Assembly: GCA_017860455.1 (NCBI GenBank)
Contig: JAGDMF010000013.1
Span: 556 to 64,555, forward strand
From: Bacteroidota bacterium
GTDB taxonomy: Bacteria > Bacteroidota > Bacteroidia > Bacteroidales > WCHB1-69
Direction of reading: 5' to 3'
Length of the DNA: 64,000 nucleotides
Shown: positions 1-64,000 of the stretch, in pieces
Layout: every line of letters begins with the position of its first letter
Position numbering within the stretch: the first letter of the stretch is position 1
Position numbers and translations under genes: made by a program
Notes under the pieces: generated by a model
Databases searched by the model: none
What the model saw: the letters and a program-made list of their open reading frames with translations, nothing else
Told to the model about the DNA's origin: nothing

Positions 1-372
1 CAAAAACAATAATGATGAATATAGTGGATGCCTAATATATTTAAAAATCCCTTTATCCACCAATTCAGTTGTTTTTTCAAATTCATACAGTGTCTTTGTA
101 TCTCTGTTTTGATCCGGTTTTCCCATTTTTTTCATCATCATTACTCCGGCAACTACCAAATAAACAGATATCAAAAGAAAAATCCACGAAAATATCTGTT
201 GGATTGAAAAAGGATTTATAAACCAAACTTTATAGTTTGAAGAGAAGAGCCATGCGATACACTCCCAGCTAATAAATCTATAAAATCCATGCGTTTTAAA
301 GTTCAGTAACGTTCTCCGGGAGACCATTACGATTACAATTGATAAAATAACGAAAGGGATCAATTTGTCCAT
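1..372 (-). CDS. Isoprenylcysteine carboxyl methyltransferase (ICMT/PEMT) family membrane protein, 3' end runs off the window
   Basis: Not in the ORF track. Hand translation from ATG at 372 gives MDKLIPFVILSIVIVMVSRR...TTELVDKGIFKYIRHPLYSSLLFL, with hydrophobic segments and the GxFxYIRHPxY motif. TAnnTTTG box at 487-494 (-). Confidence 0.8.
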   Translation of the reverse strand, partial: MDKLIPFVILSIVIVMVSRRTLLNFKTHGFYRFISWECIAWLFSSNYKVWFINPFSIQQIFSWIFLLISVYLVVAGVMMMKKMGKPDQNRDTKTLYEFEKTTELVDKGIFKYIRHPLYSSLLFL

Positions 373-511
373 TTGAATATTTTTAATGTATTAATAATTC
401 ATTCATCTTTTCTTTTTACGATGGTATTAAAACTTGGTAGGTTTGAGAGTCAATTCAAAATATCAAAAAGTGTTTTTAATTGTTTGCAAATATAAAAAAA
501 GGTTTTGAATT

Positions 512-795
512 AAAGGGCGAAAAGACGGCAGTCGGCAGTCTGCAGTCGGCAGTCTGCGGACTTTAAAGCGGTTTCTACACTTCGCAAGCTCAGTGACCGC
601 TCAGCGACCTTAGTTCAGTGAGACAACGGACTACAGACGAATGAATAATAAAAAATGAAAAATGAAAAATGAAAAATGAAAAATAAAGAAAGATGAATAA
701 TTCTAAAAAACTGAAACCTGATAGCTGAAAACTAAAACCTAAAACCCAAAACCTAATACCTAAAACCCAAGACCTAAAACCCAAAACCCAATAAC
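512..795. repeat. Mosaic of heptamer tandem repeats with an embedded 44-bp dispersed repeat
   Basis: GGCAGTC/TGCAGTC, AAAAATG and AAAACCY tracts. 569-612 is identical to 51133-51176. Confidence 0.9.
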
Positions 796-826
796 AAAAA
801 AGGACCATCTAATGATGATCCCTTTT
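796..826 (-). terminator. Probable intrinsic terminator of groEL
   Basis: Minus strand reads AAAAGGGATCATC-atta-GATGGTCCTTTTTT, a hairpin plus U-tract about 20 bp after the groEL stop. Confidence 0.65.
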
Positions 827-848
827 AAATTTGTTAATTCCGTAAAGA

Positions 849-2477
849 TTAGTACATCCCTGGCATTCCACCTGGCATGGCTGGAGCTGCTGGAGTTTCC
901 TCTTTGATTTCAGCTAAGACACACTCGGTGGTTAACAACATTCCAGCGATAGAAGCGGCATTTTCTAAGGCAATACGAGCTACTTTTGTTGGGTCGATGA
1001 CACCGGCTTTGATCAAATCTTCGTAAACATCTGTTCTGGCATTGTATCCGATTTTACCTTTTCCCTCTTTCACTGCGTTAACAACAACAGATCCCTCTTT
1101 ACCGGCATTAGTAACGATTTGACGAAGTGGTTCCTCTAAAGCTCTGCGAACGATCTCAATACCAATTTTTTGGTCTTCGTTTTCAAAAGAAATACCGTTC
1201 AATGATTCGATAGCAGATAAATAAGCTACACCACCACCTGGGATAATCCCCTCTTCTACCGCTGCACGGGTTGCGTGTAATGCGTCATCAAAACGATCTT
1301 TTTTCTCTTTCATTTCCACTTCAGAAGCAGCACCTACGTAGATAACAGCAACACCACCGGCTAATTTAGCCAAACGTTCTTGTAGTTTTTCACGATCATA
1401 ATCAGAAGTTGTTTTTTCGATTTGTGATTTGATTTGCGCAATACGTCCTTCTAATGATTCTTTCAAACCTTTACCGCTAACGATGGTTGTATTTTCTTTG
1501 TCAACCACGATTTTTTCAGCATTTCCTAACATCTCTAACTGAGTGTCTTCCAATTTGAACCCTTTTTCTTCAGAGATCACATAACCGCCGGTTAAGATGG
1601 CGATATCTTCCAACATCTCTTTTCTTCTGTCCCCAAAACCTGGAGCTTTTACTGCCACGATTTTTAATCCTGCACGTAAACGATTTACTACAAGGGTTGC
1701 AAGAGCTTCACTTTCAACATCTTCACAGATAATCAACAATGGGCGACCTGTTTGTACCACTTTTTCAAGGATTGGTAAAAACTCTTTCATGTTGCTGATC
1801 TTTTTGTCATAGATCAAAATGAAAGGATTTTCATATACAGATTCCATTTTTTCAGCGTCAGTGATGAAGTAAGGAGAGATATATCCTCTGTCGAATTGCA
1901 TACCTTCCACGATTTTCACGTTGGTTTCGGTACCTTTTGCTTCTTCGATGGTGATCACACCCTCTTTTTTCACTTTATCCATAGCTTCAGCGATGATTTT
2001 ACCCACGCTGCTGTCGTTATTGGCAGAGATTGTAGCCACTTGCTCAATTTTTTCGTGGTCACTGCCAATGGTTTGAGATTGTGTTTTTAAGTTTTTGATC
2101 ACTTCAGTGACTGCCAAATCGATCCCACGTTTCAAATCCATTGGATTGGCACCGGCAGTAACGTTTTTCAAGCCTGTGTTGAAGATTGCCTGAGCTAAAA
2201 CGGTTGCTGTTGTAGTACCATCACCTGCCTGATCATTGGTTTTTGAAGCCACTTCTTTCACCATTTGAGCACCCATATTTTCGATTGCATCGCTCAATTC
2301 AATCTCTTTTGCTACAGTAACACCATCTTTGGTAATTTGAGGAGCACCGAATTTTTTATCGATGATCACATTTCTACCTTTTGGTCCTAAGGTAACTTTA
2401 ACTGCATTTGCTAAAGCGTCCACCCCTTTTTTTAAGCCTTCACGTGCTTCCCAGTCATAAACTATGTTCTTTGCCAT
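849..2477 (-). CDS. groEL: Chaperonin GroEL (Cpn60)
   Basis: 542 aa with [21 protein letters not shown] and a Gly/Met-rich tail. Confidence 0.99.
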
Positions 2478-2541
2478 AATTGTTTTGTATTTTTAAATGA
2501 TTAATTTTTGAATGAAAAAGTATCTGTAAAGATACAGATTT

Positions 2542-2817
2542 TTAGATGATTGCGACGATATCGCTCTCTTTCATAATGAGGTAATTTTCACCTTCAAGGG
2601 TTAGTTCAGTACCGGCATATTTGCCATAAAGAACTGAATCGCCCACTTTAACAGTCATGGGTTCATCTTTTTTACCTGGACCAACAGCCACAACGGTACC
2701 TTTTTGGGGTTTCTCTTTTGCTGTGTCTGGGATAATGATTCCACCTGCGGTTTTTTGTTCTGCTTCTGCCGGAGCTACTAAAACTCTGTCTGCTAATGGT
2801 TTAATGTTTACGTTCAT
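2542..2817 (-). CDS. groES: Co-chaperonin GroES
   Basis: [10 protein letters not shown]...[15 protein letters not shown], directly upstream of groEL. Confidence 0.99.
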
Positions 2818-2946
2818 AGTAATTCAATATTTTAAGTTTAATTATTTTCGCTTTTTTAGTTGCAAAAAGTGTGCTAAACCCAAAAAAGGGTTAAAAAGCG
2901 ACAAAATGACACGAAAGAGGGGAAGAGGTTGCAAAAATGGCAGAGA

Positions 2947-3392
2947 ATAAGGTAAGAAGTAAAAGGTAAGAGGTAAGAGGTAAGAGATAACAGGTAACAG
3001 GTATCAAGTAACAGGTAACAATAGAATGGGGAGTGGTATGAAGAAAAATTTGATTGAATTGTGTTGATTAATTGCTTGTTGAACAATTGCCCTGTACTTT
3101 AGTGCAGGGCAATTTTGGTAAGAGATAACAGATAACAGGTAGCAAGTAACAGGTAACAATAGAATGGGGAGTGGTAAGAAGAAAAACAATTGCCCTGTAC
3201 TTTAGTGCAGGGCAATTTTGGTAAGAGATAACAGGTAACAGGTAGCAAGTAACAGGTAACAATAGAATGGGGAGTGGAAAGAAGAAAAATTTGATTGAAT
3301 TGTGTTGATTAATTGCTTGTTGAACAATTGCCCTGTACTTTAGTGCAGGGCAATTTAGCTAAGAAGTAAGAGGTAACAGGTTACAGGTAACA
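2947..3392. repeat. Composite tandem repeat: GGTAACA/GGTAAGA heptamers plus three identical 30-bp REP-like palindromes
   Basis: AATTGCCCTGTAC-TTTA-GTGCAGGGCAATT at 3085-3114, 3188-3217 and 3326-3355, within near-identical duplicated units. Confidence 0.9.
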
Positions 3393-3393
3393 T

Positions 3394-4587
3394 TTAACAG
3401 ATGGGGGATTTTGGAAGGGTAAAGTAGAAGGAAGATCCTTCATCTAATGTACTTTCGACCCAGATTTTTCCTTTGTTGGTTTCAATAAAATCTTTACAAA
3501 GAATCAGGCCCATTCCTGTTCCTTTTTCATTGTTTGTTCCATTTGTTGAACAGCCATAGTCTAATTGAAAAATTTCATTTAGTCGTTTTTTTGAGATCCC
3601 TACACCATTATCTTGAACACAAAATAGAAAAAATTTATCCTGGTCATAAGCTGAAACTGTTATTTCACCAACACTTTTAGTGAATTTAATGGCATTGGAA
3701 ATCAGATTTCTAAAAACTGTAATGGTCATCGATTTATCGGCAAAAACTTTTAAATCTGAAAGTAGATGATTTTTAATTACAATTGATTTTTCTTTGGCTA
3801 CATTTTCATATAAGAGGAGGGTTTCTTCCAGAGCAGAATCAATTTCAATATATTCAGGATTGTAGAGTAATCTTCCTGTATGTAATTGCGCCCATTCCAT
3901 CAAATTTTGAAGCAAATCCATGGCTCTATTTGATGATTCTAAAATAATGTTCCCATAATATCCAATTTTTTCCATATCTTGATTCTCGATTTCTGTAAGA
4001 AGAAATTCTGAAAAGTTAATAATTGAATTAAATGGGGTTTTTAAATCATGAGCAATGATGGATAAAAATTTGGCTCTTTCATTGTTCAATTTGAGTAGTT
4101 CTTCATTTTTTAATTTGATTTCCAACTCTTCATCTTTACGCTTCGTAATATCCTGAAGCGTGCCAGTCCAGATGATGTCTCCGTTATCCATCGGACGAGG
4201 TATAGAATGAAAATGGATCCACATCAATTTTCCGTCAATGACTACGCGTCCTTCCCAGGAAAATGGAGTAATATCTCTGTTTGCTTCAACGTTTTTTTTG
4301 ATGAAACTTGCTTTATCCTCTTCGAAAATTAAATCAATGATGATTCCCGGAATTTGTTCAAAATCAGATCGTTTAAGATGAAGAATTTCATAGAAACGAT
4401 CATTGGCAAATTCAATTTTACTGGCAGAATCGGTAGAACTTGCCCATTTTTCATCGAGGGTAGATGATTCTTGAAAAACGCGCAAACGATAAATTCCTGC
4501 AGGTAAAGCATTCGCCAAATCACTGTATAGTGCTTCTTCTCTTTCTAATTTTGCAATACAAGTATTCAGTTTCTTCATAATCATCAA
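3394..4587 (-). CDS. PAS-domain sensor histidine kinase (orphan, cytoplasmic)
   Basis: H-box AHDLKTPF, N-box NLISNAIKF, G1 DNGVGI, G2 GTGMGL, and a PAC-like WTGTLQDITKRK segment. Confidence 0.9.
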   Translation of the reverse strand: MMIMKKLNTCIAKLEREEALYSDLANALPAGIYRLRVFQESSTLDEKWASSTDSASKIEFANDRFYEILHLKRSDFEQIPGIIIDLIFEEDKASFIKKNVEANRDITPFSWEGRVVIDGKLMWIHFHSIPRPMDNGDIIWTGTLQDITKRKDEELEIKLKNEELLKLNNERAKFLSIIAHDLKTPFNSIINFSEFLLTEIENQDMEKIGYYGNIILESSNRAMDLLQNLMEWAQLHTGRLLYNPEYIEIDSALEETLLLYENVAKEKSIVIKNHLLSDLKVFADKSMTITVFRNLISNAIKFTKSVGEITVSAYDQDKFFLFCVQDNGVGISKKRLNEIFQLDYGCSTNGTNNEKGTGMGLILCKDFIETNKGKIWVESTLDEGSSFYFTLPKSPIC

Positions 4588-4646
4588 TAAGAATTTGAGC
4601 TAAAAGTATGTCACATTTCATTTTACTGCAAAAATATGAAAAATTG

Positions 4647-5513
4647 TTATCCATTTTTTTTAAGTAATTCAGGAAAATTTTCACCTAAAAACCAATATCT
4701 AACGAGCTGAATATGCGTTTTGATATCACTAACCATCCAGGCATGTCCTTTACAGGGATAATAGGCACATTCACTATTTGGAATTTTATTAGATAAATAT
4801 TGATGTGAATAGTGCATCTCATTAGATTCGGTTTCTCCTGATACATAAAATACTGATGTTTTGTAATTACAGTTTTCAATATCAATTTTCACTCTATTTG
4901 CCTGAGATAGAGCGCGACGAAACGATTTTCTTGAAACCAATTTAAAATCATTTTTAAATGAATCAAACTCTTCATCCGGAACTTTCAAACTTTTGGCCAT
5001 AATATTTATCATCATATTGGTTTTTAGAAAAGGGGAAGTAATTTTTACACCAAAGATAACAAATGGGGCTCCTTTTATAGGAATGGCACTTGCTCCGTCA
5101 ATAATTGCTTTATCAATAAGTTCAGGATATTTTTCCAATAATTTATAAATCAGACTACCTCCCAGTGACAATCCGACCAAATGCACTTTACCATATCCTT
5201 TCGTTTTAATCAGTTCAGCAATTACATCTGCTACTTCATCAATATTGGTCCATTCTATTTGATTACTTTGTCCATGTCCCGGTAAATCAGGTGCAATACA
5301 ATGGAATGTTTCTTTTAGAGAATCAATGTGCTTTAACCACATATTGCTGTTGGCTCCCGATCCATGAAGGAATACGATAGTTTTTACATTCTCAACCCCT
5401 TTTTCATATACAAAAAGATCATTAAGTTTGATTTTTGTTTTTGCATTAACTGCACTAATACTAAGTAATGTCAACATAATAGATAATAATAATTTTACTT
5501 TAAATGGATTCAT
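4647..5513 (-). CDS. Alpha/beta fold hydrolase with signal peptide
   Basis: FLHG, PDLPGHG, nucleophile elbow GLSLGG, C-terminal GH. Confidence 0.9.
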   Translation of the reverse strand: MNPFKVKLLLSIMLTLLSISAVNAKTKIKLNDLFVYEKGVENVKTIVFLHGSGANSNMWLKHIDSLKETFHCIAPDLPGHGQSNQIEWTNIDEVADVIAELIKTKGYGKVHLVGLSLGGSLIYKLLEKYPELIDKAIIDGASAIPIKGAPFVIFGVKITSPFLKTNMMINIMAKSLKVPDEEFDSFKNDFKLVSRKSFRRALSQANRVKIDIENCNYKTSVFYVSGETESNEMHYSHQYLSNKIPNSECAYYPCKGHAWMVSDIKTHIQLVRYWFLGENFPELLKKNG

Positions 5514-5568
5514 TATAAAAATATTTTTTAAAAATCAAATTTTTAGAATCAAATAAAACCGTCATTTA

Positions 5569-6441
5569 TTAGATTATTTTTTTGTAAATCTTCCCCTTCC
5601 AGAAAATGGGGGTATCCGGTTTTGCCGGATCCACAAAATAAAATTCAAATTCACATTTGAGGATACCGTTTTTCCAGTATTTTTTATCAATTTTCATATT
5701 TCCGGATATTCCGTAAAAAACAATTAAAGAGGGTGAACTTATCGTATAAAGTTCAATTTTTGAAGAACAATCATTTTTATCAATTGTAATCACTAAACTG
5801 GAATGTGTTCCAACAGTTGTTTGAGTTTTACATACAATTTGGTGTTTATCATCCTGAAAAACATCCACAAAATCAGTTCCAACCCATTCATAACAATTGG
5901 ATTCACCTGATATAGTATGGTATAAATGATTTGTATCAACTAATGTATAATAATAAGTCAATGATTCAGGAGCAATACTTCCAGTTGAATCTTTTAAAGT
6001 TTCAATAATATCAGATGATATTCCATCCTGTAAAAGTACTCCAAATTCATCTCTATAAATACCTTCCGGATAACTCCATTGATTGACAAAACTAAAATCT
6101 CCGTCTAAATCATTAACCCACTCGATTTTTATTGATTTCGCTTTATTATCTTTAGGTTTATATGTCAAATCTGACTGGTATATAATACCATTTGAGTTAA
6201 TAATCTCTTTAACTAAGAGCTTATTTTGAAAAAATTGTGTATTATCTAAAATTTGTCTTCCTCCACGACCCTGATTTTGGTAAATTGATTTGTTGATTTG
6301 AACATTTCCGGTAATTGAATCTTGTTGAACTTCTTTAAAAATTCTAACGCTCAGTAAAGGTTTAGAAAAAGTACATCCGGAAATAATTATTACAAAAGTA
6401 ATCCAAACAACAAATAGTATAAATTTTATTATTTTATGCAT
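5569..6441 (-). CDS. Hypothetical protein, possible lipoprotein
   Basis: 290 aa with a hydrophobic N-terminus ending IISGC. No family recognised. Confidence 0.65.
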   Translation of the reverse strand: MHKIIKFILFVVWITFVIIISGCTFSKPLLSVRIFKEVQQDSITGNVQINKSIYQNQGRGGRQILDNTQFFQNKLLVKEIINSNGIIYQSDLTYKPKDNKAKSIKIEWVNDLDGDFSFVNQWSYPEGIYRDEFGVLLQDGISSDIIETLKDSTGSIAPESLTYYYTLVDTNHLYHTISGESNCYEWVGTDFVDVFQDDKHQIVCKTQTTVGTHSSLVITIDKNDCSSKIELYTISSPSLIVFYGISGNMKIDKKYWKNGILKCEFEFYFVDPAKPDTPIFWKGKIYKKII

Positions 6442-6447
6442 TATCCT

Positions 6448-6993
6448 TTATTTTTCTAAGACAATAATTAATGTTCTTCTATTAAGATCATGAACTTTCT
6501 CTAGTTCTTTTTTATTTTTTATAGTTTCAATAAATGATTCATCTAAGATTTGTCCAATGGGTAAAAAGGGATATAGCTGATTTATTTCATTAGTAACAAG
6601 TCTCGGGACTCTTTCCCCGCAACCGTTTAAATGAATTCTATTGGAATCTATTGTGGAATTCTCCAGAATCAGATTCTTCAGTTGTAATACTCTTTTAAAT
6701 GTGAGTGTATCGTTTTTAGAACCAATATCCCTACAATCTGTATGCATTTGAATTTCTAACACAACAGAAGGATTGTTTATCAAAAATTGAGCAATAGAAT
6801 CGCAAAGTTTGAGTGTTTCCGAACAAACAGGTCTTTCACAAAGGGAGAAGTTGGGAAATACATAACAACTATCCCCTTTTTGGACATTGGTGTCGGTTAA
6901 TTGGAATGCTTTATGCTGAGCAAAAACTACATCAAATTTTAATATCAAAAAAATGATTATTAATATTTTAAATATAATTAATTTACTTTGCAT
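6448..6993 (-). CDS. Secreted OmpA C-terminal-like (peptidoglycan-binding) domain protein
   Basis: Signal peptide and the HTDCR...N..L...R...RI...GCGE..P...NRRT pattern of OmpA_C domains. Confidence 0.75.
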   Translation of the reverse strand: MQSKLIIFKILIIIFLILKFDVVFAQHKAFQLTDTNVQKGDSCYVFPNFSLCERPVCSETLKLCDSIAQFLINNPSVVLEIQMHTDCRDIGSKNDTLTFKRVLQLKNLILENSTIDSNRIHLNGCGERVPRLVTNEINQLYPFLPIGQILDESFIETIKNKKELEKVHDLNRRTLIIVLEK

Positions 6994-7075
6994 TTAATTA
7001 TCCCGATATTTAATGAAACAAAAATAACAAAATAAAATGAATTTCAAAAATCCCTTAAAAATAAACTTAACTTCA

Positions 7076-7122
7076 AAATTTGCTAATTTTTCTAATTTAC
7101 TAATTTGCTAATTTGCTAATTA
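7076..7122. repeat. Octamer tandem repeat (AATTAGCA)n on the minus strand
   Basis: About five degenerate TGCTAATT copies abutting the stop codon of the 7123 gene. Confidence 0.8.
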
Positions 7123-8217
7123 TCAAATTTCTCTCCACCATTCTTTAAATTGTTGTTGTTCATTCCGCAAGTAAATCAACTCTCCAATCATAGGGGTTAT
7201 AAGTGGAATTTGAACTTTTTCATTTAATTCAGTTATCCGATTCAGCGGTTCATCCCAGGGGTGAATGGATAATGCATATTTAGCTGAGTGTCCGGGAAGA
7301 AATCTTTTTGTTTTTAGATCAATTGCTTCTTGTAGCACCTCATCGGGCAAGGAGTGGATGTTACGCCAGGCCAAGTTGTATTGTCCATTTTCCAAAACAG
7401 CCATATCAATAACACCAAATCGTTCCCCAATCTCTTTAAAATGAGTATCATAACCACCGTCTCCGCCGAAGAAAATTTTAAAGTCCGGAGTTTGTACCAA
7501 AAAGGAGAGCCATAATGTATTGTTTCTTTGTGTAGATCTACCGGAAAAATGTCTGGCAGGAGTAGCATGAATAGATAATTGTTCATCCACCACAAATGTA
7601 TCATTCCAGTTTATTTCTATAATATGAGTTGGTTCAAATCCCCAGTGCCTGAAATGGGAGCCAACACCTAAGCCACAAATCACTTTTTTTGTTTTAGATT
7701 TCAGAGCCTTTACCGTTTTGTAATCCAGATGATCATAATGGTCATGGGTAATCAACAGGTAATCAATCTCGGGCATGTCGGAAACTGAAAATATGTTAGT
7801 TCCTTTAAAAGATTGGTTTATCCTAGGGAATGGGGAAGCATACGTATTGAATACAGGATCAATCAGGAATCGTTTCCCTTGAAGTTGCATAAAATAGGAG
7901 GAATGGCCAAACCAGACTAACACATCTTCATTAAGCGGTAGTTGAAGCAGATCCGATTTACAGGTGGGGATATTTTGAGTTGGCTTTAAATGGGGTTTCT
8001 TTCCAAAAAAGAATTTTAACATCACTTTGTACATCTCTTTTCGATCCACCATCATTTCAGTTTTGTGGATATTAAGAAATACTCCATTTTTAAAATTGGG
8101 AAGTTTTGAAAATTTTTCTTGTTCCTCTTTATCAGGCGCCTTCCCAAAAACAGGAAGTCGCATATATAGATTTATTCCAAAGAGTAATAGAATAATGAGT
8201 GTAAAAAAAATGTACAT
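7123..8217 (-). CDS. MBL-fold metallo-hydrolase (RomA/NAPE-PLD-like)
   Basis: WFGHSS, THDHYDHLD, PARHFSGR, GDGGY. Start moved to 8217 because a TAnnTTTG box lies at 8237-8244. Confidence 0.9.
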   Translation of the reverse strand: MYIFFTLIILLLFGINLYMRLPVFGKAPDKEEQEKFSKLPNFKNGVFLNIHKTEMMVDRKEMYKVMLKFFFGKKPHLKPTQNIPTCKSDLLQLPLNEDVLVWFGHSSYFMQLQGKRFLIDPVFNTYASPFPRINQSFKGTNIFSVSDMPEIDYLLITHDHYDHLDYKTVKALKSKTKKVICGLGVGSHFRHWGFEPTHIIEINWNDTFVVDEQLSIHATPARHFSGRSTQRNNTLWLSFLVQTPDFKIFFGGDGGYDTHFKEIGERFGVIDMAVLENGQYNLAWRNIHSLPDEVLQEAIDLKTKRFLPGHSAKYALSIHPWDEPLNRITELNEKVQIPLITPMIGELIYLRNEQQQFKEWWREI

Positions 8218-8466
8218 TTTGATATATTTAAGGGTGCAAAAATACAATTAATGTGCTTATAGGCCAAAGGTTCAAGGCTAAGGGCGAAAAGAAGTAAAAT
8301 CTGCCTTTCACATACTTTATAAAAACACTGTGGAACATCGTTTAACACCGTGGAACACTGTGAAACTAAAAAAATAAGAATCAAAATAAAAATGCCACGA
8401 ATTAACGAATTAAATTTGTATTTTTGTCACGCACTTTTGAACAACATTAACCAAAATTTATAAATT

Positions 8467-11286
8467 ATGAAATTAGTAAAAATGCTCTTGATGGCTATTG
8501 TTATGATGGCTATCGTTTTAGGGAATGCGCAGACTACAAAGCCTGCATATCCTGTTAATCAACCTATCCCTTCTGACCAGAAAGTGATCACCGGTCAGCT
8601 CGAAAATGGCTTGAAATATTATATTAAAGCCAACAAAAAACCTGAAAAGCGTGCTGTATTTTTCTTAGCTGTTGACGCTGGTTCCGTGTTAGAAAGAGAT
8701 GACCAAATGGGATTAGCCCATTTCGTAGAACACATGGGTTTTAACGGGACCAAACAGTTTCCGGGAAATACTCTTGTAAGTGAATTGGAAAAGAAAGGGG
8801 TTATTTTTGGTAGAGATATCAATGCATCCACCGGACTTGAAAGTACACAATATTATGTTGTTCTTCCTACTGATGACTCTGTTCTTTTTGATATGGGTTT
8901 GAAAATCTTAGATGGTTGGGCTTTTAATATGTTGTTGAGTGAAAAAGAGATCGATAAAGAAAGAGGTGTTATTATTGAAGAGTGGCGTGTTTACAGAAGT
9001 GCTGATGAACGTTTGATGGCAAAAACACTACCTATTGAGTTAAAAGGTTCTCCTTATGCTTCCCGCTTACCTATCGGAACTTTAGAAAATCTTCAAAGTT
9101 TTACTTATAAATCGTTAAGAGATTTTTATAAATCATTTTACAGGACTGACAATATGTCTATTATTATTGTCGGTGACTTTGATCCAGTTGAAATGGAACA
9201 AAAAGTGAAAGATTTCTTTACAATGACTCCGGCAGCTGCAACACCATTAAACAGAACCGTTTATGAGATTCCGGGCAACAAAGAACCATTAATTGCTATA
9301 GCAACCGATGCAGAAGCAACATCTACTGATATCAGCGTTAATTTTAAAAAACCCGCTATGAATTTTAAAACGTATGCTGATTATAGAAAAATGATGAGTA
9401 TCAATCTGTTCTGTTTTATGTTAAGACAAAGATATGATGAGATCAGTGAACAAAAAACATCTCCTTTTACCTACGGAGGAGCATGGTATAGTGATTACTG
9501 GTCCAAGAAAAATGATGCATTTTCATTATCATTTTCTGCAAAAGAGGGAAAAGCAATGCCAACCTTAGAAGTGATGTTGACAGAATTAAAACGCTTAGAA
9601 CAATTTGGATTTGTAGCAACCGAATTTGAAAGAGCTAAAAGCAGCTTTTTAGCTTCTGTAGAAAAATCAGCTAAAGAAGCAGACAAGAAAGATTCCAGAA
9701 ATCATGCATATACTATCGCAAATTCATTCTACGGTGATCGTCCTATTCTTAGTGATTCTTTAAATTTGTTATTAACTAAATACTTTATTGACGGTATTAC
9801 AATAGAAGAGATCAACAGTTTAATCAAAGATATGATCTCTGAAGAAAATATCACTGTTGTTTTAACTATGCCTGAAAAGAAAGAGATAAAAGTGCCAACT
9901 GATGTTGAGATCAAAAAGATGTTTGAAAAAGTGAAAAAAATGAAAACATCTCCTTACATTGACAAGGTAAATAGTTCCCCATTTTTAGTAAAAGAACCAA
10001 CATCCGGAAAAGTAATTTCTAAAAAAGTAAACAACGAACTGGGCTTTACAGAATTGGTTTTAAGCAATGGTGCAAAAGTGATTATTAAACCAACAACATA
10101 TCAAAATGATGAGATTCAGTTGGTAGCATTCAGCAAAGGTGGAAATTCAATTTATCCGGACAATAAATTGATTAATGCTTATTATGCAACAGATGTAATC
10201 AGTTCATCCGGTATTGGTAATTACACTTCAGTAGATTACACCAAATTCATGATGGGGAAAAAATACTCCATTTATCCTTACATTTCAACCTATGATGAAG
10301 GATTTAACGGCAATACTACTGTAAAAGACTTTGAATTTTTCTTACAACATCTATATATGTACTTTGAAGCTCCACGTGCAGATCAGGATGTTTTGGATAG
10401 AATGATGACAGAATGGAAAGATCAGATTAGTATGCAAAAAAACTCCAGAGATTACCAATTTTCTAAGTTTACGCAACAACAAATGTATCCCAATAATACC
10501 CGTATGATCTTTTTGGATGAAAAAAATATCACAAAAATTAATTTAGGTGAGATGAAGAAAATCTTTAAAGAAAGATTTACAAACGCCGGTGAATTCACTT
10601 TTATTTTAGTAGGAAATATTGATGTTGACAAAGTTATTCCGATGATTGAAAAATATATTGGTGGAATTCCGGGAAAAACAGCTAAAGAAGAAATTATAAA
10701 CAGAGTTCCTGAGTTTGCAAAAGGAGTTGTTGATAAAACTTTCAAAATGGGTGTTTCTGAAAAAACTACTGTTTCAATTGCTACCAATCAGGTTTATCAA
10801 TGGAGTGAAAAATCAATTTTAGCCATTTCAGCATTAAACAGTATCATGCAAATTAAAATGACTGAAAATATACGGGAAAAATTAGGGGGAACGTATGGTG
10901 CCAGATTGGGCTTATATCCAACTAAATGGCCGGTTCAACGGATCATGATGAGTATTAGCTTAGGATGTGAGCCAGCCAGAATTGAAGAGTTAACCAATGC
11001 CATCTGGGCAACCATTGATGAAATTATGTTGAATGGTCCAACTGAAATTGACTTAAAAAAAGTAAAAGAGCAGATGATCAGAAGTTATGAAGTTTCTTTA
11101 GAAAATAATAGAACATGGACATCAAGCATTAAAAGCATGTATTATTTAGACAATCAGTTTTACACATTAGCTCAATACAAAGAAATAGTTAATGCTCTTA
11201 CTATTGAAGATATTAAAACTGTGGCTCAATACATGAAACACAACGAATATGTCAGAACCATTTTATTACCTGAAAGTGCAAACTAA
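8467..11286 (+). CDS. M16 family zinc peptidase (PqqL-like), secreted
   Basis: Signal peptide, inverted zincin motif HFVEH, ERGVIIEEWR, C-terminal IREKLGGTY. Confidence 0.93.
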   Translation: MKLVKMLLMAIVMMAIVLGNAQTTKPAYPVNQPIPSDQKVITGQLENGLKYYIKANKKPEKRAVFFLAVDAGSVLERDDQMGLAHFVEHMGFNGTKQFPGNTLVSELEKKGVIFGRDINASTGLESTQYYVVLPTDDSVLFDMGLKILDGWAFNMLLSEKEIDKERGVIIEEWRVYRSADERLMAKTLPIELKGSPYASRLPIGTLENLQSFTYKSLRDFYKSFYRTDNMSIIIVGDFDPVEMEQKVKDFFTMTPAAATPLNRTVYEIPGNKEPLIAIATDAEATSTDISVNFKKPAMNFKTYADYRKMMSINLFCFMLRQRYDEISEQKTSPFTYGGAWYSDYWSKKNDAFSLSFSAKEGKAMPTLEVMLTELKRLEQFGFVATEFERAKSSFLASVEKSAKEADKKDSRNHAYTIANSFYGDRPILSDSLNLLLTKYFIDGITIEEINSLIKDMISEENITVVLTMPEKKEIKVPTDVEIKKMFEKVKKMKTSPYIDKVNSSPFLVKEPTSGKVISKKVNNELGFTELVLSNGAKVIIKPTTYQNDEIQLVAFSKGGNSIYPDNKLINAYYATDVISSSGIGNYTSVDYTKFMMGKKYSIYPYISTYDEGFNGNTTVKDFEFFLQHLYMYFEAPRADQDVLDRMMTEWKDQISMQKNSRDYQFSKFTQQQMYPNNTRMIFLDEKNITKINLGEMKKIFKERFTNAGEFTFILVGNIDVDKVIPMIEKYIGGIPGKTAKEEIINRVPEFAKGVVDKTFKMGVSEKTTVSIATNQVYQWSEKSILAISALNSIMQIKMTENIREKLGGTYGARLGLYPTKWPVQRIMMSISLGCEPARIEELTNAIWATIDEIMLNGPTEIDLKKVKEQMIRSYEVSLENNRTWTSSIKSMYYLDNQFYTLAQYKEIVNALTIEDIKTVAQYMKHNEYVRTILLPESAN

Positions 11287-12308
11287 ACGGTGATTTCTCC
11301 TCTAAGAGGGATACCCATCCAATGTTTCACTTCCTGAACAGATAAATTGTGGCCGAGCAAATACATTAGCTTGGCCACAGCTGCTTCTGTAGTGATATCA
11401 TTGCCACTCACTACCCCAATTTTTCCTAAGGCTACACTGGCACCATATTTCCCAATTTCAACAGTTCCTCCCCCTTTACATTGGGTAACATTCATTATGA
11501 TTATATTATTTTCAACTGCTTCTTTTAATAAATGAAGAAATGGTTCATTGGAAGGGGCATTACCGGATCCAAAAGTTTCCATAATCACAGCTTTGATTCC
11601 GGGAGTATTGAGTACTGAACGAATGGCTTGATGTGTAATTCCGGGATATAATTTAAGAATTCCGATATTATCATCCATTTCATCATGTAAAATCAAAGGT
11701 TTTTCGGAACATTTAGCAATAAATGGATCATTATATTTGATATTAACGCCCACTTCTGCTAATTTTGGATAGTTTGCAGACATAAACGCATTAAAATGCT
11801 CTGCATTATCTTTATAGGTTCTATTGCCTCTATAAAGTGAATTTTCGAAATAGATACAAACTTCCGGCACTCTGGGAACTCCATTGAGGTGAGCAGAAGC
11901 GATTTCAATGGAATTTAAAATATTCTCTCTTCCATCGGTTCTCATCACACCTAAGGGTAGTTGAGATCCGGTAAGAATAACAGGTTTTGATAGGTTTTCC
12001 AACAAAAAACTAAGTGCTGAAGCTGTATAAGACATGGTATCTGTTCCATGTAGTACCACAAAACCATCATATTTTTCATAATTATCATAAATTCTTCGGG
12101 CCAATCGTTTCCAAAAGTCAGGATTGGTATCTGAAGAATCAATCAATGGAAGCATCTCTTCACACACAATTTCAGCATCAATGATGTTCAACATGGGTAA
12201 ATGTTCATAAACATCCTTAAATCTAAAGGGTTCGAGGGCACCTGTTTCAGGGCTTTTGATCATCCCGATGGTTCCTCCGGTATAGATCACATTGATTTTT
12301 CTATTCAT
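11283..12308 (-). CDS. ansA: Type I (cytoplasmic) L-asparaginase
   Basis: YTGGTIGM, HGTDTM and TGSQLP motifs, no signal peptide. Confidence 0.92.
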   Translation of the reverse strand: MNRKINVIYTGGTIGMIKSPETGALEPFRFKDVYEHLPMLNIIDAEIVCEEMLPLIDSSDTNPDFWKRLARRIYDNYEKYDGFVVLHGTDTMSYTASALSFLLENLSKPVILTGSQLPLGVMRTDGRENILNSIEIASAHLNGVPRVPEVCIYFENSLYRGNRTYKDNAEHFNAFMSANYPKLAEVGVNIKYNDPFIAKCSEKPLILHDEMDDNIGILKLYPGITHQAIRSVLNTPGIKAVIMETFGSGNAPSNEPFLHLLKEAVENNIIIMNVTQCKGGGTVEIGKYGASVALGKIGVVSGNDITTEAAVAKLMYLLGHNLSVQEVKHWMGIPLRGEITV

Positions 12309-12311
12309 GAT

Positions 12312-13004
12312 TTACTTTTTGTGAAAAACCGATTTTTCTTTGTCACAGAGTGGACATTTCCAATGATCAGGCAAATCTTCAAATGGTGTTCCCGGAGCAA
12401 TTTGATGATCCTGATCTCCTAAGGAAGGATGGTATTCATATCCACAAACGCCACAAACATACACTTCATTTTTGGGAGCTGAAAGATTTTTCAATTTTGG
12501 ATCAAAATAGGTAGGAGCGGTTTTAGGAGATTTTAATTTAAACACATTTCGATAATAGTCATAAGTTAATGGGGGTTCATTTTGATCAATAAAATCTCCA
12601 TTTTGTAATTTGCATAAATATAAAATGTGAGTTCCCGCATCAAATTCAGTGATCACTTCTGCATCATACCATGCACACATATTTTCCGTAATAATCGGCA
12701 TTTTAAGAGGAGAATACTGAATTGTATACCCTTCAAATTTATTTATATTTTTACTACTTTTGTAACCAAACTGGGCAATAAATTCCCTTTTGACATGTTC
12801 TCCAATAACCACAATACCCACTTTTTGAGATCGTGTGATTTTTTCGGTTGAGTAGTTCTCTTTATTAGAGGCAATAATGATTTGTAATGGATCAGAAGTT
12901 ACCTGCATAATGGCATTTCCAATAAATCCATAGTTTTCCCCTTCATAATGGGTCGTAATTAAGTAAAGACCATAACTGATCTTGTTCAGAGCTTCAAAGT
13001 TCAT
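12312..13004 (-). CDS. Flavin reductase-rubredoxin fusion (high-molecular-weight rubredoxin-like)
   Basis: N-terminal flavin reductase-like domain (ISYGLY, DAGTH) and C-terminal rubredoxin CGVCGYEY...WKCPLC. Confidence 0.88.
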
Positions 13005-13037
13005 TTTATTAAAATTAGATGGTATAAGTTAAATCTG

Positions 13038-15494
13038 CTATTTACAGAAGTCACAAGATATTTTACGTATTTCCTCATTGTCATAAATACAAGGAGTGAG
13101 TTTATCAAGTAGTACGCATAAATATTTAGGATTTCTTTTTTCAGCAATTTTAACAGCTCTGGTAAAAAGAGAACTCATAAAAAATTCCTCTTTATAACCG
13201 GTCAATGAGATATAGGCAAATAGGAAATCCTCAGATATTTTTGGATTATCAATAAATGGGGTCATGATATCAATAGCATAATCATAATCATTTCCTTTGA
13301 TGAATATATTGGCCAATTTATAAGCTGCTTCCCAGCTATCCATAACAGGATTTCTGATTGCTTTTATTTTCGCATAAGTAGCGATATTCAAAGTTGCATT
13401 TTCTGAATTTTTAGGAGCAGTTTTCAAATATTCCAAAATTTTAATTTGAAATTCCATATTCAAATTATTGATTCGATCAACAGGAAGGGATGGAATGGTA
13501 TATAATTTATCAATATCTGTTTGAATTTTAAGAATTTGGGCATTGTTTTCCAATGGTTTTCCCAAAGCATCAACCACTGTCATATTAAAATTGGAAACCG
13601 GATTTTTAGGATCCATATTAAACACTCTCTTGGTTTTAATTTGGATTTTATCCTCCATCGTTGGTGCAGCATAATACTGCATATACAAATTATTGGTTAA
13701 AAATGGGATAAATTGTTTTGTTTCAGGAACATACAATTTATCAACGTTGAAGCTTTTAAATCTTTGAAATTCAATTTGTCTAATAATATATTGTTGGATC
13801 GACATTGCCAAAGCTAAATTCTTTTGTTCGATAGCCTGATTAAATTTATAAGATACAAACTCTTGTTCATTAGTTCCATCAATTAGAAATGAAACATGGA
13901 AAACGATTTTAGCATATCTTTGTTTAGACAAGAAATCTTTTTCTAATTTTTTAGCAATCTCGTTATTATTTTCTTTTAGTTTTTTAATGGCTTCCTCTTT
14001 ACTCATAAAAGAGATATCAAAGTACTCTTCATTATTCACGATTTCAGATTGGAATTGAGGCCAACTATCACCAATACTGCTTGTTATGGGCATTCCAGGA
14101 TACTTAGTCATCAAGGCTTTTTTGATACTTTCTGCTCTGGTTTTCAAATTTTTCTGATAGGTAGCATTATTGATTTGATCAATAGAGTTACAAGCTATCA
14201 CTTCAATACTTTCAACTCTAAAAGGTGGAAGGTTTGGATTTCCAACACTTATTAATGAATCGATTTCTGCCAGAGTGAAACTATTTTTATTTGGATTGGT
14301 AAACGGGATTTTAACATCATAGCTGCTTTTTTCACTAACTGCCACCCATTCACCAACTACAGGGATCGATTTTTCATCAATAATAAAATTCACTTTATCA
14401 TTAGATTTAACATTGTGAGCTTCAATGGCTTTTTTGAAGATGGTTCTACAGACCACTTTGTCATCTTTTACATAAAGAACATTGATAAAAAATTCATCAT
14501 CTAAATCGATACTTTCAGGAACTTTGGCAATGATAGATTTTACTTTAAGTTTATCTTCTGATTCATTGGTACTCATTATTTGATCAAAAGTGATGGGTTT
14601 AGAAACGGTTCCTCTGAAGATTTTATCATTATCAATAATCATATCTTTACAATCATACTGACTCATTAAAATAAAATCTAATACGATACCATCTCCATCT
14701 CTTCCGATTATTTTTTTCAAAGTTTTATTATCATCAAACTCCAGATATACATTTCCTTCTTTATCAACAGTAATCATATTTGAAAGCGATTCAAAAGAAT
14801 TATCCTCTAAACATTTTTTACATAATCCTTCATCAAAATATTCAAGTCCCCCTTTACCTTTTGAGATAGGAAGGTTTTTATCCATTGGAGAAGATTTATA
14901 AACCATAAAAGTTCTATCATTTCCTAAAATAAAAGAAGCGTATAAGGTTTTCATAAATTCATCCGGTTCGCAGGCTATTCCAATGAATGTGTATTGTTTG
15001 TCTAATAATTGTTTAACTTGTCTAGGATTTTTGAAAATGGGAGCTAATAATTCCATTGATGCATCATAATAGGAATAATCCTGAACGCCAAGGGTTGCTC
15101 TTCCCTTTGTAACTATTTCAATACCTCTATGAGACAATCCATATTTTTTTAATCTGTAAAAGGTCGTTTTATAAGGAGCTACATTCTCTTCAGTTTTTTC
15201 ATTACTGTTTGCCTGAAACGTAGCTTGCATTGCTGCCACAGAATCAAATATTTCATCATGTTTCAAAGGATCCAGATAAAAGTATTTTTTACGGGCATAA
15301 TCGATGATATCCGTTATACAATCGTATAAAATCTTAGAATCATAGTTACCCGGATTGAAATTTTTCGCATATTTAGCATTCTCTTTTAATTCAGGTGCTT
15401 TGAAATCAGCATAAGGATTTACGGTTTGAGAATACCCCAAGTTATTGATTATCAATAGAAAGGTAACAAACAGAAAGGATAGCTTTTTTATCAT
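13038..15494 (-). CDS. Large secreted hypothetical protein with a probable N-terminal CAP/SCP-like domain and a helical C-terminus
   Basis: 818 aa with a signal peptide. ARKK..L.PL..D....VA..QA and LLD..YT.IGIA resemble CAP domains. Confidence 0.6.
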   Translation of the reverse strand: MIKKLSFLFVTFLLIINNLGYSQTVNPYADFKAPELKENAKYAKNFNPGNYDSKILYDCITDIIDYARKKYFYLDPLKHDEIFDSVAAMQATFQANSNEKTEENVAPYKTTFYRLKKYGLSHRGIEIVTKGRATLGVQDYSYYDASMELLAPIFKNPRQVKQLLDKQYTFIGIACEPDEFMKTLYASFILGNDRTFMVYKSSPMDKNLPISKGKGGLEYFDEGLCKKCLEDNSFESLSNMITVDKEGNVYLEFDDNKTLKKIIGRDGDGIVLDFILMSQYDCKDMIIDNDKIFRGTVSKPITFDQIMSTNESEDKLKVKSIIAKVPESIDLDDEFFINVLYVKDDKVVCRTIFKKAIEAHNVKSNDKVNFIIDEKSIPVVGEWVAVSEKSSYDVKIPFTNPNKNSFTLAEIDSLISVGNPNLPPFRVESIEVIACNSIDQINNATYQKNLKTRAESIKKALMTKYPGMPITSSIGDSWPQFQSEIVNNEEYFDISFMSKEEAIKKLKENNNEIAKKLEKDFLSKQRYAKIVFHVSFLIDGTNEQEFVSYKFNQAIEQKNLALAMSIQQYIIRQIEFQRFKSFNVDKLYVPETKQFIPFLTNNLYMQYYAAPTMEDKIQIKTKRVFNMDPKNPVSNFNMTVVDALGKPLENNAQILKIQTDIDKLYTIPSLPVDRINNLNMEFQIKILEYLKTAPKNSENATLNIATYAKIKAIRNPVMDSWEAAYKLANIFIKGNDYDYAIDIMTPFIDNPKISEDFLFAYISLTGYKEEFFMSSLFTRAVKIAEKRNPKYLCVLLDKLTPCIYDNEEIRKISCDFCK

Positions 15495-15600
15495 AATAAT
15501 AATATTTAATATACTGAAAATTAATTTACAATAATAATAAAAATTCTTTTAGGTTCGCCAAAGAAAAACATGTAATTTTGCAAACAGAAAAATTTTTTTT

Positions 15601-16596
15601 ATGGATACAGTTTTAAGCGGAATCAGACCAACAGGATATTTACATTTAGGCAACTATTTTGGAGCTCTAAAAAATTTTATACGAATGCAGGAAGAAAACA
15701 ATTGTTATTTCTTTATTGCTGATTATCATTCACTTACAACACATCCTGATACTAAAGCATTACATAATCATATTAAAAATGTGTTAATTGATTATATTGC
15801 AGCAGGTTTAGACCCTGAAAAAGCAGTAATATATGTACAGAGTGATGTTCCTGAAGTTTGTGAACTTAATTTGTTACTTTCGATGCACGTTTATGTTGGA
15901 GAACTTCAAAGAGTAAGCTCATTTAAAGAGAAAGTTAGAAAACAACCTGATAATGTTAATGCAGGTTTATTGGGTTATCCCATTTTAATGGCTTCAGATA
16001 TTTTATTACATCGTGCAGATAAAGTACCTGTAGGAAAAGATCAGGAGCAACATTTAGAGATGACCCGTGATTTTGCTCAAAGATTCAACAGTTTTTATAA
16101 TGTTGACTATTTTAAGCTTCCCTTAGCTTATAATTTTGGAGAGCAATTAGTTAAAATTCCGGGATTGGATGGTTCCACCAAAATGTCAAAATCTGATAAT
16201 GAAAACTCCTGTATTTTTCTTTCAGATGCACCTGAATTAATTCGTAAAAAAGTGATGAAAGCAGTTTCAGATTCCGGTCCAACTGTTCCCAATCAGGAGA
16301 AACCTCAATCCGTTGAGAATCTATTTTCTTTAATGCAAGCAGTTTCGACTCCTGATACCTTAGCATTTTTTGAAAATCAATATGCTCAATGTCAAATCAG
16401 ATATGGAGATATGAAGAAACAATTGGCAGAAGATATTATCAATTTTACGGCTCCAATTTATGAGAAAATCAAATTTTTACAAAACGATCATGACTATTTG
16501 TCCAAAATCGCAAAAACCGGGGCAGAAAAAGCTCGTGAAAATGCTCAAAAAACGATAAAGGATGTAAGAGAAATTATTGGTTTAAAACATTTATAG
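15601..16596 (+). CDS. trpS: Tryptophan--tRNA ligase
   Basis: SGIRPTGYLHLGNY (HIGH-type), VPVGKDQEQH, KMSKS. TAnnTTTG box at 15573-15580. Confidence 0.98.
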   Translation: MDTVLSGIRPTGYLHLGNYFGALKNFIRMQEENNCYFFIADYHSLTTHPDTKALHNHIKNVLIDYIAAGLDPEKAVIYVQSDVPEVCELNLLLSMHVYVGELQRVSSFKEKVRKQPDNVNAGLLGYPILMASDILLHRADKVPVGKDQEQHLEMTRDFAQRFNSFYNVDYFKLPLAYNFGEQLVKIPGLDGSTKMSKSDNENSCIFLSDAPELIRKKVMKAVSDSGPTVPNQEKPQSVENLFSLMQAVSTPDTLAFFENQYAQCQIRYGDMKKQLAEDIINFTAPIYEKIKFLQNDHDYLSKIAKTGAEKARENAQKTIKDVREIIGLKHL

Positions 16597-16603
16597 AGGT
16601 AAA

Positions 16604-17536
16604 ATGAGACTATTTCGCACAATAAGTAAAAAGATCTGGATCCTAGTTGTTGTTTTGATCATATCTTTAGTTTTTTTTAAATTATCCTGTAAAGATAAAA
16701 ACAATGAAAAAATAAGCTTAAGGGAGCAAATTTATAAAACAAATGATTCCTTAGATCTCATTTCAAGAGACACCATCTGGGTTAAAATCGGGGCCGGTAA
16801 TAAAAAGGTAAAAATGGCTTGGAGTAGAAATACAACTAATTTGCAACGTAAGCATATTTCAAATCTATTATCGCAGCTCATTTTTGTTAATGAAGGCTCA
16901 TTTTTAATGGGATCAGATCCCACTATTGACACAATGTGTTCCAAGTACGAAGTGCCAAGACACAATGTTCAAGTTTCCTCTTTTTTTATTTCCAAATACG
17001 AAATTACTCAGATCTTATTCCATGAATTGATGGGATACAATCCAAACACATACAGAAACAACAATTATCCTATGACTAATATAAGCTGGAATGAAGCAAA
17101 TCAATTTATTAAAAAACTGAATCATGTTACCTGTCTTCATTTTGAATTACCCACTGAAGCGCAATGGGAGTATGCTGCTAAGGGTGGTAATAAATCTAAA
17201 CAAACCCTTTTTGCCGGTAATAAAGATATCAATAAAGTGGCATGGTATAAAAGTAATTCCAACGGATTATTTCAAAAAGTGGGAACGTTAGCTCCGAATG
17301 AATTGGATCTTTGCGACATGAGTGGTAATGTTTGGGAATGGTGTAGAGATTTTTATGCGCCCTATACACCTGATAGTCAAGTGAATCCTACAGGCCCAGC
17401 TACAGGAACAACACGGGTTTACCGGGGTGGCAGCTGGATAGATAATGTGAACTATACTAGAATCACTTACAGAAACTCAGGAAATCCTGATCTAAAAATG
17501 AATTGTTTAGGATTTAGAGTTGTTTTAATACCTTAA
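16604..17536 (+). CDS. SUMF1/FGE-sulfatase (formylglycine-generating enzyme-like) domain protein
   Basis: F.MGS, LPTEAQWEYAA, DMSGNVWEW, RGGSW, GFRVV, with an N-terminal membrane or lipoprotein anchor. Confidence 0.9.
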   Translation: MRLFRTISKKIWILVVVLIISLVFFKLSCKDKNNEKISLREQIYKTNDSLDLISRDTIWVKIGAGNKKVKMAWSRNTTNLQRKHISNLLSQLIFVNEGSFLMGSDPTIDTMCSKYEVPRHNVQVSSFFISKYEITQILFHELMGYNPNTYRNNNYPMTNISWNEANQFIKKLNHVTCLHFELPTEAQWEYAAKGGNKSKQTLFAGNKDINKVAWYKSNSNGLFQKVGTLAPNELDLCDMSGNVWEWCRDFYAPYTPDSQVNPTGPATGTTRVYRGGSWIDNVNYTRITYRNSGNPDLKMNCLGFRVVLIP

Positions 17537-17538
17537 CT

Positions 17539-18474
17539 ATGAAAGGATTAGTAACCAAATCCACCGGACTTTGGTATGAAGTGATTGATGAAAATTATCA
17601 AGTGATTACTTGCAGACTTAGAGGAAAGTTTAGAATTGAAGGGATTAAAAACACCAATCCTGTAGTAGTTGGAGATCATGTTGAATTTGATCTCATGGAA
17701 GATGGAACCGGGTATATTACACAAATTGAGAAAAGAAAAAACTATATTGACCGGAAATCTACAAAACTTTCCAAAATCAGTCATTTAATTGCTTCCAATA
17801 TTGATCGAGCTTTTTTAGTGGTTACGTTAAATGAACCGAGAACATCTCTTGGATTTATCGATCGTTTTTTGGTTGCAGCTGAAGGATTTAGAATACCCGT
17901 TACTTTATTATTCAACAAAATAGATCTTTATGATGATGAAAATCTTGCCATTATAAAACAGGTTGCAGAGATGTATGAATCAGTTGGATATCAGACATTA
18001 TTAACTTCTATAGTAACGTTAGAAGGGATAGAACAACTCAAAACATTAATGTCTGGACAAGTCAGTATGTTTAGTGGACACTCCGGTGTTGGAAAATCAG
18101 CACTTATTAATGTTGTTTTTCCAAATTTGAATCTTAAGGTTGGAGAGATTTCCGACTATCATAAAAAAGGGAAACACACGACCACATTTGCCCAAATGTA
18201 TCCTATTGATCATCATAGTTTTATCGTTGATACTCCCGGGATCAAAGAATTTGGTCTTATAGAATATTCTAAAGAGGAGATTCGGGATTATTTTCCAGAG
18301 ATTAGAAAATACAACAATTGTTGTAAGTTTTCCAATTGTTCCCATGTTCATGAACCGGGATGTGCTGTTATAAAAGCAGTAGAGGAGGGTTTGATTCCCT
18401 CCTCCAGATATTTGAATTATATAGCCATCATTAGTGATGATGACATGAATATTGCTGATTGGCAACTACTTTGA
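17539..18474 (+). CDS. rsgA: Ribosome small subunit-dependent GTPase A
   Basis: NKID, GHSGVGKS, GKHTTT, DTPG and the zinc finger CKFSNCSHVHEPGC. Confidence 0.97.
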   Translation: MKGLVTKSTGLWYEVIDENYQVITCRLRGKFRIEGIKNTNPVVVGDHVEFDLMEDGTGYITQIEKRKNYIDRKSTKLSKISHLIASNIDRAFLVVTLNEPRTSLGFIDRFLVAAEGFRIPVTLLFNKIDLYDDENLAIIKQVAEMYESVGYQTLLTSIVTLEGIEQLKTLMSGQVSMFSGHSGVGKSALINVVFPNLNLKVGEISDYHKKGKHTTTFAQMYPIDHHSFIVDTPGIKEFGLIEYSKEEIRDYFPEIRKYNNCCKFSNCSHVHEPGCAVIKAVEEGLIPSSRYLNYIAIISDDDMNIADWQLL

Positions 18475-19575
18475 TGGTGTGGGCTGTACTTCAGCATTAA
18501 TATTGATCGTTTTTAATGGATTTTTTGGATCATTGCTTACGATATCAAGAGTAGCCAAATGTGAACCGGTCAGATTTCTAGGGTTAAATGTAATAATTAA
18601 CTTTGCAGATTCACCAGGATTGATAGTCATACTTTCCATTTTTACAGTATAAGAGCTACGGCTTGGGATTAATTGTCTGATTACCAAAGGTGTTTTTCCT
18701 TTATTTGTAATTACCAACACTTTTTCAGATTGTTGATGTGTAAATTGAGTACCAAAATCGACTGCATCGTTATCACATACAATGACAGGAGCTTCCTGAA
18801 GTTGTTTTGGCGTATATTTTGAGAAATCCTCTTTTACATCCATATCCAGTTGAAGTGCTATTTTCTTTTCTATAGAGTCATTACAAGTAACCACAATCAC
18901 TTCTTTAAATTGTCCCACCTGATTTTTCATTCCTGCATCAAAAATAACAGTAACAGTTCCTTCTTGATCCGGTTTTAGTACTTTTCCAAAAGAAGTTTCA
19001 ACAGTTATATGTTTAGGAAGATTGATAAAGTCAATAGGTGAAGATTCTGAACTGAAGTTTTTAATTAAGAATTGATACTTTGCTTTTTGAGCATTGGTAG
19101 TTGTGATTTTACCCATTCTTTCTTTAAAACGGATTTTTCCGTTTCCTTCTTTATAACCAGCTAATTCATATACTGTAGGAGGTCTTTTTTCAACAGTTCC
19201 TTTAATAAAAATCATGAGGGGAGCTCCACCGTTCAAAGCACTATCAACAGGTTGGTTGGTGAAAATTTTAATATGTTTATGAAACGAACCGGGTCTTCCC
19301 ATTGGATCATAAGTGGCATCAATAAAACCTCTACCACCGGGAGGGATTGGTTCACGCGTATAATTTGCAGCTGTACAGCCACAACCGGGCTGGACTCTGT
19401 CCAATTTTAAATCTTGGTTTCCCACATTGCTGAATTCGAATCGGCCGGTAACTTTTCCGCCTTCCTCTTTAATTGATCCGAAATCGTAAGTTGTATTGTC
19501 AAACTTAATCTGTGGTTGTGCATATAGAACAGCCATCATAAAAAATAACAAAACACTTAAATTAAATTTTTTCAT
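18466..19575 (-). CDS. DUF1573 / Ig-like domain secreted protein
   Basis: YDFGSI.E...F.F.N.G...V.PGCGCT signature and further Ig-like repeats. Confidence 0.85.
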   Translation of the reverse strand: MKKFNLSVLLFFMMAVLYAQPQIKFDNTTYDFGSIKEEGGKVTGRFEFSNVGNQDLKLDRVQPGCGCTAANYTREPIPPGGRGFIDATYDPMGRPGSFHKHIKIFTNQPVDSALNGGAPLMIFIKGTVEKRPPTVYELAGYKEGNGKIRFKERMGKITTTNAQKAKYQFLIKNFSSESSPIDFINLPKHITVETSFGKVLKPDQEGTVTVIFDAGMKNQVGQFKEVIVVTCNDSIEKKIALQLDMDVKEDFSKYTPKQLQEAPVIVCDNDAVDFGTQFTHQQSEKVLVITNKGKTPLVIRQLIPSRSSYTVKMESMTINPGESAKLIITFNPRNLTGSHLATLDIVSNDPKNPLKTININAEVQPTPSK

Positions 19576-19608
19576 AGTACATAAAATTTGAGTTATACTT
19601 TGGTTTTT

Positions 19609-20973
19609 TTAAGGTCGCAAATGTACAATTTTTTTTGATAAATCTTTGATATCAATTCCGTTAAAATTTCCTGATGACATCAACAGAAAAACAGTATTCC
19701 GGGTATCAAAAGACAATAGTTTAGACTCCAATTCTTTTGAATTGTTTAAAACTAAAAGATCTTTTCTTTGAAAAGCATCAATAATCATCGGAATATCGAA
19801 AGGAGGCAATTTTTTGTGGGTAATCACTTCAGGATTATAAAAAACAATAGCAGTATCAGCTGCATCCATGCAACCTTTATATTCGCTTAGAAATTGCTTA
19901 TTCAAACTGCTAAAAGTATGAAGTTCCATACAGGCGATAAGTTTACGATCTGCAAATTGTTCCCGCACAGCATCAATTGTTGCTTTTAATTTAGATGGTG
20001 AATGGGCAAAATCCTTATAAACTGAACAATCTTCATTTTTTTCCATCAATTCCAGTCTATTGCTCGCTCCCTTAAAGGTTGAAATGGCATTATAAAAATC
20101 TTGTTCCTTCATCCCAATTGTCAAACATGCATTTTTAGCTGCATTGATATTGGAAAGATTATGTTTTCCAAATATTTGCAATGGGATATCACCATAAGTT
20201 GTTGTCAAATAGGTAATTCCATTTTTAATTAGATACGGATGAACAGAATATCCGATTTTATTGGTTTTAAGTATGGATTTACTTAATTGATTCAATTCCG
20301 TATCATCCTGGCAGTATATAAAAGTGCCTTTTTCCGGAATCATATCGGCAAATATTTTGAATTGCTCAATGTAAATATCAAAAGTTGGAAATACATTGAT
20401 ATGATCCCATGCAATTCCACTAATGATTCCTATATCAGGTTGATACAAATGAAATTTTGGTCTTCGATCGATAGGTGAAGTAAGATATTCATCCCCTTCA
20501 ATTACCATAATTTTGGCTTCATCGGATAATTTTACCATCACTTCAAATCCTGCTAATTGGGCTCCAACCATGTAATCACAAGAAAAATGACAACTTTGAA
20601 GTACATGAATAATCATGGAGGTGATGGTTGTTTTTCCGTGACTACCACCCACAACAATTCTTAATTTATCTTTACTTTGTTCGTACAGAAATTCGGGATA
20701 GGAGTAGATTTTGAGACCCAGCTCTTTAGCTTTAATCAGCTCCGGATTATCAATCAAAGCATGCATTCCCAGAATAACAGCATCCAGTTCAGGAGTGATT
20801 AGATCTGGATTCCATCCGATTTGGGAAGGTAATATGCCGTATTTTTCCAAACGTGATTTGGCAGGGTCAAAAATTTCATCATCTGAACCGCTAATTTGGT
20901 ACCCTTTTAAATGAAGAGCAATAGCTAAATTGTGCATCGCACTACCCCCAATTGCAATAAAATGTATTCTCAT
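19609..20973 (-). CDS. Mur ligase family protein (Mpl-like murein peptide ligase)
   Basis: HFIAIGGSAMHNLA, GSHGKTTIT, EGDEY, DFAHSP. Confidence 0.88.
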   Translation of the reverse strand: MRIHFIAIGGSAMHNLAIALHLKGYQISGSDDEIFDPAKSRLEKYGILPSQIGWNPDLITPELDAVILGMHALIDNPELIKAKELGLKIYSYPEFLYEQSKDKLRIVVGGSHGKTTITSMIIHVLQSCHFSCDYMVGAQLAGFEVMVKLSDEAKIMVIEGDEYLTSPIDRRPKFHLYQPDIGIISGIAWDHINVFPTFDIYIEQFKIFADMIPEKGTFIYCQDDTELNQLSKSILKTNKIGYSVHPYLIKNGITYLTTTYGDIPLQIFGKHNLSNINAAKNACLTIGMKEQDFYNAISTFKGASNRLELMEKNEDCSVYKDFAHSPSKLKATIDAVREQFADRKLIACMELHTFSSLNKQFLSEYKGCMDAADTAIVFYNPEVITHKKLPPFDIPMIIDAFQRKDLLVLNNSKELESKLLSFDTRNTVFLLMSSGNFNGIDIKDLSKKIVHLRP

Positions 20974-21108
20974 CTTTCTAAAATTTTAAATACAAAATTA
21001 ACAAAATTAAAAATTCAAAAAAGCACTGTTTATGAAAACTATAAACAATCGGGTGAGGATTATTTATTTTAGGAAAAGGTGTAAAATAAGGATTCTAAAT
21101 CAAAAAAA

Positions 21109-23148
21109 CTATTGTTTAATCAATTTTGAAACATACTTTTTTTGATCTATAATGGAGTGAACCAAATAAATTCCAGAAGATAAATGGGCTATCTTAATCA
21201 TTTGTGTATCAGTATATCCAGATTGCACTAATTTCCCATTCATATCAAAAATCTGATATGAAATTCTATGGTTCAAGTCTGACGGATAATTTACAATATC
21301 ATAAGTCGGATTTGGATATAAATGGATCGGTTCGCTATCAATCAGATAGTTTTCTGCTATGGAAACATTGTTTTCAGCAGTAGTCATAATCATTCCATTA
21401 TAGCCACACACATATAAATCTCCTGAAGGAGTTTTGGTTACCTCTCTCACATTAACGGAAGTAAATCTTTTAAAATCAGCCCAGTTTAATCCTTTGTTTA
21501 TGGAATAGAAACAATTTCCGGTTGTAGTAAAAGTTAAGATGGTGTCAGAATTAGTTTTTATAATGGATCTAATTTCACGATTAATAGGTAATGAGATGGA
21601 GGTCCAATTCATTCCTCCGTTGACAGATCTTAAAATTTTCCCATTAACAGTACCTGCTAGAATGGTATCAGCACTCAAATAGATAAAAGTATTGATAATA
21701 TTGGTGATTCCTGAAGTAAGTTGATTCCACGAATCTCCTCCATCAATGGTTTTGAGTATCACCCCATTATTACCCATAGCGAGTCCGTTTTGGAGATCAA
21801 AGAATCCGATCTTATTTAAATTTTGAGTTGTAGGAGTTGAAATTTCAGTCCAAGTTTCACCATCTATAGATTTATAAATCTTGCCCATTGTTGCAGACAT
21901 CCAAAGGTGAGTTGGATCACCAATATGAATATCAGTGATGCCGTAAAAAGTTCCTGTATTGTAACCTGTCCAGGTTAATCCGGCATCTACTGTTTTTTGA
22001 GCATATCCAACGGATCCGACTAACCAACCTAACTGATTATCATAAAATTTGATTCTCTTAAATGAAGAGATGGCGGGTAATGTGATTAAATTCCATGACA
22101 ATCCCTTGTTAATAGTTCTCATTAAAAAGCCATCATCTCCGGAAATAAATCCAATATCATCAGTTGGAAAACATATTGTGCTATAGTTCTTATAATCATT
22201 AACATAAGTTTGATAGTTGCTAAAATTTACCCCTCCATCTATTGATTTCCAAATTCCGCCAAACTCACCTACCGTAATTATTGTACTAGCATTTAATGCA
22301 AATAGTGCATTTAAATCATCATAATCTCCAATAACAACATGATCCCAGCTTGAACCACCGTTATTAGTGCGCATTAAACCATAATCATCCGTAGCAATAA
22401 ATCCAATACTACTTGTAAGAAACTGCAGTTTATTGATTATTGAAGTAGTGTTCAGATTAATTGGGGTCCAGGATGTTCCACCATTTTCAGTTTTCAATAA
22501 AGTGCCCCAGGTTCCACCTACATATCCTATTTGATCATTTACAAAGAATGTACAATACAAATCTTCGTCAATACCGGTAAACATTGCATTCCAGCTTGCT
22601 CCTCCATTGATTGTTTTGACAATATATCCACTAGTTGTAGAAATAAAACCCGTTTGATTTGAAACAAAAAATATTTCGTACAAATCTTCGGTCGTGCTAG
22701 AAGAAATGAGAGTCCAGGAAACCCCACCATCAATGGAATGGTACAATTCTCCGTAATCACTGGTCATAAATCCTTCTAGGTAAGAAATAAAAAATATATC
22801 ATGATAACTTTTAGTAGATGAAACCGAAGCACATGGGATCCATGTACTTCCACCATCATAAGTTCTGGATGCTACTCCATATCCACACACCCATCCGGAA
22901 TCCTGATTCAGAAAAAAAACCGATTCAATATCGTTTATTGAAATATTTCCTGCATAATCCCATGTTAAACCACCATCAATTGTCGAGATCAATACGCCAC
23001 TATTTCCTACGGCAAATCCTTTTGTATCTGTTACAAATGTAATATCTGTCAGTGTATTTCCTTGTGGTAAAGGGTTTAGCCATCTCCATTGTGAATATCC
23101 TGTTAAAAGGAATATTAAAAAAACTAATAAAAGTGCTATTTTTTTCAT
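21109..23148 (-). CDS. YCF48/BNR-repeat beta-propeller protein with T9SS type A C-terminal domain
   Basis: Many T.DGG.TW Asp-box repeats and C-terminal LYPNPT...SGIYLV...KLIKQ. Confidence 0.9.
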   Translation of the reverse strand: MKKIALLLVFLIFLLTGYSQWRWLNPLPQGNTLTDITFVTDTKGFAVGNSGVLISTIDGGLTWDYAGNISINDIESVFFLNQDSGWVCGYGVASRTYDGGSTWIPCASVSSTKSYHDIFFISYLEGFMTSDYGELYHSIDGGVSWTLISSSTTEDLYEIFFVSNQTGFISTTSGYIVKTINGGASWNAMFTGIDEDLYCTFFVNDQIGYVGGTWGTLLKTENGGTSWTPINLNTTSIINKLQFLTSSIGFIATDDYGLMRTNNGGSSWDHVVIGDYDDLNALFALNASTIITVGEFGGIWKSIDGGVNFSNYQTYVNDYKNYSTICFPTDDIGFISGDDGFLMRTINKGLSWNLITLPAISSFKRIKFYDNQLGWLVGSVGYAQKTVDAGLTWTGYNTGTFYGITDIHIGDPTHLWMSATMGKIYKSIDGETWTEISTPTTQNLNKIGFFDLQNGLAMGNNGVILKTIDGGDSWNQLTSGITNIINTFIYLSADTILAGTVNGKILRSVNGGMNWTSISLPINREIRSIIKTNSDTILTFTTTGNCFYSINKGLNWADFKRFTSVNVREVTKTPSGDLYVCGYNGMIMTTAENNVSIAENYLIDSEPIHLYPNPTYDIVNYPSDLNHRISYQIFDMNGKLVQSGYTDTQMIKIAHLSSGIYLVHSIIDQKKYVSKLIKQ

Positions 23149-23159
23149 GGCTATTACAT

Positions 23160-23669
23160 TTATTTTATTTTTAGATATTCTTTGAGTTTATTTTCATTTT
23201 TGGCAGTTATCAATTTTTTCATTTCCCCTTTGATGATAACCCCATTTTCGGGATTTTCACAATATTGAATAAAAATCAAAATCCCATTATAGTTAATATC
23301 ATTTGCTGAAGGCTTATCATTTTTATGTTCTATAGCATATTTTAAAGAAGCTGCCATATAAACACTTGATAATAAGGACTGTTTTTTACAAATTTTTGTA
23401 ATTTTATCTTCAATCGTAAATGAATAATCGGGAGTTCCGGTCATCCAGTTAATCATAAATAAAAAAGCATTTAAATTATCTATGTTTGAACTATTAGTTT
23501 CATAATTATTTTGAAGAATAAAATCGGCACACTGCAGTGCTAAAGATTCATATTCAGCATAATTGGTATTAGAATCAAATTTAATATCTGATACTTTTGG
23601 TGCTTTTTGAGCAATAGTAACAACGGTTATTGCCAAAAAAAACAGATGAAATAATAACGTTTTTTTCAT
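23160..23669 (-). CDS. Hypothetical secreted protein
   Basis: 169 aa with a signal peptide. TAnnTTTG box at about 23746-23753 (-). Confidence 0.7.
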   Translation of the reverse strand: MKKTLLFHLFFLAITVVTIAQKAPKVSDIKFDSNTNYAEYESLALQCADFILQNNYETNSSNIDNLNAFLFMINWMTGTPDYSFTIEDKITKICKKQSLLSSVYMAASLKYAIEHKNDKPSANDINYNGILIFIQYCENPENGVIIKGEMKKLITAKNENKLKEYLKIK

Positions 23670-23785
23670 ATTTTTTATATTTAAAGGTTTTTAATTTTGG
23701 AAAAGCAAACAATAGCCACAAATTCTTTCCATGAGATTAGAGTTGCAAATATAAAAAAAAATATAATAACTTATTAATTCAATGA

Positions 23786-23975
23786 AAAATAAAGAAAGGC
23801 GAAAGGCGAAAGGCAAAGGGCGAAGGGCGAATGATAAATGAATAATGAATAATGAATAATGAATAATGAATAATTGAGCACATGAGCATTTGAACACATG
23901 AGCACATTGAGTACTCGAGCAATCGAGCAATCGAGCAATCGAGCATTCGAGCAATCGAGCATTCGAGCATTCGAA
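23786..23975. repeat. Ordered octamer/heptamer mosaic directly after a stop codon
   Basis: Minus strand from the 23977 stop reads (GAWTGCTC)n, (ATGTGCTC)n, (ATTATTC)n, (TTCGCCY)n. Confidence 0.92.
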
Positions 23976-23976
23976 T

Positions 23977-26900
23977 CTATTTATTCAATAAAACCTTTTG
24001 AAAAAAGAACTCCTCTTTTTGTTTGATTTTTAGGATATAAATTCCATTAGAAAAATCGGAAAGATCAATGGTAAAAGGATTTTGATCAATCTCTGAATAT
24101 TGTTTTAACTTTATACCGGTTAAAGAATAAATGGTAATTTCATCCGGCATGAATGAAGAACATTTGATGTATATTTTACCGGTTGTAGGATTTGGTGTAA
24201 TCTGATAGAATTCATTTTTCATTTCAGTTATTCCTGAACAGTCATCCACTTCCACCCAAAAAGTATCCGTTGCAGTACATTGATTCTGATCTGAAAAAGT
24301 GTAAACAATAGGCCAAATTCCAGGAGTTACATTTGTTGGGTCAAATTGATTTCCGGTAACTCCTACTCCGGTAAAAATACCGCCAACAGGAGTTCCTGTC
24401 ATGGTTGATGGAAGATGATAAGTGCAATAAAAGTCATTTAGACCTGATAATTGTACATGGGGAACGGTATCCACTTTTATAAGTCTAAAGATGGAGCCGG
24501 TACAACCTGTTCCGGGATCAGTATACGTATAAAACGCATCATAAGTATATGGGGCTAAACCAGTTGGATCAAAAATACCATTATTGATATAAACACCTGA
24601 ATATACACCTCCTGTAGGAGTTGCACCTGTTAAAACTAAAGGAGAAGCATTTTCACAAATTTGGATTGGAGCTGAACTCCAGGTAAGAACAGGATTGGGA
24701 TTAACTTGAAATTGAGTTGGAGTTGTAAAAGTACCCAGACTACATTGCGCATTTAAGATTTCACATTTGTATTGTTTTCCGTTTTCGTATTGAGTGATGG
24801 GATTAAAAGTGAGTACTGGTGTATTATATCCGATAATATTAGGGTTTAATCCGCTGATAAGTTGATTATTTTCATACCATCTATAACTGTATAATTGAGG
24901 AGATTGTACCGAAACGGAAATAACGGCACTACTAGAATCACACAAAGAATAACCGGCTGGTTGTGATATGATTTGAGCTCCCTGAACCACTCTGATCAAA
25001 GCAGGTGATGTATAGGTTTGTGAGATTCCGGAACAACCGGTTAGCTTACATCTCACCCAAGTGCTGTCATTCGCGGTTGTTGCATTTTGAATCCTAAGGA
25101 AACGACCATTTGGAACCAAGTTAGAAGGAACACCGGTAACCGGAATATAGGTACCGTTTTGCAGGATTTCCCATTCATAGAGGGCTGAAAGATCAGAACT
25201 ATTAGTTGAAACAGAATCAGTTGTCCCTTCACAAAGTGTGATTGAAAGTGGTTGAGCGGTAATAGGTGCACCCACAATGATCATTCCTCCATTTCCGTAG
25301 CCTCTTGGAGAGCAATAATCGTGCACATAAGGTCGGTACAAAAACCCATTCATATTGGAATTAATGGTATTCAATTTCAATTTTGAATAATAGGTTGAAC
25401 TCGGATATCCAACACTATAATTGGTAATTTCAAAATTGCTGTCATAATAATCGATATCACTCCAGCCATTTCCGTTTAAAGAATCCACTTGCCATCCGGC
25501 ATACCAGCTATATTGAAAATTAATATTGGCCGAATTGGTCAGAGTTACATTAAAATAGGCAGTATCACCCGGACATTTTTCACGGTTAATGACTGTTCCC
25601 GTTACAATAGGCGCCGGTAAATTATTATGAACCACAACCCCCAAACTATCAGATGAAGTACATCCGTACTGACTAATTGCCTGCATTCTGAGAACACCGG
25701 AAATGGGTAACAGCTGGGCAGTATTTCCGGAAAAATTGATCAATTGATTAGGAGTAGTGGTCGTATAAGTGTAATTGGGATCACCAAAATTAACATCCAG
25801 GGTATCGAATTGACAAAGGTGTGTTCTCCACATATTGTACATATCCATTTTAGGAAGTGCAATATAAGGTTTAGGTCTTGAAAAAACGGTCACCGTATCA
25901 GATGCAACACAACCGTTATAGGTTGCAGTAACCACATATTGTGTAGTTAAAGGTGGTTTTACATAAGGATTTTGGGAAGTAGCCGTATTGATATATGCAG
26001 TTGGTCCCCAGCTGTATGTAGCTGTAGATTGGTTAGAGGTAAGGTTCAGTTGAACACTATCTCCGGCGCAAAAAGTGTAGGATTCTGGTAATGAAATGGC
26101 AATATCATGATTCGAATAGGTAACCTGAACTGTATCTGTTAATGTACAACCATTATAGGTAGCATAGAGAATATAAGTTGTTGGTCTTCCGGGATTTACA
26201 TAAGGTGTTTTAGATCCATTTGATGAAAAACCAAGATCAGGATACCAGCCAAAAGCCACATTGGATGTAGGTGTAATAGCACCATTTAGTTGTACGCTTG
26301 TTCCGCAACTGGCGATTTTATCAGGACCAGCGGAAACAGTTAAGGCAGGTGTGGCATTTACCGGAGCGAAACGAACGGAGAAAATTTTACCATAGGATGA
26401 AGTATTATTACTGGTTAAAGGATACCAGGTTTGCGATCCTTTAAAATTGCCCCACAAAATCTGACCTTCATAATCATCTATAAGAGCAACTCCTGTATAA
26501 TATTGATCAGAAGAACTGCTTACCAGTTTATTTACACGAGCCATAATTACATTGCCGTTAGTATCTAAGGTCGCATTAAACGCCCGGTAACTACCTCCTG
26601 AAACAGTGGCGTACATAGGGTAATCTCCCAAATAGGGCTGGTTACTATATAATGATCCGCAAACTCCAATTTTGTTGTTGTAATAAGTCAATCTGGTAGC
26701 CATTTCAGAAGAATTTTGTCCACCGATTGTTTTCAACCAGATATTATCTCCATTTAATGCAAATTTTGCCACATAACCATTTTCATCATAAGTGGTATAA
26801 GTATTCGGATACAGGTTGGTTTGTCCGATAATTTTCCCACAAATGATAATGGATTGATTATCAGCCATTGCAATATCGTAAATATTAAAATATCCGGAAG

Positions 26901-27798
26901 AAAAATGGCTCCCTCCTAACCTACCCCAGACGCAATTTCCTGACAATCCATCATATTTAGCGTAAAAAAGGGAAGACCCTGCAACTCCACCGGGAACAGC
27001 AATTTGATCATCAAATTGGAATAAGGAAGTGGATATTCCTGCATGGCCAAAAACATAAACTCCTCCTGAAGTATCACAAACAACTCCAAAACCGGCATCA
27101 TCAGCTGGTGTCCCGATATGTTTTACATAAATGGGAGCTCCTGTAGAATCCAGTTTCAAAAGAAAAGCATCATCACGCCACATGTTATTACCACCGTAAT
27201 TGTCTGCCACTACTGTACCCATTTTAAAAATATTATCTTCGAATGATCCTACCACATAGACATTTTTATCACGATCTGAGGCGATTCCGTTTGCCTGACA
27301 ATCTGCAAACGTTTTACTGGTATGAGATATCCAGACAGGTTGTAAGTTTGAATCAAAACGGGCCATAAAAGCTCTGTTCACCGTTACTGTTGGAAGCAAT
27401 GAATCTCCTATGTGCACGGTTGAACCTTTCCAATAACCGGTAATATAGACACTATTATCTATTCCGATATGCACTTTCTTAACGACACAATAATCACTGC
27501 TATTGGAATACCATGCAGCAACATTTGCGTTTAAAACAGTTCCGGAAGTATCCGATGTGGCTAAAAAATAATGATAAGTGCCGATGAGTGGCAAAGTCAG
27601 ACTCCCTAAATTAAGAGACCCACTACCATACGAACCGCATATAGTAAAAAGAGAATCTGATCTTCTTCCACCATCAACTATAGCATTATAGGAAGAATTA
27701 CCTCCGTACGTTTTTAATCCTATTGCATTTTGACAGTTTTGAGAAAAAAGAGCATTTGTAATAACAATGATCAACAACGCAGGAATAATTCTTTTCAT
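23977..27798 (-). CDS. Large T9SS-secreted surface protein (beta-propeller plus Ig-like repeats)
   Basis: 1273 aa with a signal peptide, SBBP-like propeller repeats (D..GN.YV.G.F), Ig/SprB-like repeats and C-terminal TPNPT...NGIYIL...KVLLNK. Confidence 0.85.
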   Translation of the reverse strand: MKRIIPALLIIVITNALFSQNCQNAIGLKTYGGNSSYNAIVDGGRRSDSLFTICGSYGSGSLNLGSLTLPLIGTYHYFLATSDTSGTVLNANVAAWYSNSSDYCVVKKVHIGIDNSVYITGYWKGSTVHIGDSLLPTVTVNRAFMARFDSNLQPVWISHTSKTFADCQANGIASDRDKNVYVVGSFEDNIFKMGTVVADNYGGNNMWRDDAFLLKLDSTGAPIYVKHIGTPADDAGFGVVCDTSGGVYVFGHAGISTSLFQFDDQIAVPGGVAGSSLFYAKYDGLSGNCVWGRLGGSHFSSGYFNIYDIAMADNQSIIICGKIIGQTNLYPNTYTTYDENGYVAKFALNGDNIWLKTIGGQNSSEMATRLTYYNNKIGVCGSLYSNQPYLGDYPMYATVSGGSYRAFNATLDTNGNVIMARVNKLVSSSSDQYYTGVALIDDYEGQILWGNFKGSQTWYPLTSNNTSSYGKIFSVRFAPVNATPALTVSAGPDKIASCGTSVQLNGAITPTSNVAFGWYPDLGFSSNGSKTPYVNPGRPTTYILYATYNGCTLTDTVQVTYSNHDIAISLPESYTFCAGDSVQLNLTSNQSTATYSWGPTAYINTATSQNPYVKPPLTTQYVVTATYNGCVASDTVTVFSRPKPYIALPKMDMYNMWRTHLCQFDTLDVNFGDPNYTYTTTTPNQLINFSGNTAQLLPISGVLRMQAISQYGCTSSDSLGVVVHNNLPAPIVTGTVINREKCPGDTAYFNVTLTNSANINFQYSWYAGWQVDSLNGNGWSDIDYYDSNFEITNYSVGYPSSTYYSKLKLNTINSNMNGFLYRPYVHDYCSPRGYGNGGMIIVGAPITAQPLSITLCEGTTDSVSTNSSDLSALYEWEILQNGTYIPVTGVPSNLVPNGRFLRIQNATTANDSTWVRCKLTGCSGISQTYTSPALIRVVQGAQIISQPAGYSLCDSSSAVISVSVQSPQLYSYRWYENNQLISGLNPNIIGYNTPVLTFNPITQYENGKQYKCEILNAQCSLGTFTTPTQFQVNPNPVLTWSSAPIQICENASPLVLTGATPTGGVYSGVYINNGIFDPTGLAPYTYDAFYTYTDPGTGCTGSIFRLIKVDTVPHVQLSGLNDFYCTYHLPSTMTGTPVGGIFTGVGVTGNQFDPTNVTPGIWPIVYTFSDQNQCTATDTFWVEVDDCSGITEMKNEFYQITPNPTTGKIYIKCSSFMPDEITIYSLTGIKLKQYSEIDQNPFTIDLSDFSNGIYILKIKQKEEFFFQKVLLNK

Positions 27799-27807
27799 AG
27801 ATTAATT

Positions 27808-28242
27808 TTAATTTTTAATAAATGTTAAATAGTCAATACTACCATCCCCTCCACTAACATGTTTTAGTTCGATTTTAGTATCTGTGTAGGATAATATTTC
27901 CCAATCCTCAGATATTTCTTCAAATGGACCATCGGAAACGGCAAAAGTAATAATTAATTTTGGAGTACTGTCATCAGTACCTTTTACCCATGTTCCGGTT
28001 TGTGTTGAGGAGCCGTTGGTAGCGGTTAAAACACCACTTTCTGCAAATGTAAACTGATAACCGGAAAAATAGGAAGTGTGATCTGAGCCATCTTCCATGA
28101 AACTGGATACTTTCCATTCTCCTTGTTTTACAACATCATTGATGTTATTATTGGAATTATCATCTGTACAACTTGATAATAACACTATCATTATCAATGT
28201 GATAGAAAAAAAGCCTGCAATTTTATTGGTAATTGATTTCAT
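27808..28242 (-). CDS. Hypothetical lipoprotein (lipocalin-like)
   Basis: Lipobox LSSC and G.WKV...GTW motifs. Confidence 0.75.
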   Translation of the reverse strand: MKSITNKIAGFFSITLIMIVLLSSCTDDNSNNNINDVVKQGEWKVSSFMEDGSDHTSYFSGYQFTFAESGVLTATNGSSTQTGTWVKGTDDSTPKLIITFAVSDGPFEEISEDWEILSYTDTKIELKHVSGGDGSIDYLTFIKN

Positions 28243-28506
28243 GATTTTTTGTTTTTTAATAATTATTGTTTTTTGAAGGCTCGCATTTATAGACAGCTAA
28301 AGCCCTTTTATGTTGCCAAAAGTAGATAAAAAAACAATATAGATATTTTAAATAGTTTTTATATACATTATTGACGCTATCTATATTTTATATCTAATCA
28401 TCATATTACTAAAGTGTTACATCGTTTAACATTATGAAACATTAAGAAACATTATTAAAAAAAATGGTTATGAGCAGAAAAAAATGTACTTTTGTCTCAA
28501 AAAAAA

Positions 28507-28836
28507 ATGGCCACAACACAAGATTTTGCAGATTACATTTTGGATCAAATTGACTACAAAGGAATTATAACTTACAGAAAGATGTTTGGAGAATATGCTG
28601 TTTATGCAGATGGTAAAGTAGTTGCACTTATTGCAGAAAATAAGTTGTATGTAAAGCCAACGGACGGAGGAAGAAAATTTATTGGAGAAGTAATAGAAGC
28701 ACCTGCCTATCCGGGCGCTAAAATGAGTTTTCTTGTAGAGGATCAATTAGATGACCGATTGTGGATCAGTAAGTTAATTGAGATTACAGCTTTAGAGGTA
28801 CCGGAACCAAAACCAAAAAAGAAAAAGATTAAATAG
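28507..28836 (+). CDS. TfoX/Sxy N-terminal domain protein
   Basis: ITYRKMFGEYAVY.DGK...LYVKPT...PYPGAK. Start 28507 preferred because a TAnnTTTG box lies at 28487-28494. Confidence 0.9.
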   Translation: MATTQDFADYILDQIDYKGIITYRKMFGEYAVYADGKVVALIAENKLYVKPTDGGRKFIGEVIEAPAYPGAKMSFLVEDQLDDRLWISKLIEITALEVPEPKPKKKKIK

Positions 28837-30670
28837 CTAATTGATGCATTAACACCAGCAAAGCAACGCTGTTGTTAATGATATGAAATATTATTCCTGC
28901 CAGTAATCCCCCGGATTGTTTTCTAAAAACTCCCGTAATCATACCAAATGTGAAATAAAATGGGAATAGAATTAAATTATAGTGAATAATTGCAAAAAGT
29001 AAAGATTGTACAACATTGGCACTCCAAAAATTCAGATAACTTTGAGTGGCATCCTGAATCACTCCTCTAAAAACGATCTCTTCGTATATGGGACCAATGA
29101 TTCCTATTAATAAAAATGGTATCCATTTGCCATAAGCTGTAAAAAGATCCGTAATCGATTCTTTCATAGATAAAAGCGGTGAAAAGAGGTTTGATATCTG
29201 ATCAATTTCAATGTCAAGAGATTTAGACATAATCAGGACATATATAGCAGAAATTATTTTTACAATAAAAAAAGTACCGATACTAATACCGATTACTTTG
29301 AGAAGTGACCATTTTTGAGTATAATAAATATTCCATTTTTTATTAAACGCTAAACTAAATGCAAACAATGCAAAAATGATAACGAAAACCATATTTACCT
29401 GAGGTAATGCATCCGACTGTACACTAAATTCCCATGAACGGAATTTAGAATAAATAATATCAGGAGCCATTAAAAACGAGCAAAAATTGGCAAATAAATA
29501 CCCAAAACTAATCCACCAGAAATTTTTTAAACCCCAAAATGTGGGTGAAGTTTTAGGTTTATTTTTAAAATTCCAGTAATTCCCGATAAAATAAATTGGC
29601 AGAATCCAAAAAGAAGGAACTAAGAATAATAGGCCAACTATTAAAAGGAAAATAATGATACTTATCACATCACGCCATTTAAATAATAGAAATGGATTTT
29701 TTAAGAGAACTCGTACCCGATACAACCCCAGAGGATCAACTTTAAAACCTATATCTCTGAATTGATTATAGGTTACAATTGCTTGTTTTCCGCTGCCATA
29801 TTTCAAATCATGAATCAAAAGATTTAATAATGCACCATTTTTATCCCAACTGATAGCTGTATCTGAAACTAAATAGACTCTTGCCATATCGATTTCACCC
29901 ACTTTTTCAAATGATTTCGCTAAATCTGACAATGTGAGTAAAGTTGAATCCATTGTAAGAATTTTTTTATACAAATCTAATGCTAATGAATACTCTTTTA
30001 AATCAAAAAGCAGATTAGCTTTACTTTGTAGGGTATAAACATCATCATCTTTGAATTGATCTGACTTAAATTGGACAATAGCATCTTTTTCACGACCTGA
30101 ATAAACAAGCATTTCGTAATAATAAATGGAATTTTTATATATTGCATTATACACAATAGCTTTATCCATAAAAGTCAATGCTTCATCATACAATTCTTGA
30201 TTATACAGTGAGAGAGATTGTTCATAATACACAATCTCTTTTTGATTATCCGTCCATTGTTCAGGATTATCAAGGATTAATTGTTCAGCCTTTTTTAAAA
30301 CAGAATCCTTGAAATCACCATATTCAATTTCAATTTGATATAGTAAGACGGATGGATTATCAGGGAATTTATGAATTAAAGAATAGTAGCAACTATCAAA
30401 AAGCGATTGATTCGGATTTATTTCATTTTGAGTATCATATTGAACTTTTTCAAGAAACTTGCATTTTTGAATGAGAATTTCCTCATTAGTTGGATTATTT
30501 TGAATCGCCAAATCATATTTTTGAATACAGTTTTGAATATAGATCTGATCAATGTTTTGAATATTCCGAATCAATATTTCATGATTTAGTTCATTTTGAG
30601 AAAAGAGTCGAATGGACAAATTCTGTATAACTAAAAATGCGGTTAAAAAAAGGATGATTTTTTTATTCAT
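28829..30670 (-). CDS. CPBP (Abi/CAAX) intramembrane glutamic endopeptidase with an N-terminal TPR-like domain
   Basis: EEIVFRG, FAIIH and HIINN motifs, multiple TM segments, and about 330 aa of helical N-terminal domain after a signal peptide. Confidence 0.85.
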   Translation of the reverse strand: MNKKIILFLTAFLVIQNLSIRLFSQNELNHEILIRNIQNIDQIYIQNCIQKYDLAIQNNPTNEEILIQKCKFLEKVQYDTQNEINPNQSLFDSCYYSLIHKFPDNPSVLLYQIEIEYGDFKDSVLKKAEQLILDNPEQWTDNQKEIVYYEQSLSLYNQELYDEALTFMDKAIVYNAIYKNSIYYYEMLVYSGREKDAIVQFKSDQFKDDDVYTLQSKANLLFDLKEYSLALDLYKKILTMDSTLLTLSDLAKSFEKVGEIDMARVYLVSDTAISWDKNGALLNLLIHDLKYGSGKQAIVTYNQFRDIGFKVDPLGLYRVRVLLKNPFLLFKWRDVISIIIFLLIVGLLFLVPSFWILPIYFIGNYWNFKNKPKTSPTFWGLKNFWWISFGYLFANFCSFLMAPDIIYSKFRSWEFSVQSDALPQVNMVFVIIFALFAFSLAFNKKWNIYYTQKWSLLKVIGISIGTFFIVKIISAIYVLIMSKSLDIEIDQISNLFSPLLSMKESITDLFTAYGKWIPFLLIGIIGPIYEEIVFRGVIQDATQSYLNFWSANVVQSLLFAIIHYNLILFPFYFTFGMITGVFRKQSGGLLAGIIFHIINNSVALLVLMHQLAI

Positions 30671-30868
30671 TTGAATTCATTTGAAAAAGTGTGACAACTT
30701 AAGAGGGCAAATATAAAAAAAACTCATGACATAAAAAACAAAGTCGTCAATTTCTTAAAAAAAATTAAAAAAATATTGATTTTACAAGTAAAAATTTTTA
30801 TGGATTTAACTTTTGCTTATATTTGCACTCTATTTTTAAAATGATATTACTAATTTAAATTTATCAAT

Positions 30869-31069
30869 ATGAAAAAATTATTTTTTATTTTATTAGCTGT
30901 TGGGGTAATGAGTGCCTGCAACACCAAAAAAGCTGAACCTCAACCTGAAGTAGCGGCTCCCGTTACATTAGAAGCTGATGTTGAACAAGCATTACAAAAA
31001 AACATTGAATTGAATGAACAAGTTACTACTCTTGACGAAGAGTTAGAAGCTATTATTAACGAACAATAA
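30869..31069 (+). CDS. Small lipoprotein
   Basis: MKK, hydrophobic core, MSAC lipobox and acidic coiled-coil tail. TAnnTTTG box at 30818-30825. Confidence 0.8.
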   Translation: MKKLFFILLAVGVMSACNTKKAEPQPEVAAPVTLEADVEQALQKNIELNEQVTTLDEELEAIINEQ

Positions 31070-31080
31070 TTGATACGAAT

Positions 31081-31863
31081 ATGAAAAAAATAATTTTATT
31101 AGCAAGTGCAGTACTTTTTTCAATTGCAATTAGTGCGCAAACTCCGGCAAATAATGCCCCAAAAGGAAAATCTGAAACTAAAAAAGAGGTAAAACAAGAA
31201 ACTAAAGCTACAACTGAACATAAATGTGCTGAAAATAAAGGGGAACACAAATGTGCTGACAAAGGTAAAGAACAAAAAAGTTGTTGTGATAAAGGAAAAA
31301 CTCAAAAAGAGTGTGCAAATAAAGGAACTGAGCACAAATGTGCTGACAAAGGGAAAGATGGAAAAGGTTGTGCAGACAAAGGAAAAGATGGAAAAGGTTG
31401 TGCAGACAAAGGAAAAGACGGAAAAGGTTGTGCAGATAAAGGAAAAGACGGAAAAGGATGTTGCGATAAAGGTAAAGAATCTAAAGATTGCAAAGGTCAT
31501 GAAGGTAAAGATGGAAATTGTTGCCCTGAAGGTGAAAAAAATGGTAATGCTTATGGACATCATAAAGATGGAAAATGTGGACGTGATTTTGGTCAAGAAA
31601 GAGCAAAAGCTGCTAAAACTAAAGTAGAAAAAGAACAAGTAGTTAAAGAAGTTGCTCAAGAAGTAGATCAAAAAGTAGCCAATACTAAAAACCGTGTTGC
31701 AGAAGCTCGTAAAGCAGTCGATGCACAATACAAAGCTAAAAAAATCACTAAAGTTCAATATGAAGAAAAAATGAAACGTATTGACTTGATTGAAAAAGAT
31801 GTTCAAAGAATTGAAACTGAACGTCAAGCTACAGATAAAGTGATTAAATCAAAAGTATCATAA
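31081..31863 (+). CDS. Secreted Cys/Lys-rich repeat protein
   Basis: Signal peptide, 10-aa CADKGKDGKG repeats (30-bp DNA period), coiled-coil C-terminus, followed by a terminator. Confidence 0.85.
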   Translation: MKKIILLASAVLFSIAISAQTPANNAPKGKSETKKEVKQETKATTEHKCAENKGEHKCADKGKEQKSCCDKGKTQKECANKGTEHKCADKGKDGKGCADKGKDGKGCADKGKDGKGCADKGKDGKGCCDKGKESKDCKGHEGKDGNCCPEGEKNGNAYGHHKDGKCGRDFGQERAKAAKTKVEKEQVVKEVAQEVDQKVANTKNRVAEARKAVDAQYKAKKITKVQYEEKMKRIDLIEKDVQRIETERQATDKVIKSKVS

Positions 31864-31893
31864 TCGATTCTTTAGGATTTTTCCTGCAATAAT

Positions 31894-31934
31894 AAAAAGA
31901 GCTCTAATGAATATCCATTAGGGCTCTTTTTTTT
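31894..31934 (+). terminator. Intrinsic terminator
   Basis: AAAAAGAGCTCTAATG-loop-CATTAGGGCTCTTTTTTTT. Confidence 0.85.
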
Positions 31935-32002
31935 ATACTTTTGCAACTTAAAAGTCTAACCTTGATAAAACATATAAAACACTGATATTCTAAACGATAA
32001 TA

Positions 32003-35000
32003 ATGCAAAATCTCAGACTTGGAATCGATATTGGTTCTACAACCATAAAAGCTGTTGTTTTAGACGCCACTTCAACGATACAATATTCCAGCTACATTAG
32101 GCACAATACGCTGATTAAGATTTCATTACAAGAGATTTTATATGAGATTAACCGGATTTTCGGTGATCAACCATTTCAGATTGCCTTCACAGGATCTGCA
32201 GGAATGGGAATAGCAGAAAGGACACAAACTCTTTTTATTCAAGAGATTATTGCGGCTGCTCAACTTGTAAAAATGGAATACCCTGAAGTCAGGAGTTTGA
32301 TTGATATTGGAGGAGAGGATGCAAAATTAGTATTATTAGAAGATCCCACTCATCCTGATATCCGTATGAATGGGAATTGTGCAGGTGGCACCGGAGCATA
32401 TATCGATCAAATGGCTGCATTGTTAAACATCACAATAGAAGAATTAAATCGACTTGCCTTAGAGAGTGATACTATATATCCTATTGCATCGCGTTGTGGT
32501 GTTTTTGCAAAAACGGACGTTCAGAATTTAACAAGTCGTAAAATTAAACCTTCCAATATTGCCGCTTCGATATTTGAAGCTGTTGCCAATCAAACCATCA
32601 ATGCTTTAGCTAAGGGATCTCAGATTAAAAGTAAAATATTGGTTTGCGGTGGTCCACTTTCCTATATTTCTCAACTCCGAAAAGCATTTGCCAAAGTGCT
32701 TCATCTTGAGGATTCAGATTTGATTGTTCCAGAAAATGGAGCATTATTTACCGTAATAGGCACTGCCATATCGATACCTAAAGAGTGCAAAACAGTTTCT
32801 ATTCATTCCATTCTAAAATCATTAAAAGAGATTGAACCCACTTCGGATCAAAAAAACAATTTACTCCCTCTTTTTAACAATAAGATTGACTTTACCGACT
32901 GGCATTCCCATAAAAATGAGATTTCCATTATAAAAGGAGATTTAGAAACATCCAATAAGCTTTTCATTGGGATCGATTCGGGTTCAACCACGACAAAAAT
33001 TGCTATTCTCAATGAAAAAAAAGAGTTGATTTTTCAATTTTATAAAAACCATAATGGAGATCCGCTCCAAACGGTAACTGAGGGACTTTTACTGTTTCAT
33101 CAACACAATCCTAAAATTCAAATACCCGTTTCTTCTACTTGTGTAACCGGATATGGTGAAGAGTTGATTCAAAAGGGATTTTCTTTAGATTATAGCATTG
33201 TTGAAACGGTTGCACACACGATTGCAGCTCAGGATATTGACCCTGAAGTTTCTTTTATTTTGGATATCGGGGGCCAAGATATGAAAGCGATTTTCATTCA
33301 GAATGGTACAATTTCAAATATGGAGATCAATGAAGCGTGTTCGTCCGGATGTGGCACATTTATTGAAGGATTTGCACATACTTTGGGCTATTCCATTTCT
33401 GAATTTGCAGAAATTGCCTTAGATTCTCAAAAACCTTATGATTTGGGATCAAGGTGTACGGTGTTTATGAATTCAAAAGTTAAACAAGCTTTACGTGATG
33501 GTGCCACTATTGCTGATTTATCGGCCGGATTGGCATATTCCGTAGTAAAAAACTGCTTAAACAAAGTGTTGAGATTATCCACTTTTGAATCTTTAGGAGA
33601 ACACTTAGTAGTACAAGGTGGAACTTTTAGAAACAAAGCTGTATTTAGAAGTTTAGAACTCCTTACCGGTAAAAAAGTATCTATATCGAATTTCCCTGAA
33701 ATAATGGGAGCTTACGGGGCTGCTTTATATGCCATACAACATGAAAAAACATCACAAATATCTTCTTTTATTGGATGGAATCAACTCCTTAACTCGCTGA
33801 AATTTGATACTGAATATTCTGTTTGTAAAGGGTGTACCAATCACTGTAACATTACCATATATAAATTTCCAAACCAAATACGATGTTTTGCAGGGCATAA
33901 ATGTGAAAAAATATTCTCCAATTCAGGACAAATTGTTGAAAAAGGAGTGTCTATTTTTGAGATCAAAAAAGAGAGGTTTCAAAAAAGAGAGGTTTCAAAT
34001 ACAGCATCTCAAAAAATTGGAATCCCCATGATTTTAAACATGTTTGAGAATTATCCATTCTGGAATACCCTTTTTAAAGAATCAGGATTAGAAGTGGTTC
34101 GTTCGGATGATAGTTCACAAGCTCTTTATCAGAAAGGGATTGGTGGAGCGATGTCTGACAATATTTGTTTACCGGCCAAATTATCTCATGGTCATATCAT
34201 CAATTTGATTGAGAAAAAAGTGGATCGGATATTTTTACCTATCGTTGTTTATGAAAAAAAACAATTTAATAAAACTACAAACAGTTTCAATTGTCCTGTA
34301 GTAACCGGTTATCCGGAAGTTTTGGAGAGTGGAATCATAGATTTGGTAGATCTAAACATTGTGATAGATAAAATTCCTGTCAATTTTAAAGACCCGGAAT
34401 TGCTTCGTAAAAGTTGTCAAAAATATTTGAAATCATTAGATGTTTCTGCAAAAACCTTTAAACATGCATTTAAGAAGGCACTGGAGTATCAACAATGGAG
34501 TAAAAATGATATTATTGAACAAAATGAGCGGATTTTAAAAAAGGCAATAGAACTAAATAGACCTATTATTTTAGTTGCGGGGCATCCTTATCATGCAGAT
34601 CCATTTATTCATCAAAATGTTTCTTCTCTTTTAGCTGATTTAGGAGTTTTTGTAATCAATGAAGAGATTGCAGCGCATTCAGAAGAGGGATTTGATCACT
34701 TTTTCACGATCTCTCAATGGGAATACACCAATCGTATTTTACATGCTGTTAAATGGGTAGGTGAACAATCTTATCCTATTGGTATTGTTCAGTTAAATTC
34801 TTTTGGTTGTGGTTTGGATTCGATCATTTTAGGGGAAGTGAAAGAGCTAGTGAATGCAAAAAAAATCCCTTATGCCTGGGTTCGGATAGATGAGATTTCA
34901 AGTCCGGGATCTATCAAACTCCGGTTACGATCTTTAGTGGAGTCTATGAAAATGAGAAATGAATTGATATCTCCTCAAAAAATAACATTTCATAAACCTC

Positions 35001-36232
35001 AACTCCCGGTTTTTGATATGGAAGATCGGAAAAGAACTATATTATTTCCTTGGTTTTCAGATTTTTACTCTCCATTAGCCCCTATTTTAGCCAAACAGAT
35101 TGGCTACAATTTTGAAAATCTTCCTCCTTCAGATCAGGAATCGATCGATCTGGGACTTAAGTTCGCCAATAATGAAGTTTGTTATCCTGCCACTTTAGTA
35201 GTTGGTGATATAATCAAAGGTTTAAAAAGTGGAAGATATCAAAATGAAAATATCGCAATTGGAATAACGCAAACCGGAGGACAATGCAGGGCAACCAACT
35301 ACCTTTCACTTATCAAACGAGGGATCACAAATGCCGGATTTCATGATGTTCCCATCATTGGATTAGGAAGTCCGGATGCTGTTTTTAACTTACAACCCGG
35401 ATTTAAACCCCATTGGTTAAAAATTATTAAAGCAGCATTTATGGCTCTTTTGTATGCAGATTCCATATCACAACTCTACTATGCTACAGCATCGAGAGAA
35501 AAGAGTAATACACAATCAAAAATACTCAAAGACAAATACATCAATCTTGCCAAATCGGCTTTAGAACGAAAAGAACACCATAAATTGCCCGATTTGTTAC
35601 AAGAAGCGGTTTTTGAGTTTAACCAAATTACAATTCACTATGAAGATGTTCAAACTGTTGGTATAGTGGGAGAAATTTATGTCAAGTATAATGCTTATGG
35701 GCAATACAATATGGTGGAATGGTTGATTGAAAACCATGTTGAAGTTGTTATACCACCGTTATTGGATTTTATGATGCAGGCTTTTGTAAATAATAAAGTA
35801 CAAAGAGCATCCTTTATTGCAAAAGCTAATAGGTTAGGATTTACCGAACAGATTGCGGAAAAGTTTGCCAATCGAACCATTAAAAAGTTTGACACCGTTT
35901 TAAAACGATTCAAATATTACAGGCCGAATCCATCAATACATCATGCTGCACGTCTGGCTTCTGAAATTTTAAATCTGAATCATCAATACGGAGAAGGGTG
36001 GTTAATTCCGGCTGAAGCAGCTACCTTTGCAGAACAAAACATCAACAATGTGATCTGTTTACAACCTTTTGGTTGTATTGCGAATCATATTATCGGGAAA
36101 GGGATGGAGAAAAAAATCAAATTAAAATATCCTCAACTCAATCTGCTGTATCTGGATTTTGATTCCGGAATCAGCAAAGTAAATGTAATCAATAGGATTC
36201 ATTTTTTATTACAAAATTGCAGGAAAGAATAG
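32003..36232 (+). CDS. 2-hydroxyacyl-CoA dehydratase activase-related multidomain protein (two BadF/BcrA-type ATPase domains plus DUF2229-like regions)
   Basis: GIDIGSTT and GIDSGSTT, DIGGED and DIGGQD, CAGGTG, CSSGCG, RCGVF, RCTVF, C-terminal QPFGCIANH. Confidence 0.9.
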   Translation: MQNLRLGIDIGSTTIKAVVLDATSTIQYSSYIRHNTLIKISLQEILYEINRIFGDQPFQIAFTGSAGMGIAERTQTLFIQEIIAAAQLVKMEYPEVRSLIDIGGEDAKLVLLEDPTHPDIRMNGNCAGGTGAYIDQMAALLNITIEELNRLALESDTIYPIASRCGVFAKTDVQNLTSRKIKPSNIAASIFEAVANQTINALAKGSQIKSKILVCGGPLSYISQLRKAFAKVLHLEDSDLIVPENGALFTVIGTAISIPKECKTVSIHSILKSLKEIEPTSDQKNNLLPLFNNKIDFTDWHSHKNEISIIKGDLETSNKLFIGIDSGSTTTKIAILNEKKELIFQFYKNHNGDPLQTVTEGLLLFHQHNPKIQIPVSSTCVTGYGEELIQKGFSLDYSIVETVAHTIAAQDIDPEVSFILDIGGQDMKAIFIQNGTISNMEINEACSSGCGTFIEGFAHTLGYSISEFAEIALDSQKPYDLGSRCTVFMNSKVKQALRDGATIADLSAGLAYSVVKNCLNKVLRLSTFESLGEHLVVQGGTFRNKAVFRSLELLTGKKVSISNFPEIMGAYGAALYAIQHEKTSQISSFIGWNQLLNSLKFDTEYSVCKGCTNHCNITIYKFPNQIRCFAGHKCEKIFSNSGQIVEKGVSIFEIKKERFQKREVSNTASQKIGIPMILNMFENYPFWNTLFKESGLEVVRSDDSSQALYQKGIGGAMSDNICLPAKLSHGHIINLIEKKVDRIFLPIVVYEKKQFNKTTNSFNCPVVTGYPEVLESGIIDLVDLNIVIDKIPVNFKDPELLRKSCQKYLKSLDVSAKTFKHAFKKALEYQQWSKNDIIEQNERILKKAIELNRPIILVAGHPYHADPFIHQNVSSLLADLGVFVINEEIAAHSEEGFDHFFTISQWEYTNRILHAVKWVGEQSYPIGIVQLNSFGCGLDSIILGEVKELVNAKKIPYAWVRIDEISSPGSIKLRLRSLVESMKMRNELISPQKITFHKPQLPVFDMEDRKRTILFPWFSDFYSPLAPILAKQIGYNFENLPPSDQESIDLGLKFANNEVCYPATLVVGDIIKGLKSGRYQNENIAIGITQTGGQCRATNYLSLIKRGITNAGFHDVPIIGLGSPDAVFNLQPGFKPHWLKIIKAAFMALLYADSISQLYYATASREKSNTQSKILKDKYINLAKSALERKEHHKLPDLLQEAVFEFNQITIHYEDVQTVGIVGEIYVKYNAYGQYNMVEWLIENHVEVVIPPLLDFMMQAFVNNKVQRASFIAKANRLGFTEQIAEKFANRTIKKFDTVLKRFKYYRPNPSIHHAARLASEILNLNHQYGEGWLIPAEAATFAEQNINNVICLQPFGCIANHIIGKGMEKKIKLKYPQLNLLYLDFDSGISKVNVINRIHFLLQNCRKE

Positions 36233-36240
36233 ATTCCAAA

Positions 36241-38199
36241 CTATTTAGTTATCGGTTCAATAATGGCGCACCATCCTCCCCCTTTGGCAAGATGAATGGG
36301 AATCGGATTATTGGAATCCCAGGCTATCGTTTCCATCAAATAATCATTTCCATTATGATTGGCATTTAAGCCATCCTTCCAGATCGTTATTTTATATTTT
36401 CCAGGAGCAAGAAAGTGTAAATTCAAAATTAAATCTCTTTCAGACCAATCTGCCATAGCCCCAACAAACCATTTTCCATCTTTTGCTTTTTTGGCCATCA
36501 GAATATATTTTCCAACACGCGCTTCAAGTGGAATAGTTTGAGTCCATATTGTGGGTACCTCTTTCAAAAATAATAAACATTCCGGTTCTTTATAATAGTG
36601 TGTAGGAGAATCGGCCAACATTTGCAATGGACTTTCATAAATTACATACATCGCTAATTGATGACAGCGTGTTCCCAAACTCATGGGTGTTCTAAAGTGG
36701 GGTTGCCAATCGTTAGCCTGCGCATTGATCATGGCTCCAGGAGTATAATCCATTGGTCCTGCCACCATACGAGTAAATGGGATTTTCAAATTTTGTTCGG
36801 GACCATTCCTTTTTTTGGGATCCCATTTCGATTGTTCCAATCCATAAACACCTTCATAGGACAAAACATTCGGATAAGTTCTGATTAGCCCTGTTGGTTT
36901 AAAAGCCCCATGAAAATCTACAATCATGTGTCTTTTCGCTGTTTCCTGGGCTGCTTTTACATAAAACTGGACCATTGGTTGATCATCCCGTTGCATAAAA
37001 TCAATTTTCACCCCTTTGATTCCCCACTTTTCAAATTGATCTAAAACTTCAGTCATGTGATCTCTAAATGGGATCCAGGAAGCCCACAAGATCACTCCTA
37101 CCCCTTTTTGAGCAGCATATTGGGTCAGTTCCTGCATATTAATTTCTGGAACAACATGGAGCAAATTAGTAGTTTCACTCCAACCTTCATCTAAAATGAT
37201 ATAATCTAAATTGTTTTGGGCGGCAAAGTCGATATAATACTTATAGGTTTCTGTATTAATACCTGCTTCAAAAGGAACCTGATAAATATTGTTTGCATTC
37301 CACCAATCCCATGCAACTTTGCCGGGTTTCACCCAGTTAAAATCTCCAATTGGTTCATCCGCCAATTGAAAGACCAACTGATTATCCAACAGTTTTTTAT
37401 CCTCTCTTTCAATCACAATCACTCTCCATGGAAAATCCTCTTTTCCCATACATTTCGCTATAAAATTTTCATAATCGATCACTTTTTCATCCCGATCACT
37501 CACGATTTGACAAGATTTTGGATATCGGGGTAAGATTCCGTTAATGATTCCATTTTCAGCTGTTTCCAAATAGAAACCGGGATAGTTGAGTAAGTTTGAT
37601 TCTGTAATCACAACATTTGATCTGTTTTTTACAAACAGAGCCGGCAAAGATCCATTTTTGGAATTTCCAATTCCGGCAAGTGTAGTATCAATGTATATTC
37701 TTTCATGGTGAGAATACAAAACCTGATCTTCCAAAGGGAAAAGGGTTTTGGTATCGGGTGTCAATTTGAATTGGATCAATTCATTTAAAATGGTGTATTC
37801 TCCTTTATGATTCGTCAGCCAGCGCCAGGCCACCCCATTATTAAAAATCCGGAATTCCAGAACGATATCGTTCGTAAATTCGAGAGAAATCTGGTTATAT
37901 TGATTTTGAATGGTGTCCGTTTTAATAGGAAAAACAGGAATTATAGGTTTGTTATGGAACGATTTCTTTCCTTTTGCAATCTTCCATTTTGATGATTTTG
38001 CAGTCAGAGATGTCACAAAACTGATTGAAGATTGATCAATGATCGGATTTCCATCCAATGTAACAGCATAAGTGATCTGATCGGCGATAGAAAGGGTAAC
38101 CAGCATTGTTTTATCGGGAGAAAACAGTTGATATGTTTGTGCATTAGCTTCTATGGAAGCAAAGAAGCACAAAAGAATAAAAATTCCAATTTTTTTCAT
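36241..38199 (-). CDS. Glycoside hydrolase family 97, retaining-type signature
   Basis: WVKPGKVAWDWW, YIDFAA, LDEGW, KIDF, GPMDYTPG. Start moved to 38199 because a TAnnTTTG box lies at 38233-38240. Confidence 0.93.
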   Translation of the reverse strand: MKKIGIFILLCFFASIEANAQTYQLFSPDKTMLVTLSIADQITYAVTLDGNPIIDQSSISFVTSLTAKSSKWKIAKGKKSFHNKPIIPVFPIKTDTIQNQYNQISLEFTNDIVLEFRIFNNGVAWRWLTNHKGEYTILNELIQFKLTPDTKTLFPLEDQVLYSHHERIYIDTTLAGIGNSKNGSLPALFVKNRSNVVITESNLLNYPGFYLETAENGIINGILPRYPKSCQIVSDRDEKVIDYENFIAKCMGKEDFPWRVIVIEREDKKLLDNQLVFQLADEPIGDFNWVKPGKVAWDWWNANNIYQVPFEAGINTETYKYYIDFAAQNNLDYIILDEGWSETTNLLHVVPEINMQELTQYAAQKGVGVILWASWIPFRDHMTEVLDQFEKWGIKGVKIDFMQRDDQPMVQFYVKAAQETAKRHMIVDFHGAFKPTGLIRTYPNVLSYEGVYGLEQSKWDPKKRNGPEQNLKIPFTRMVAGPMDYTPGAMINAQANDWQPHFRTPMSLGTRCHQLAMYVIYESPLQMLADSPTHYYKEPECLLFLKEVPTIWTQTIPLEARVGKYILMAKKAKDGKWFVGAMADWSERDLILNLHFLAPGKYKITIWKDGLNANHNGNDYLMETIAWDSNNPIPIHLAKGGGWCAIIEPITK

Positions 38200-38304
38200 A
38201 TTTGATATTTTAAATAAATGAAAATCAACGTGCAAATATAAACAAAGATTTCATATATCACGCGGATTGTTCAAATTTATGAAGAGTGTTATCTGATCAT
38301 TTTT

Positions 38305-38367
38305 CTGCGTAAATCTGCTTAATCAGCGGGGGATTTTCTTGCCCGCAGATCTCGCTGATTTTCGCAG
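38305..38367. repeat. Inverted pair of degenerate nonamer tracts
   Basis: CTGCGTAAATCTGCTTAATCAGCGGG ... CCCGCAGATCTCGCTGATTTTCGCAG, an imperfect inverted repeat with 9-nt internal period. Confidence 0.7.
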
Positions 38368-38440
38368 AAGCGATTTTATCATTTTGTTTTTTAATTAAAG
38401 AAAAAGATTATATTTGCACTTAAAATAAAATATTTAAACG

Positions 38441-39358
38441 ATGAGCATACCAACTTCAAGAACTAAGGAAAAAGCCACCATTATTTTACATCCGGAACTT
38501 TGCATCGGATGTGGAGCATGTGTGGATGTTTGCAAAGATTTCAATTTCATACTAAAAGATGGAGTAATTACAATGAGTGAAACTCCCATTTTTGGTTGTA
38601 TTGCCTGTGGACATTGTGTAGCGATATGTCCTACAGGTGCAATTGAAATTGAAGGCCGATGCTTTAGCAAAAATGATCTTTTTGATCTTTCAGATATTCA
38701 AGGTATTACAGATTACAATTCATTAATGGGACTGCTTAAAAAGAGAAGAAGTGTTCGTGAATTTACCGATCAGGAGGTTTCTCATGAGTTGATAGAGAAA
38801 ATCTTGGATGCTGCGCAATATTCTCCTATGGGATTACCCCCTTCTGATGTGCATGTGATGGTTTTAGATAGTCGGGAAAAAAACAATCAGTTTGCCCATG
38901 ATTTTTGCATTTATCTGGAATCTATGAGATGGTTCGTATCCAAGTGGTTTTTGGCCATCATGCGTCCATTTTGGGGTAAAACTAATGATGAATTATTTAA
39001 AGGATTTGTAAAACCTTTATTTGACACCTATATCAATAGTAATCAAAAAGGTGAAAATCTTGTTACATACGATGCCCCAGCTTTACTTTATTTTTATGGT
39101 TCTCCTTACACAGATCCGGCAGATCCTATTGTTGCAGCTACAGTAGCCATGTATGCAGCTGAATCTTTAGGATTGGGATCCTGTATGTTAGGAGGTGTTC
39201 ATCCTTTAATTCAAAATGGAAAAGGGGCCAAAAAACTACGTGAAAAATATGGAATTAAATATAAAAGTCGTGAAGGGTTATTTCTTATTGTTGGTCATCC
39301 AAAACCAAAATACAGAAAAGGGATACAGCGTAGTTTTGCGGAGATCAAATACTACTAA
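38441..39358 (+). CDS. Nitroreductase with N-terminal 2[4Fe-4S] ferredoxin domain
   Basis: CIGCGACVDVC, CIACGHCVAICP, RRSVREF, AESLGLGSC. TAnnTTTG box at 38409-38416. Confidence 0.92.
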   Translation: MSIPTSRTKEKATIILHPELCIGCGACVDVCKDFNFILKDGVITMSETPIFGCIACGHCVAICPTGAIEIEGRCFSKNDLFDLSDIQGITDYNSLMGLLKKRRSVREFTDQEVSHELIEKILDAAQYSPMGLPPSDVHVMVLDSREKNNQFAHDFCIYLESMRWFVSKWFLAIMRPFWGKTNDELFKGFVKPLFDTYINSNQKGENLVTYDAPALLYFYGSPYTDPADPIVAATVAMYAAESLGLGSCMLGGVHPLIQNGKGAKKLREKYGIKYKSREGLFLIVGHPKPKYRKGIQRSFAEIKYY

Positions 39359-39474
39359 TCCCCTTTTTGATTCGACTTTCGATGAAATTTATGTAAATTC
39401 AGATGAATAATTTAGTGCAATTTGAATTTTATTAATTTGTTAATCAATTATTTGCAATATTATAAAAAATAAAT

Positions 39475-39487
39475 TTAACACTGTTAA
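39475..39487. promoter_or_regulatory. Candidate TetR operator palindrome
   Basis: TTAACA-C-TGTTAA about 20 bp upstream of the TAnnTTTG box (39508-39515) of the TetR gene. Confidence 0.4.
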
Positions 39488-39538
39488 TTTTTTTAACATT
39501 ATTTTATTATTTTTGCATCGTTAATTTTTTTAAATACT

Positions 39539-40135
39539 ATGAAAAATAAAGAACTCAAAGAACAACGAATCAAAGGGTATTATATCCAGGCAGCCAAAGA
39601 GATTTTGGTTGGAGAAGGGATAAAAAGTTTAAGTGTCAGATCTGTATCTGAACGAGCCGGCTACTCTTACACCACTATTTATAATTATTTTGAAGATCTG
39701 AATGATCTGATATTTTACTGTGTTCAGGATTTTTATCAGGAGTGCTCCGACTTTGTGAACGGAGAAAGTAAAGGTACTGAAAGTGGTTTGACAATCATTG
39801 AGAGTAAGATCATGCAATATATTAAATATTTTGTGAATTATCCCAGTGTTTTTGAACTTTTCTTTATAGAAAGAGTGGTCAATTTTGGTAATAAAATACA
39901 AACAATTGAACTGATTACAGATTCTTTGAAGAATATTCTACAAAAAGACTGGGATCAGTTAGTGGCTCAGAAAGAGATGAGGCAGGCAGATGTGATGAAA
40001 GTTCAACATCGTTTACAATTAACCGTTACCGGATTGCTTCTTTTTTACATTCATCGTCGTACACCGGCTGAATATGGTGAATTTATGAGAACTGCAAAAC
40101 AAGAGATTGATGCTATTATTTTTCCTGAATCATAA
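39539..40135 (+). CDS. TetR/AcrR family transcriptional regulator
   Basis: N-terminal HTH AAKEIL..EG...LSVR.VSERAGYSYTTIYNYF. Confidence 0.92.
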   Translation: MKNKELKEQRIKGYYIQAAKEILVGEGIKSLSVRSVSERAGYSYTTIYNYFEDLNDLIFYCVQDFYQECSDFVNGESKGTESGLTIIESKIMQYIKYFVNYPSVFELFFIERVVNFGNKIQTIELITDSLKNILQKDWDQLVAQKEMRQADVMKVQHRLQLTVTGLLLFYIHRRTPAEYGEFMRTAKQEIDAIIFPES

Positions 40136-40138
40136 GTT

Positions 40139-42445
40139 ATGAAAAAAACAACCCTCTTTATTATTGCATTGACTACTTGTGTTTTGAGTTATTCTCAACA
40201 GCATGTTTCAAAAACACCAATTGATTATGTGAATCCATTTATTGGAACCCAACGAATGGGGCACACCTATCCGGGTGCAACAGTTCCATTCGGTGCAGTA
40301 CAATTGAGTCCGGAAACCGACACCATCATGATGTATGATGCACAAGGTAAGTACAATTCAAATGTTTATCAATACTGTGCAGGTTATCAATACACCGATT
40401 CAACCATTGTTGGTTTTTCGCACACCCATTTTAGCGGCACCGGACATTCAGATTTAGGAGATCTATTGATCATGCCCACTTATGGCACATTACAACTCAA
40501 TCCGGGCACCTCAGCCAATCCTGAATCCGGTTATAGATCAACCTATTATAAAACAAGTGAAAAGGCGGAGCCCAATTATTACCGGGTTTCTTTAAAGGAA
40601 AAGAAAATTGATGTAGAATTAACCACTACTACCCGGGTAGGAATCCACAGGTACACCTTCCCCAAAACAGATAGTGCACACATCATTTTAGATTTGAATT
40701 ACGGTATTTACAATTATGAGGGGAAGAATATCTGGACCTATATTCGAGTTGTAAATGACACATTGATAACCGGTTACCGAATAACCAACGGATGGGCTAA
40801 AAACAGAACAGTTTACTTTGCTATCGCTTTTTCCAAACCATTTAAAAACTACGGTTTTCAACTTCCAAAAGAGAAATATCAGGGATTCTGGAGACGATTT
40901 GATTTGATTCATCATTTTCCGGAAGCATCAGCCAGAGAGTTAAAAGCTTATTTTGATTTCGAGTTTGAAGATAAGGAACCATTGATGATCAAAGTGGCAA
41001 TATCTCCTGTTTCTCAGGAGGGCGCCATTTTAAATATGCTTACTGAAACACCAACATGGGATTTCGATCATTACAAAAAGGCCGGGCAAGAGGAATGGAA
41101 CCGGGAATTGAATAAAATTAAAGTGGAAACACTGACAGAAAATGACAAAGTAAATTTTTACACCTCTCTATACCACACATTTTTAGGTCCCACCATTTAC
41201 ATGGATGTAGATCGAAAATATAAGGGGTTAGATCAGAATATTCATTCGGCTGACACATTTACTAATTATACATCTTATTCATTATGGGATACTTACAGGG
41301 GATTACATCCTTTATTCACCATCATTCAGCCCACAAGAGTGAATGATATGATTTTATCCATGTTAGCCCATTATGAACAAAACATTCATGGGATGCTCCC
41401 GGTTTGGTCCCACTATGGAAACGAGAACTGGTGTATGATTGGCTATCACAGTGTTTCGGTTATAGCTGATGCTTATATGAAGGGGATCAGAGGATTTGAT
41501 CCTGTTAAAGCGTATTGGGCTTGTGTCAATACTGCCAACAAAGATGAGTATGATGGAATTTACTATTACAAAAAATTAGGATTTGTTCCGGAAGATAAAA
41601 GTTCCAATTCGGCATCCAAAACATTGGAATTTGCTTATGATGACTGGTGTATTGCACAGTTAGGACAAGCCATTAATGATCCAGAAATCAAGTTAAATTA
41701 CCCAACATTTATCAAAAGGTCACAAAATTTTGAAAACTTATTTGATCCCATTACAAAATTTATACGTCCCAAAAACAGCGCCGGACAATTTATCACTGCA
41801 TTTGATCCATTAAACACTCATGGTCAAGGTTTTATTGAAGGCAACGCCTGGAATTACTCCCTTTATGTTCCTCATGATGTTCCTCAATTGGTTAATCTGA
41901 TGGGTGGTGAAAAACGATTTGAACAATATCTGGATTCATTATTTACCATGGAGCTTCCCGATCAATACTTTGAAAATACGGAAGATGTAACCAGAGACGG
42001 CATCATTGGCAATTATGTCCATGGAAATGAGCCTTCCCATCAGTCTGCATTTTTGTATCACTGGACCAAAGCACCTTGGAAAAGTCAGGAACGAGTGAGA
42101 ATGATCCTCAAAAAGATGTATCATACAGAACCTTATGGGTTAAGTGGCAATGATGATTTTGGTCAAATGAGTGCGTGGTATGTTTTCAATGCAATGGGAT
42201 TTTATCCTGTGTGTCCGGGAAGTGAATTATACTATTTTGGTTCTCCCTCCCTGGTACAGGCTAAGTTACAATTAGAAAACGGGAAAACGTTTACTATAAA
42301 AACGGTAAATCAATCTGAGCAAAATATTTACATTCAAAAGGTAATGCTCAATGGAAAAGAACTAAAGGTACCTTATATCAAACATTCAGAAATCACTCAA
42401 GGGGGCGAACTCATTTTTTATATGGGCAAGAAACCTAAAAAATAG
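40139..42445 (+). CDS. Glycoside hydrolase family 92 (alpha-mannosidase)
   Basis: VNPFIGT, GHTYPGA..PFG, SLWDTYR, HGNEPSH, GNDDFGQMSAWYVF. Confidence 0.95.
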   Translation: MKKTTLFIIALTTCVLSYSQQHVSKTPIDYVNPFIGTQRMGHTYPGATVPFGAVQLSPETDTIMMYDAQGKYNSNVYQYCAGYQYTDSTIVGFSHTHFSGTGHSDLGDLLIMPTYGTLQLNPGTSANPESGYRSTYYKTSEKAEPNYYRVSLKEKKIDVELTTTTRVGIHRYTFPKTDSAHIILDLNYGIYNYEGKNIWTYIRVVNDTLITGYRITNGWAKNRTVYFAIAFSKPFKNYGFQLPKEKYQGFWRRFDLIHHFPEASARELKAYFDFEFEDKEPLMIKVAISPVSQEGAILNMLTETPTWDFDHYKKAGQEEWNRELNKIKVETLTENDKVNFYTSLYHTFLGPTIYMDVDRKYKGLDQNIHSADTFTNYTSYSLWDTYRGLHPLFTIIQPTRVNDMILSMLAHYEQNIHGMLPVWSHYGNENWCMIGYHSVSVIADAYMKGIRGFDPVKAYWACVNTANKDEYDGIYYYKKLGFVPEDKSSNSASKTLEFAYDDWCIAQLGQAINDPEIKLNYPTFIKRSQNFENLFDPITKFIRPKNSAGQFITAFDPLNTHGQGFIEGNAWNYSLYVPHDVPQLVNLMGGEKRFEQYLDSLFTMELPDQYFENTEDVTRDGIIGNYVHGNEPSHQSAFLYHWTKAPWKSQERVRMILKKMYHTEPYGLSGNDDFGQMSAWYVFNAMGFYPVCPGSELYYFGSPSLVQAKLQLENGKTFTIKTVNQSEQNIYIQKVMLNGKELKVPYIKHSEITQGGELIFYMGKKPKK

Positions 42446-42480
42446 TGTTTTTGTTATTCTGATTCATCTATTTTTTCATT

Positions 42481-42488
42481 TATATTTG
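42481..42488 (+). promoter_or_regulatory. Bacteroidota sigma-A -7 element for the umuDC-SRAP operon
   Basis: TATATTTG matches TAnnTTTG about 47 bp upstream of the umuD start. Confidence 0.6.
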
Positions 42489-42535
42489 CAATCTAATCGT
42501 AAAAGTCAGAAAAACTTTTAAATTGCTGAAACACC

Positions 42536-42988
42536 ATGCCATTATTAAACTTACATCAGGGTAAAGAACTGGAAATTTTTGCAGCAGAAACAGAAACGGA
42601 CTTAGAATTGCCTTTACTTCCATTTCAAATCAGTGCGGGGTTCCCCTCCCCTGCTTTAGATTTTGTTGATCTTTCTATTGACTTGAACAAACAACTGATT
42701 GAACATCCTTCAGCCACATTTTATGGAAGAGTTAAAGGGGAATCGATGAAAAATGCCGGAATTAATGATGGTGATTTGTTGGTGATTGACAAAAGTATTG
42801 AGCCTGTTGATGGTAAAATAGCGGTTTGTTATCTGGATGGTGAGTTTACGTTAAAACGGATCAAAATCAAAAAAAATGAACTTTGGTTAATACCTGAAAA
42901 CGAGGCTTATAAACCCATAAAAATTGAAGAAAACAACAATCTGACCATCTGGGGGATTGTCACCTATATCATCAAAAAGCCATTGTAA
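42536..42988 (+). CDS. umuD: DNA polymerase V autoproteolytic subunit (S24 peptidase)
   Basis: Cleavage site SAG/FPSPA, catalytic Ser in GESM and Lys in TLKR. Confidence 0.93.
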
Positions 42989-44247
42989 TGTTTGCTTTGA
43001 TCGACTGCAACAACTTTTATGCATCCTGTGAAAGGGTGTTTCGTCCCGATTTGAATGGGATTCCGGTTGTTGTTCTTTCCAACAATGATGGGTGTGTGAT
43101 CGCACGGAGTAATGAAGCCAAAGCAATTGGTGTTCCGATGGGCGCTCCGGCTTTTGAAAATGAAGAATTGTTTAGGAAAAACAATGTGCAGGTTTTTTCT
43201 GCTAATTTTGCATTGTATGGAGATATGAGTCATCGTGTGATGACCATTTTGGAAGAGTATAGTCCTGAAATGGAGATCTATAGTATTGATGAAGCATTCC
43301 TTAAACTTAAAAATTTTGACAGAATTGATCTTTATGAGCATGGTAAATCGATGCGAAATAAAGTTTATAAGTGGACCGGAATACCCGTAAGTGTGGGAAT
43401 TGCGCCCACTAAATCGCTTGCCAAGGTAGCCAACAGAATCGCTAAAAAATTTCCTGAAAAAACAGGCAATGTATATATCATTGATACTGAAGAAAAAAGG
43501 ATAAAAGCATTAAAATGGTTATCCGTTGAAGATGTATGGGGAATTGGGCGGCAACATTCAAAAAGATTGTACGCATTAGGAGTAAAAACAGCTTATGATT
43601 TCACCCAATTGGATCCCTACTGGGTTCAAAAACAGATGGCTATTGTCGGATTGAGGTTACAAAAAGACCTCAAAGGGATTCCCACTTTAGATATGGAAAC
43701 GGTTCAGCCTAAAAAAAACATTGCAACCACCCGGACTTTTGAAAAAAACTACACAGAATGGAACGATCTTTCGGAGCGGGTCACCACTTTTGCTGTTTCA
43801 TGTGCTGAAAAGTTAAGACAACAACACTCTTGTTGCAATACCGTGATGGTTTTTGTTCATACCAACTGGCACCGCAAAGATCTGGATCAGTATAGTCGTA
43901 ATATTGTTGTAAAATTACCATTTCCAACTAATTCCGGAATTGAACTCTCCAAATATGCCCTTTTGGGCTTACAAAAAATATTTAAAAAAGGGTACCAGTA
44001 CAAAAAAGCGGGTGTTATAGTGATGGATTTCACTCCTGACAATGAACAACAGTTGGGATTGTTTGAGAATAGAAATGATCGTCACATTCCCTTGATGGAA
44101 GCGATTGATAAAATCAACCACTCTTACGGACAACAAAAAGTGCGTTTAGCTTCACAGGATCAGAAGAAAGTCTGGAAAATGAAACAGGAAAAATTGTCCC
44201 CAAGATATACCACCAAATTATCAGATATCATCATAATCCGTTGTTAG
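42988..44247 (+). CDS. umuC: Y-family DNA polymerase V catalytic subunit
   Basis: [26 protein letters not shown]-terminal [19 protein letters not shown] overlap with umuD. Confidence 0.95.
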
Positions 44248-44248
44248 T

Positions 44249-44851
44249 ATGTGTTTTTTTATGCAAATTTCAAAAGATGCTACCGAATTGAAGCATCGAT
44301 TCAATGCCAAATTTGAACATGATTTGGATTTCAGACCTCAGAGTTACAATGGATTTCAATATCCTAAAGTACCAGTAATCACGCACCAAAACAAAGATTT
44401 AATTCAGCTTTTTGAGTGGGGATTGATTCCATCCTGGGCAAAAAATGATGAGATTCAGAAAAACACACTGAATGCCAGAATCGAAACCATTACCGAAAAA
44501 CCCTCCTTTAAATATGTGATCTCAAATAAATGTTTAATCATTGCAGACTCTTTTTTTGAATGGCAATGGTTAGATGAAAAAGGGAAAAAGAAACAAAAAT
44601 ATGAGATCATGTTGCCGGAACATCAATTATTTACTTTTGCCGGATTGTACAATCAATGGGCCGATCCTTCCACTGGAGAAGTTCGCAATACTTTCACCAT
44701 TTTAACCACTGAAGCGGACGAGTTGATGAGTAAAATTCATAATTCCAAGAAACGGATGCCGGTAATTTTAGATCAAAATTCAGAAAATTTATGGCTCAAT
44801 GGAGAACTTAAAACCTTTGTCCATGTTCCCCTTATTGCCAATCCCATCTGA
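44249..44851 (+). CDS. SOS response-associated peptidase (SRAP/YedK/HMCES family)
   Basis: Catalytic Cys2 (MC), WGLIP.W, NARIET, FFEW, IH...RMPVIL. Confidence 0.93.
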   Translation: MCFFMQISKDATELKHRFNAKFEHDLDFRPQSYNGFQYPKVPVITHQNKDLIQLFEWGLIPSWAKNDEIQKNTLNARIETITEKPSFKYVISNKCLIIADSFFEWQWLDEKGKKKQKYEIMLPEHQLFTFAGLYNQWADPSTGEVRNTFTILTTEADELMSKIHNSKKRMPVILDQNSENLWLNGELKTFVHVPLIANPI

Positions 44852-45043
44852 TCAGAATTCTTCATTTGAAATACAAAAAACATATTTTAAGATTAACTTC
44901 CTAAATTTTTGTCCAATTTCGTCATTTTTTGACACATTTCTCAGTTTTTTAAGAAAAAAAATAATATCTTTGTACATTATTAGGGTTATTCCATTCAATT
45001 TAATAAATGGAGAGCCGGGTGTTGAATTAATAAGACGTAAAAT

Positions 45044-47155
45044 ATGGAAATCATGGATCATAACATTCAAAAGTTAGGCAAAAATCCTGAAGATATTCAG
45101 TTTTTTGATTTATTTGATCAGGATGACATTCAAAAATTGCAAGATCTTTTTTCTGCAGCAAACAAAGTATCCTCTGTCATTATGGATCTGGATGGGAATA
45201 TGTTGACCAAACCAAGTAACTTTACTCCATTATGTAAGATGATCATGGAAAAATCGACGAATGGTTCACCTGCTTGTTTTGCTTATGACCAATGGAATAA
45301 AGATCATAAAGATTTAAACAATACAACTGTTTCTCCTTGCACTTTAAGTGGTTATTGGTTTGAGACTGCATTTATTAGTGTTGGTGAAAATCCAATAGCG
45401 ATTTGGCAGATGGGACAGGTTCGCAGTATGTCTTACGACATCAATCAAATTGAAGAGTATGCCAATAAATCAGGGATTGAAAAAACAACCTTTTTGCAAG
45501 CATTTCTAAAAGCACCGGTTGTTACGATTTATGAGTTTGAGAATGTTGCCAAATTGTTTTTTACTATTGCAAATGAACTTTCCGAAAAGGCGTTTCGAAA
45601 TTTACAGTTAAGCCGACAAATTGATGAAATTGAAAAGATCAACAGTGAACTAACTGAAAGTGAACAACGTTTTAAAGCGCTACATGATGCTTCATTCGGT
45701 GGTATTGCGATCCATAAAAATGGGATTATAATTGAGTGTAATTATGGCCTTTCAGATATTTCCGGGTATACCAGAGAAGAGTTGTTGGGATTAGACATTC
45801 TCACATTAATCGATCCTGATTACCTTGATTACGTAACCGATCAGATGAAAAATAAATCTGAGAAATCGTATGAAGTGATGGGACTTCGTAAAAACGGAGA
45901 TTCTTATCCTGTTAGAGTTCAGGGGAAAAATGTTTTTTACAAAGGGGAACCGGTTAGAACTGTAGAGTTTAGAGATATCACGGAACAAAAGTTAGCAGAA
46001 GCTGAACTGATCCGCAAAAAAGAGTTGGCTGAAGAGAGCAACAGAGCAAAATCTGCTTTTATTGCTAATATGAGTCATGACATCAGAACTCCGATGAATG
46101 GAATTTTGGGATTTGCAGATCTTTTAAAAGATGCACATATAACCCCAAAAGAGCAACTCGAATATATTCAGATTATTGAAAATAGTGGTGCTTTAATGTT
46201 GGAGATCATCAATGAGATTATCCATATTTCCAAAATTGAAGCCGGGCTCATCAAAACCAATATATCTTCATTCAACATCAAAGAGTTACTTCAAAACAAT
46301 TTCAATAAATTTGAGCAAACCATAAATCAAAAGGGAATTATTCTTAAATACTACGGCATCAATGCATTGAAGAACTTTATTGTGAAGTCGGATCAGGACA
46401 AAGTGGATGCGATTTTATACTATGTATTAAAATTTGGAATTCAAAACACCATTCAAGGGGGGGTAGAGTTGCAAGTAGTTGAAAAAGATCAAAAATTTGA
46501 ATTTACGATTAAGGACACCGGGCTTGGGATCTCCCCTGAACGGGTTTCCACTATTTTCGACCGGTTCAGTGCTGATCAGTACCTGGAAAAATCACACGAA
46601 AGCAGGGGGTTAGACTTAATTATAGCCAAATCGTACATTGAAATGTTGGGAGGGACGATACATGTAAGCAGTCAGCTCGGATTTGGAACCACTATTGCAT
46701 TTTCATTACCATTAGATTTTGAAAAATACAAAGATTCTCCAGAAACCAATGCCGGAGGACGCACTTTAAATATAGCCAACTTACAGGATTTGAAAGTCTT
46801 GATAGCTGAAGATGATGAAACATCGGCTCTATTATTAAGCACTTATTTAAAACCATACACAAAAGCGATCCTACATTCGCCAAATGGTGAGAAAGCAGTT
46901 GAGATGGCACGTATGAATCCTGATTTGGACTTAATCATGATGGACATTCAGATGCCATTGTTGAATGGATTTAACGCCACCAAACAGATTCGTGAATTCA
47001 ACACCAGTGTGATTGTGATTGCGCAAACAGCCTTTGGATTATCGGGAGATCGGGACAAAGCTTTAGAAGCAGGGTGTTCCGATTACATCTCCAAGCCGAT
47101 CAAGAAAGAGGAGCTCAACGGCATGCTCATCAAGTTCTTCCCGGAAAAGCTGTAA
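45044..47155 (+). CDS. Hybrid sensor: PocR-like domain, PAS, HisKA/HATPase and receiver
   Basis: IQKLQDLFS.A..V.S.I.D..G..LT.PSNF..LC (PocR-like), a PAS domain, H-box SHDIRTPM, receiver AEDD / MDIQMP / SKP. Confidence 0.9.
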   Translation: MEIMDHNIQKLGKNPEDIQFFDLFDQDDIQKLQDLFSAANKVSSVIMDLDGNMLTKPSNFTPLCKMIMEKSTNGSPACFAYDQWNKDHKDLNNTTVSPCTLSGYWFETAFISVGENPIAIWQMGQVRSMSYDINQIEEYANKSGIEKTTFLQAFLKAPVVTIYEFENVAKLFFTIANELSEKAFRNLQLSRQIDEIEKINSELTESEQRFKALHDASFGGIAIHKNGIIIECNYGLSDISGYTREELLGLDILTLIDPDYLDYVTDQMKNKSEKSYEVMGLRKNGDSYPVRVQGKNVFYKGEPVRTVEFRDITEQKLAEAELIRKKELAEESNRAKSAFIANMSHDIRTPMNGILGFADLLKDAHITPKEQLEYIQIIENSGALMLEIINEIIHISKIEAGLIKTNISSFNIKELLQNNFNKFEQTINQKGIILKYYGINALKNFIVKSDQDKVDAILYYVLKFGIQNTIQGGVELQVVEKDQKFEFTIKDTGLGISPERVSTIFDRFSADQYLEKSHESRGLDLIIAKSYIEMLGGTIHVSSQLGFGTTIAFSLPLDFEKYKDSPETNAGGRTLNIANLQDLKVLIAEDDETSALLLSTYLKPYTKAILHSPNGEKAVEMARMNPDLDLIMMDIQMPLLNGFNATKQIREFNTSVIVIAQTAFGLSGDRDKALEAGCSDYISKPIKKEELNGMLIKFFPEKL

Positions 47156-47330
47156 ACAAGGACAGCAGACAGCAGACGGCAGACCTTTCAGAATGCTCGA
47201 ATGCTCGAATGCTCGAATGCTCGATTGCTCATTATTCATTATTCATTATTCATTCGTCTGTAGTCCGTGGTCCGTTGTCTGTAGTCTTTTCATTCGTCTG
47301 TAGTCCGCTGTCCGCCGTCTGCAGTCTTTT
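47156..47330. repeat. Heptamer/octamer mosaic after the kinase stop codon
   Basis: Plus strand reads (CRGCAGA)n, (GAATGCTC)n, (ATTATTC)n, (TGTAGTC-like)n. Confidence 0.9.
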
Positions 47331-47335
47331 TATTA

Positions 47336-47512
47336 GGGCGTGCCGGCTTCCCCACCCACGAGCCTTCCCACGCCGTCGGGCTTTTCCGGGGGTCCGCTTC
47401 GCTCCCGTGCTTCACCGCACTACGCTTAAGAAAATCCAAAACTTCACATAAAAATCATCGCGGCGCTCGTTCCGGTTCGCACCGGCTTCGCCGCCCCTCC
47501 AATCCCTCACGC
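47336..47512 (-). ncRNA. GC-rich structured element, Flavo-1/Bacteroidales-1-like candidate
   Basis: Minus strand GCGTGAGGGATTGGAGGGG...CCCCCGGAAAAGCCCGAC...GGCACGCCC. Closing helix GCGTG/CACGC, stem GCGGCG/CGCCGC, hairpin CCGGT-GCGA-ACCGG. Family name and strand are from recall and unverified. Confidence 0.5.
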
Positions 47513-47542
47513 GACAAAAAACTTCGTTTTTTCTTTAGGAAT

Positions 47543-47722
47543 AGAGACTGGAGACTGGAGATAAATGAATAATGAAAAATGAATAATGAAAAATGAAAAA
47601 TGAATAATGAAAAATGAATAATGAATAATGAAAAATGAATAATGAATAATGAATAATTGAGCACATGAGCAATCGAGCACATGAGCATTTTGAAAGTCTG
47701 CCGTCCGCAGTCTGCAGACTTT
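47543..47722. repeat. Heptamer/octamer mosaic, inverted relative to 47156-47330
   Basis: Plus strand reads GGAGACT repeats, (GAAWAAT)n, (GAGCACAT)n and GTCTGC-type heptamers. Confidence 0.9.
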
Positions 47723-47726
47723 TCTC

Positions 47727-47852
47727 AGCTCCGTAGGAGCGACACCTTTGTAGCAGATGAATTGCCGGTGAAATGAACCCGCCACAGAGTGGCGTTAAAT
47801 TGGTAGCGTATAAATTCCAACCAAACGATCCCGCTCCAGAGGAGCGTTATAT
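47727..47852. repeat. Three regularly spaced REP-like mini-hairpins
   Basis: GCTCC-GTA-GGAGC (47728), CGCCAC-AGA-GTGGCG (47780), CGCTCC-AGA-GGAGCG (47832), about 52-bp period. Confidence 0.7.
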
Positions 47853-47951
47853 TTGTTTTTAAAAAATATGATTATTGTGAACGCATCCATGATCATCTAT
47901 ATTAAAAGAGTTGCCTTATTTGGGTGCTTTTTCAATTATTATGTTGTCATT

Positions 47952-49193
47952 TCAAAAAGGAAAATGATTTTTATCAATTTTTTTTAACTTATATTTTATT
48001 GGTTTCATTTCAATACAATTACCATAAGCATCAACAGCATAAATATCTATTAATTCAATTATATCATTTTCTTTCATTGTTTTAATTTTTTCCTTAAGAT
48101 CATATTTTAACATAGGACTATATAATTGATATTTGAAAATTTCATTTTCTGTTGTAATCTTCACAACACAAGATAATAGGTTATATTCATTATATATGAT
48201 TCCTGAGTTATCTTGAATAAGTAAAGCGTAGCGATTGAATCCTTTTTGGATATATAATACATTTGTTTTCAAATCAATAAGTAAAGGTGCTGATCTGACT
48301 ATTTTAAATTCAATGATTTGAATAGTATCGGAAAAATTTTTAAAATGATGAATTATGTACAATGTTGATTTTTTATAGGAATCGGGTTTGATAATGATAA
48401 TATTATTCTTTCTTATGATAGTTAACTCTTGAGATTTAAAACTTAAGCTATCGGAAAATATTCCGTATTCTTCATTAATTTGAAAAAAATTATCATTGTT
48501 CTTAATTAAGAAAGGATCTATTTTTGTGGTAATTATATCAGGCATAAACTTTATTACAGAAATTGATAATGTGAGATTGTATATATTAGTTAGATCACAT
48601 AATATTGATTTGAAAATGTCAGATTTTATATAAAAATTATTGATAAAAGTATCAATAAGAATGTCGTCAATTAAATCTATCCTATTTTTTTTTGCAATTT
48701 TAAATTCATAAAAAGTATGATCAAAATGTTTTTTTATATTTGAATAATTTTTTTTACATTCAATAATCGTATTGATAAAATCATTTAATGAAGCAAATCT
48801 AATTTTGTCACAAGATGTGTAAGATATTGTATCATTATTAATTGGGAACTCATTTTCTTTCAATAAGAACAATTGATTATCGTATTCAAATGGGTATCCA
48901 AATGAGTTAGACTTTGTCAAAAAAAGGATTATTTTTTCACCAAGTACACATTTTGAAATTTTATGACCACAATCATAGGGACTAATTTCAACTTCAATTA
49001 TTGAATCATTAGATTGTTGAAAAAAGGAACTATCTATTCTGAAAATATATTTTTGATCAGTAAGATGAATAATCTCTCCTAAAAAACAATAATCAGAGAT
49101 TTTAATTATTTCATGTAGTTTCATTTTATATGTGCCAGCATAAGAAAAAGAAACTTCAATGATTAACAAAAGAATTAATGTATATTTTTTCAT
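47952..49193 (-). CDS. Very AT-rich secreted hypothetical protein, C-terminus possibly GldM-like
   Basis: 413 aa with a signal peptide. The tail KIKTMKENDIIELIDIYAVDAYG...MKPIKYKL resembles the last GldM domain. Confidence 0.6.
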   Translation of the reverse strand: MKKYTLILLLIIEVSFSYAGTYKMKLHEIIKISDYCFLGEIIHLTDQKYIFRIDSSFFQQSNDSIIEVEISPYDCGHKISKCVLGEKIILFLTKSNSFGYPFEYDNQLFLLKENEFPINNDTISYTSCDKIRFASLNDFINTIIECKKNYSNIKKHFDHTFYEFKIAKKNRIDLIDDILIDTFINNFYIKSDIFKSILCDLTNIYNLTLSISVIKFMPDIITTKIDPFLIKNNDNFFQINEEYGIFSDSLSFKSQELTIIRKNNIIIIKPDSYKKSTLYIIHHFKNFSDTIQIIEFKIVRSAPLLIDLKTNVLYIQKGFNRYALLIQDNSGIIYNEYNLLSCVVKITTENEIFKYQLYSPMLKYDLKEKIKTMKENDIIELIDIYAVDAYGNCIEMKPIKYKLKKIDKNHFPF

Positions 49194-49199
49194 AATCTA

Positions 49200-50060
49200 T
49201 TAATATAAATCAGGTAGTTTAGGTAATTTGATCTCATTTGGGGTACCAGTAAGTTTTTTAACAACATCTTCAGCTTCTTTCAATGTATTAATCATTAAAC
49301 CCCAATCACTATCAAACCAAATCATTGATTCTAATAGTCCACCGCGATCAGAACCATTTCCTCTCTGATCTTTCCATCTTTTAGAAGGTTTTCCATTTTC
49401 ATAAATATATTCACAATCTAATGTTTGGTTTTTCTTTCTTCCATTTACATAATCACCATGATGCGTCAATTCATGAATTACAATATTAACAATAAAGAGA
49501 AGTGCAGTTTGTTTTTTAAATTTTGTAGCCTTTTTATCATTTAAAGCTTTTATTTTGTCAATATAACTAGGTGGAATCATAATACAACCCTGATCATATT
49601 CAGGTGCCTGACCTCCGTTAAACCACAAATATGGTCCTATCCCATCTGTTGTTGCTTCAACTATTTGCTCCCTAGTCATACCTCCAAACAACTGTAAAGC
49701 TTCCATAATCAATGGACTTCCCAATACATAATTTTGAAAATCGTTTACCATAAAATTATAAAAAGTTTTATTGATACCTTCTATGCGTGGATCGACAACT
49801 ATCCTACCATCTGGATCAATTAATTTTATTGGATTATTCGCACAATAGTTATATGGTGACATGCTGGGGTACTCATCACTCATCGGGTCAACAGAGAGCC
49901 AAATGCTTAAACCACTGTCGTAGTATCTTGCACCGAAGTAACCGTATCCGGTTTCGGTATCTTTTTCTTTACCGGAGAAAGTGTATGGGGTGTTCCAGGA
50001 GGAGTTGCGTTGGTCAACCCAATCTTCAACAAATAGTAAGGACAAATCTTTCATACTCAT
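49200..50060 (-). CDS. Orphan Rhs core fragment with C-terminal HExxH metallopeptidase toxin domain
   Basis: PYTFSGKEKD.ETG..YFGARYYD...WLSVDP...SPYNYCANNPIKLIDPDG, then about 200 aa containing HELTHHGD. No YD-repeat body. Confidence 0.88.
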   Translation of the reverse strand: MSMKDLSLLFVEDWVDQRNSSWNTPYTFSGKEKDTETGYGYFGARYYDSGLSIWLSVDPMSDEYPSMSPYNYCANNPIKLIDPDGRIVVDPRIEGINKTFYNFMVNDFQNYVLGSPLIMEALQLFGGMTREQIVEATTDGIGPYLWFNGGQAPEYDQGCIMIPPSYIDKIKALNDKKATKFKKQTALLFIVNIVIHELTHHGDYVNGRKKNQTLDCEYIYENGKPSKRWKDQRGNGSDRGGLLESMIWFDSDWGLMINTLKEAEDVVKKLTGTPNEIKLPKLPDLY

Positions 50061-50086
50061 AAATTTTCAAAAAGTACAGAGGTTTT

Positions 50087-50746
50087 TTAAAAAAGATTGT
50101 ATTCTAAGAAATTATCTTCACAATTCAATTTTATAAAATCAATGCATTCTGAACTATATCCTTTATTTTGCATTATTAATAATTCATGTGAAAAAGTATC
50201 ATGATCCAAAATTAGTGATTGATAATAATAGTATTCAAAAAAAAGAAAATATTGTTCATTTTTAAAAATTATGTTTAAATCATTTTTACATAATGAATCA
50301 AAAAGTTCTTGTTTTTCAATAAAATAGGGTTTTATTTCAGAAATTATTGAATTCAAAACCTCATAATACATTATTGAATCACCCAAATAAAGATATTTCA
50401 TAGCTTGAAATCTTTTAACGAGTATATCATTATAATATGGAAAAGAAGGGGAAAAAGGGTTGTTTAATGTTTTAATATAATCTAAACCACCATCATAATC
50501 ATGTTTTAATGATAAAATCAATAATTTCCTCCCTATAAAATTCATATTGGTAGTAGTAACTATTCCTAATTCAGTATAAAATAGTGCAGAATCTAGAAGG
50601 GTTGAATCTCCAAATAATTGATATTCATCTAAAAAATTCGAACTTATCAAACTGAAATTTTGAGATGTACTATCTTTTTGTGAAAATGAAACACCAACAC
50701 TAATCGATATCAAGATAATAAGGAGTATTATGGACTTTAATTTCAT
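50087..50746 (-). CDS. AT-rich secreted hypothetical protein, candidate immunity protein
   Basis: 219 aa, signal peptide, helical, adjacent to the Rhs tip. TAnnTTTG box at 50823-50830 (-). Confidence 0.6.
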   Translation of the reverse strand: MKLKSIILLIILISISVGVSFSQKDSTSQNFSLISSNFLDEYQLFGDSTLLDSALFYTELGIVTTTNMNFIGRKLLILSLKHDYDGGLDYIKTLNNPFSPSFPYYNDILVKRFQAMKYLYLGDSIMYYEVLNSIISEIKPYFIEKQELFDSLCKNDLNIIFKNEQYFLFFEYYYYQSLILDHDTFSHELLIMQNKGYSSECIDFIKLNCEDNFLEYNLF

Positions 50747-50952
50747 ATTTAAGACTTTATATTTAAATAAGTTATTAAATGGGTCATTAACAAAAACATA
50801 TTTGGATTAGCTTACATGCGACAAATATACAACTTTTTTAATTATTATAATTTTTTTAAAATTATTTTACCACTAAGGACACCATGAGATTTTTCTCAGA
50901 GGACTCAGTGGAAAAACACTTAGTGAACTCTGTGTGATAATAATTTTCATCT

Positions 50953-51061
50953 CTTATTCCGAGAAAGTGTTGAAATAGATTTTTGTATTGATCTTAATAT
51001 AAATCAAATACAAAAACATTCATTTTTAAATCGAACCCTTTCCACACTATCCCGGAATAAG
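50953..51061. repeat. MITE-like 109-bp element with imperfect terminal inverted repeats
   Basis: CTTATTCCGAGAAAGTGTTGAAA ... TTTCCACACTATCCCGGAATAAG (3 mismatches in 23), with an inner TTTTTGTATT/AATACAAAAA stem. Confidence 0.65.
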
Positions 51062-51068
51062 AAAAGAA

Positions 51069-51284
51069 ATGGCATCGGCGCTTCGATACGAAACCTTAGT
51101 TATCCCCAATTTGTTCTTTTAGTCTGTATTTCCGGTTTCTACACTTCGCAAGCTCAGTGACCGCTCAGCGACCTTAACTTTGAGCAACATACGCACTACT
51201 CTAAGGTCGTTGAGTAGAAGCGCCCTCACGATACATAGAAGAAACAAAGAAATAAATAGCTTCGTATCGAAACGCCGACGCCAT
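51069..51284. repeat. REPIN/MITE-like 216-bp nested hairpin element
   Basis: 24-bp arms ATGGCATCGGCGCTTCGATACGAA / TTCGTATCGAAACGCCGACGCCAT (2 mismatches). Inner stem CTCAGCGACCTTA / TAAGGTCGTTGAG. Contains the 44-mer also found at 569-612. Confidence 0.75.
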
Positions 51285-51294
51285 GAAAAAAAAT

Positions 51295-51468
51295 GCGTGA
51301 GGACGAAGCCGGAAAGCGCGCAAAGTTGGAAAGCGATGGGATGCGGGAGTTAAAGAGCGAACTTGTGAGCTACTTTAACGACCAGGCAGCCCAGACCCTT
51401 TGGCTTGCGACGGGGTTATTCTTTATTTTATGAATAATTTGGTTGAGCGTAGCCAAAGGGGCACGCCC
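51295..51468 (+). ncRNA. Second GC-rich structured element with the same termini as 47336-47512
   Basis: GCGTGAGG...GCCCAGAC...GGCACGCCC with stems GCGTG/CACGC, GTTAAAG/CTTTAAC and CCTTTGGCT/AGCCAAAGG. Confidence 0.5.
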
Positions 51469-51601
51469 AAATTAATGTGCTAATTTGTAAATGTGCTAAT
51501 GTGCTAATTAAAAATGAAAAATTAAAAATGAAAAATGAAAAATTGAGCACATGAGCACATGAGCACACGAGCATTCGAGCATTCGAGCAATCGAGCATTC
51601 G
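51469..51601. repeat. Octamer/heptamer mosaic after the ABC permease stop codon
   Basis: Minus strand from the stop reads (GAWTGCTC)n, (ATGTGCTC)n, (ATTTTTM)n, (ATTAGCAC)n. Confidence 0.9.
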
Positions 51602-51602
51602 G

Positions 51603-52940
51603 TTAGTATCTCAACCACTTAAAGAGCTCTTTGTAAGTGATTTTTTTGCCGTACATGAGGATGCCTACACGGTATATCTTGGCGGCAAACCATACACAGA
51701 AAATGAAAAACAAGACACAAATCGCCATAGATGATAACAATTGTACTAAAGGTACACCCGAAGGCAATCGGATGAGCATCGCTACCGGTGAAGTTAATGG
51801 GATCATAGACATCCAGAACGCTAATGGTCCGTTGGGATCTTCGGTTATGGGAACTAACAACATGATCGTCAATATTAACGGAATAGTAACCGGCAATGTG
51901 AACTGCTGTGAATCGGTTTCATTGTCCACAGCTGATCCAACCGCTGCAAAAAGGGCTGCATAGATCAAATAGCCAAAAATGAAGTAGAAAAGGAAACTTA
52001 ACAACAATACCGTAAAAGATACATTAAAATACATATCAATTAACGTAAATATTGATGCAGTTGGCATTTGATCTGCGCCAATAGCAGTGATCTGGTTTTG
52101 TGCTGCAATCGTTGCTCCCTGTCCGCCCATTTGCTGCATAAGCGCCTGGGATTGGAATAGATCGGGAACTGCAAATTGAGCGCCGTAAATAAAAACAAAC
52201 GTTAAGCCTACCCATATCAGAAACTGAGTCAGTCCAACCATGGCAATCCCAATAATTTTTCCCATCATCAGTTCCATCGGTTTTACGGATGAGATCAAAA
52301 CTTCCACAATTCTGTTTGTTTTCTCTTCTAAAACACCTCTCAACACTTGAGATGCAAACATAAAGATAAAGAAATAGATGGCTATACCACTGAACATTCC
52401 AACAATTCTCGATATTTCAGCCTGAGTTTGTTTCTCCTGACCGGCTTCATCAATTTTAATATTGGCCACTGAAGAGCGGGTTAAACTTTTTAGTTTCTCA
52501 TATTTTTCAGGATCCACTTTAAAAGTATCCACTAACAGTTTGTCGAACAATAATTTGTCCATTTGACTTTCAATATTGGAATTAAAAGTCATGGATGGTT
52601 CTTCGCTGTAATACAAATTGGATTGGATCATCTGAGTTCCTTTTAAAATATGTAAAACAGCATCATATCCATTGCTAAGTGCTTCTTTTTTAATAACATC
52701 AATATCACCTGAGCGGTAGGCAAAAGTGGTTTTTTCATTATCACTGAAACGATTGATAAAAAATTCATTATCATCAACCACCATCACTTTCATTGTTTTC
52801 TGGGTTTCATTTGCAACAATGACAGGTACGACAATCAAAGCAGCCAAAAGAAGCGGCGCAATGATGGTCATGATTATAAACGATTTTTTCTTAACTCTGG
52901 TAAGATATTCGCGGGCTATAATAAATCTAATCTTATTCAT
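51603..52940 (-). CDS. ABC-2 type transporter permease (NatB-like)
   Basis: REYLTRVKKKSF, EEKTNRIVEVLISSVKP..LM.GKI, multiple TM helices. Confidence 0.92.
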   Translation of the reverse strand: MNKIRFIIAREYLTRVKKKSFIIMTIIAPLLLAALIVVPVIVANETQKTMKVMVVDDNEFFINRFSDNEKTTFAYRSGDIDVIKKEALSNGYDAVLHILKGTQMIQSNLYYSEEPSMTFNSNIESQMDKLLFDKLLVDTFKVDPEKYEKLKSLTRSSVANIKIDEAGQEKQTQAEISRIVGMFSGIAIYFFIFMFASQVLRGVLEEKTNRIVEVLISSVKPMELMMGKIIGIAMVGLTQFLIWVGLTFVFIYGAQFAVPDLFQSQALMQQMGGQGATIAAQNQITAIGADQMPTASIFTLIDMYFNVSFTVLLLSFLFYFIFGYLIYAALFAAVGSAVDNETDSQQFTLPVTIPLILTIMLLVPITEDPNGPLAFWMSMIPLTSPVAMLIRLPSGVPLVQLLSSMAICVLFFIFCVWFAAKIYRVGILMYGKKITYKELFKWLRY

Positions 52941-53860
52941 TACTTGGTTTCGTTTACTTGTTTGATAAAGATCTCATTCATAGTGGGAAGTATTTCCTTA
53001 AAAGATACCACATTACCGAGAGGGACAATTTTTTGTAACAATTGATTTCCGGAAGTGTGTTGAGGAAGTTGAACGGAAAAAGTAAATTGGTTGTTTTTAT
53101 GAGAAGACTGGATCAGCGAGAATGAGTCTGCATTCTGGAAATGGGAAGTTGGATCATTTTCAGATTCAAGAACAAATTCAAACTTACCGCTTTTGAAATT
53201 ATTTTTGATATCAAAAAGGTGACCTTCCAGTACTTTGCGTGCCTTATTAATCAGAACGATATCGTCACAAATCTCTTCCACAGAAGCCATATCATGGGTA
53301 GAAAGGATGATGGTCGTACCTTTCTCTTTTAGTCTCAAGATCTCCTCTTTTAACAGATTGGTATTGATTGGGTCAAAACCGCTAAAAGGTTCATCTAAAA
53401 TCAAAAATTCAGGTTCATGGATGATTGTTGTGATAAATTGAACTTTTTGTTGCATCCCTTTAGACAGTTCTTCCACTTTTTTATTCCACCAGGTTTCGAT
53501 TTCAAATTTTCTAAACCATGTAACTAAGCGTTCCATGGCAACTTGTTTTGGAATCCCTTTTAATTGGGCGAGATAAAGGGCTTGTTCACCCACTTTCATT
53601 TTTTTGTAGAGGCCTCTTTCTTCTGGAAGATACCCGATTTTTTCCACATCATTTTTTTGGATAGGTCTCCCCTGAAACAAAACGGTACCTGAATCAGGTG
53701 CCGTTATTTGGTTTAGAATTCTGATTAAAGTGGTTTTACCGGCACCATTTGGGCCTAGTAATCCGAAGACAGAACCTTTTTCAACCGTAAGTGAGATATT
53801 ATCTAAAGCAAGATGATTCGCGTACTTTTTAGTTACATTTTGAACTTCAACTATTTTCAC
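52940..53860 (-). CDS. ABC transporter ATP-binding protein (NatA-like)
   Basis: Walker A GPNGAGKTT, signature LSKGMQQ, Walker B ILDEP. Confidence 0.95.
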   Translation of the reverse strand: MKIVEVQNVTKKYANHLALDNISLTVEKGSVFGLLGPNGAGKTTLIRILNQITAPDSGTVLFQGRPIQKNDVEKIGYLPEERGLYKKMKVGEQALYLAQLKGIPKQVAMERLVTWFRKFEIETWWNKKVEELSKGMQQKVQFITTIIHEPEFLILDEPFSGFDPINTNLLKEEILRLKEKGTTIILSTHDMASVEEICDDIVLINKARKVLEGHLFDIKNNFKSGKFEFVLESENDPTSHFQNADSFSLIQSSHKNNQFTFSVQLPQHTSGNQLLQKIVPLGNVVSFKEILPTMNEIFIKQVNETK

Positions 53861-53875
53861 TACTTTAAGATTTAA

Positions 53876-54661
53876 TTATTTTTTATTATTGTTATGATAG
53901 TTGTTAGTATTATTATTGCTGTAATTGTTACTATTGTTATTGCTGTAACTGTTACTATTGTTATTGCTGTAGCTGCTACTATTATTATTAGAATAGGAAC
54001 CGGTACCAGGTTTTTTCTTCTTTTTCTTTTTATTTTTCTTATAGTCAAATACTTGAGGTTTGTTGAAATTGGTACTATTAATTTTCATCAAATCCCGGGT
54101 TTGTTCCAAAATAGTAGTTTCAGGAAGATCAATTTTACCATCCGACAACATTTTAAGATGGTCAATGATTAAAACATCTTTCACTGTATTTCTATTGTGT
54201 AACAGGTACAATTTCTTTAAGTGATTGGCCAACATTTTTCCTAGAACCATGCGTTGTTCCAAAGGATACTCAGAAACAACCTTCACAATTTTTTCCATGT
54301 GGCGGCCATAGGTTTTAAAAGAAATTTTATCTTTATAATATTGATGTCCTTTTGTTTTAACATTTTCGGATACGGGATCAGGTTTTGGGAATGGAGCATC
54401 AACATCCAGTTTATAATTTGAAATAATAAACAGGTGGTCCCATAGTTTTCTCCAATAATCTTCTGAGTGATTGGTTTTATTTGAATTTTCCACACTCTCC
54501 TTCACTTCCGGGTTAATTTGAGACATCACTTTGATAATTCCTTTAGCTGTTTCAGTCCTTAAATCACGGTCATGAAGCAGCATGGCATATTCAATCATTT
54601 TCTGCACATTTCTGCCGTACTCTTTGATTATCAATTTGTTTCTGTTAGTATTATATTCCAT
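53876..54661 (-). CDS. DUF4290 family protein with a poly-Lys and Asn/Ser repeat tail
   Basis: MEYNT.R..L...EYGRNVQKM and KLWDHLFIIS...LDVDAPFP signatures. Confidence 0.85.
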   Translation of the reverse strand: MEYNTNRNKLIIKEYGRNVQKMIEYAMLLHDRDLRTETAKGIIKVMSQINPEVKESVENSNKTNHSEDYWRKLWDHLFIISNYKLDVDAPFPKPDPVSENVKTKGHQYYKDKISFKTYGRHMEKIVKVVSEYPLEQRMVLGKMLANHLKKLYLLHNRNTVKDVLIIDHLKMLSDGKIDLPETTILEQTRDLMKINSTNFNKPQVFDYKKNKKKKKKKPGTGSYSNNNSSSYSNNNSNSYSNNNSNNYSNNNTNNYHNNNKK

Positions 54662-54753
54662 CAAAAGTTGATTTTATATTGTTTGATTATAATTATTTTG
54701 AATAAAAAAGTTTCTAAGAATTTTATTTAGGTATTTTTTGATTTGGTAAGTTT

Positions 54754-55941
54754 TTATAGTTTTTCAGGAAAATTCCTCCAAGACCATTTATTAATCACCA
54801 CTCCATTTTTAATCAGCATCAAACCGGGATTAGATCTTACGGCATCACGCACCATAAATGGGCCTTTCACAGGATCAATCGGATTAAAATAGATAGGGAA
54901 AGTGATTTTATACTCGGAAATAAATTTTTGTATTTCAGCTTCACTTGAATTGGTCACAGCAACGAAATGAATATTTTGTTTTTCACACGCAGAAACTAAT
55001 GATTGTAGCGCTTTGCTTTGGATTCCTTTTGGATTAACTTCCTCAAGATTGTGCATAAAGAGAACATACACTACAGAATTATTAGTAATCAATTGAGAAG
55101 CATAATCTCTTCCTAAAGTATCAAGCATGCTGAAGCCCGGAATTTTAGGGGGAATCGCTTTTTTAATGATGCTGTCTTTTCTGTCCACATACTCGTATTC
55201 GGAATAGAAGTTTGGATTTTGATCGGTGATGGTCATCATTTGATTCTCTGTTAATGTAACCAATTTTGTAGAATCCACGTTGTTTTTATATAAAAATACA
55301 ATCTCTTTTTGAGCAGGTTGATCAATAAACCATTGGGTTATATTTTCCCCTTTTTTCCAATTGGTATAATCTTTAATAGGTAGATTGAACAAGCAATAGA
55401 TTTCAAAAGCAAAAACAAGAAGTACCCAGAAAGAAGTAAACAACCACTGACCAAAAACGGTCAATCTAATATCGGGAATCGATTTTCTTTTAAAGAATAG
55501 GATTAAAGTTGGGATAATGATCACTACATTTTTCAAAAATGTTTGCAAGTTTGACATTTTGATTGCCTGACCAAAGCATCCACAATCTTTAACAACTCCA
55601 AGATGATAGCCATAATGAACTTCTAAATGTTCAGCTATGGCAAGCCAAAGGGTAAGGAAAAAGAAAAAAGTCATGAATAAAAGATAGCCAATGGTAGTCA
55701 ATTTCACTCGGATTCTAAAAAGGAGCATAAAACCCAGAACCATTTCAGCAATAGTTGGGATAAATCCGATATAGAAAGAGTATGGATGCATAAAACTCAT
55801 TCCAAAAGAGGTGAAATATTCATCCATTTTGATACCCCAGGCAATTGGGTCGACGGCTTTAGTGAATCCTGAAAAGATGAAAAGTCCGGCTAAGGCGAGT
55901 CTTAAAATCATGACCCAGATTTGCTCTTTATTTTTTCTCAT
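54754..55941 (-). CDS. DoxX/MauE-like membrane protein (BT_3928-like) with C-terminal thioredoxin-like region
   Basis: FIFSGF.KAVDP, DCGCFG.AI, VRSNPGLML. Confidence 0.85.
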   Translation of the reverse strand: MRKNKEQIWVMILRLALAGLFIFSGFTKAVDPIAWGIKMDEYFTSFGMSFMHPYSFYIGFIPTIAEMVLGFMLLFRIRVKLTTIGYLLFMTFFFFLTLWLAIAEHLEVHYGYHLGVVKDCGCFGQAIKMSNLQTFLKNVVIIIPTLILFFKRKSIPDIRLTVFGQWLFTSFWVLLVFAFEIYCLFNLPIKDYTNWKKGENITQWFIDQPAQKEIVFLYKNNVDSTKLVTLTENQMMTITDQNPNFYSEYEYVDRKDSIIKKAIPPKIPGFSMLDTLGRDYASQLITNNSVVYVLFMHNLEEVNPKGIQSKALQSLVSACEKQNIHFVAVTNSSEAEIQKFISEYKITFPIYFNPIDPVKGPFMVRDAVRSNPGLMLIKNGVVINKWSWRNFPEKL

Positions 55942-55950
55942 AAGGCAAAA

Positions 55951-56490
55951 TTATAATGTTAGTTTAATCAATGCAAAAACGGCATAATTGATAATATCGG
56001 AATAATTGGCAGATAAACCTTCCGAAACGATGGTTTTACCTTCATTATCCTCGATTTGTTTAATTCTCATCAGTTTCATGAGTATGATATCGGTTAAGGA
56101 GCTAACTCTCATTTTGCGCCAGGCTTCATCATAATCATGGTTTTTATCCATCATTAGATTTTTAGCATTTTGTAAATGTTTTGAAAATAATTCAATTGCT
56201 TTTTCGACGGGGAAACATTCTTCGATGGTATTAGCCACACCGATTTCAAGCTGGATGAGTGCCATGACGGAATAGTTTACGATTCCAATGAACTCGGAAA
56301 CTATTCCTTCATCAATTTTAGACACTCCTTTTTCTTCAATACTTCGGATTCTTTGAGCTTTAATATAAATCTGGTCTGTTAAGGAGGAGGTTCTGAGGAT
56401 TCTCCATGCGGTACCGTAATCTATTGCTTTTTTTGAAAAAAGTTCGATACATGAAGAAGCAATTTGATCGAATTGTTGAGCAGTATTCAT
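55951..56490 (-). CDS. DUF1599 domain protein
   Basis: Duplicated K..DY..AWR..R.SSLTD motif. Confidence 0.88.
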   Translation of the reverse strand: MNTAQQFDQIASSCIELFSKKAIDYGTAWRILRTSSLTDQIYIKAQRIRSIEEKGVSKIDEGIVSEFIGIVNYSVMALIQLEIGVANTIEECFPVEKAIELFSKHLQNAKNLMMDKNHDYDEAWRKMRVSSLTDIILMKLMRIKQIEDNEGKTIVSEGLSANYSDIINYAVFALIKLTL

Positions 56491-56506
56491 ATAAAACTCG
56501 TTATTT

Positions 56507-59500
56507 TTATTGTTTAATCAATTTTTTAACAGCCATTTTTTGATTTACATCAACCACTTTTACAAAATAGATTCCTGTTGATAAGCCGGAAACCGCAAAA
56601 GTATGGTTGTTAGACTCCACAGAACTGATATAGTTTATTCTTTTTCCATTTAAATCGATCAACTCAATAGATTGAATTGGATTTTCGGTTTGAACAGTCA
56701 AATAATTTTTGGCTGGGATAGGGAACATTAGACATTCCATTTCATTCATTTCACAAACACCTTGCGCAATTCCTTCAAAAAGAGCAGAGAAAGGATAATC
56801 AATTACGGTTCCATTATATTGAAGGGAGAAAACAAAGTTTACATTAGCAGAAGTAAGATTTCTGGATTGAGAACGAACAGGGAAGGTTACGGATTGATTA
56901 TCATTTTGTAACATATTTGGAACAGGAAGTTGTGTAGTTCCTTGGTTTATAATTACATCTGGATGATCAGTATCTAAATGAGCTTCAATATTTTGAGCAG
57001 TAATTGCAGATGGATTCGTAAAGTTTACAGTAATCTGAGCATTGGTTTCAAAAGGGATAGGGCTCACTTCTTCAGCATTTACAGTAATGGTATGATCAAC
57101 AACTTGTAGTTGAGCAATATCAGCTTGAGCTACTGTTCCGAATGGTGGGAATGTAATATTGTCGATCCATGCACAATCTTTTCCTGAGATTTGAGAACCA
57201 TCTTTTTTATATTCAAATTTATAGGTATGGGAACCTGCAGCTACAGGGAAAGAGGACAATGCCCAAGTTCCGGTGATTCCTGAAATAGCTTCTTTTTCAA
57301 CACCATCAATATAAAATTTAAAGAAATCGTACCCATCTTCAGAGGAAACTTTTCTGAAATAGGAAATATTTCCATCTGATAAAGCTGTTAATGTTATTTG
57401 TAATGCAGATGTTCCATTATTAGCTAAATTATTTTTGGATCTAGCTGTGTAAGTGCCTGCATATACGCTAGTATCTATGATTATCCATGCATTGGAAGAG
57501 TTAACCCAAGGATATGTGGTGAATGTATTGGTTTCAAAATCTTCCATAACACGACCAACCACGATATAAATCACTTTATTAACAACATAGTCACCTTTAT
57601 AGAAAGTATGATAAAGAGGAATTATGGTTCCTGGAGCAACAGTTGATGCAATTTGAACTGTATATTCACTATTTACGGTTTGCCCTGAAGAGATTAGTTC
57701 AACATTGACCACATTGTTGGTAATAGTTGCGCCAGAATAGAAAGAGTTCAGACGGGAAGTTAAAGCATAAAGTGTACCTTGACCTTCATTTTTATTATTA
57801 ACTGTAATTGAAATTGTTTCACCCGGATCCACGATACCATCATTATTTCCGGTATTTGCAGAGATAGAGGAACTTTCAAAAATCAAATGTGGAGCTAACA
57901 AATTCAAAGTTACTACTTTATTAGATGTATTATTATTAGAGTGAATTTCAAAATTTAGTTGAGCAGCCGTTTGATTTGGAAAATAATTAGCAATTTGAAC
58001 GGTAAATGCACCTGAAATATTATGATTATTTCCTTGAACAATTGAACCTACATAAATAGAATCGTTCAAAACAGTAACATAAGGTGAAGGTGTAGATAAT
58101 TTCACATAAACATTGGAAGCATTAGCAACACCTAAATTAGATAAAATCACGTCAAGACTAACAATAGAATTGAAATAAGGAACAAATCCTGAAGAAACAG
58201 CAGCGGTAGATGCCACAACATAGCTTCCACTAGGAACAATCACATTAATAGTAGAAAAATATTGTTGATAATTTTGAGCCCATGCAGCTAATTCGTATTC
58301 ACCTGGTTCAGAAAGTGGATCAAATGTAAGGTTAGCATTTCCTGAAACATCAGCAAAAGCGGCACCCAATAGAACTCCATTTTTAACCAAGGCTACATAA
58401 GCATAAGGGGCAGCAGTTACAGACATAGAATTTGCCCCAATCATTAACACCGGAGAGGTGGTTACAGTCATCACAGGAGCCTGAGATAAATAAGGGATAA
58501 TGGATGGATCACCAAAAAGGTGGTAAATTTCCCAATAGTATAGTTTACTGGAAGATGTTGATGCTTCAACAGCCATATTACCGGCTTGAATCATAGCAGC
58601 ACTTGTCACCATCCATAGAGTCTGAGCTTCATTATGCGTATGAAACAATCTATCATAGGCACCCAAGTTAGATGCCAGATAAGTTGGAGATGCGGTAATG
58701 GATGATCTAACACCTACTGACCAATAGAAATCTTCATTCCATAATGAATTATTGGAAGCTCCTATATAAGCCATTGCTCCTTTTTTAGACGCACGAAGTA
58801 ACGCTTCACCAAAACACTCTGTTTCGCCAAACATACCGGATTGGCAGCAGTTTCCGATCATCAAACCATATTTATTTTCGTTAGCCATTGCAGGTACATT
58901 AGAGGTTTCGAATGAAGGATCAGACCATCCCGATGAACCGCAATGGGCAGTATAATTAGCATAACCAACGCCAGTTCCAATTTCTGATCTGATTTGAGCA
59001 GCTTGTGAACTTGCAGGATAAAGGTGGGTATAAATTGTTGAATATCCGTATCCTGTGTTGATGTAATTATTAGCTAAGTAGTTAATTTGTCCATTAGCAT
59101 GAGTTGGACCAAAAGAGGCATCAGTACCGGCCACTAAAACGGCTTTATCCAAATAGGTTGGATCCGGCATGGTATATTGTTCATACATCAACGATTTTTC
59201 AAGTTGAGGGGCTAATTGAGCTTCGCTGGTAGCAGAGAAACGGCCATAATAACAATCAGGAAAATTATCTCCGGCAGTAAATGTTGCATAATACAAATCT
59301 GTGATATGGGAACCGGCTGTTCCATTATTAGCAGGTATTTGAGCTACATCTCCAACAAATAAAACGTAGGTTGGAGCAGGATTAGTTGGAGTTGCATTAT
59401 CATATTGTGCTTTTAAATAATTTTTAATGGAAGTGGCTGTAGTTCCAACTGCAGCATTACTGGTTAAAGCTAAATCAACAATAAAACCTTTTCTTCTTTT

Positions 59501-60271
59501 CCATGCCACATAAGAACCTAACTGATCAGCAAACATTTGAGGTGCTACGATCACCAATTTAACCGGTGTATAGTTCATTTCTGCGAAAGCAGGTCCTTCT
59601 TTAGGATTGATCACATTGGATTCAGCCACCTGAAATAATGGACTTGCGTGAAGTTGTTTGATTCTGTTTGTTTCAGTAAAATTTGGATTTACAAAAGTAA
59701 TTTTCACTTCTATGGATTGATAAACCCTGATTTGATTTGTCACTGGGTTGTACTGAACCGGAGATACAGAAATAGAAGCTAAATTAATATTTCTCATGAT
59801 CCCTTTGATTTCAACTGATGCTAATGCTGATTTTCCATAAAAAGCATTAGTGGAATAGGTCGTATTATTTTTCACTAAAGCAATAGGACCATCAAAAGAT
59901 TTGGAATAGGATGGTTGAGCAGGAAAAATTGGATTTTGAATTCCCAATGCTGAAGCATCATAATCTGTAAAATTGCCGGGAATAACTTCCATTTGTAAAG
60001 CGTTACATATTGGAATTTCGAGTAATTTTACCATTTCAGGAAGTTCAGGATTTCCCACTTCAGAAGAGCTAAGGTAGTCGTTCATTTGAATTCTTGAAAA
60101 ATTACCCAGATCTGTTTTTACATTTATGGAAGATATTTCAGAAGTAGTAAAAGAGATTCTAATCTGTTGATTACTGTTTTCAAGTACGTTATAGTTTTTT
60201 TGTGCTTGAGCATTAAGATTTGATAAAATCAAAACAGCCATTAGAATAATTAGTTTGCTAAATGTTTTCAT
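56507..60271 (-). CDS. C25 family cysteine peptidase (gingipain-like) with propeptide and T9SS C-terminal domain
   Basis: Propeptide G.PELP, catalytic His in NYTAHCG and Cys in GNCCQS, YHLFGDPS, C-terminal FPIPA...TGIYFV...KKLIKQ. Start moved to 60271 because a TAnnTTTG box lies at 60324-60331. Confidence 0.92.
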   Translation of the reverse strand: MKTFSKLIILMAVLILSNLNAQAQKNYNVLENSNQQIRISFTTSEISSINVKTDLGNFSRIQMNDYLSSSEVGNPELPEMVKLLEIPICNALQMEVIPGNFTDYDASALGIQNPIFPAQPSYSKSFDGPIALVKNNTTYSTNAFYGKSALASVEIKGIMRNINLASISVSPVQYNPVTNQIRVYQSIEVKITFVNPNFTETNRIKQLHASPLFQVAESNVINPKEGPAFAEMNYTPVKLVIVAPQMFADQLGSYVAWKRRKGFIVDLALTSNAAVGTTATSIKNYLKAQYDNATPTNPAPTYVLFVGDVAQIPANNGTAGSHITDLYYATFTAGDNFPDCYYGRFSATSEAQLAPQLEKSLMYEQYTMPDPTYLDKAVLVAGTDASFGPTHANGQINYLANNYINTGYGYSTIYTHLYPASSQAAQIRSEIGTGVGYANYTAHCGSSGWSDPSFETSNVPAMANENKYGLMIGNCCQSGMFGETECFGEALLRASKKGAMAYIGASNNSLWNEDFYWSVGVRSSITASPTYLASNLGAYDRLFHTHNEAQTLWMVTSAAMIQAGNMAVEASTSSSKLYYWEIYHLFGDPSIIPYLSQAPVMTVTTSPVLMIGANSMSVTAAPYAYVALVKNGVLLGAAFADVSGNANLTFDPLSEPGEYELAAWAQNYQQYFSTINVIVPSGSYVVASTAAVSSGFVPYFNSIVSLDVILSNLGVANASNVYVKLSTPSPYVTVLNDSIYVGSIVQGNNHNISGAFTVQIANYFPNQTAAQLNFEIHSNNNTSNKVVTLNLLAPHLIFESSSISANTGNNDGIVDPGETISITVNNKNEGQGTLYALTSRLNSFYSGATITNNVVNVELISSGQTVNSEYTVQIASTVAPGTIIPLYHTFYKGDYVVNKVIYIVVGRVMEDFETNTFTTYPWVNSSNAWIIIDTSVYAGTYTARSKNNLANNGTSALQITLTALSDGNISYFRKVSSEDGYDFFKFYIDGVEKEAISGITGTWALSSFPVAAGSHTYKFEYKKDGSQISGKDCAWIDNITFPPFGTVAQADIAQLQVVDHTITVNAEEVSPIPFETNAQITVNFTNPSAITAQNIEAHLDTDHPDVIINQGTTQLPVPNMLQNDNQSVTFPVRSQSRNLTSANVNFVFSLQYNGTVIDYPFSALFEGIAQGVCEMNEMECLMFPIPAKNYLTVQTENPIQSIELIDLNGKRINYISSVESNNHTFAVSGLSTGIYFVKVVDVNQKMAVKKLIKQ

Positions 60272-60332
60272 TTGATTGATTTTAAATATATTAATATAAT
60301 TATATACTAAATGGAATAACCCGCAAATATAC

Positions 60333-60427
60333 AAAAAAAAAGGATAGAGTTAGTATACTTCTATCCTTTTTCCATTTTTTCGACAAACCCAACAAAAAAG
60401 GTGATAATCTGGGGATTATCACCTTTT
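60333..60427 (-). terminator. Two tandem intrinsic terminator-like hairpins
   Basis: AAAAAGGATAG...CTATCCTTTTT (60333-60371) and AAAAGGTGATAATC...GATTATCACCTTTT (60394-60427), downstream of the 60449 gene. Confidence 0.75.
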
Positions 60428-60448
60428 AAAAGGAAGATTCATTAAAGA

Positions 60449-61333
60449 TTAATCTTCATATACAATTCTTGTAGTTGTTGTTAAAGATACAAGTCCTAAT
60501 GAAGTATTGGAAATGATACTGGTTGGATAATCTCCATCATAAGTATAAGTAAAATTGGTAGTTACATCAGCTGAAGAAACAGTTGTAGTCATTGATCCAG
60601 GATTATTTTTTTGATATACAAAGTTGTTTGTAGTTTCTTTCAAAGTACTGAATGGGAAGAAAAAGTAATATGGGTTTAATTTATCATCATAACTTGCATA
60701 AGTAGTTAAATAACTTCCTACAGACATGGAAGAAATATTATCTCCATCATAAACAAAGGAGGTATTTATTGTTGCTTTTGAGTTATTAACTGCATTATTT
60801 TGAACATTTTTCATCATTTGTGTAGCTACACTTGCAGGTAAAATTCTACCGGATAAAGTTCTGTTCATCAGACTAAGTAATTCTTTAGTAACAGTATAGG
60901 TTGTGATCGTTAATTGTGAAACTTTATCATCAGTATTATATTGGAAAACAATGTCAGACAATAATATATTTTGATTGTTTTGCGTTTGGTTGCTATAATA
61001 TTCAATTTTCGCATATTTTTTATCAGTAATTGTAAAGACACTGTAGAAATTGTAGTTATCTGTAATTTTAGTTAATACTCCGTCAGTATATTCAAAATTA
61101 TCAGCACCTATAGAGTCTCCCTGATCATAATAAGTAATTGATTTTAAGGTGTTTCCATCCCATGTCCATGATTCTGAAATGTACTCTTGAGCACCATCAT
61201 CTTTGAAATAGATTTTAGAAATTTTCTTACCGGGATTGTACACACCGGCTTCATCTTTATCACATGATGTGAAAGAAACTAGAATAACAACTGCTGCAAG
61301 CAATGTTAACAAATAAGAATTTAATTTTTTCAT
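60449..61333 (-). CDS. Hypothetical lipoprotein (YD-like beta-rich)
   Basis: Lipobox FTSC and repeated F.Y/YD segments. Confidence 0.75.
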   Translation of the reverse strand: MKKLNSYLLTLLAAVVILVSFTSCDKDEAGVYNPGKKISKIYFKDDGAQEYISESWTWDGNTLKSITYYDQGDSIGADNFEYTDGVLTKITDNYNFYSVFTITDKKYAKIEYYSNQTQNNQNILLSDIVFQYNTDDKVSQLTITTYTVTKELLSLMNRTLSGRILPASVATQMMKNVQNNAVNNSKATINTSFVYDGDNISSMSVGSYLTTYASYDDKLNPYYFFFPFSTLKETTNNFVYQKNNPGSMTTTVSSADVTTNFTYTYDGDYPTSIISNTSLGLVSLTTTTRIVYED

Positions 61334-61585
61334 GATTTATAATTTTTTGTTAAGGATTTCTTACTATTTGGTGACAGAAAATAGAAATCCATCAATATTT
61401 TCTATCGCTCTAAAACGATGCAAATTTACAAAATATTTTTATTAGTGAAGTTTTTTTGTTATTTTATTTAAAAGATTCTCAAGAATCAGATATTCAAAAA
61501 TTTATAATGGGTAAAATTAATTAATATCAAAGGTTTCGTTCATAAAAGAAAAAAAACGTTACTTTTGTATATTAAATTTATTGAT

Positions 61586-64000
61586 ATGTTTCCATTTTTT
61601 ACCCATTCAAAACAAAAATTACCCTATTTTTTTATTTTTATATTTTCTTTTTCTTTTTTATATATAAACGCAGCTAGTCCGGAACGAACAGTAAGGGTTC
61701 TGTCTCCTAATTCAGTGAATCAAATTGAATTTTCAGACCGAAATGGGGAAATAACCTATCGTGTGATTCATAATGGAGAAGTTTTAATAAACGAATCAAC
61801 AATAGGCTTTGAATTTAAACTCAAAAACAAGAAAAATAAAACGATCCATTTTAATCATTCATTTTGTATTGAAAAAAGTGAACAACATCAGTATCATGAT
61901 TTTTGGAAACCTATTTGGGGAACTGATAGTTTAGTAGAAAATTTCTATAATGAATCTACTATTTTTATTTCTAACACAATAATTCCAGACATACAACTTA
62001 AAATCATAGTCCGTACTTATAATGATGGTGTTGCTTTCAGATATTTATTAGAAAAAAGTAAAACAAATAAAAAAGATTCTTTGTTTATCATTGAAGAACT
62101 CACAACTTTTAATTTTGCTCAAAATGATTCAGCCTGGTTTGCTCCGGCAGCGGACTTTGCTTATGAATCTATATATAAAAAAATGTCACTTTCTGACATC
62201 AAAAATGCTGCAACACCGATAACAATATGCAGGAATAATCAATTAACAGTTTCGATACATGAAGCTGAATTATTAAATTATTCAGAGTTTTATTTAGTGA
62301 ATACCGTTTCAGGAAAGCCGCACTTCAAAACTCAATTATGGGCGGAACCGGATGGTATTTGTGCTCGTATAACGTTGCCATTTCAGACGCCCTGGCGTGT
62401 AATTATTATAGCTGAAAATCCTGGAAAACTCATTGAATCTCATCTTATTCAAAATTTAAACAATCCTTTAAAAATTGAACAAACTGATTGGATAAAACCC
62501 ATGAAATTCATTGGAATCTGGTGGGGAATGCACACTGGACAATACACATGGGCTTTAGGTGAAAAACATGGAGCCACAACGGAAAGAACAAAAAAATATA
62601 TTGATTTTGCCGCAAAACACAATATTGAAGGTGTCCTAGCTGAAGGTTGGAATGAAGGTTGGGAAACCTGGAATAGTGGGGATTTTCCAATTCAAAATTT
62701 CTCTAAAGGGTATTCAGATTTTAATTTACAAGAAGTTGTGCAATATGGAAAATCGAAACAAGTTCATTTTGTATCCCATCATGAAACGGGAGGCAATATT
62801 CCGGAATATGAAAGACAACTTGATTCAGCATTACTGCTTTGTAATCAATTAGGAATAAGGTATTTAAAAACCGGTTATGCCGGAAAAATCATACCAAAAG
62901 GGTATCCACATCATGGGCAATATATGGTCAATCATTTTCAAAAAGTGGTAGAAAAAGCTTCTCAATATCATATTTGTTTAGATGTTCATGAAAGCATTAA
63001 ACCCACAGGATTAGACCGAACATGGCCCAATTTAATGTCCCAGGAAGCAATTCGTGGAAATGAGTGGAATGGAGGATATAAACCTACTCCACCTTCACAC
63101 ACCACCATTTTGCCATTTACCAGATATATTGCCGGACCTGCAGATTATACACCAGGTATTTTCAAAACTATACATACTCCGGAAAAAGGGAAACGGTTAT
63201 TCACAACCAGAGCTCATCAAATGGCTTTAATGGTCGTATTTTTTAGTCCCATGGCAATGGTTTCCGACAACATTGAGAACTATGAAAACCAACCAGAATT
63301 TGCATTCATGGAAGAGGTTCCCAGCACATGGGATGCCAGCAAGGTTCTTAATTGTCAAATTGGAGAATACATCTCTATGGCCAGAAAAAGCGGTGATAAA
63401 TGGTATATTGGTACTATAACCAACGAAAAAAGCAGGGTTGTACCCATTTCACTACATTTTCTGGATTCAGGTTTTTATTACAAAGCAACCATATTTGGAG
63501 ATGGATTTGAAAATGATTGGGAAAACAATCCTGATCAGGTAGAAATAGGCTCTTTTTTGGTCAATTTCAAGGACTCCATTTATATTCCATTAAGTCAAGG
63601 GAGTGGTAATGTGATGATTTTAGAAAAATTAGATATCAACACCCATTCATTTCCAAAGATAAAGAGTTACAATATCAGTTCCTCTCAAAAAGTGGATATT
63701 TATAAAAGCAAGAAATTTTCCAACTTAACTCAAGAGATTATCAAACACAAAGGGTATCAAAGTAAGGCCAAATATTCTATTTTGTATGATCAGAAATACT
63801 GTGGGGATGGTGAGATTGGGTTAACTAACGGAAAGTTGGGTACTTATAATTTTTTTGAAGAGTGGCAAGGATTTCAGGGTAAGGAACTCGAAATAGTGAT
63901 TGATTTAGACACTCTAAAAGAGATCAAAGAAGTTGAAGTTAGATATTTGGATGCCATTAATGATTGGATTTTTGCACCAGAAAGTGTAACATTATGGACT
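61586..64000 (+). CDS. Glycoside hydrolase family 97 (SusB/inverting-type signature) with C-terminal extension, 3' end runs off the window
   Basis: Not in the ORF track (no stop in the window). Frame from ATG 61586 gives YNDGVAFRY, WIKPMKFIGIWWGMH, EGWNEGW, HHETGG, KTGY, GPADYTPG. Confidence 0.9.
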   Translation, partial: MFPFFTHSKQKLPYFFIFIFSFSFLYINAASPERTVRVLSPNSVNQIEFSDRNGEITYRVIHNGEVLINESTIGFEFKLKNKKNKTIHFNHSFCIEKSEQHQYHDFWKPIWGTDSLVENFYNESTIFISNTIIPDIQLKIIVRTYNDGVAFRYLLEKSKTNKKDSLFIIEELTTFNFAQNDSAWFAPAADFAYESIYKKMSLSDIKNAATPITICRNNQLTVSIHEAELLNYSEFYLVNTVSGKPHFKTQLWAEPDGICARITLPFQTPWRVIIIAENPGKLIESHLIQNLNNPLKIEQTDWIKPMKFIGIWWGMHTGQYTWALGEKHGATTERTKKYIDFAAKHNIEGVLAEGWNEGWETWNSGDFPIQNFSKGYSDFNLQEVVQYGKSKQVHFVSHHETGGNIPEYERQLDSALLLCNQLGIRYLKTGYAGKIIPKGYPHHGQYMVNHFQKVVEKASQYHICLDVHESIKPTGLDRTWPNLMSQEAIRGNEWNGGYKPTPPSHTTILPFTRYIAGPADYTPGIFKTIHTPEKGKRLFTTRAHQMALMVVFFSPMAMVSDNIENYENQPEFAFMEEVPSTWDASKVLNCQIGEYISMARKSGDKWYIGTITNEKSRVVPISLHFLDSGFYYKATIFGDGFENDWENNPDQVEIGSFLVNFKDSIYIPLSQGSGNVMILEKLDINTHSFPKIKSYNISSSQKVDIYKSKKFSNLTQEIIKHKGYQSKAKYSILYDQKYCGDGEIGLTNGKLGTYNFFEEWQGFQGKELEIVIDLDTLKEIKEVEVRYLDAINDWIFAPESVTLWT

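Follow-up and report, generated by a model that had tools for sequence, protein, structure and literature searches.

An Rhs toxin-tip cassette framed by inverted IS1595-family ends at a strain-variable site of a Bacteroidota genome

The kinase-permease interval

The analyzed window comprises 64,000 nucleotides of contig JAGDMF010000013.1 from a Bacteroidota bacterium (WCHB1-69; GCA_017860455.1). The slot studied here lies within positions 47156..51601, between two convergent host genes: a plus-strand hybrid sensor kinase on the left (45044..47155; Pfam PocR, PAS, HisKA, HATPase_c, and receiver domains) and a minus-strand ABC-2 permease on the right (51603..52940; ABC2_membrane_3). The window's own genome, G000, is 65% complete. 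It was compared with G004, a complete congener of which 81% was analyzed (2.82 Mb for the element count), and the comparative results rest on this one pair. ORFs were called crudely, with a minimum of 90 aa. Both host genes are kept around the slot in G004, the kinase orthologue being 95% identical in amino acids and the permease 89.7% identical in nucleotides. The GC content between the two structured elements of the slot, e1 and e2, is 0.284, as compared with about 0.34 for the contigs.

The cargo consists of three ORFs (413, 286, and 219 aa), all in the same orientation on the minus strand. The 286-aa ORF (49200..50060) encodes an orphan Rhs C-terminal tip, in which the end of the Rhs-associated core (residues 19-85; TIGR03696 Rhs_assc_core, E=3.5e-19, above cut-off) is joined to a rare C-terminal domain. 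This domain carries HELTHH, has 19 representatives at E<=1e-3, and is located at the C-terminal end of the protein in the matches that cover most of it; the match of the tip to Tox-MPTase3 was below cut-off (E=1.3e-3). The 413-aa protein (47952..49193) has a hydrophobic N-terminus, and its gene stays paired with the tip at another G004 locus. It is a putative cognate, periplasmic immunity protein of the tip. The 219-aa protein (50087..50746), also with a hydrophobic N-terminus, is encoded by an extra gene missing from the G004 copy of the cassette. Domain searches returned no family match for the 413- or 219-aa proteins and no integrase or transposase domain in any of the three ORFs, in agreement with the original prediction that the interval lacks a recombinase. 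Upstream, a minus-strand segment (50812..50975) is common to both G004 tip loci: window 50812-50917 aligns with G4a 2486008-2486114, and window 50814-50871 and 50875-50975 align with L011 10072-10130 and 12088-12196. This sharing suggests that the segment may be the promoter region of the cassette.

Every other hairpin or repeat type within the interval belongs to a multi-copy family. Two REP-like hairpins (GCTCC-loop-GGAGC plus CACCTTTGTAG) occupy 47712..47860, the first (47712-47762) with 9 matches in G000 and 4 in G004, and the second (47826-47860) with 19 and 78, respectively. On contig C34, the REP-like hairpin of the interval occurs twice, closely 3' of a Y1_Tnp gene. The arms of a 121-nt MITE-like element (50948..51068; 12 matches in each genome) correspond to the inverted repeats found in another IS1595-like IS, of which G004 has five copies. 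Finally, in a palindromic composite (51058..51290), two inverted arms (51058-51092 and 51262-51290) surround a different repeat located at 51128-51178, of which a further copy lies at window 570-610.

The outer boundaries of the slot are mosaics of 7- and 8-nt tandem arrays identified using TRF. On the kinase side, the plus-strand leader of e1 (47161..47334) contains GACAGCA heptamers, then arrays, then a T-run; the arrays are (GAATGCTC)x5.0 at 47191-47230, (ATTATTC)x3.7 at 47229-47254, and a 40-nt unit of GTCTGTAGTCC-type heptamers repeated 2.2 times at 47249-47334. The 40-nt unit was missing from the list given in the original prediction. On the permease side, the minus-strand leader of e2 (51473..51601) reads from the permease as NNNTGCTC octamers, ATTTTTC heptamers, and ATTAGCAC octamers. 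In window coordinates, these mirrored arrays are octamers at 51544-51601, (AATGAAA)x5.4 at 51506-51543, and (TAATGTGC)x4.5 at 51473-51508. An inner plus-strand mosaic of (GAGACTG), (AATGAAT)x13.4, and (TGAGCACA)x3.8 at 47544..47687 mirrors the outer leader; thus, e1 is itself bracketed. The slot has mirror symmetry because each end carries an ordered 7/8-nt leader on its outer side. The predicted layout, of mosaics, elements, and three AT-rich genes between convergent host genes, is present in full. The mosaics are not special to the island, however: they occur genome-wide, and among intergenic regions, 48-51% of the convergent ones and 21-28% of the others contain them. Arrays of 7/8 nt lie within 45 nt of the element tip at 89 of the 130 element loci with a recognizable tip, and octamers are outermost at all 14 loci having both 7- and 8-nt arrays.

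Elements e1 and e2 are ends of an insertion sequence

Element e1 (47336..47512, plus strand; 177 nt, GC-rich) and element e2 (51295..51468, minus strand; 174 nt) are both structured and point into the cargo. The 64 kb contain exactly two copies of the sequence GGGCGTGCC, at 47336 (+) and 51468 (-), against 0.01 expected, and the pattern GGGCRTKCC-N(145-175)-CCTMAYGC has two matches in the window, 47336-47512 (+) and 51295-51468 (-), against 0.00 expected. The original prediction described two like elements. Indeed, they share their first 9 nt, an end motif, and profile-level similarity, but they are not copies of one sequence: no alignment of e1 with e2 was obtained using blastn, only the first 9 nt are common, and 18 of 30 positions are alike. 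They represent subfamilies 1 and 2, respectively, of one repeat superfamily, whose members are 175-230 nt long and occupy 71 loci in G000 and 100 in the 2.82 Mb of G004.

G004 has six units in which a 341-aa ORF lies between an e2 and an inverted e2, with similarity beginning at GGGCATTCC and ending at GGAATGCCC. In three of these units, both ends have the same base at 26-27 of their first 30 positions, and the other three have one GGGCATTCCGGC-type end, as in e1. The first 30 nt of e2 in the window match the end of the transposase-bearing unit at 24 positions; no such unit bounded by e1 on both sides was detected. The 341-aa ORF contains an IS1/IS1595 Zn domain (NF050000, E=1.6e-10, above cut-off). 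Its similarity to transpos_IS1595 (NF033547, E=2.1e-14) scored 53.9 bits, below the 75-bit cut-off, and Pfam yielded a weak Zn-ribbon match only, with no DDE hit. PF12762 is present in homologues with about 30-35% identity, one of which bears the name of an IS1595 family transposase. In the analyzed part of G004, tblastn detected 8 transposase copies (94-100%) and a further 3 (about 58%). In G000, it detected transposase fragments at five contig ends, and an e2 points at four of these fragments. The e2 DNA and the transposase were found together in G000, G001, G004, and G006; searches of the congeners G002 and G005 yielded neither. On these data, e1 and e2 are the ends of an IS whose 341-aa product is a divergent IS1595-family, DDE-type transposase.

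Cargo turnover and the polarity of the elements

As predicted, the slot is a site of plasticity. In G004, the kinase and permease (88-90% nucleotide identity) enclose 6.1 kb of different cargo, in which a different Rhs tip is accompanied by an LRR-like gene, an amidase, and a group II intron, with an element on the permease side only. The 413-aa gene and tip of the window are found at G4a 2483751-2485897 (82% nucleotide identity over 2147 bp), likewise between e1 and e2. At this second locus, the cargo is reversed relative to e1 and e2; thus, simple movement of the whole unit in one piece does not explain the arrangement. Cargo has turned over at the slot, and the same cargo occupies a second framed slot.

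The enrichment of elements at island edges anticipated in the original prediction was observed genome-wide and was polar. Polarity was measured as the alignment cover of the 5' (outer) and 3' (inner) flanks of the elements between G000 and G004. In G000 (n=52), the 5' flanks had a mean cover of 0.83 and the 3' flanks one of 0.33, and 23 loci had a conserved 5' and a variable 3' flank, as compared with none in the reverse arrangement. The corresponding counts in G004 were 32 and 3 (n=99). An element was present at the orthologous G004 border for 25 of the 53 G000 elements with an aligned 5' flank, often from the other subfamily, and the cargo was unaligned at 11 of the 19 evaluable loci with orthologous borders. 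Neighboring elements up to 15 kb apart formed 33 inward, 12 outward, and 15 direct pairs; the 28 inward pairs spaced by 150-8000 bp contained a transposase, nothing, or passenger genes. Scored without orientation, the signal was weak: variable DNA adjoined 22 of 44 element-bearing and 158 of 612 element-free intergenic regions (p=0.0013), and 20 of 42 and 62 of 187, respectively, among regions of at least 150 bp (p=0.11). Of the variable gaps between collinear blocks, 68 of 98 were without an element.

G000 contains at least 12 Rhs-tip ORFs and G004 at least 16. They are dispersed, alone or a few together, and most of them lie within frames of IS ends. An element lies within 3 kb of 21 of 28 tips, as compared with 20.9% of 3793 ORFs (p=1.3e-9), and 30 of 31 element-tip relations point inward. 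The elements are thus linked in a polar manner to variable DNA and are enriched around Rhs-tip cassettes.

Origin of the framed cassette and comparison with known systems

We consider it probable (approximately 0.6) that the slot is a strain-variable accessory site holding a transposase-less passenger cassette framed by IS ends, similar to a mobile insertion cassette (MIC). The frame lacks a transposase, copies of the matching enzyme gene lie elsewhere in the genome, and the unit therefore has the layout of a MIC or passenger-carrying IS; the claim that no named element has such a layout is not supported, as inverted IS ends around transposase-less cargo define this class. In this arrangement, two inward-facing ends of about 175 nt from an IS1595-family insertion sequence frame an orphan Rhs toxin tip together with a putative periplasmic immunity partner and a further secreted protein, and the transposase would be supplied in trans by the 341-aa copies elsewhere in the genome. 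The frames may move or exchange cargo through this transposase or through homologous recombination between dispersed ends and arrays. Framed, swappable cargo also occurs at many other sites in the genus.

We found no target-site duplication at the window unit, whose outer flanks are CTTTTTATTA and AAATTAATGT, at the six transposase-bearing G004 units inspected by eye, or at a 185-bp MITE-like pair. Nor was a clean empty-versus-filled site found, the two near-empty sites examined holding other mosaic DNA. Because duplications are lacking at these units, homologous recombination between dispersed ends is a serious rival. Specifically, the slot could be an ordinary hotspot at which recombination occurs in the flanking genes or between ends or arrays, the transposase being idle and the ends serving as debris or homology. 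Such a hotspot would also suit the borders of the variable DNA, which in both genomes fall within mosaics right at the host stop codons, the frequent difference in element subfamily between orthologous borders, the inverted cargo in the second frame, and the similarity of element copies (75-95% over about 100-200 nt). However, neither the strict polarity (23:0 and 32:3) nor the excess of inward pairs at 0.2-7 kb would be expected from a mere build-up of debris. Exchange through core genes needs no elements, yet three-quarters of the tip cassettes (21/28) have one nearby, and recombination between inverted repeats yields inversions rather than replacement. We regard this hotspot as possible but less likely than the framed cassette.

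The folding of the elements raises a different possibility, that they act mainly as RNA. As insulators, terminators, or small RNAs, they would keep transcription from outside away from the IS or cargo, and their place at island edges would follow merely from their being IS ends, with no part in cargo exchange. The closing stem and internal hairpins are maintained by compensatory changes (8 compensatory pairs of 32 in the e1 fold), long-range pairs are paired in 99% of cells as compared with 94.0% in shuffles, and the elements are GC-rich within a 34% GC genome. A strict hairpin and T-run follows 18 of 34 e1 copies on the 3' side; the e1 of the window is not among them and is followed by a degenerate remnant of this hairpin (47513..47535, plus strand). 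Nevertheless, such a terminator accompanies only 3 of 41 e2 copies, the elements had no match in Rfam, and the wobble pairs of e1 did not clearly indicate a strand, with better folding of the antisense strand in 79 of 79 copies. A predominantly RNA role appears improbable, and it would be compatible with, rather than opposed to, a cassette framed by IS ends.

The original prediction favored a trans-acting nuclease. An enzyme acting in trans is plausible, but one of the RAYT/IS200 type is not supported, as the borders are ends of an IS1595-family unit encoding a different, DDE-type enzyme. It is very unlikely that a HUH enzyme uses the GGGCGTGCC...CCTCACGC elements as REP-like substrates. Y1_Tnp genes are indeed present (three in G000 and five in G004, all above cut-off), two of the three in G000 have an element within about 0.3-0.6 kb, the elements themselves fold, and the interval contains REP-like hairpins. 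However, the element near those two genes points at the gene as at any other cargo, none of the five G004 genes adjoins an element (the nearest being about 6-7 kb from the two checked), and Y1 genes are flanked by short hairpin families of their own. Moreover, the elements are 175-230 nt long rather than palindromes of 20-40 nt. If the elements were instead folded sites for a tyrosine recombinase in an integron-like cassette system, this would fit the compensated stems and the turnover of cassette-like cargo at fixed borders, but such a system is very unlikely given that the elements around the cargo are inverted rather than direct, are the ends of a transposase-bearing unit, and enclose no recombinase.

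Among known systems, REP/RAYT and BIME-like mosaics likewise feature short hairpins beside single Y1_Tnp genes and intergenic DNA of several small repeat families, whereas the border elements described here are not REPs and are unlinked to Y1 genes. Cyanobacterial STRRs are heptanucleotide tandem arrays. Together with long simple sequence repeats and TAACTGA repeats, they resemble the arrays of the window in being abundant, intergenic 7-nt units of several kinds; here, the arrays are ordered 7-/8-nt composites located next to IS ends. The IS1595 family includes, in the ISfinder classification, subgroups with passenger genes, and makes an 8-bp duplication that was not seen here. The likeness to this family lies in the N-terminal IS1/IS1595 zinc-binding domain, the transposase profile similarity, the PF12762 relatives, the inverted ends, and the multiple copies. 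The differences are the divergence of the 341-aa protein, with its lack of a Pfam DDE hit and its NCBIfam score below cut-off, and conserved ends of about 200 nt with covarying hairpins. TAACTGA repeats have been described in Beggiatoaceae, Cyanobacteria, and some Bacteroidetes (PMC4679880), and units of this type are among the arrays of G000.

The nearest comparisons for the cargo are the orphan rhs modules of Salmonella (PMC3967940) and the AID orphan immunity arrays of Bacteroidales (bioRxiv 10.1101/471110). As in the window, orphan rhs modules combine a truncated Rhs with a conserved core end, a variable toxin domain, and a small downstream gene; in G000 and G004, by comparison, the tips are dispersed and mostly in IS-end frames. 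For the frame, a close counterpart is the mobile insertion cassette, in which IS-like inverted repeats surround non-transposase cargo and the enzyme comes from autonomous copies elsewhere (PMC3913671). MIC231 of Bacillus cereus, the qnrD 'mic', and passenger-carrying ISs resemble the window in having inverted IS-type ends with no transposase nearby. The window unit, at which no target-site duplication was detected, differs in that its ends are about 175-230 nt long, folded, and preceded by 7/8-nt array leaders, are drawn from two different subfamilies, and frame a polymorphic-toxin cassette.

The kinase-permease slot and its Rhs cargo

The slot under study (47156-51601) lies between two convergent host genes, a hybrid sensor kinase with PocR, PAS, HisKA, HATPase_c and receiver domains on the left (45044-47155, +) and an ABC-2 permease on the right (51603-52940, −). 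Analysis with Tandem Repeats Finder (TRF) resolved a mosaic of tandem arrays on each side. On the kinase side, these were (GACAGCA)x3.4 at 47161-47184, (GAATGCTC)x5.0 at 47191-47230, (ATTATTC)x3.7 at 47229-47254, and, at 47249-47334, a 40-nt unit x2.2 built of GTCTGTAGTCC-type heptamers. The mirror image of these arrays, next to the permease, comprised octamers at 51544-51601, (AATGAAA)x5.4 at 51506-51543, and (TAATGTGC)x4.5 at 51473-51508. Upstream of the kinase, a Y-family polymerase gene (IMS, IMS_C, DUF4113) is followed by an SRAP (SOS-response-associated peptidase) gene (42988-44851); both are kept in the complete congener, G004, and in another relative, G001.

Inside the arrays, two GC-rich structured elements, e1 and e2, frame the cargo. 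The motif GGGCGTGCC had two occurrences in the 64 kb where 0.01 would be expected, and the pattern GGGCRTKCC-N(145-175)-CCTMAYGC matched at 47336-47512 (+, e1) and 51295-51468 (−, e2), against 0.00 expected. Based on their strands, both elements face into the interval. The GC content between them was 0.284 as compared to ~0.34 for the contigs. The original prediction of mirrored arrays and two inverted elements around AT-rich genes was thus confirmed by TRF, the pattern search, and base composition. Both border elements are present and inward-facing as described, but they are not copies of one sequence: blastn yielded no alignment between e1 and e2. On the inner side of e1 is a further mosaic (47544-47687) that mirrors the outer one. 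REP-like hairpins (GCTCC-loop-GGAGC beside CACCTTTGTAG) occur at 47712-47762 and 47826-47860, and a palindromic composite, with ~30-nt arms around a repeat containing GCTCAGCGACC x2, occurs at 51058-51290 and 570-610 of the window. The arm sequence of the 51058-51290 palindrome recurs in G004, where several e2 copies have it after their inner end.

The DNA between the elements contains three ORFs, all on the minus strand, of 413, 286, and 219 aa. None has a transposase domain and, as had been noticed from the sequence, the interval contains no recombinase. The expectation of an Rhs tip among three co-oriented genes also held: the 286-aa ORF matched TIGR03696 (Rhs-associated core) at residues 19-85 (E=3.5e-19, 69.1 bits, cut-off 32.5), and the fragment opens with the end of the Rhs core (PxxxxDPxGL region). 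The tip carries an HELTHH motif and matched Tox-MPTase3 with E=1.3e-3 (19.4 bits, under the 25-bit cut-off). Its C-terminal domain is rare (19 distant representatives with E<=1e-3 among 1.84 billion) and, in rows matching most of the domain, forms the C-terminal end of the protein. The domain was not found in proteins of 502-2000 aa, a weak test; full-length Rhs proteins here exceed 2000 aa. The tip is not downstream of a full-length rhs gene, its neighbours being the kinase and the permease. No match to YD repeats (PF05593) was found anywhere in the window's genome, G000 (2.01 Mb, 46 contigs, 65% complete), so that, within the assembled sequence, the tip is an orphan.

The 413-aa ORF, a putative immunity gene, begins 7 nt past the tip's stop codon and remains together with the tip at another locus. 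The 413-aa and 219-aa ORFs have N-termini that are hydrophobic as judged by eye, and neither ORF matched a Pfam or NCBIfam model. For the 413-aa protein, the ESM Atlas returned no usable feature match, only low-TM structure rows based on a low-confidence model. Among sequencing runs sharing sequence with the window there was no RNA run, and the best DNA run contained 0.26 of the sampled words. Metagenome contigs matching the window were mostly stacked on repeats. At 49999-50859, short contigs from three runs fuse the 5' end of the tip to the upstream segment without the 219-aa gene, an arrangement also present in the G004 copy of the cassette; these joins are weak because their sides span just 22-35 nt at a likeness of at least 85%, and they were counted as no evidence.

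In G004, the kinase (95% aa identity) and permease flank 6.1 kb. This slot holds an Amidase_2-like gene, an LRR-like gene, a different 421-aa Rhs tip (TIGR03696, E=2.1e-17), and a group II intron, together with one inward e1-type element beside the permease and mosaics adjoining both stop codons. Accordingly, the borders of the slot are kept while its cargo differs, as the original prediction had proposed. All that the two slots have in common is ~160 nt upstream of the cassette, split in G004 by the intron. The window's cargo (413-aa gene and tip) recurs elsewhere in G004, at 2483751-2485897 of the stretch G4a (82% identity over 2147 nt), again between an e2 and an e1. This copy lacks the 219-aa gene and is reversed relative to its two ends. 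In G001 and G006, a further relative, the kinase is not beside the permease, and these genomes therefore give no information on the slot. The group II intron of the G004 slot (463-aa RT with a maturase domain; 10243-12060 of the stretch L011) has further sites at G4a 731834-733225, 1990686-1992077, and 2019741-2021132, and the scored copies had identical Pfam scores. It occurs inside several cargo regions framed by the elements.

An insertion sequence with long structured ends

The e1 and e2 elements are ends of an insertion sequence (IS). We found 28 inward-facing element pairs spaced 150-8000 bp apart, six of which, all in G004 and with a spacing of 1.3-1.7 kb, hold a 341-aa ORF. When these six units were aligned with their flanks, similarity ran from GGGCATTCC to GGAATGCCC and not beyond. 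The two ends were identical at 26-27 of the first 30 nt in three of the units and at 14-16 of 30 nt in the other three, which have one shorter end starting GGGCATTCCGGC, as e1 does. The e2-ended units are thus multi-copy and bounded by terminal inverted repeats, as an IS1595-family IS would be. In the window, e2 matched the IS end at 24 of 30 nt, while e1 has its first 9 nt in common with this end and the GGGCRTKCCGGC start found in three of the six autonomous units.

The 341-aa protein is a putative, divergent IS1595-like transposase. It matched NF050000 (IS1/IS1595 zinc-binding domain) with E=1.6e-10 (41.4 bits, cut-off 28) and NF033547 (IS1595 transposase) with E=2.1e-14 (53.9 bits, under the 75-bit cut-off). 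The only Pfam match on the protein itself was to Zn_ribbon_IS1595 (E=0.0031, under cut-off), with none to PF12762 (DDE_Tnp_IS1595); relatives at 30-35% identity (E ~1e-37) carry PF12762, and one is named an IS1595 family transposase. A tblastn search with this protein revealed 8 copies at 94-100% identity, 3 at ~58%, and additional fragments in the fetched part of G004. In G000, the search returned fragments at the ends of contigs C11, C45, C12, C26, and C7, with no match on the window's contig, C9. At four of these five contig ends, an e2 element a few hundred bases off is aimed at the fragment. The position of the fragments indicates that the enzyme gene is present in the window's genome but has collapsed where the assembly breaks.

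A search of 31 relatives showed many e2 matches (20-29) together with the transposase in G000, G001, G004, and G006; the congeners G002 (98% complete) and G005 (95%) yielded neither. The relative G003 (57% complete) had one e2 match, G007 had nine weak e2 matches without the transposase, and G025, of another genus, had two transposase matches (~32% identity, E ~1e-33) without an e2 match. The other genera among the 31 contained no match to e2 or the transposase. A second IS1595-like IS is present in G004 as five near-identical copies with classic short inverted repeats; its transposase is 34% identical to the 341-aa protein. The window carries a 121-nt MITE-like element (50948-51068) with arms (TCTCTTATTCCGAGAAAGTG... 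and the complementary sequence) that serve as the inverted repeats in this second IS. It had 12 matches in each of G000 and G004. Transposase-bearing units of the first IS are seemingly at orthologous sites in the two genomes (for example, G4a 1011578-1013615 versus the ends of C7 and C35), and its transposase copies within G004 are 94-100% identical although the genomes are ~88% identical. These observations point to concerted evolution or to repeated re-insertion at the same slots.

Iterated nhmmer searches seeded with e1 and e2 identified 171 element loci, 71 in G000 and 100 in 2.82 Mb of G004, of which 157 lay outside ORF calls. The e1 and e2 profiles cross-matched at several loci, indicating two subfamilies within a single superfamily. 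RNAalifold applied to 25 e1 copies predicted 32 pairs, 8 with compensatory double changes. Paired cells amounted to 99.0% as compared to 94.0 ± 0.4% in shuffled alignments (0/500 shuffles reached the observed value) and 33-48% with the partners slid, and the covariation score was 0.164 versus 0.068 in the control, although the shuffle and slide controls overstate the case for the fold because the copies are related. The closing stem covaries between termini (GCGTG/CACGC, GCATT/AATGC, GCGTT/AACGC), and in the central e2 hairpin each position stays paired while using three or four pair types. From the wobble pairs, neither the folding strand nor the choice between RNA and DNA was clear. The GU excess in e2 came from three invariant columns, and the antisense strand had the lower folding energy in all 79 copies. 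Strict terminator-like hairpins were found after 18 of 34 copies of e1 and 3 of 41 of e2; at the window's e1, just a degenerate remnant is left. Rfam returned no gathering-score match in the window; in the two border regions, with E allowed up to 5, it returned only chance-level ones.

The arrays commonly lead the elements. A 7/8-nt array was at most 120 bp away at 135 of the 171 loci, and it adjoined the element's tip (within 45 nt) at 89 of 130 loci with a recognisable tip. At the 14 loci where NNNTGCTC octamers and ATTWTTC heptamers were both present within 120 nt, the outermost position always belonged to the octamers. Arrays are also abundant elsewhere. TRF reported 564 rows of period 7 and 335 of period 8 in G000, and the merged 7/8-nt loci numbered 376 in G000 and 536 in 2.8 Mb of G004. 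Using intergenic classes that rest on crude ORF calls (at least 90 aa), mosaics occurred in 57/118 convergent, 126/586 tandem, and 42/173 divergent regions of G000, with similar values in G004 (93/182, 182/865, and 68/246, respectively). In the window, further arrays of the same kinds lie at 526-800, 2950-3400, and 23794-23974. PMC4679880 describes heptamer arrays, TAACTGA among them, in a few Bacteroidetes. Based on this distribution within the genome and in other Bacteroidetes, the mosaics are not specific to this island.

Element orientation and variable DNA

The relationship between elements and variable DNA was evaluated in one genome pair, G000 and G004 (81% of the genome, plus L011), using a megablast alignment that covered 77.6% of G000 at ~88% identity. 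Disregarding orientation, unaligned DNA touched 22 of 44 element-bearing intergenic regions versus 158 of 612 regions without element or mosaic (p=0.0013); for regions of at least 150 bp, the values were 20 of 42 versus 62 of 187 (p=0.11). Mosaic-only intergenic regions were the same as the rest in their contact with unaligned DNA. The unoriented association of elements or mosaics with variable DNA is therefore weak or not significant, and a signal appears only once orientation is used.

With orientation, the elements proved polar. Cover was computed over all alignments, collinear or not, and elements had to lie more than 2150 bp from a contig end. In G000 (n=52), the mean cover was 0.83 on the 5' side and 0.33 on the 3' side: 23 loci were conserved 5' and variable 3' and none the reverse (p=2.4e-7), while 12 were conserved and 6 variable on both sides. 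In G004 (n=99), the mean cover was 0.60 and 0.26, respectively, with 32 loci conserved 5' and variable 3' and 3 the reverse. The proposed association of the elements with island edges is thus borne out genome-wide in the oriented test. Neighbouring elements within 15 kb formed 33 inward, 12 outward, and 15 direct pairs, 7 of the direct ones being split matches at most 133 bp apart. Variable gaps between collinear blocks contained an element, in one or both genomes, in 30 of 98 cases and none in 68.

Orthologous sites were mapped by their borders, as plain site mapping left 54 of the 71 G000 elements unmapped. Of 53 G000 elements with an aligned 5' flank, 25 had a same-orientation element at the orthologous G004 border, often of the other subfamily. 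At the 19 evaluable of these 25 shared borders, the cargo was unaligned in 11, aligned in 4, and intermediate in 4. One G004 frame (G4a 1955661-1960137) contains an Eco57I-like methylase/restriction gene (963 aa) and retains just the last 47 nt of its left end; at the orthologous site in G000 (3735-3927 of contig C23), mosaic arrays are all that is present.

Rhs tips are enriched near the elements. Using two tips as queries, blastp returned 28 ORFs that share the conserved core end, 12 from G000 and 16 from G004; they are dispersed over the genome and include one full-length gene of 3072 aa in G004 and two of 619 and 898 aa. An element was within 3 kb of 21 of the 28, versus 20.9% of 3793 ORFs (binomial p=1.3e-9, a value that overstates the case because neighbouring tips share elements). 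Within 5 kb, 30 of 31 element-tip relations were inward.

Readings of the island and likeness to known systems

Judging from the sequence, we take the island to be a putative passenger cassette that lacks a transposase, is framed by IS ends, and resembles a mobile insertion cassette. Its mirror symmetry would then reflect two inverted IS ends, each with its array leader. The same cargo at two framed slots, together with the transposase fragments in G000, hints that the unit may be mobilized in trans by the cognate transposase.

The main rival is homologous recombination as the means of cargo exchange, with the numerous dispersed ends and arrays as its substrates. The target-site duplication of the IS1595 family is 8 bp. 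No duplication was found at the window unit, whose outer flanks are CTTTTTATTA and AAATTAATGT; none was visible at a 185-bp element pair; and no direct repeat was seen by eye at the flanks of the six transposase-bearing units, where inverted array sequences are frequent. A clean empty site was not found: the two near-empty sites examined carry other mosaic DNA, with no clean junction. Finally, frames can have swapped ends, as at the G4a copy of the cargo, or a single end, as at the G004 slot. The missing duplications, the lack of clean junctions, and the odd frames fit homologous exchange at least as well as cut-and-paste transposition.

The enzyme proposed in the original prediction, a RAYT/IS200-type (HUH) nuclease acting on the border elements, is disfavoured. 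Y1_Tnp genes are indeed present, but they have their own short flanking hairpins and look like cargo of frames, the elements near two of three Y1 genes aiming at the gene as at other cargo; the border elements are IS ends. Two copies of a REP-like hairpin lie just downstream of a Y1_Tnp (RAYT-like) gene (24980-25080 of contig C34), and the Y1 gene on C43 is flanked by a different hairpin family. These data suggest that this genome has REP/RAYT-type systems, unrelated to the island's borders. An integron-type array, with folded sites in direct orientation behind an integrase, does not fit: the elements are inverted around the cargo and the interval has no recombinase.

Returning to the framed passenger cassette, a broader proposal, which we consider unlikely, is that these folded IS1595-derivative ends and their ordered leaders constitute a dedicated cassette-exchange system. 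Inward ends would mark fixed slots, and the transposase and/or end-to-end recombination would move toxin/immunity, restriction, and other accessory cassettes around among slots and strains. Such a system would perform an integron-like function on a DDE transposon and provide a route by which orphan Rhs tips spread as a genome-wide toxin reservoir. We found no paper describing IS-end-framed Rhs tips in searches on IS1595 passengers, mobile insertion cassettes, AID/orphan immunity, and Bacteroidetes heptamers, supplements aside; this absence is not proof.

With a candidate enzyme and defined ends, an odd symmetrical locus becomes a testable system. If the frames move or exchange cargo, this would account for toxin tips and immunity genes being scattered rather than queued behind one rhs gene, and would represent a transposon-based counterpart of integron-like cassette arrays in Bacteroidota. 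IS ends of ~200 nt with compensated hairpins and an ordered heptamer/octamer block in front are unusual for a DDE element, raising the question of the role of the fold and of the arrays. In practice, the repeats break assemblies, as at the five contig ends with transposase fragments, and flag where accessory genes will occur in related metagenome-assembled genomes.

Among known systems, an orphan Rhs tip with an immunity gene lacks the YD-repeat shell and the N-terminal delivery part, as does the window's 286-aa ORF. The definition of a mobile insertion cassette applied here is that of PMC3913671. The window interval differs from such a cassette in that the latter has a target-site duplication as the mark of transposition, and it is alike in having two inverted IS-type repeats with no transposase inside or nearby.
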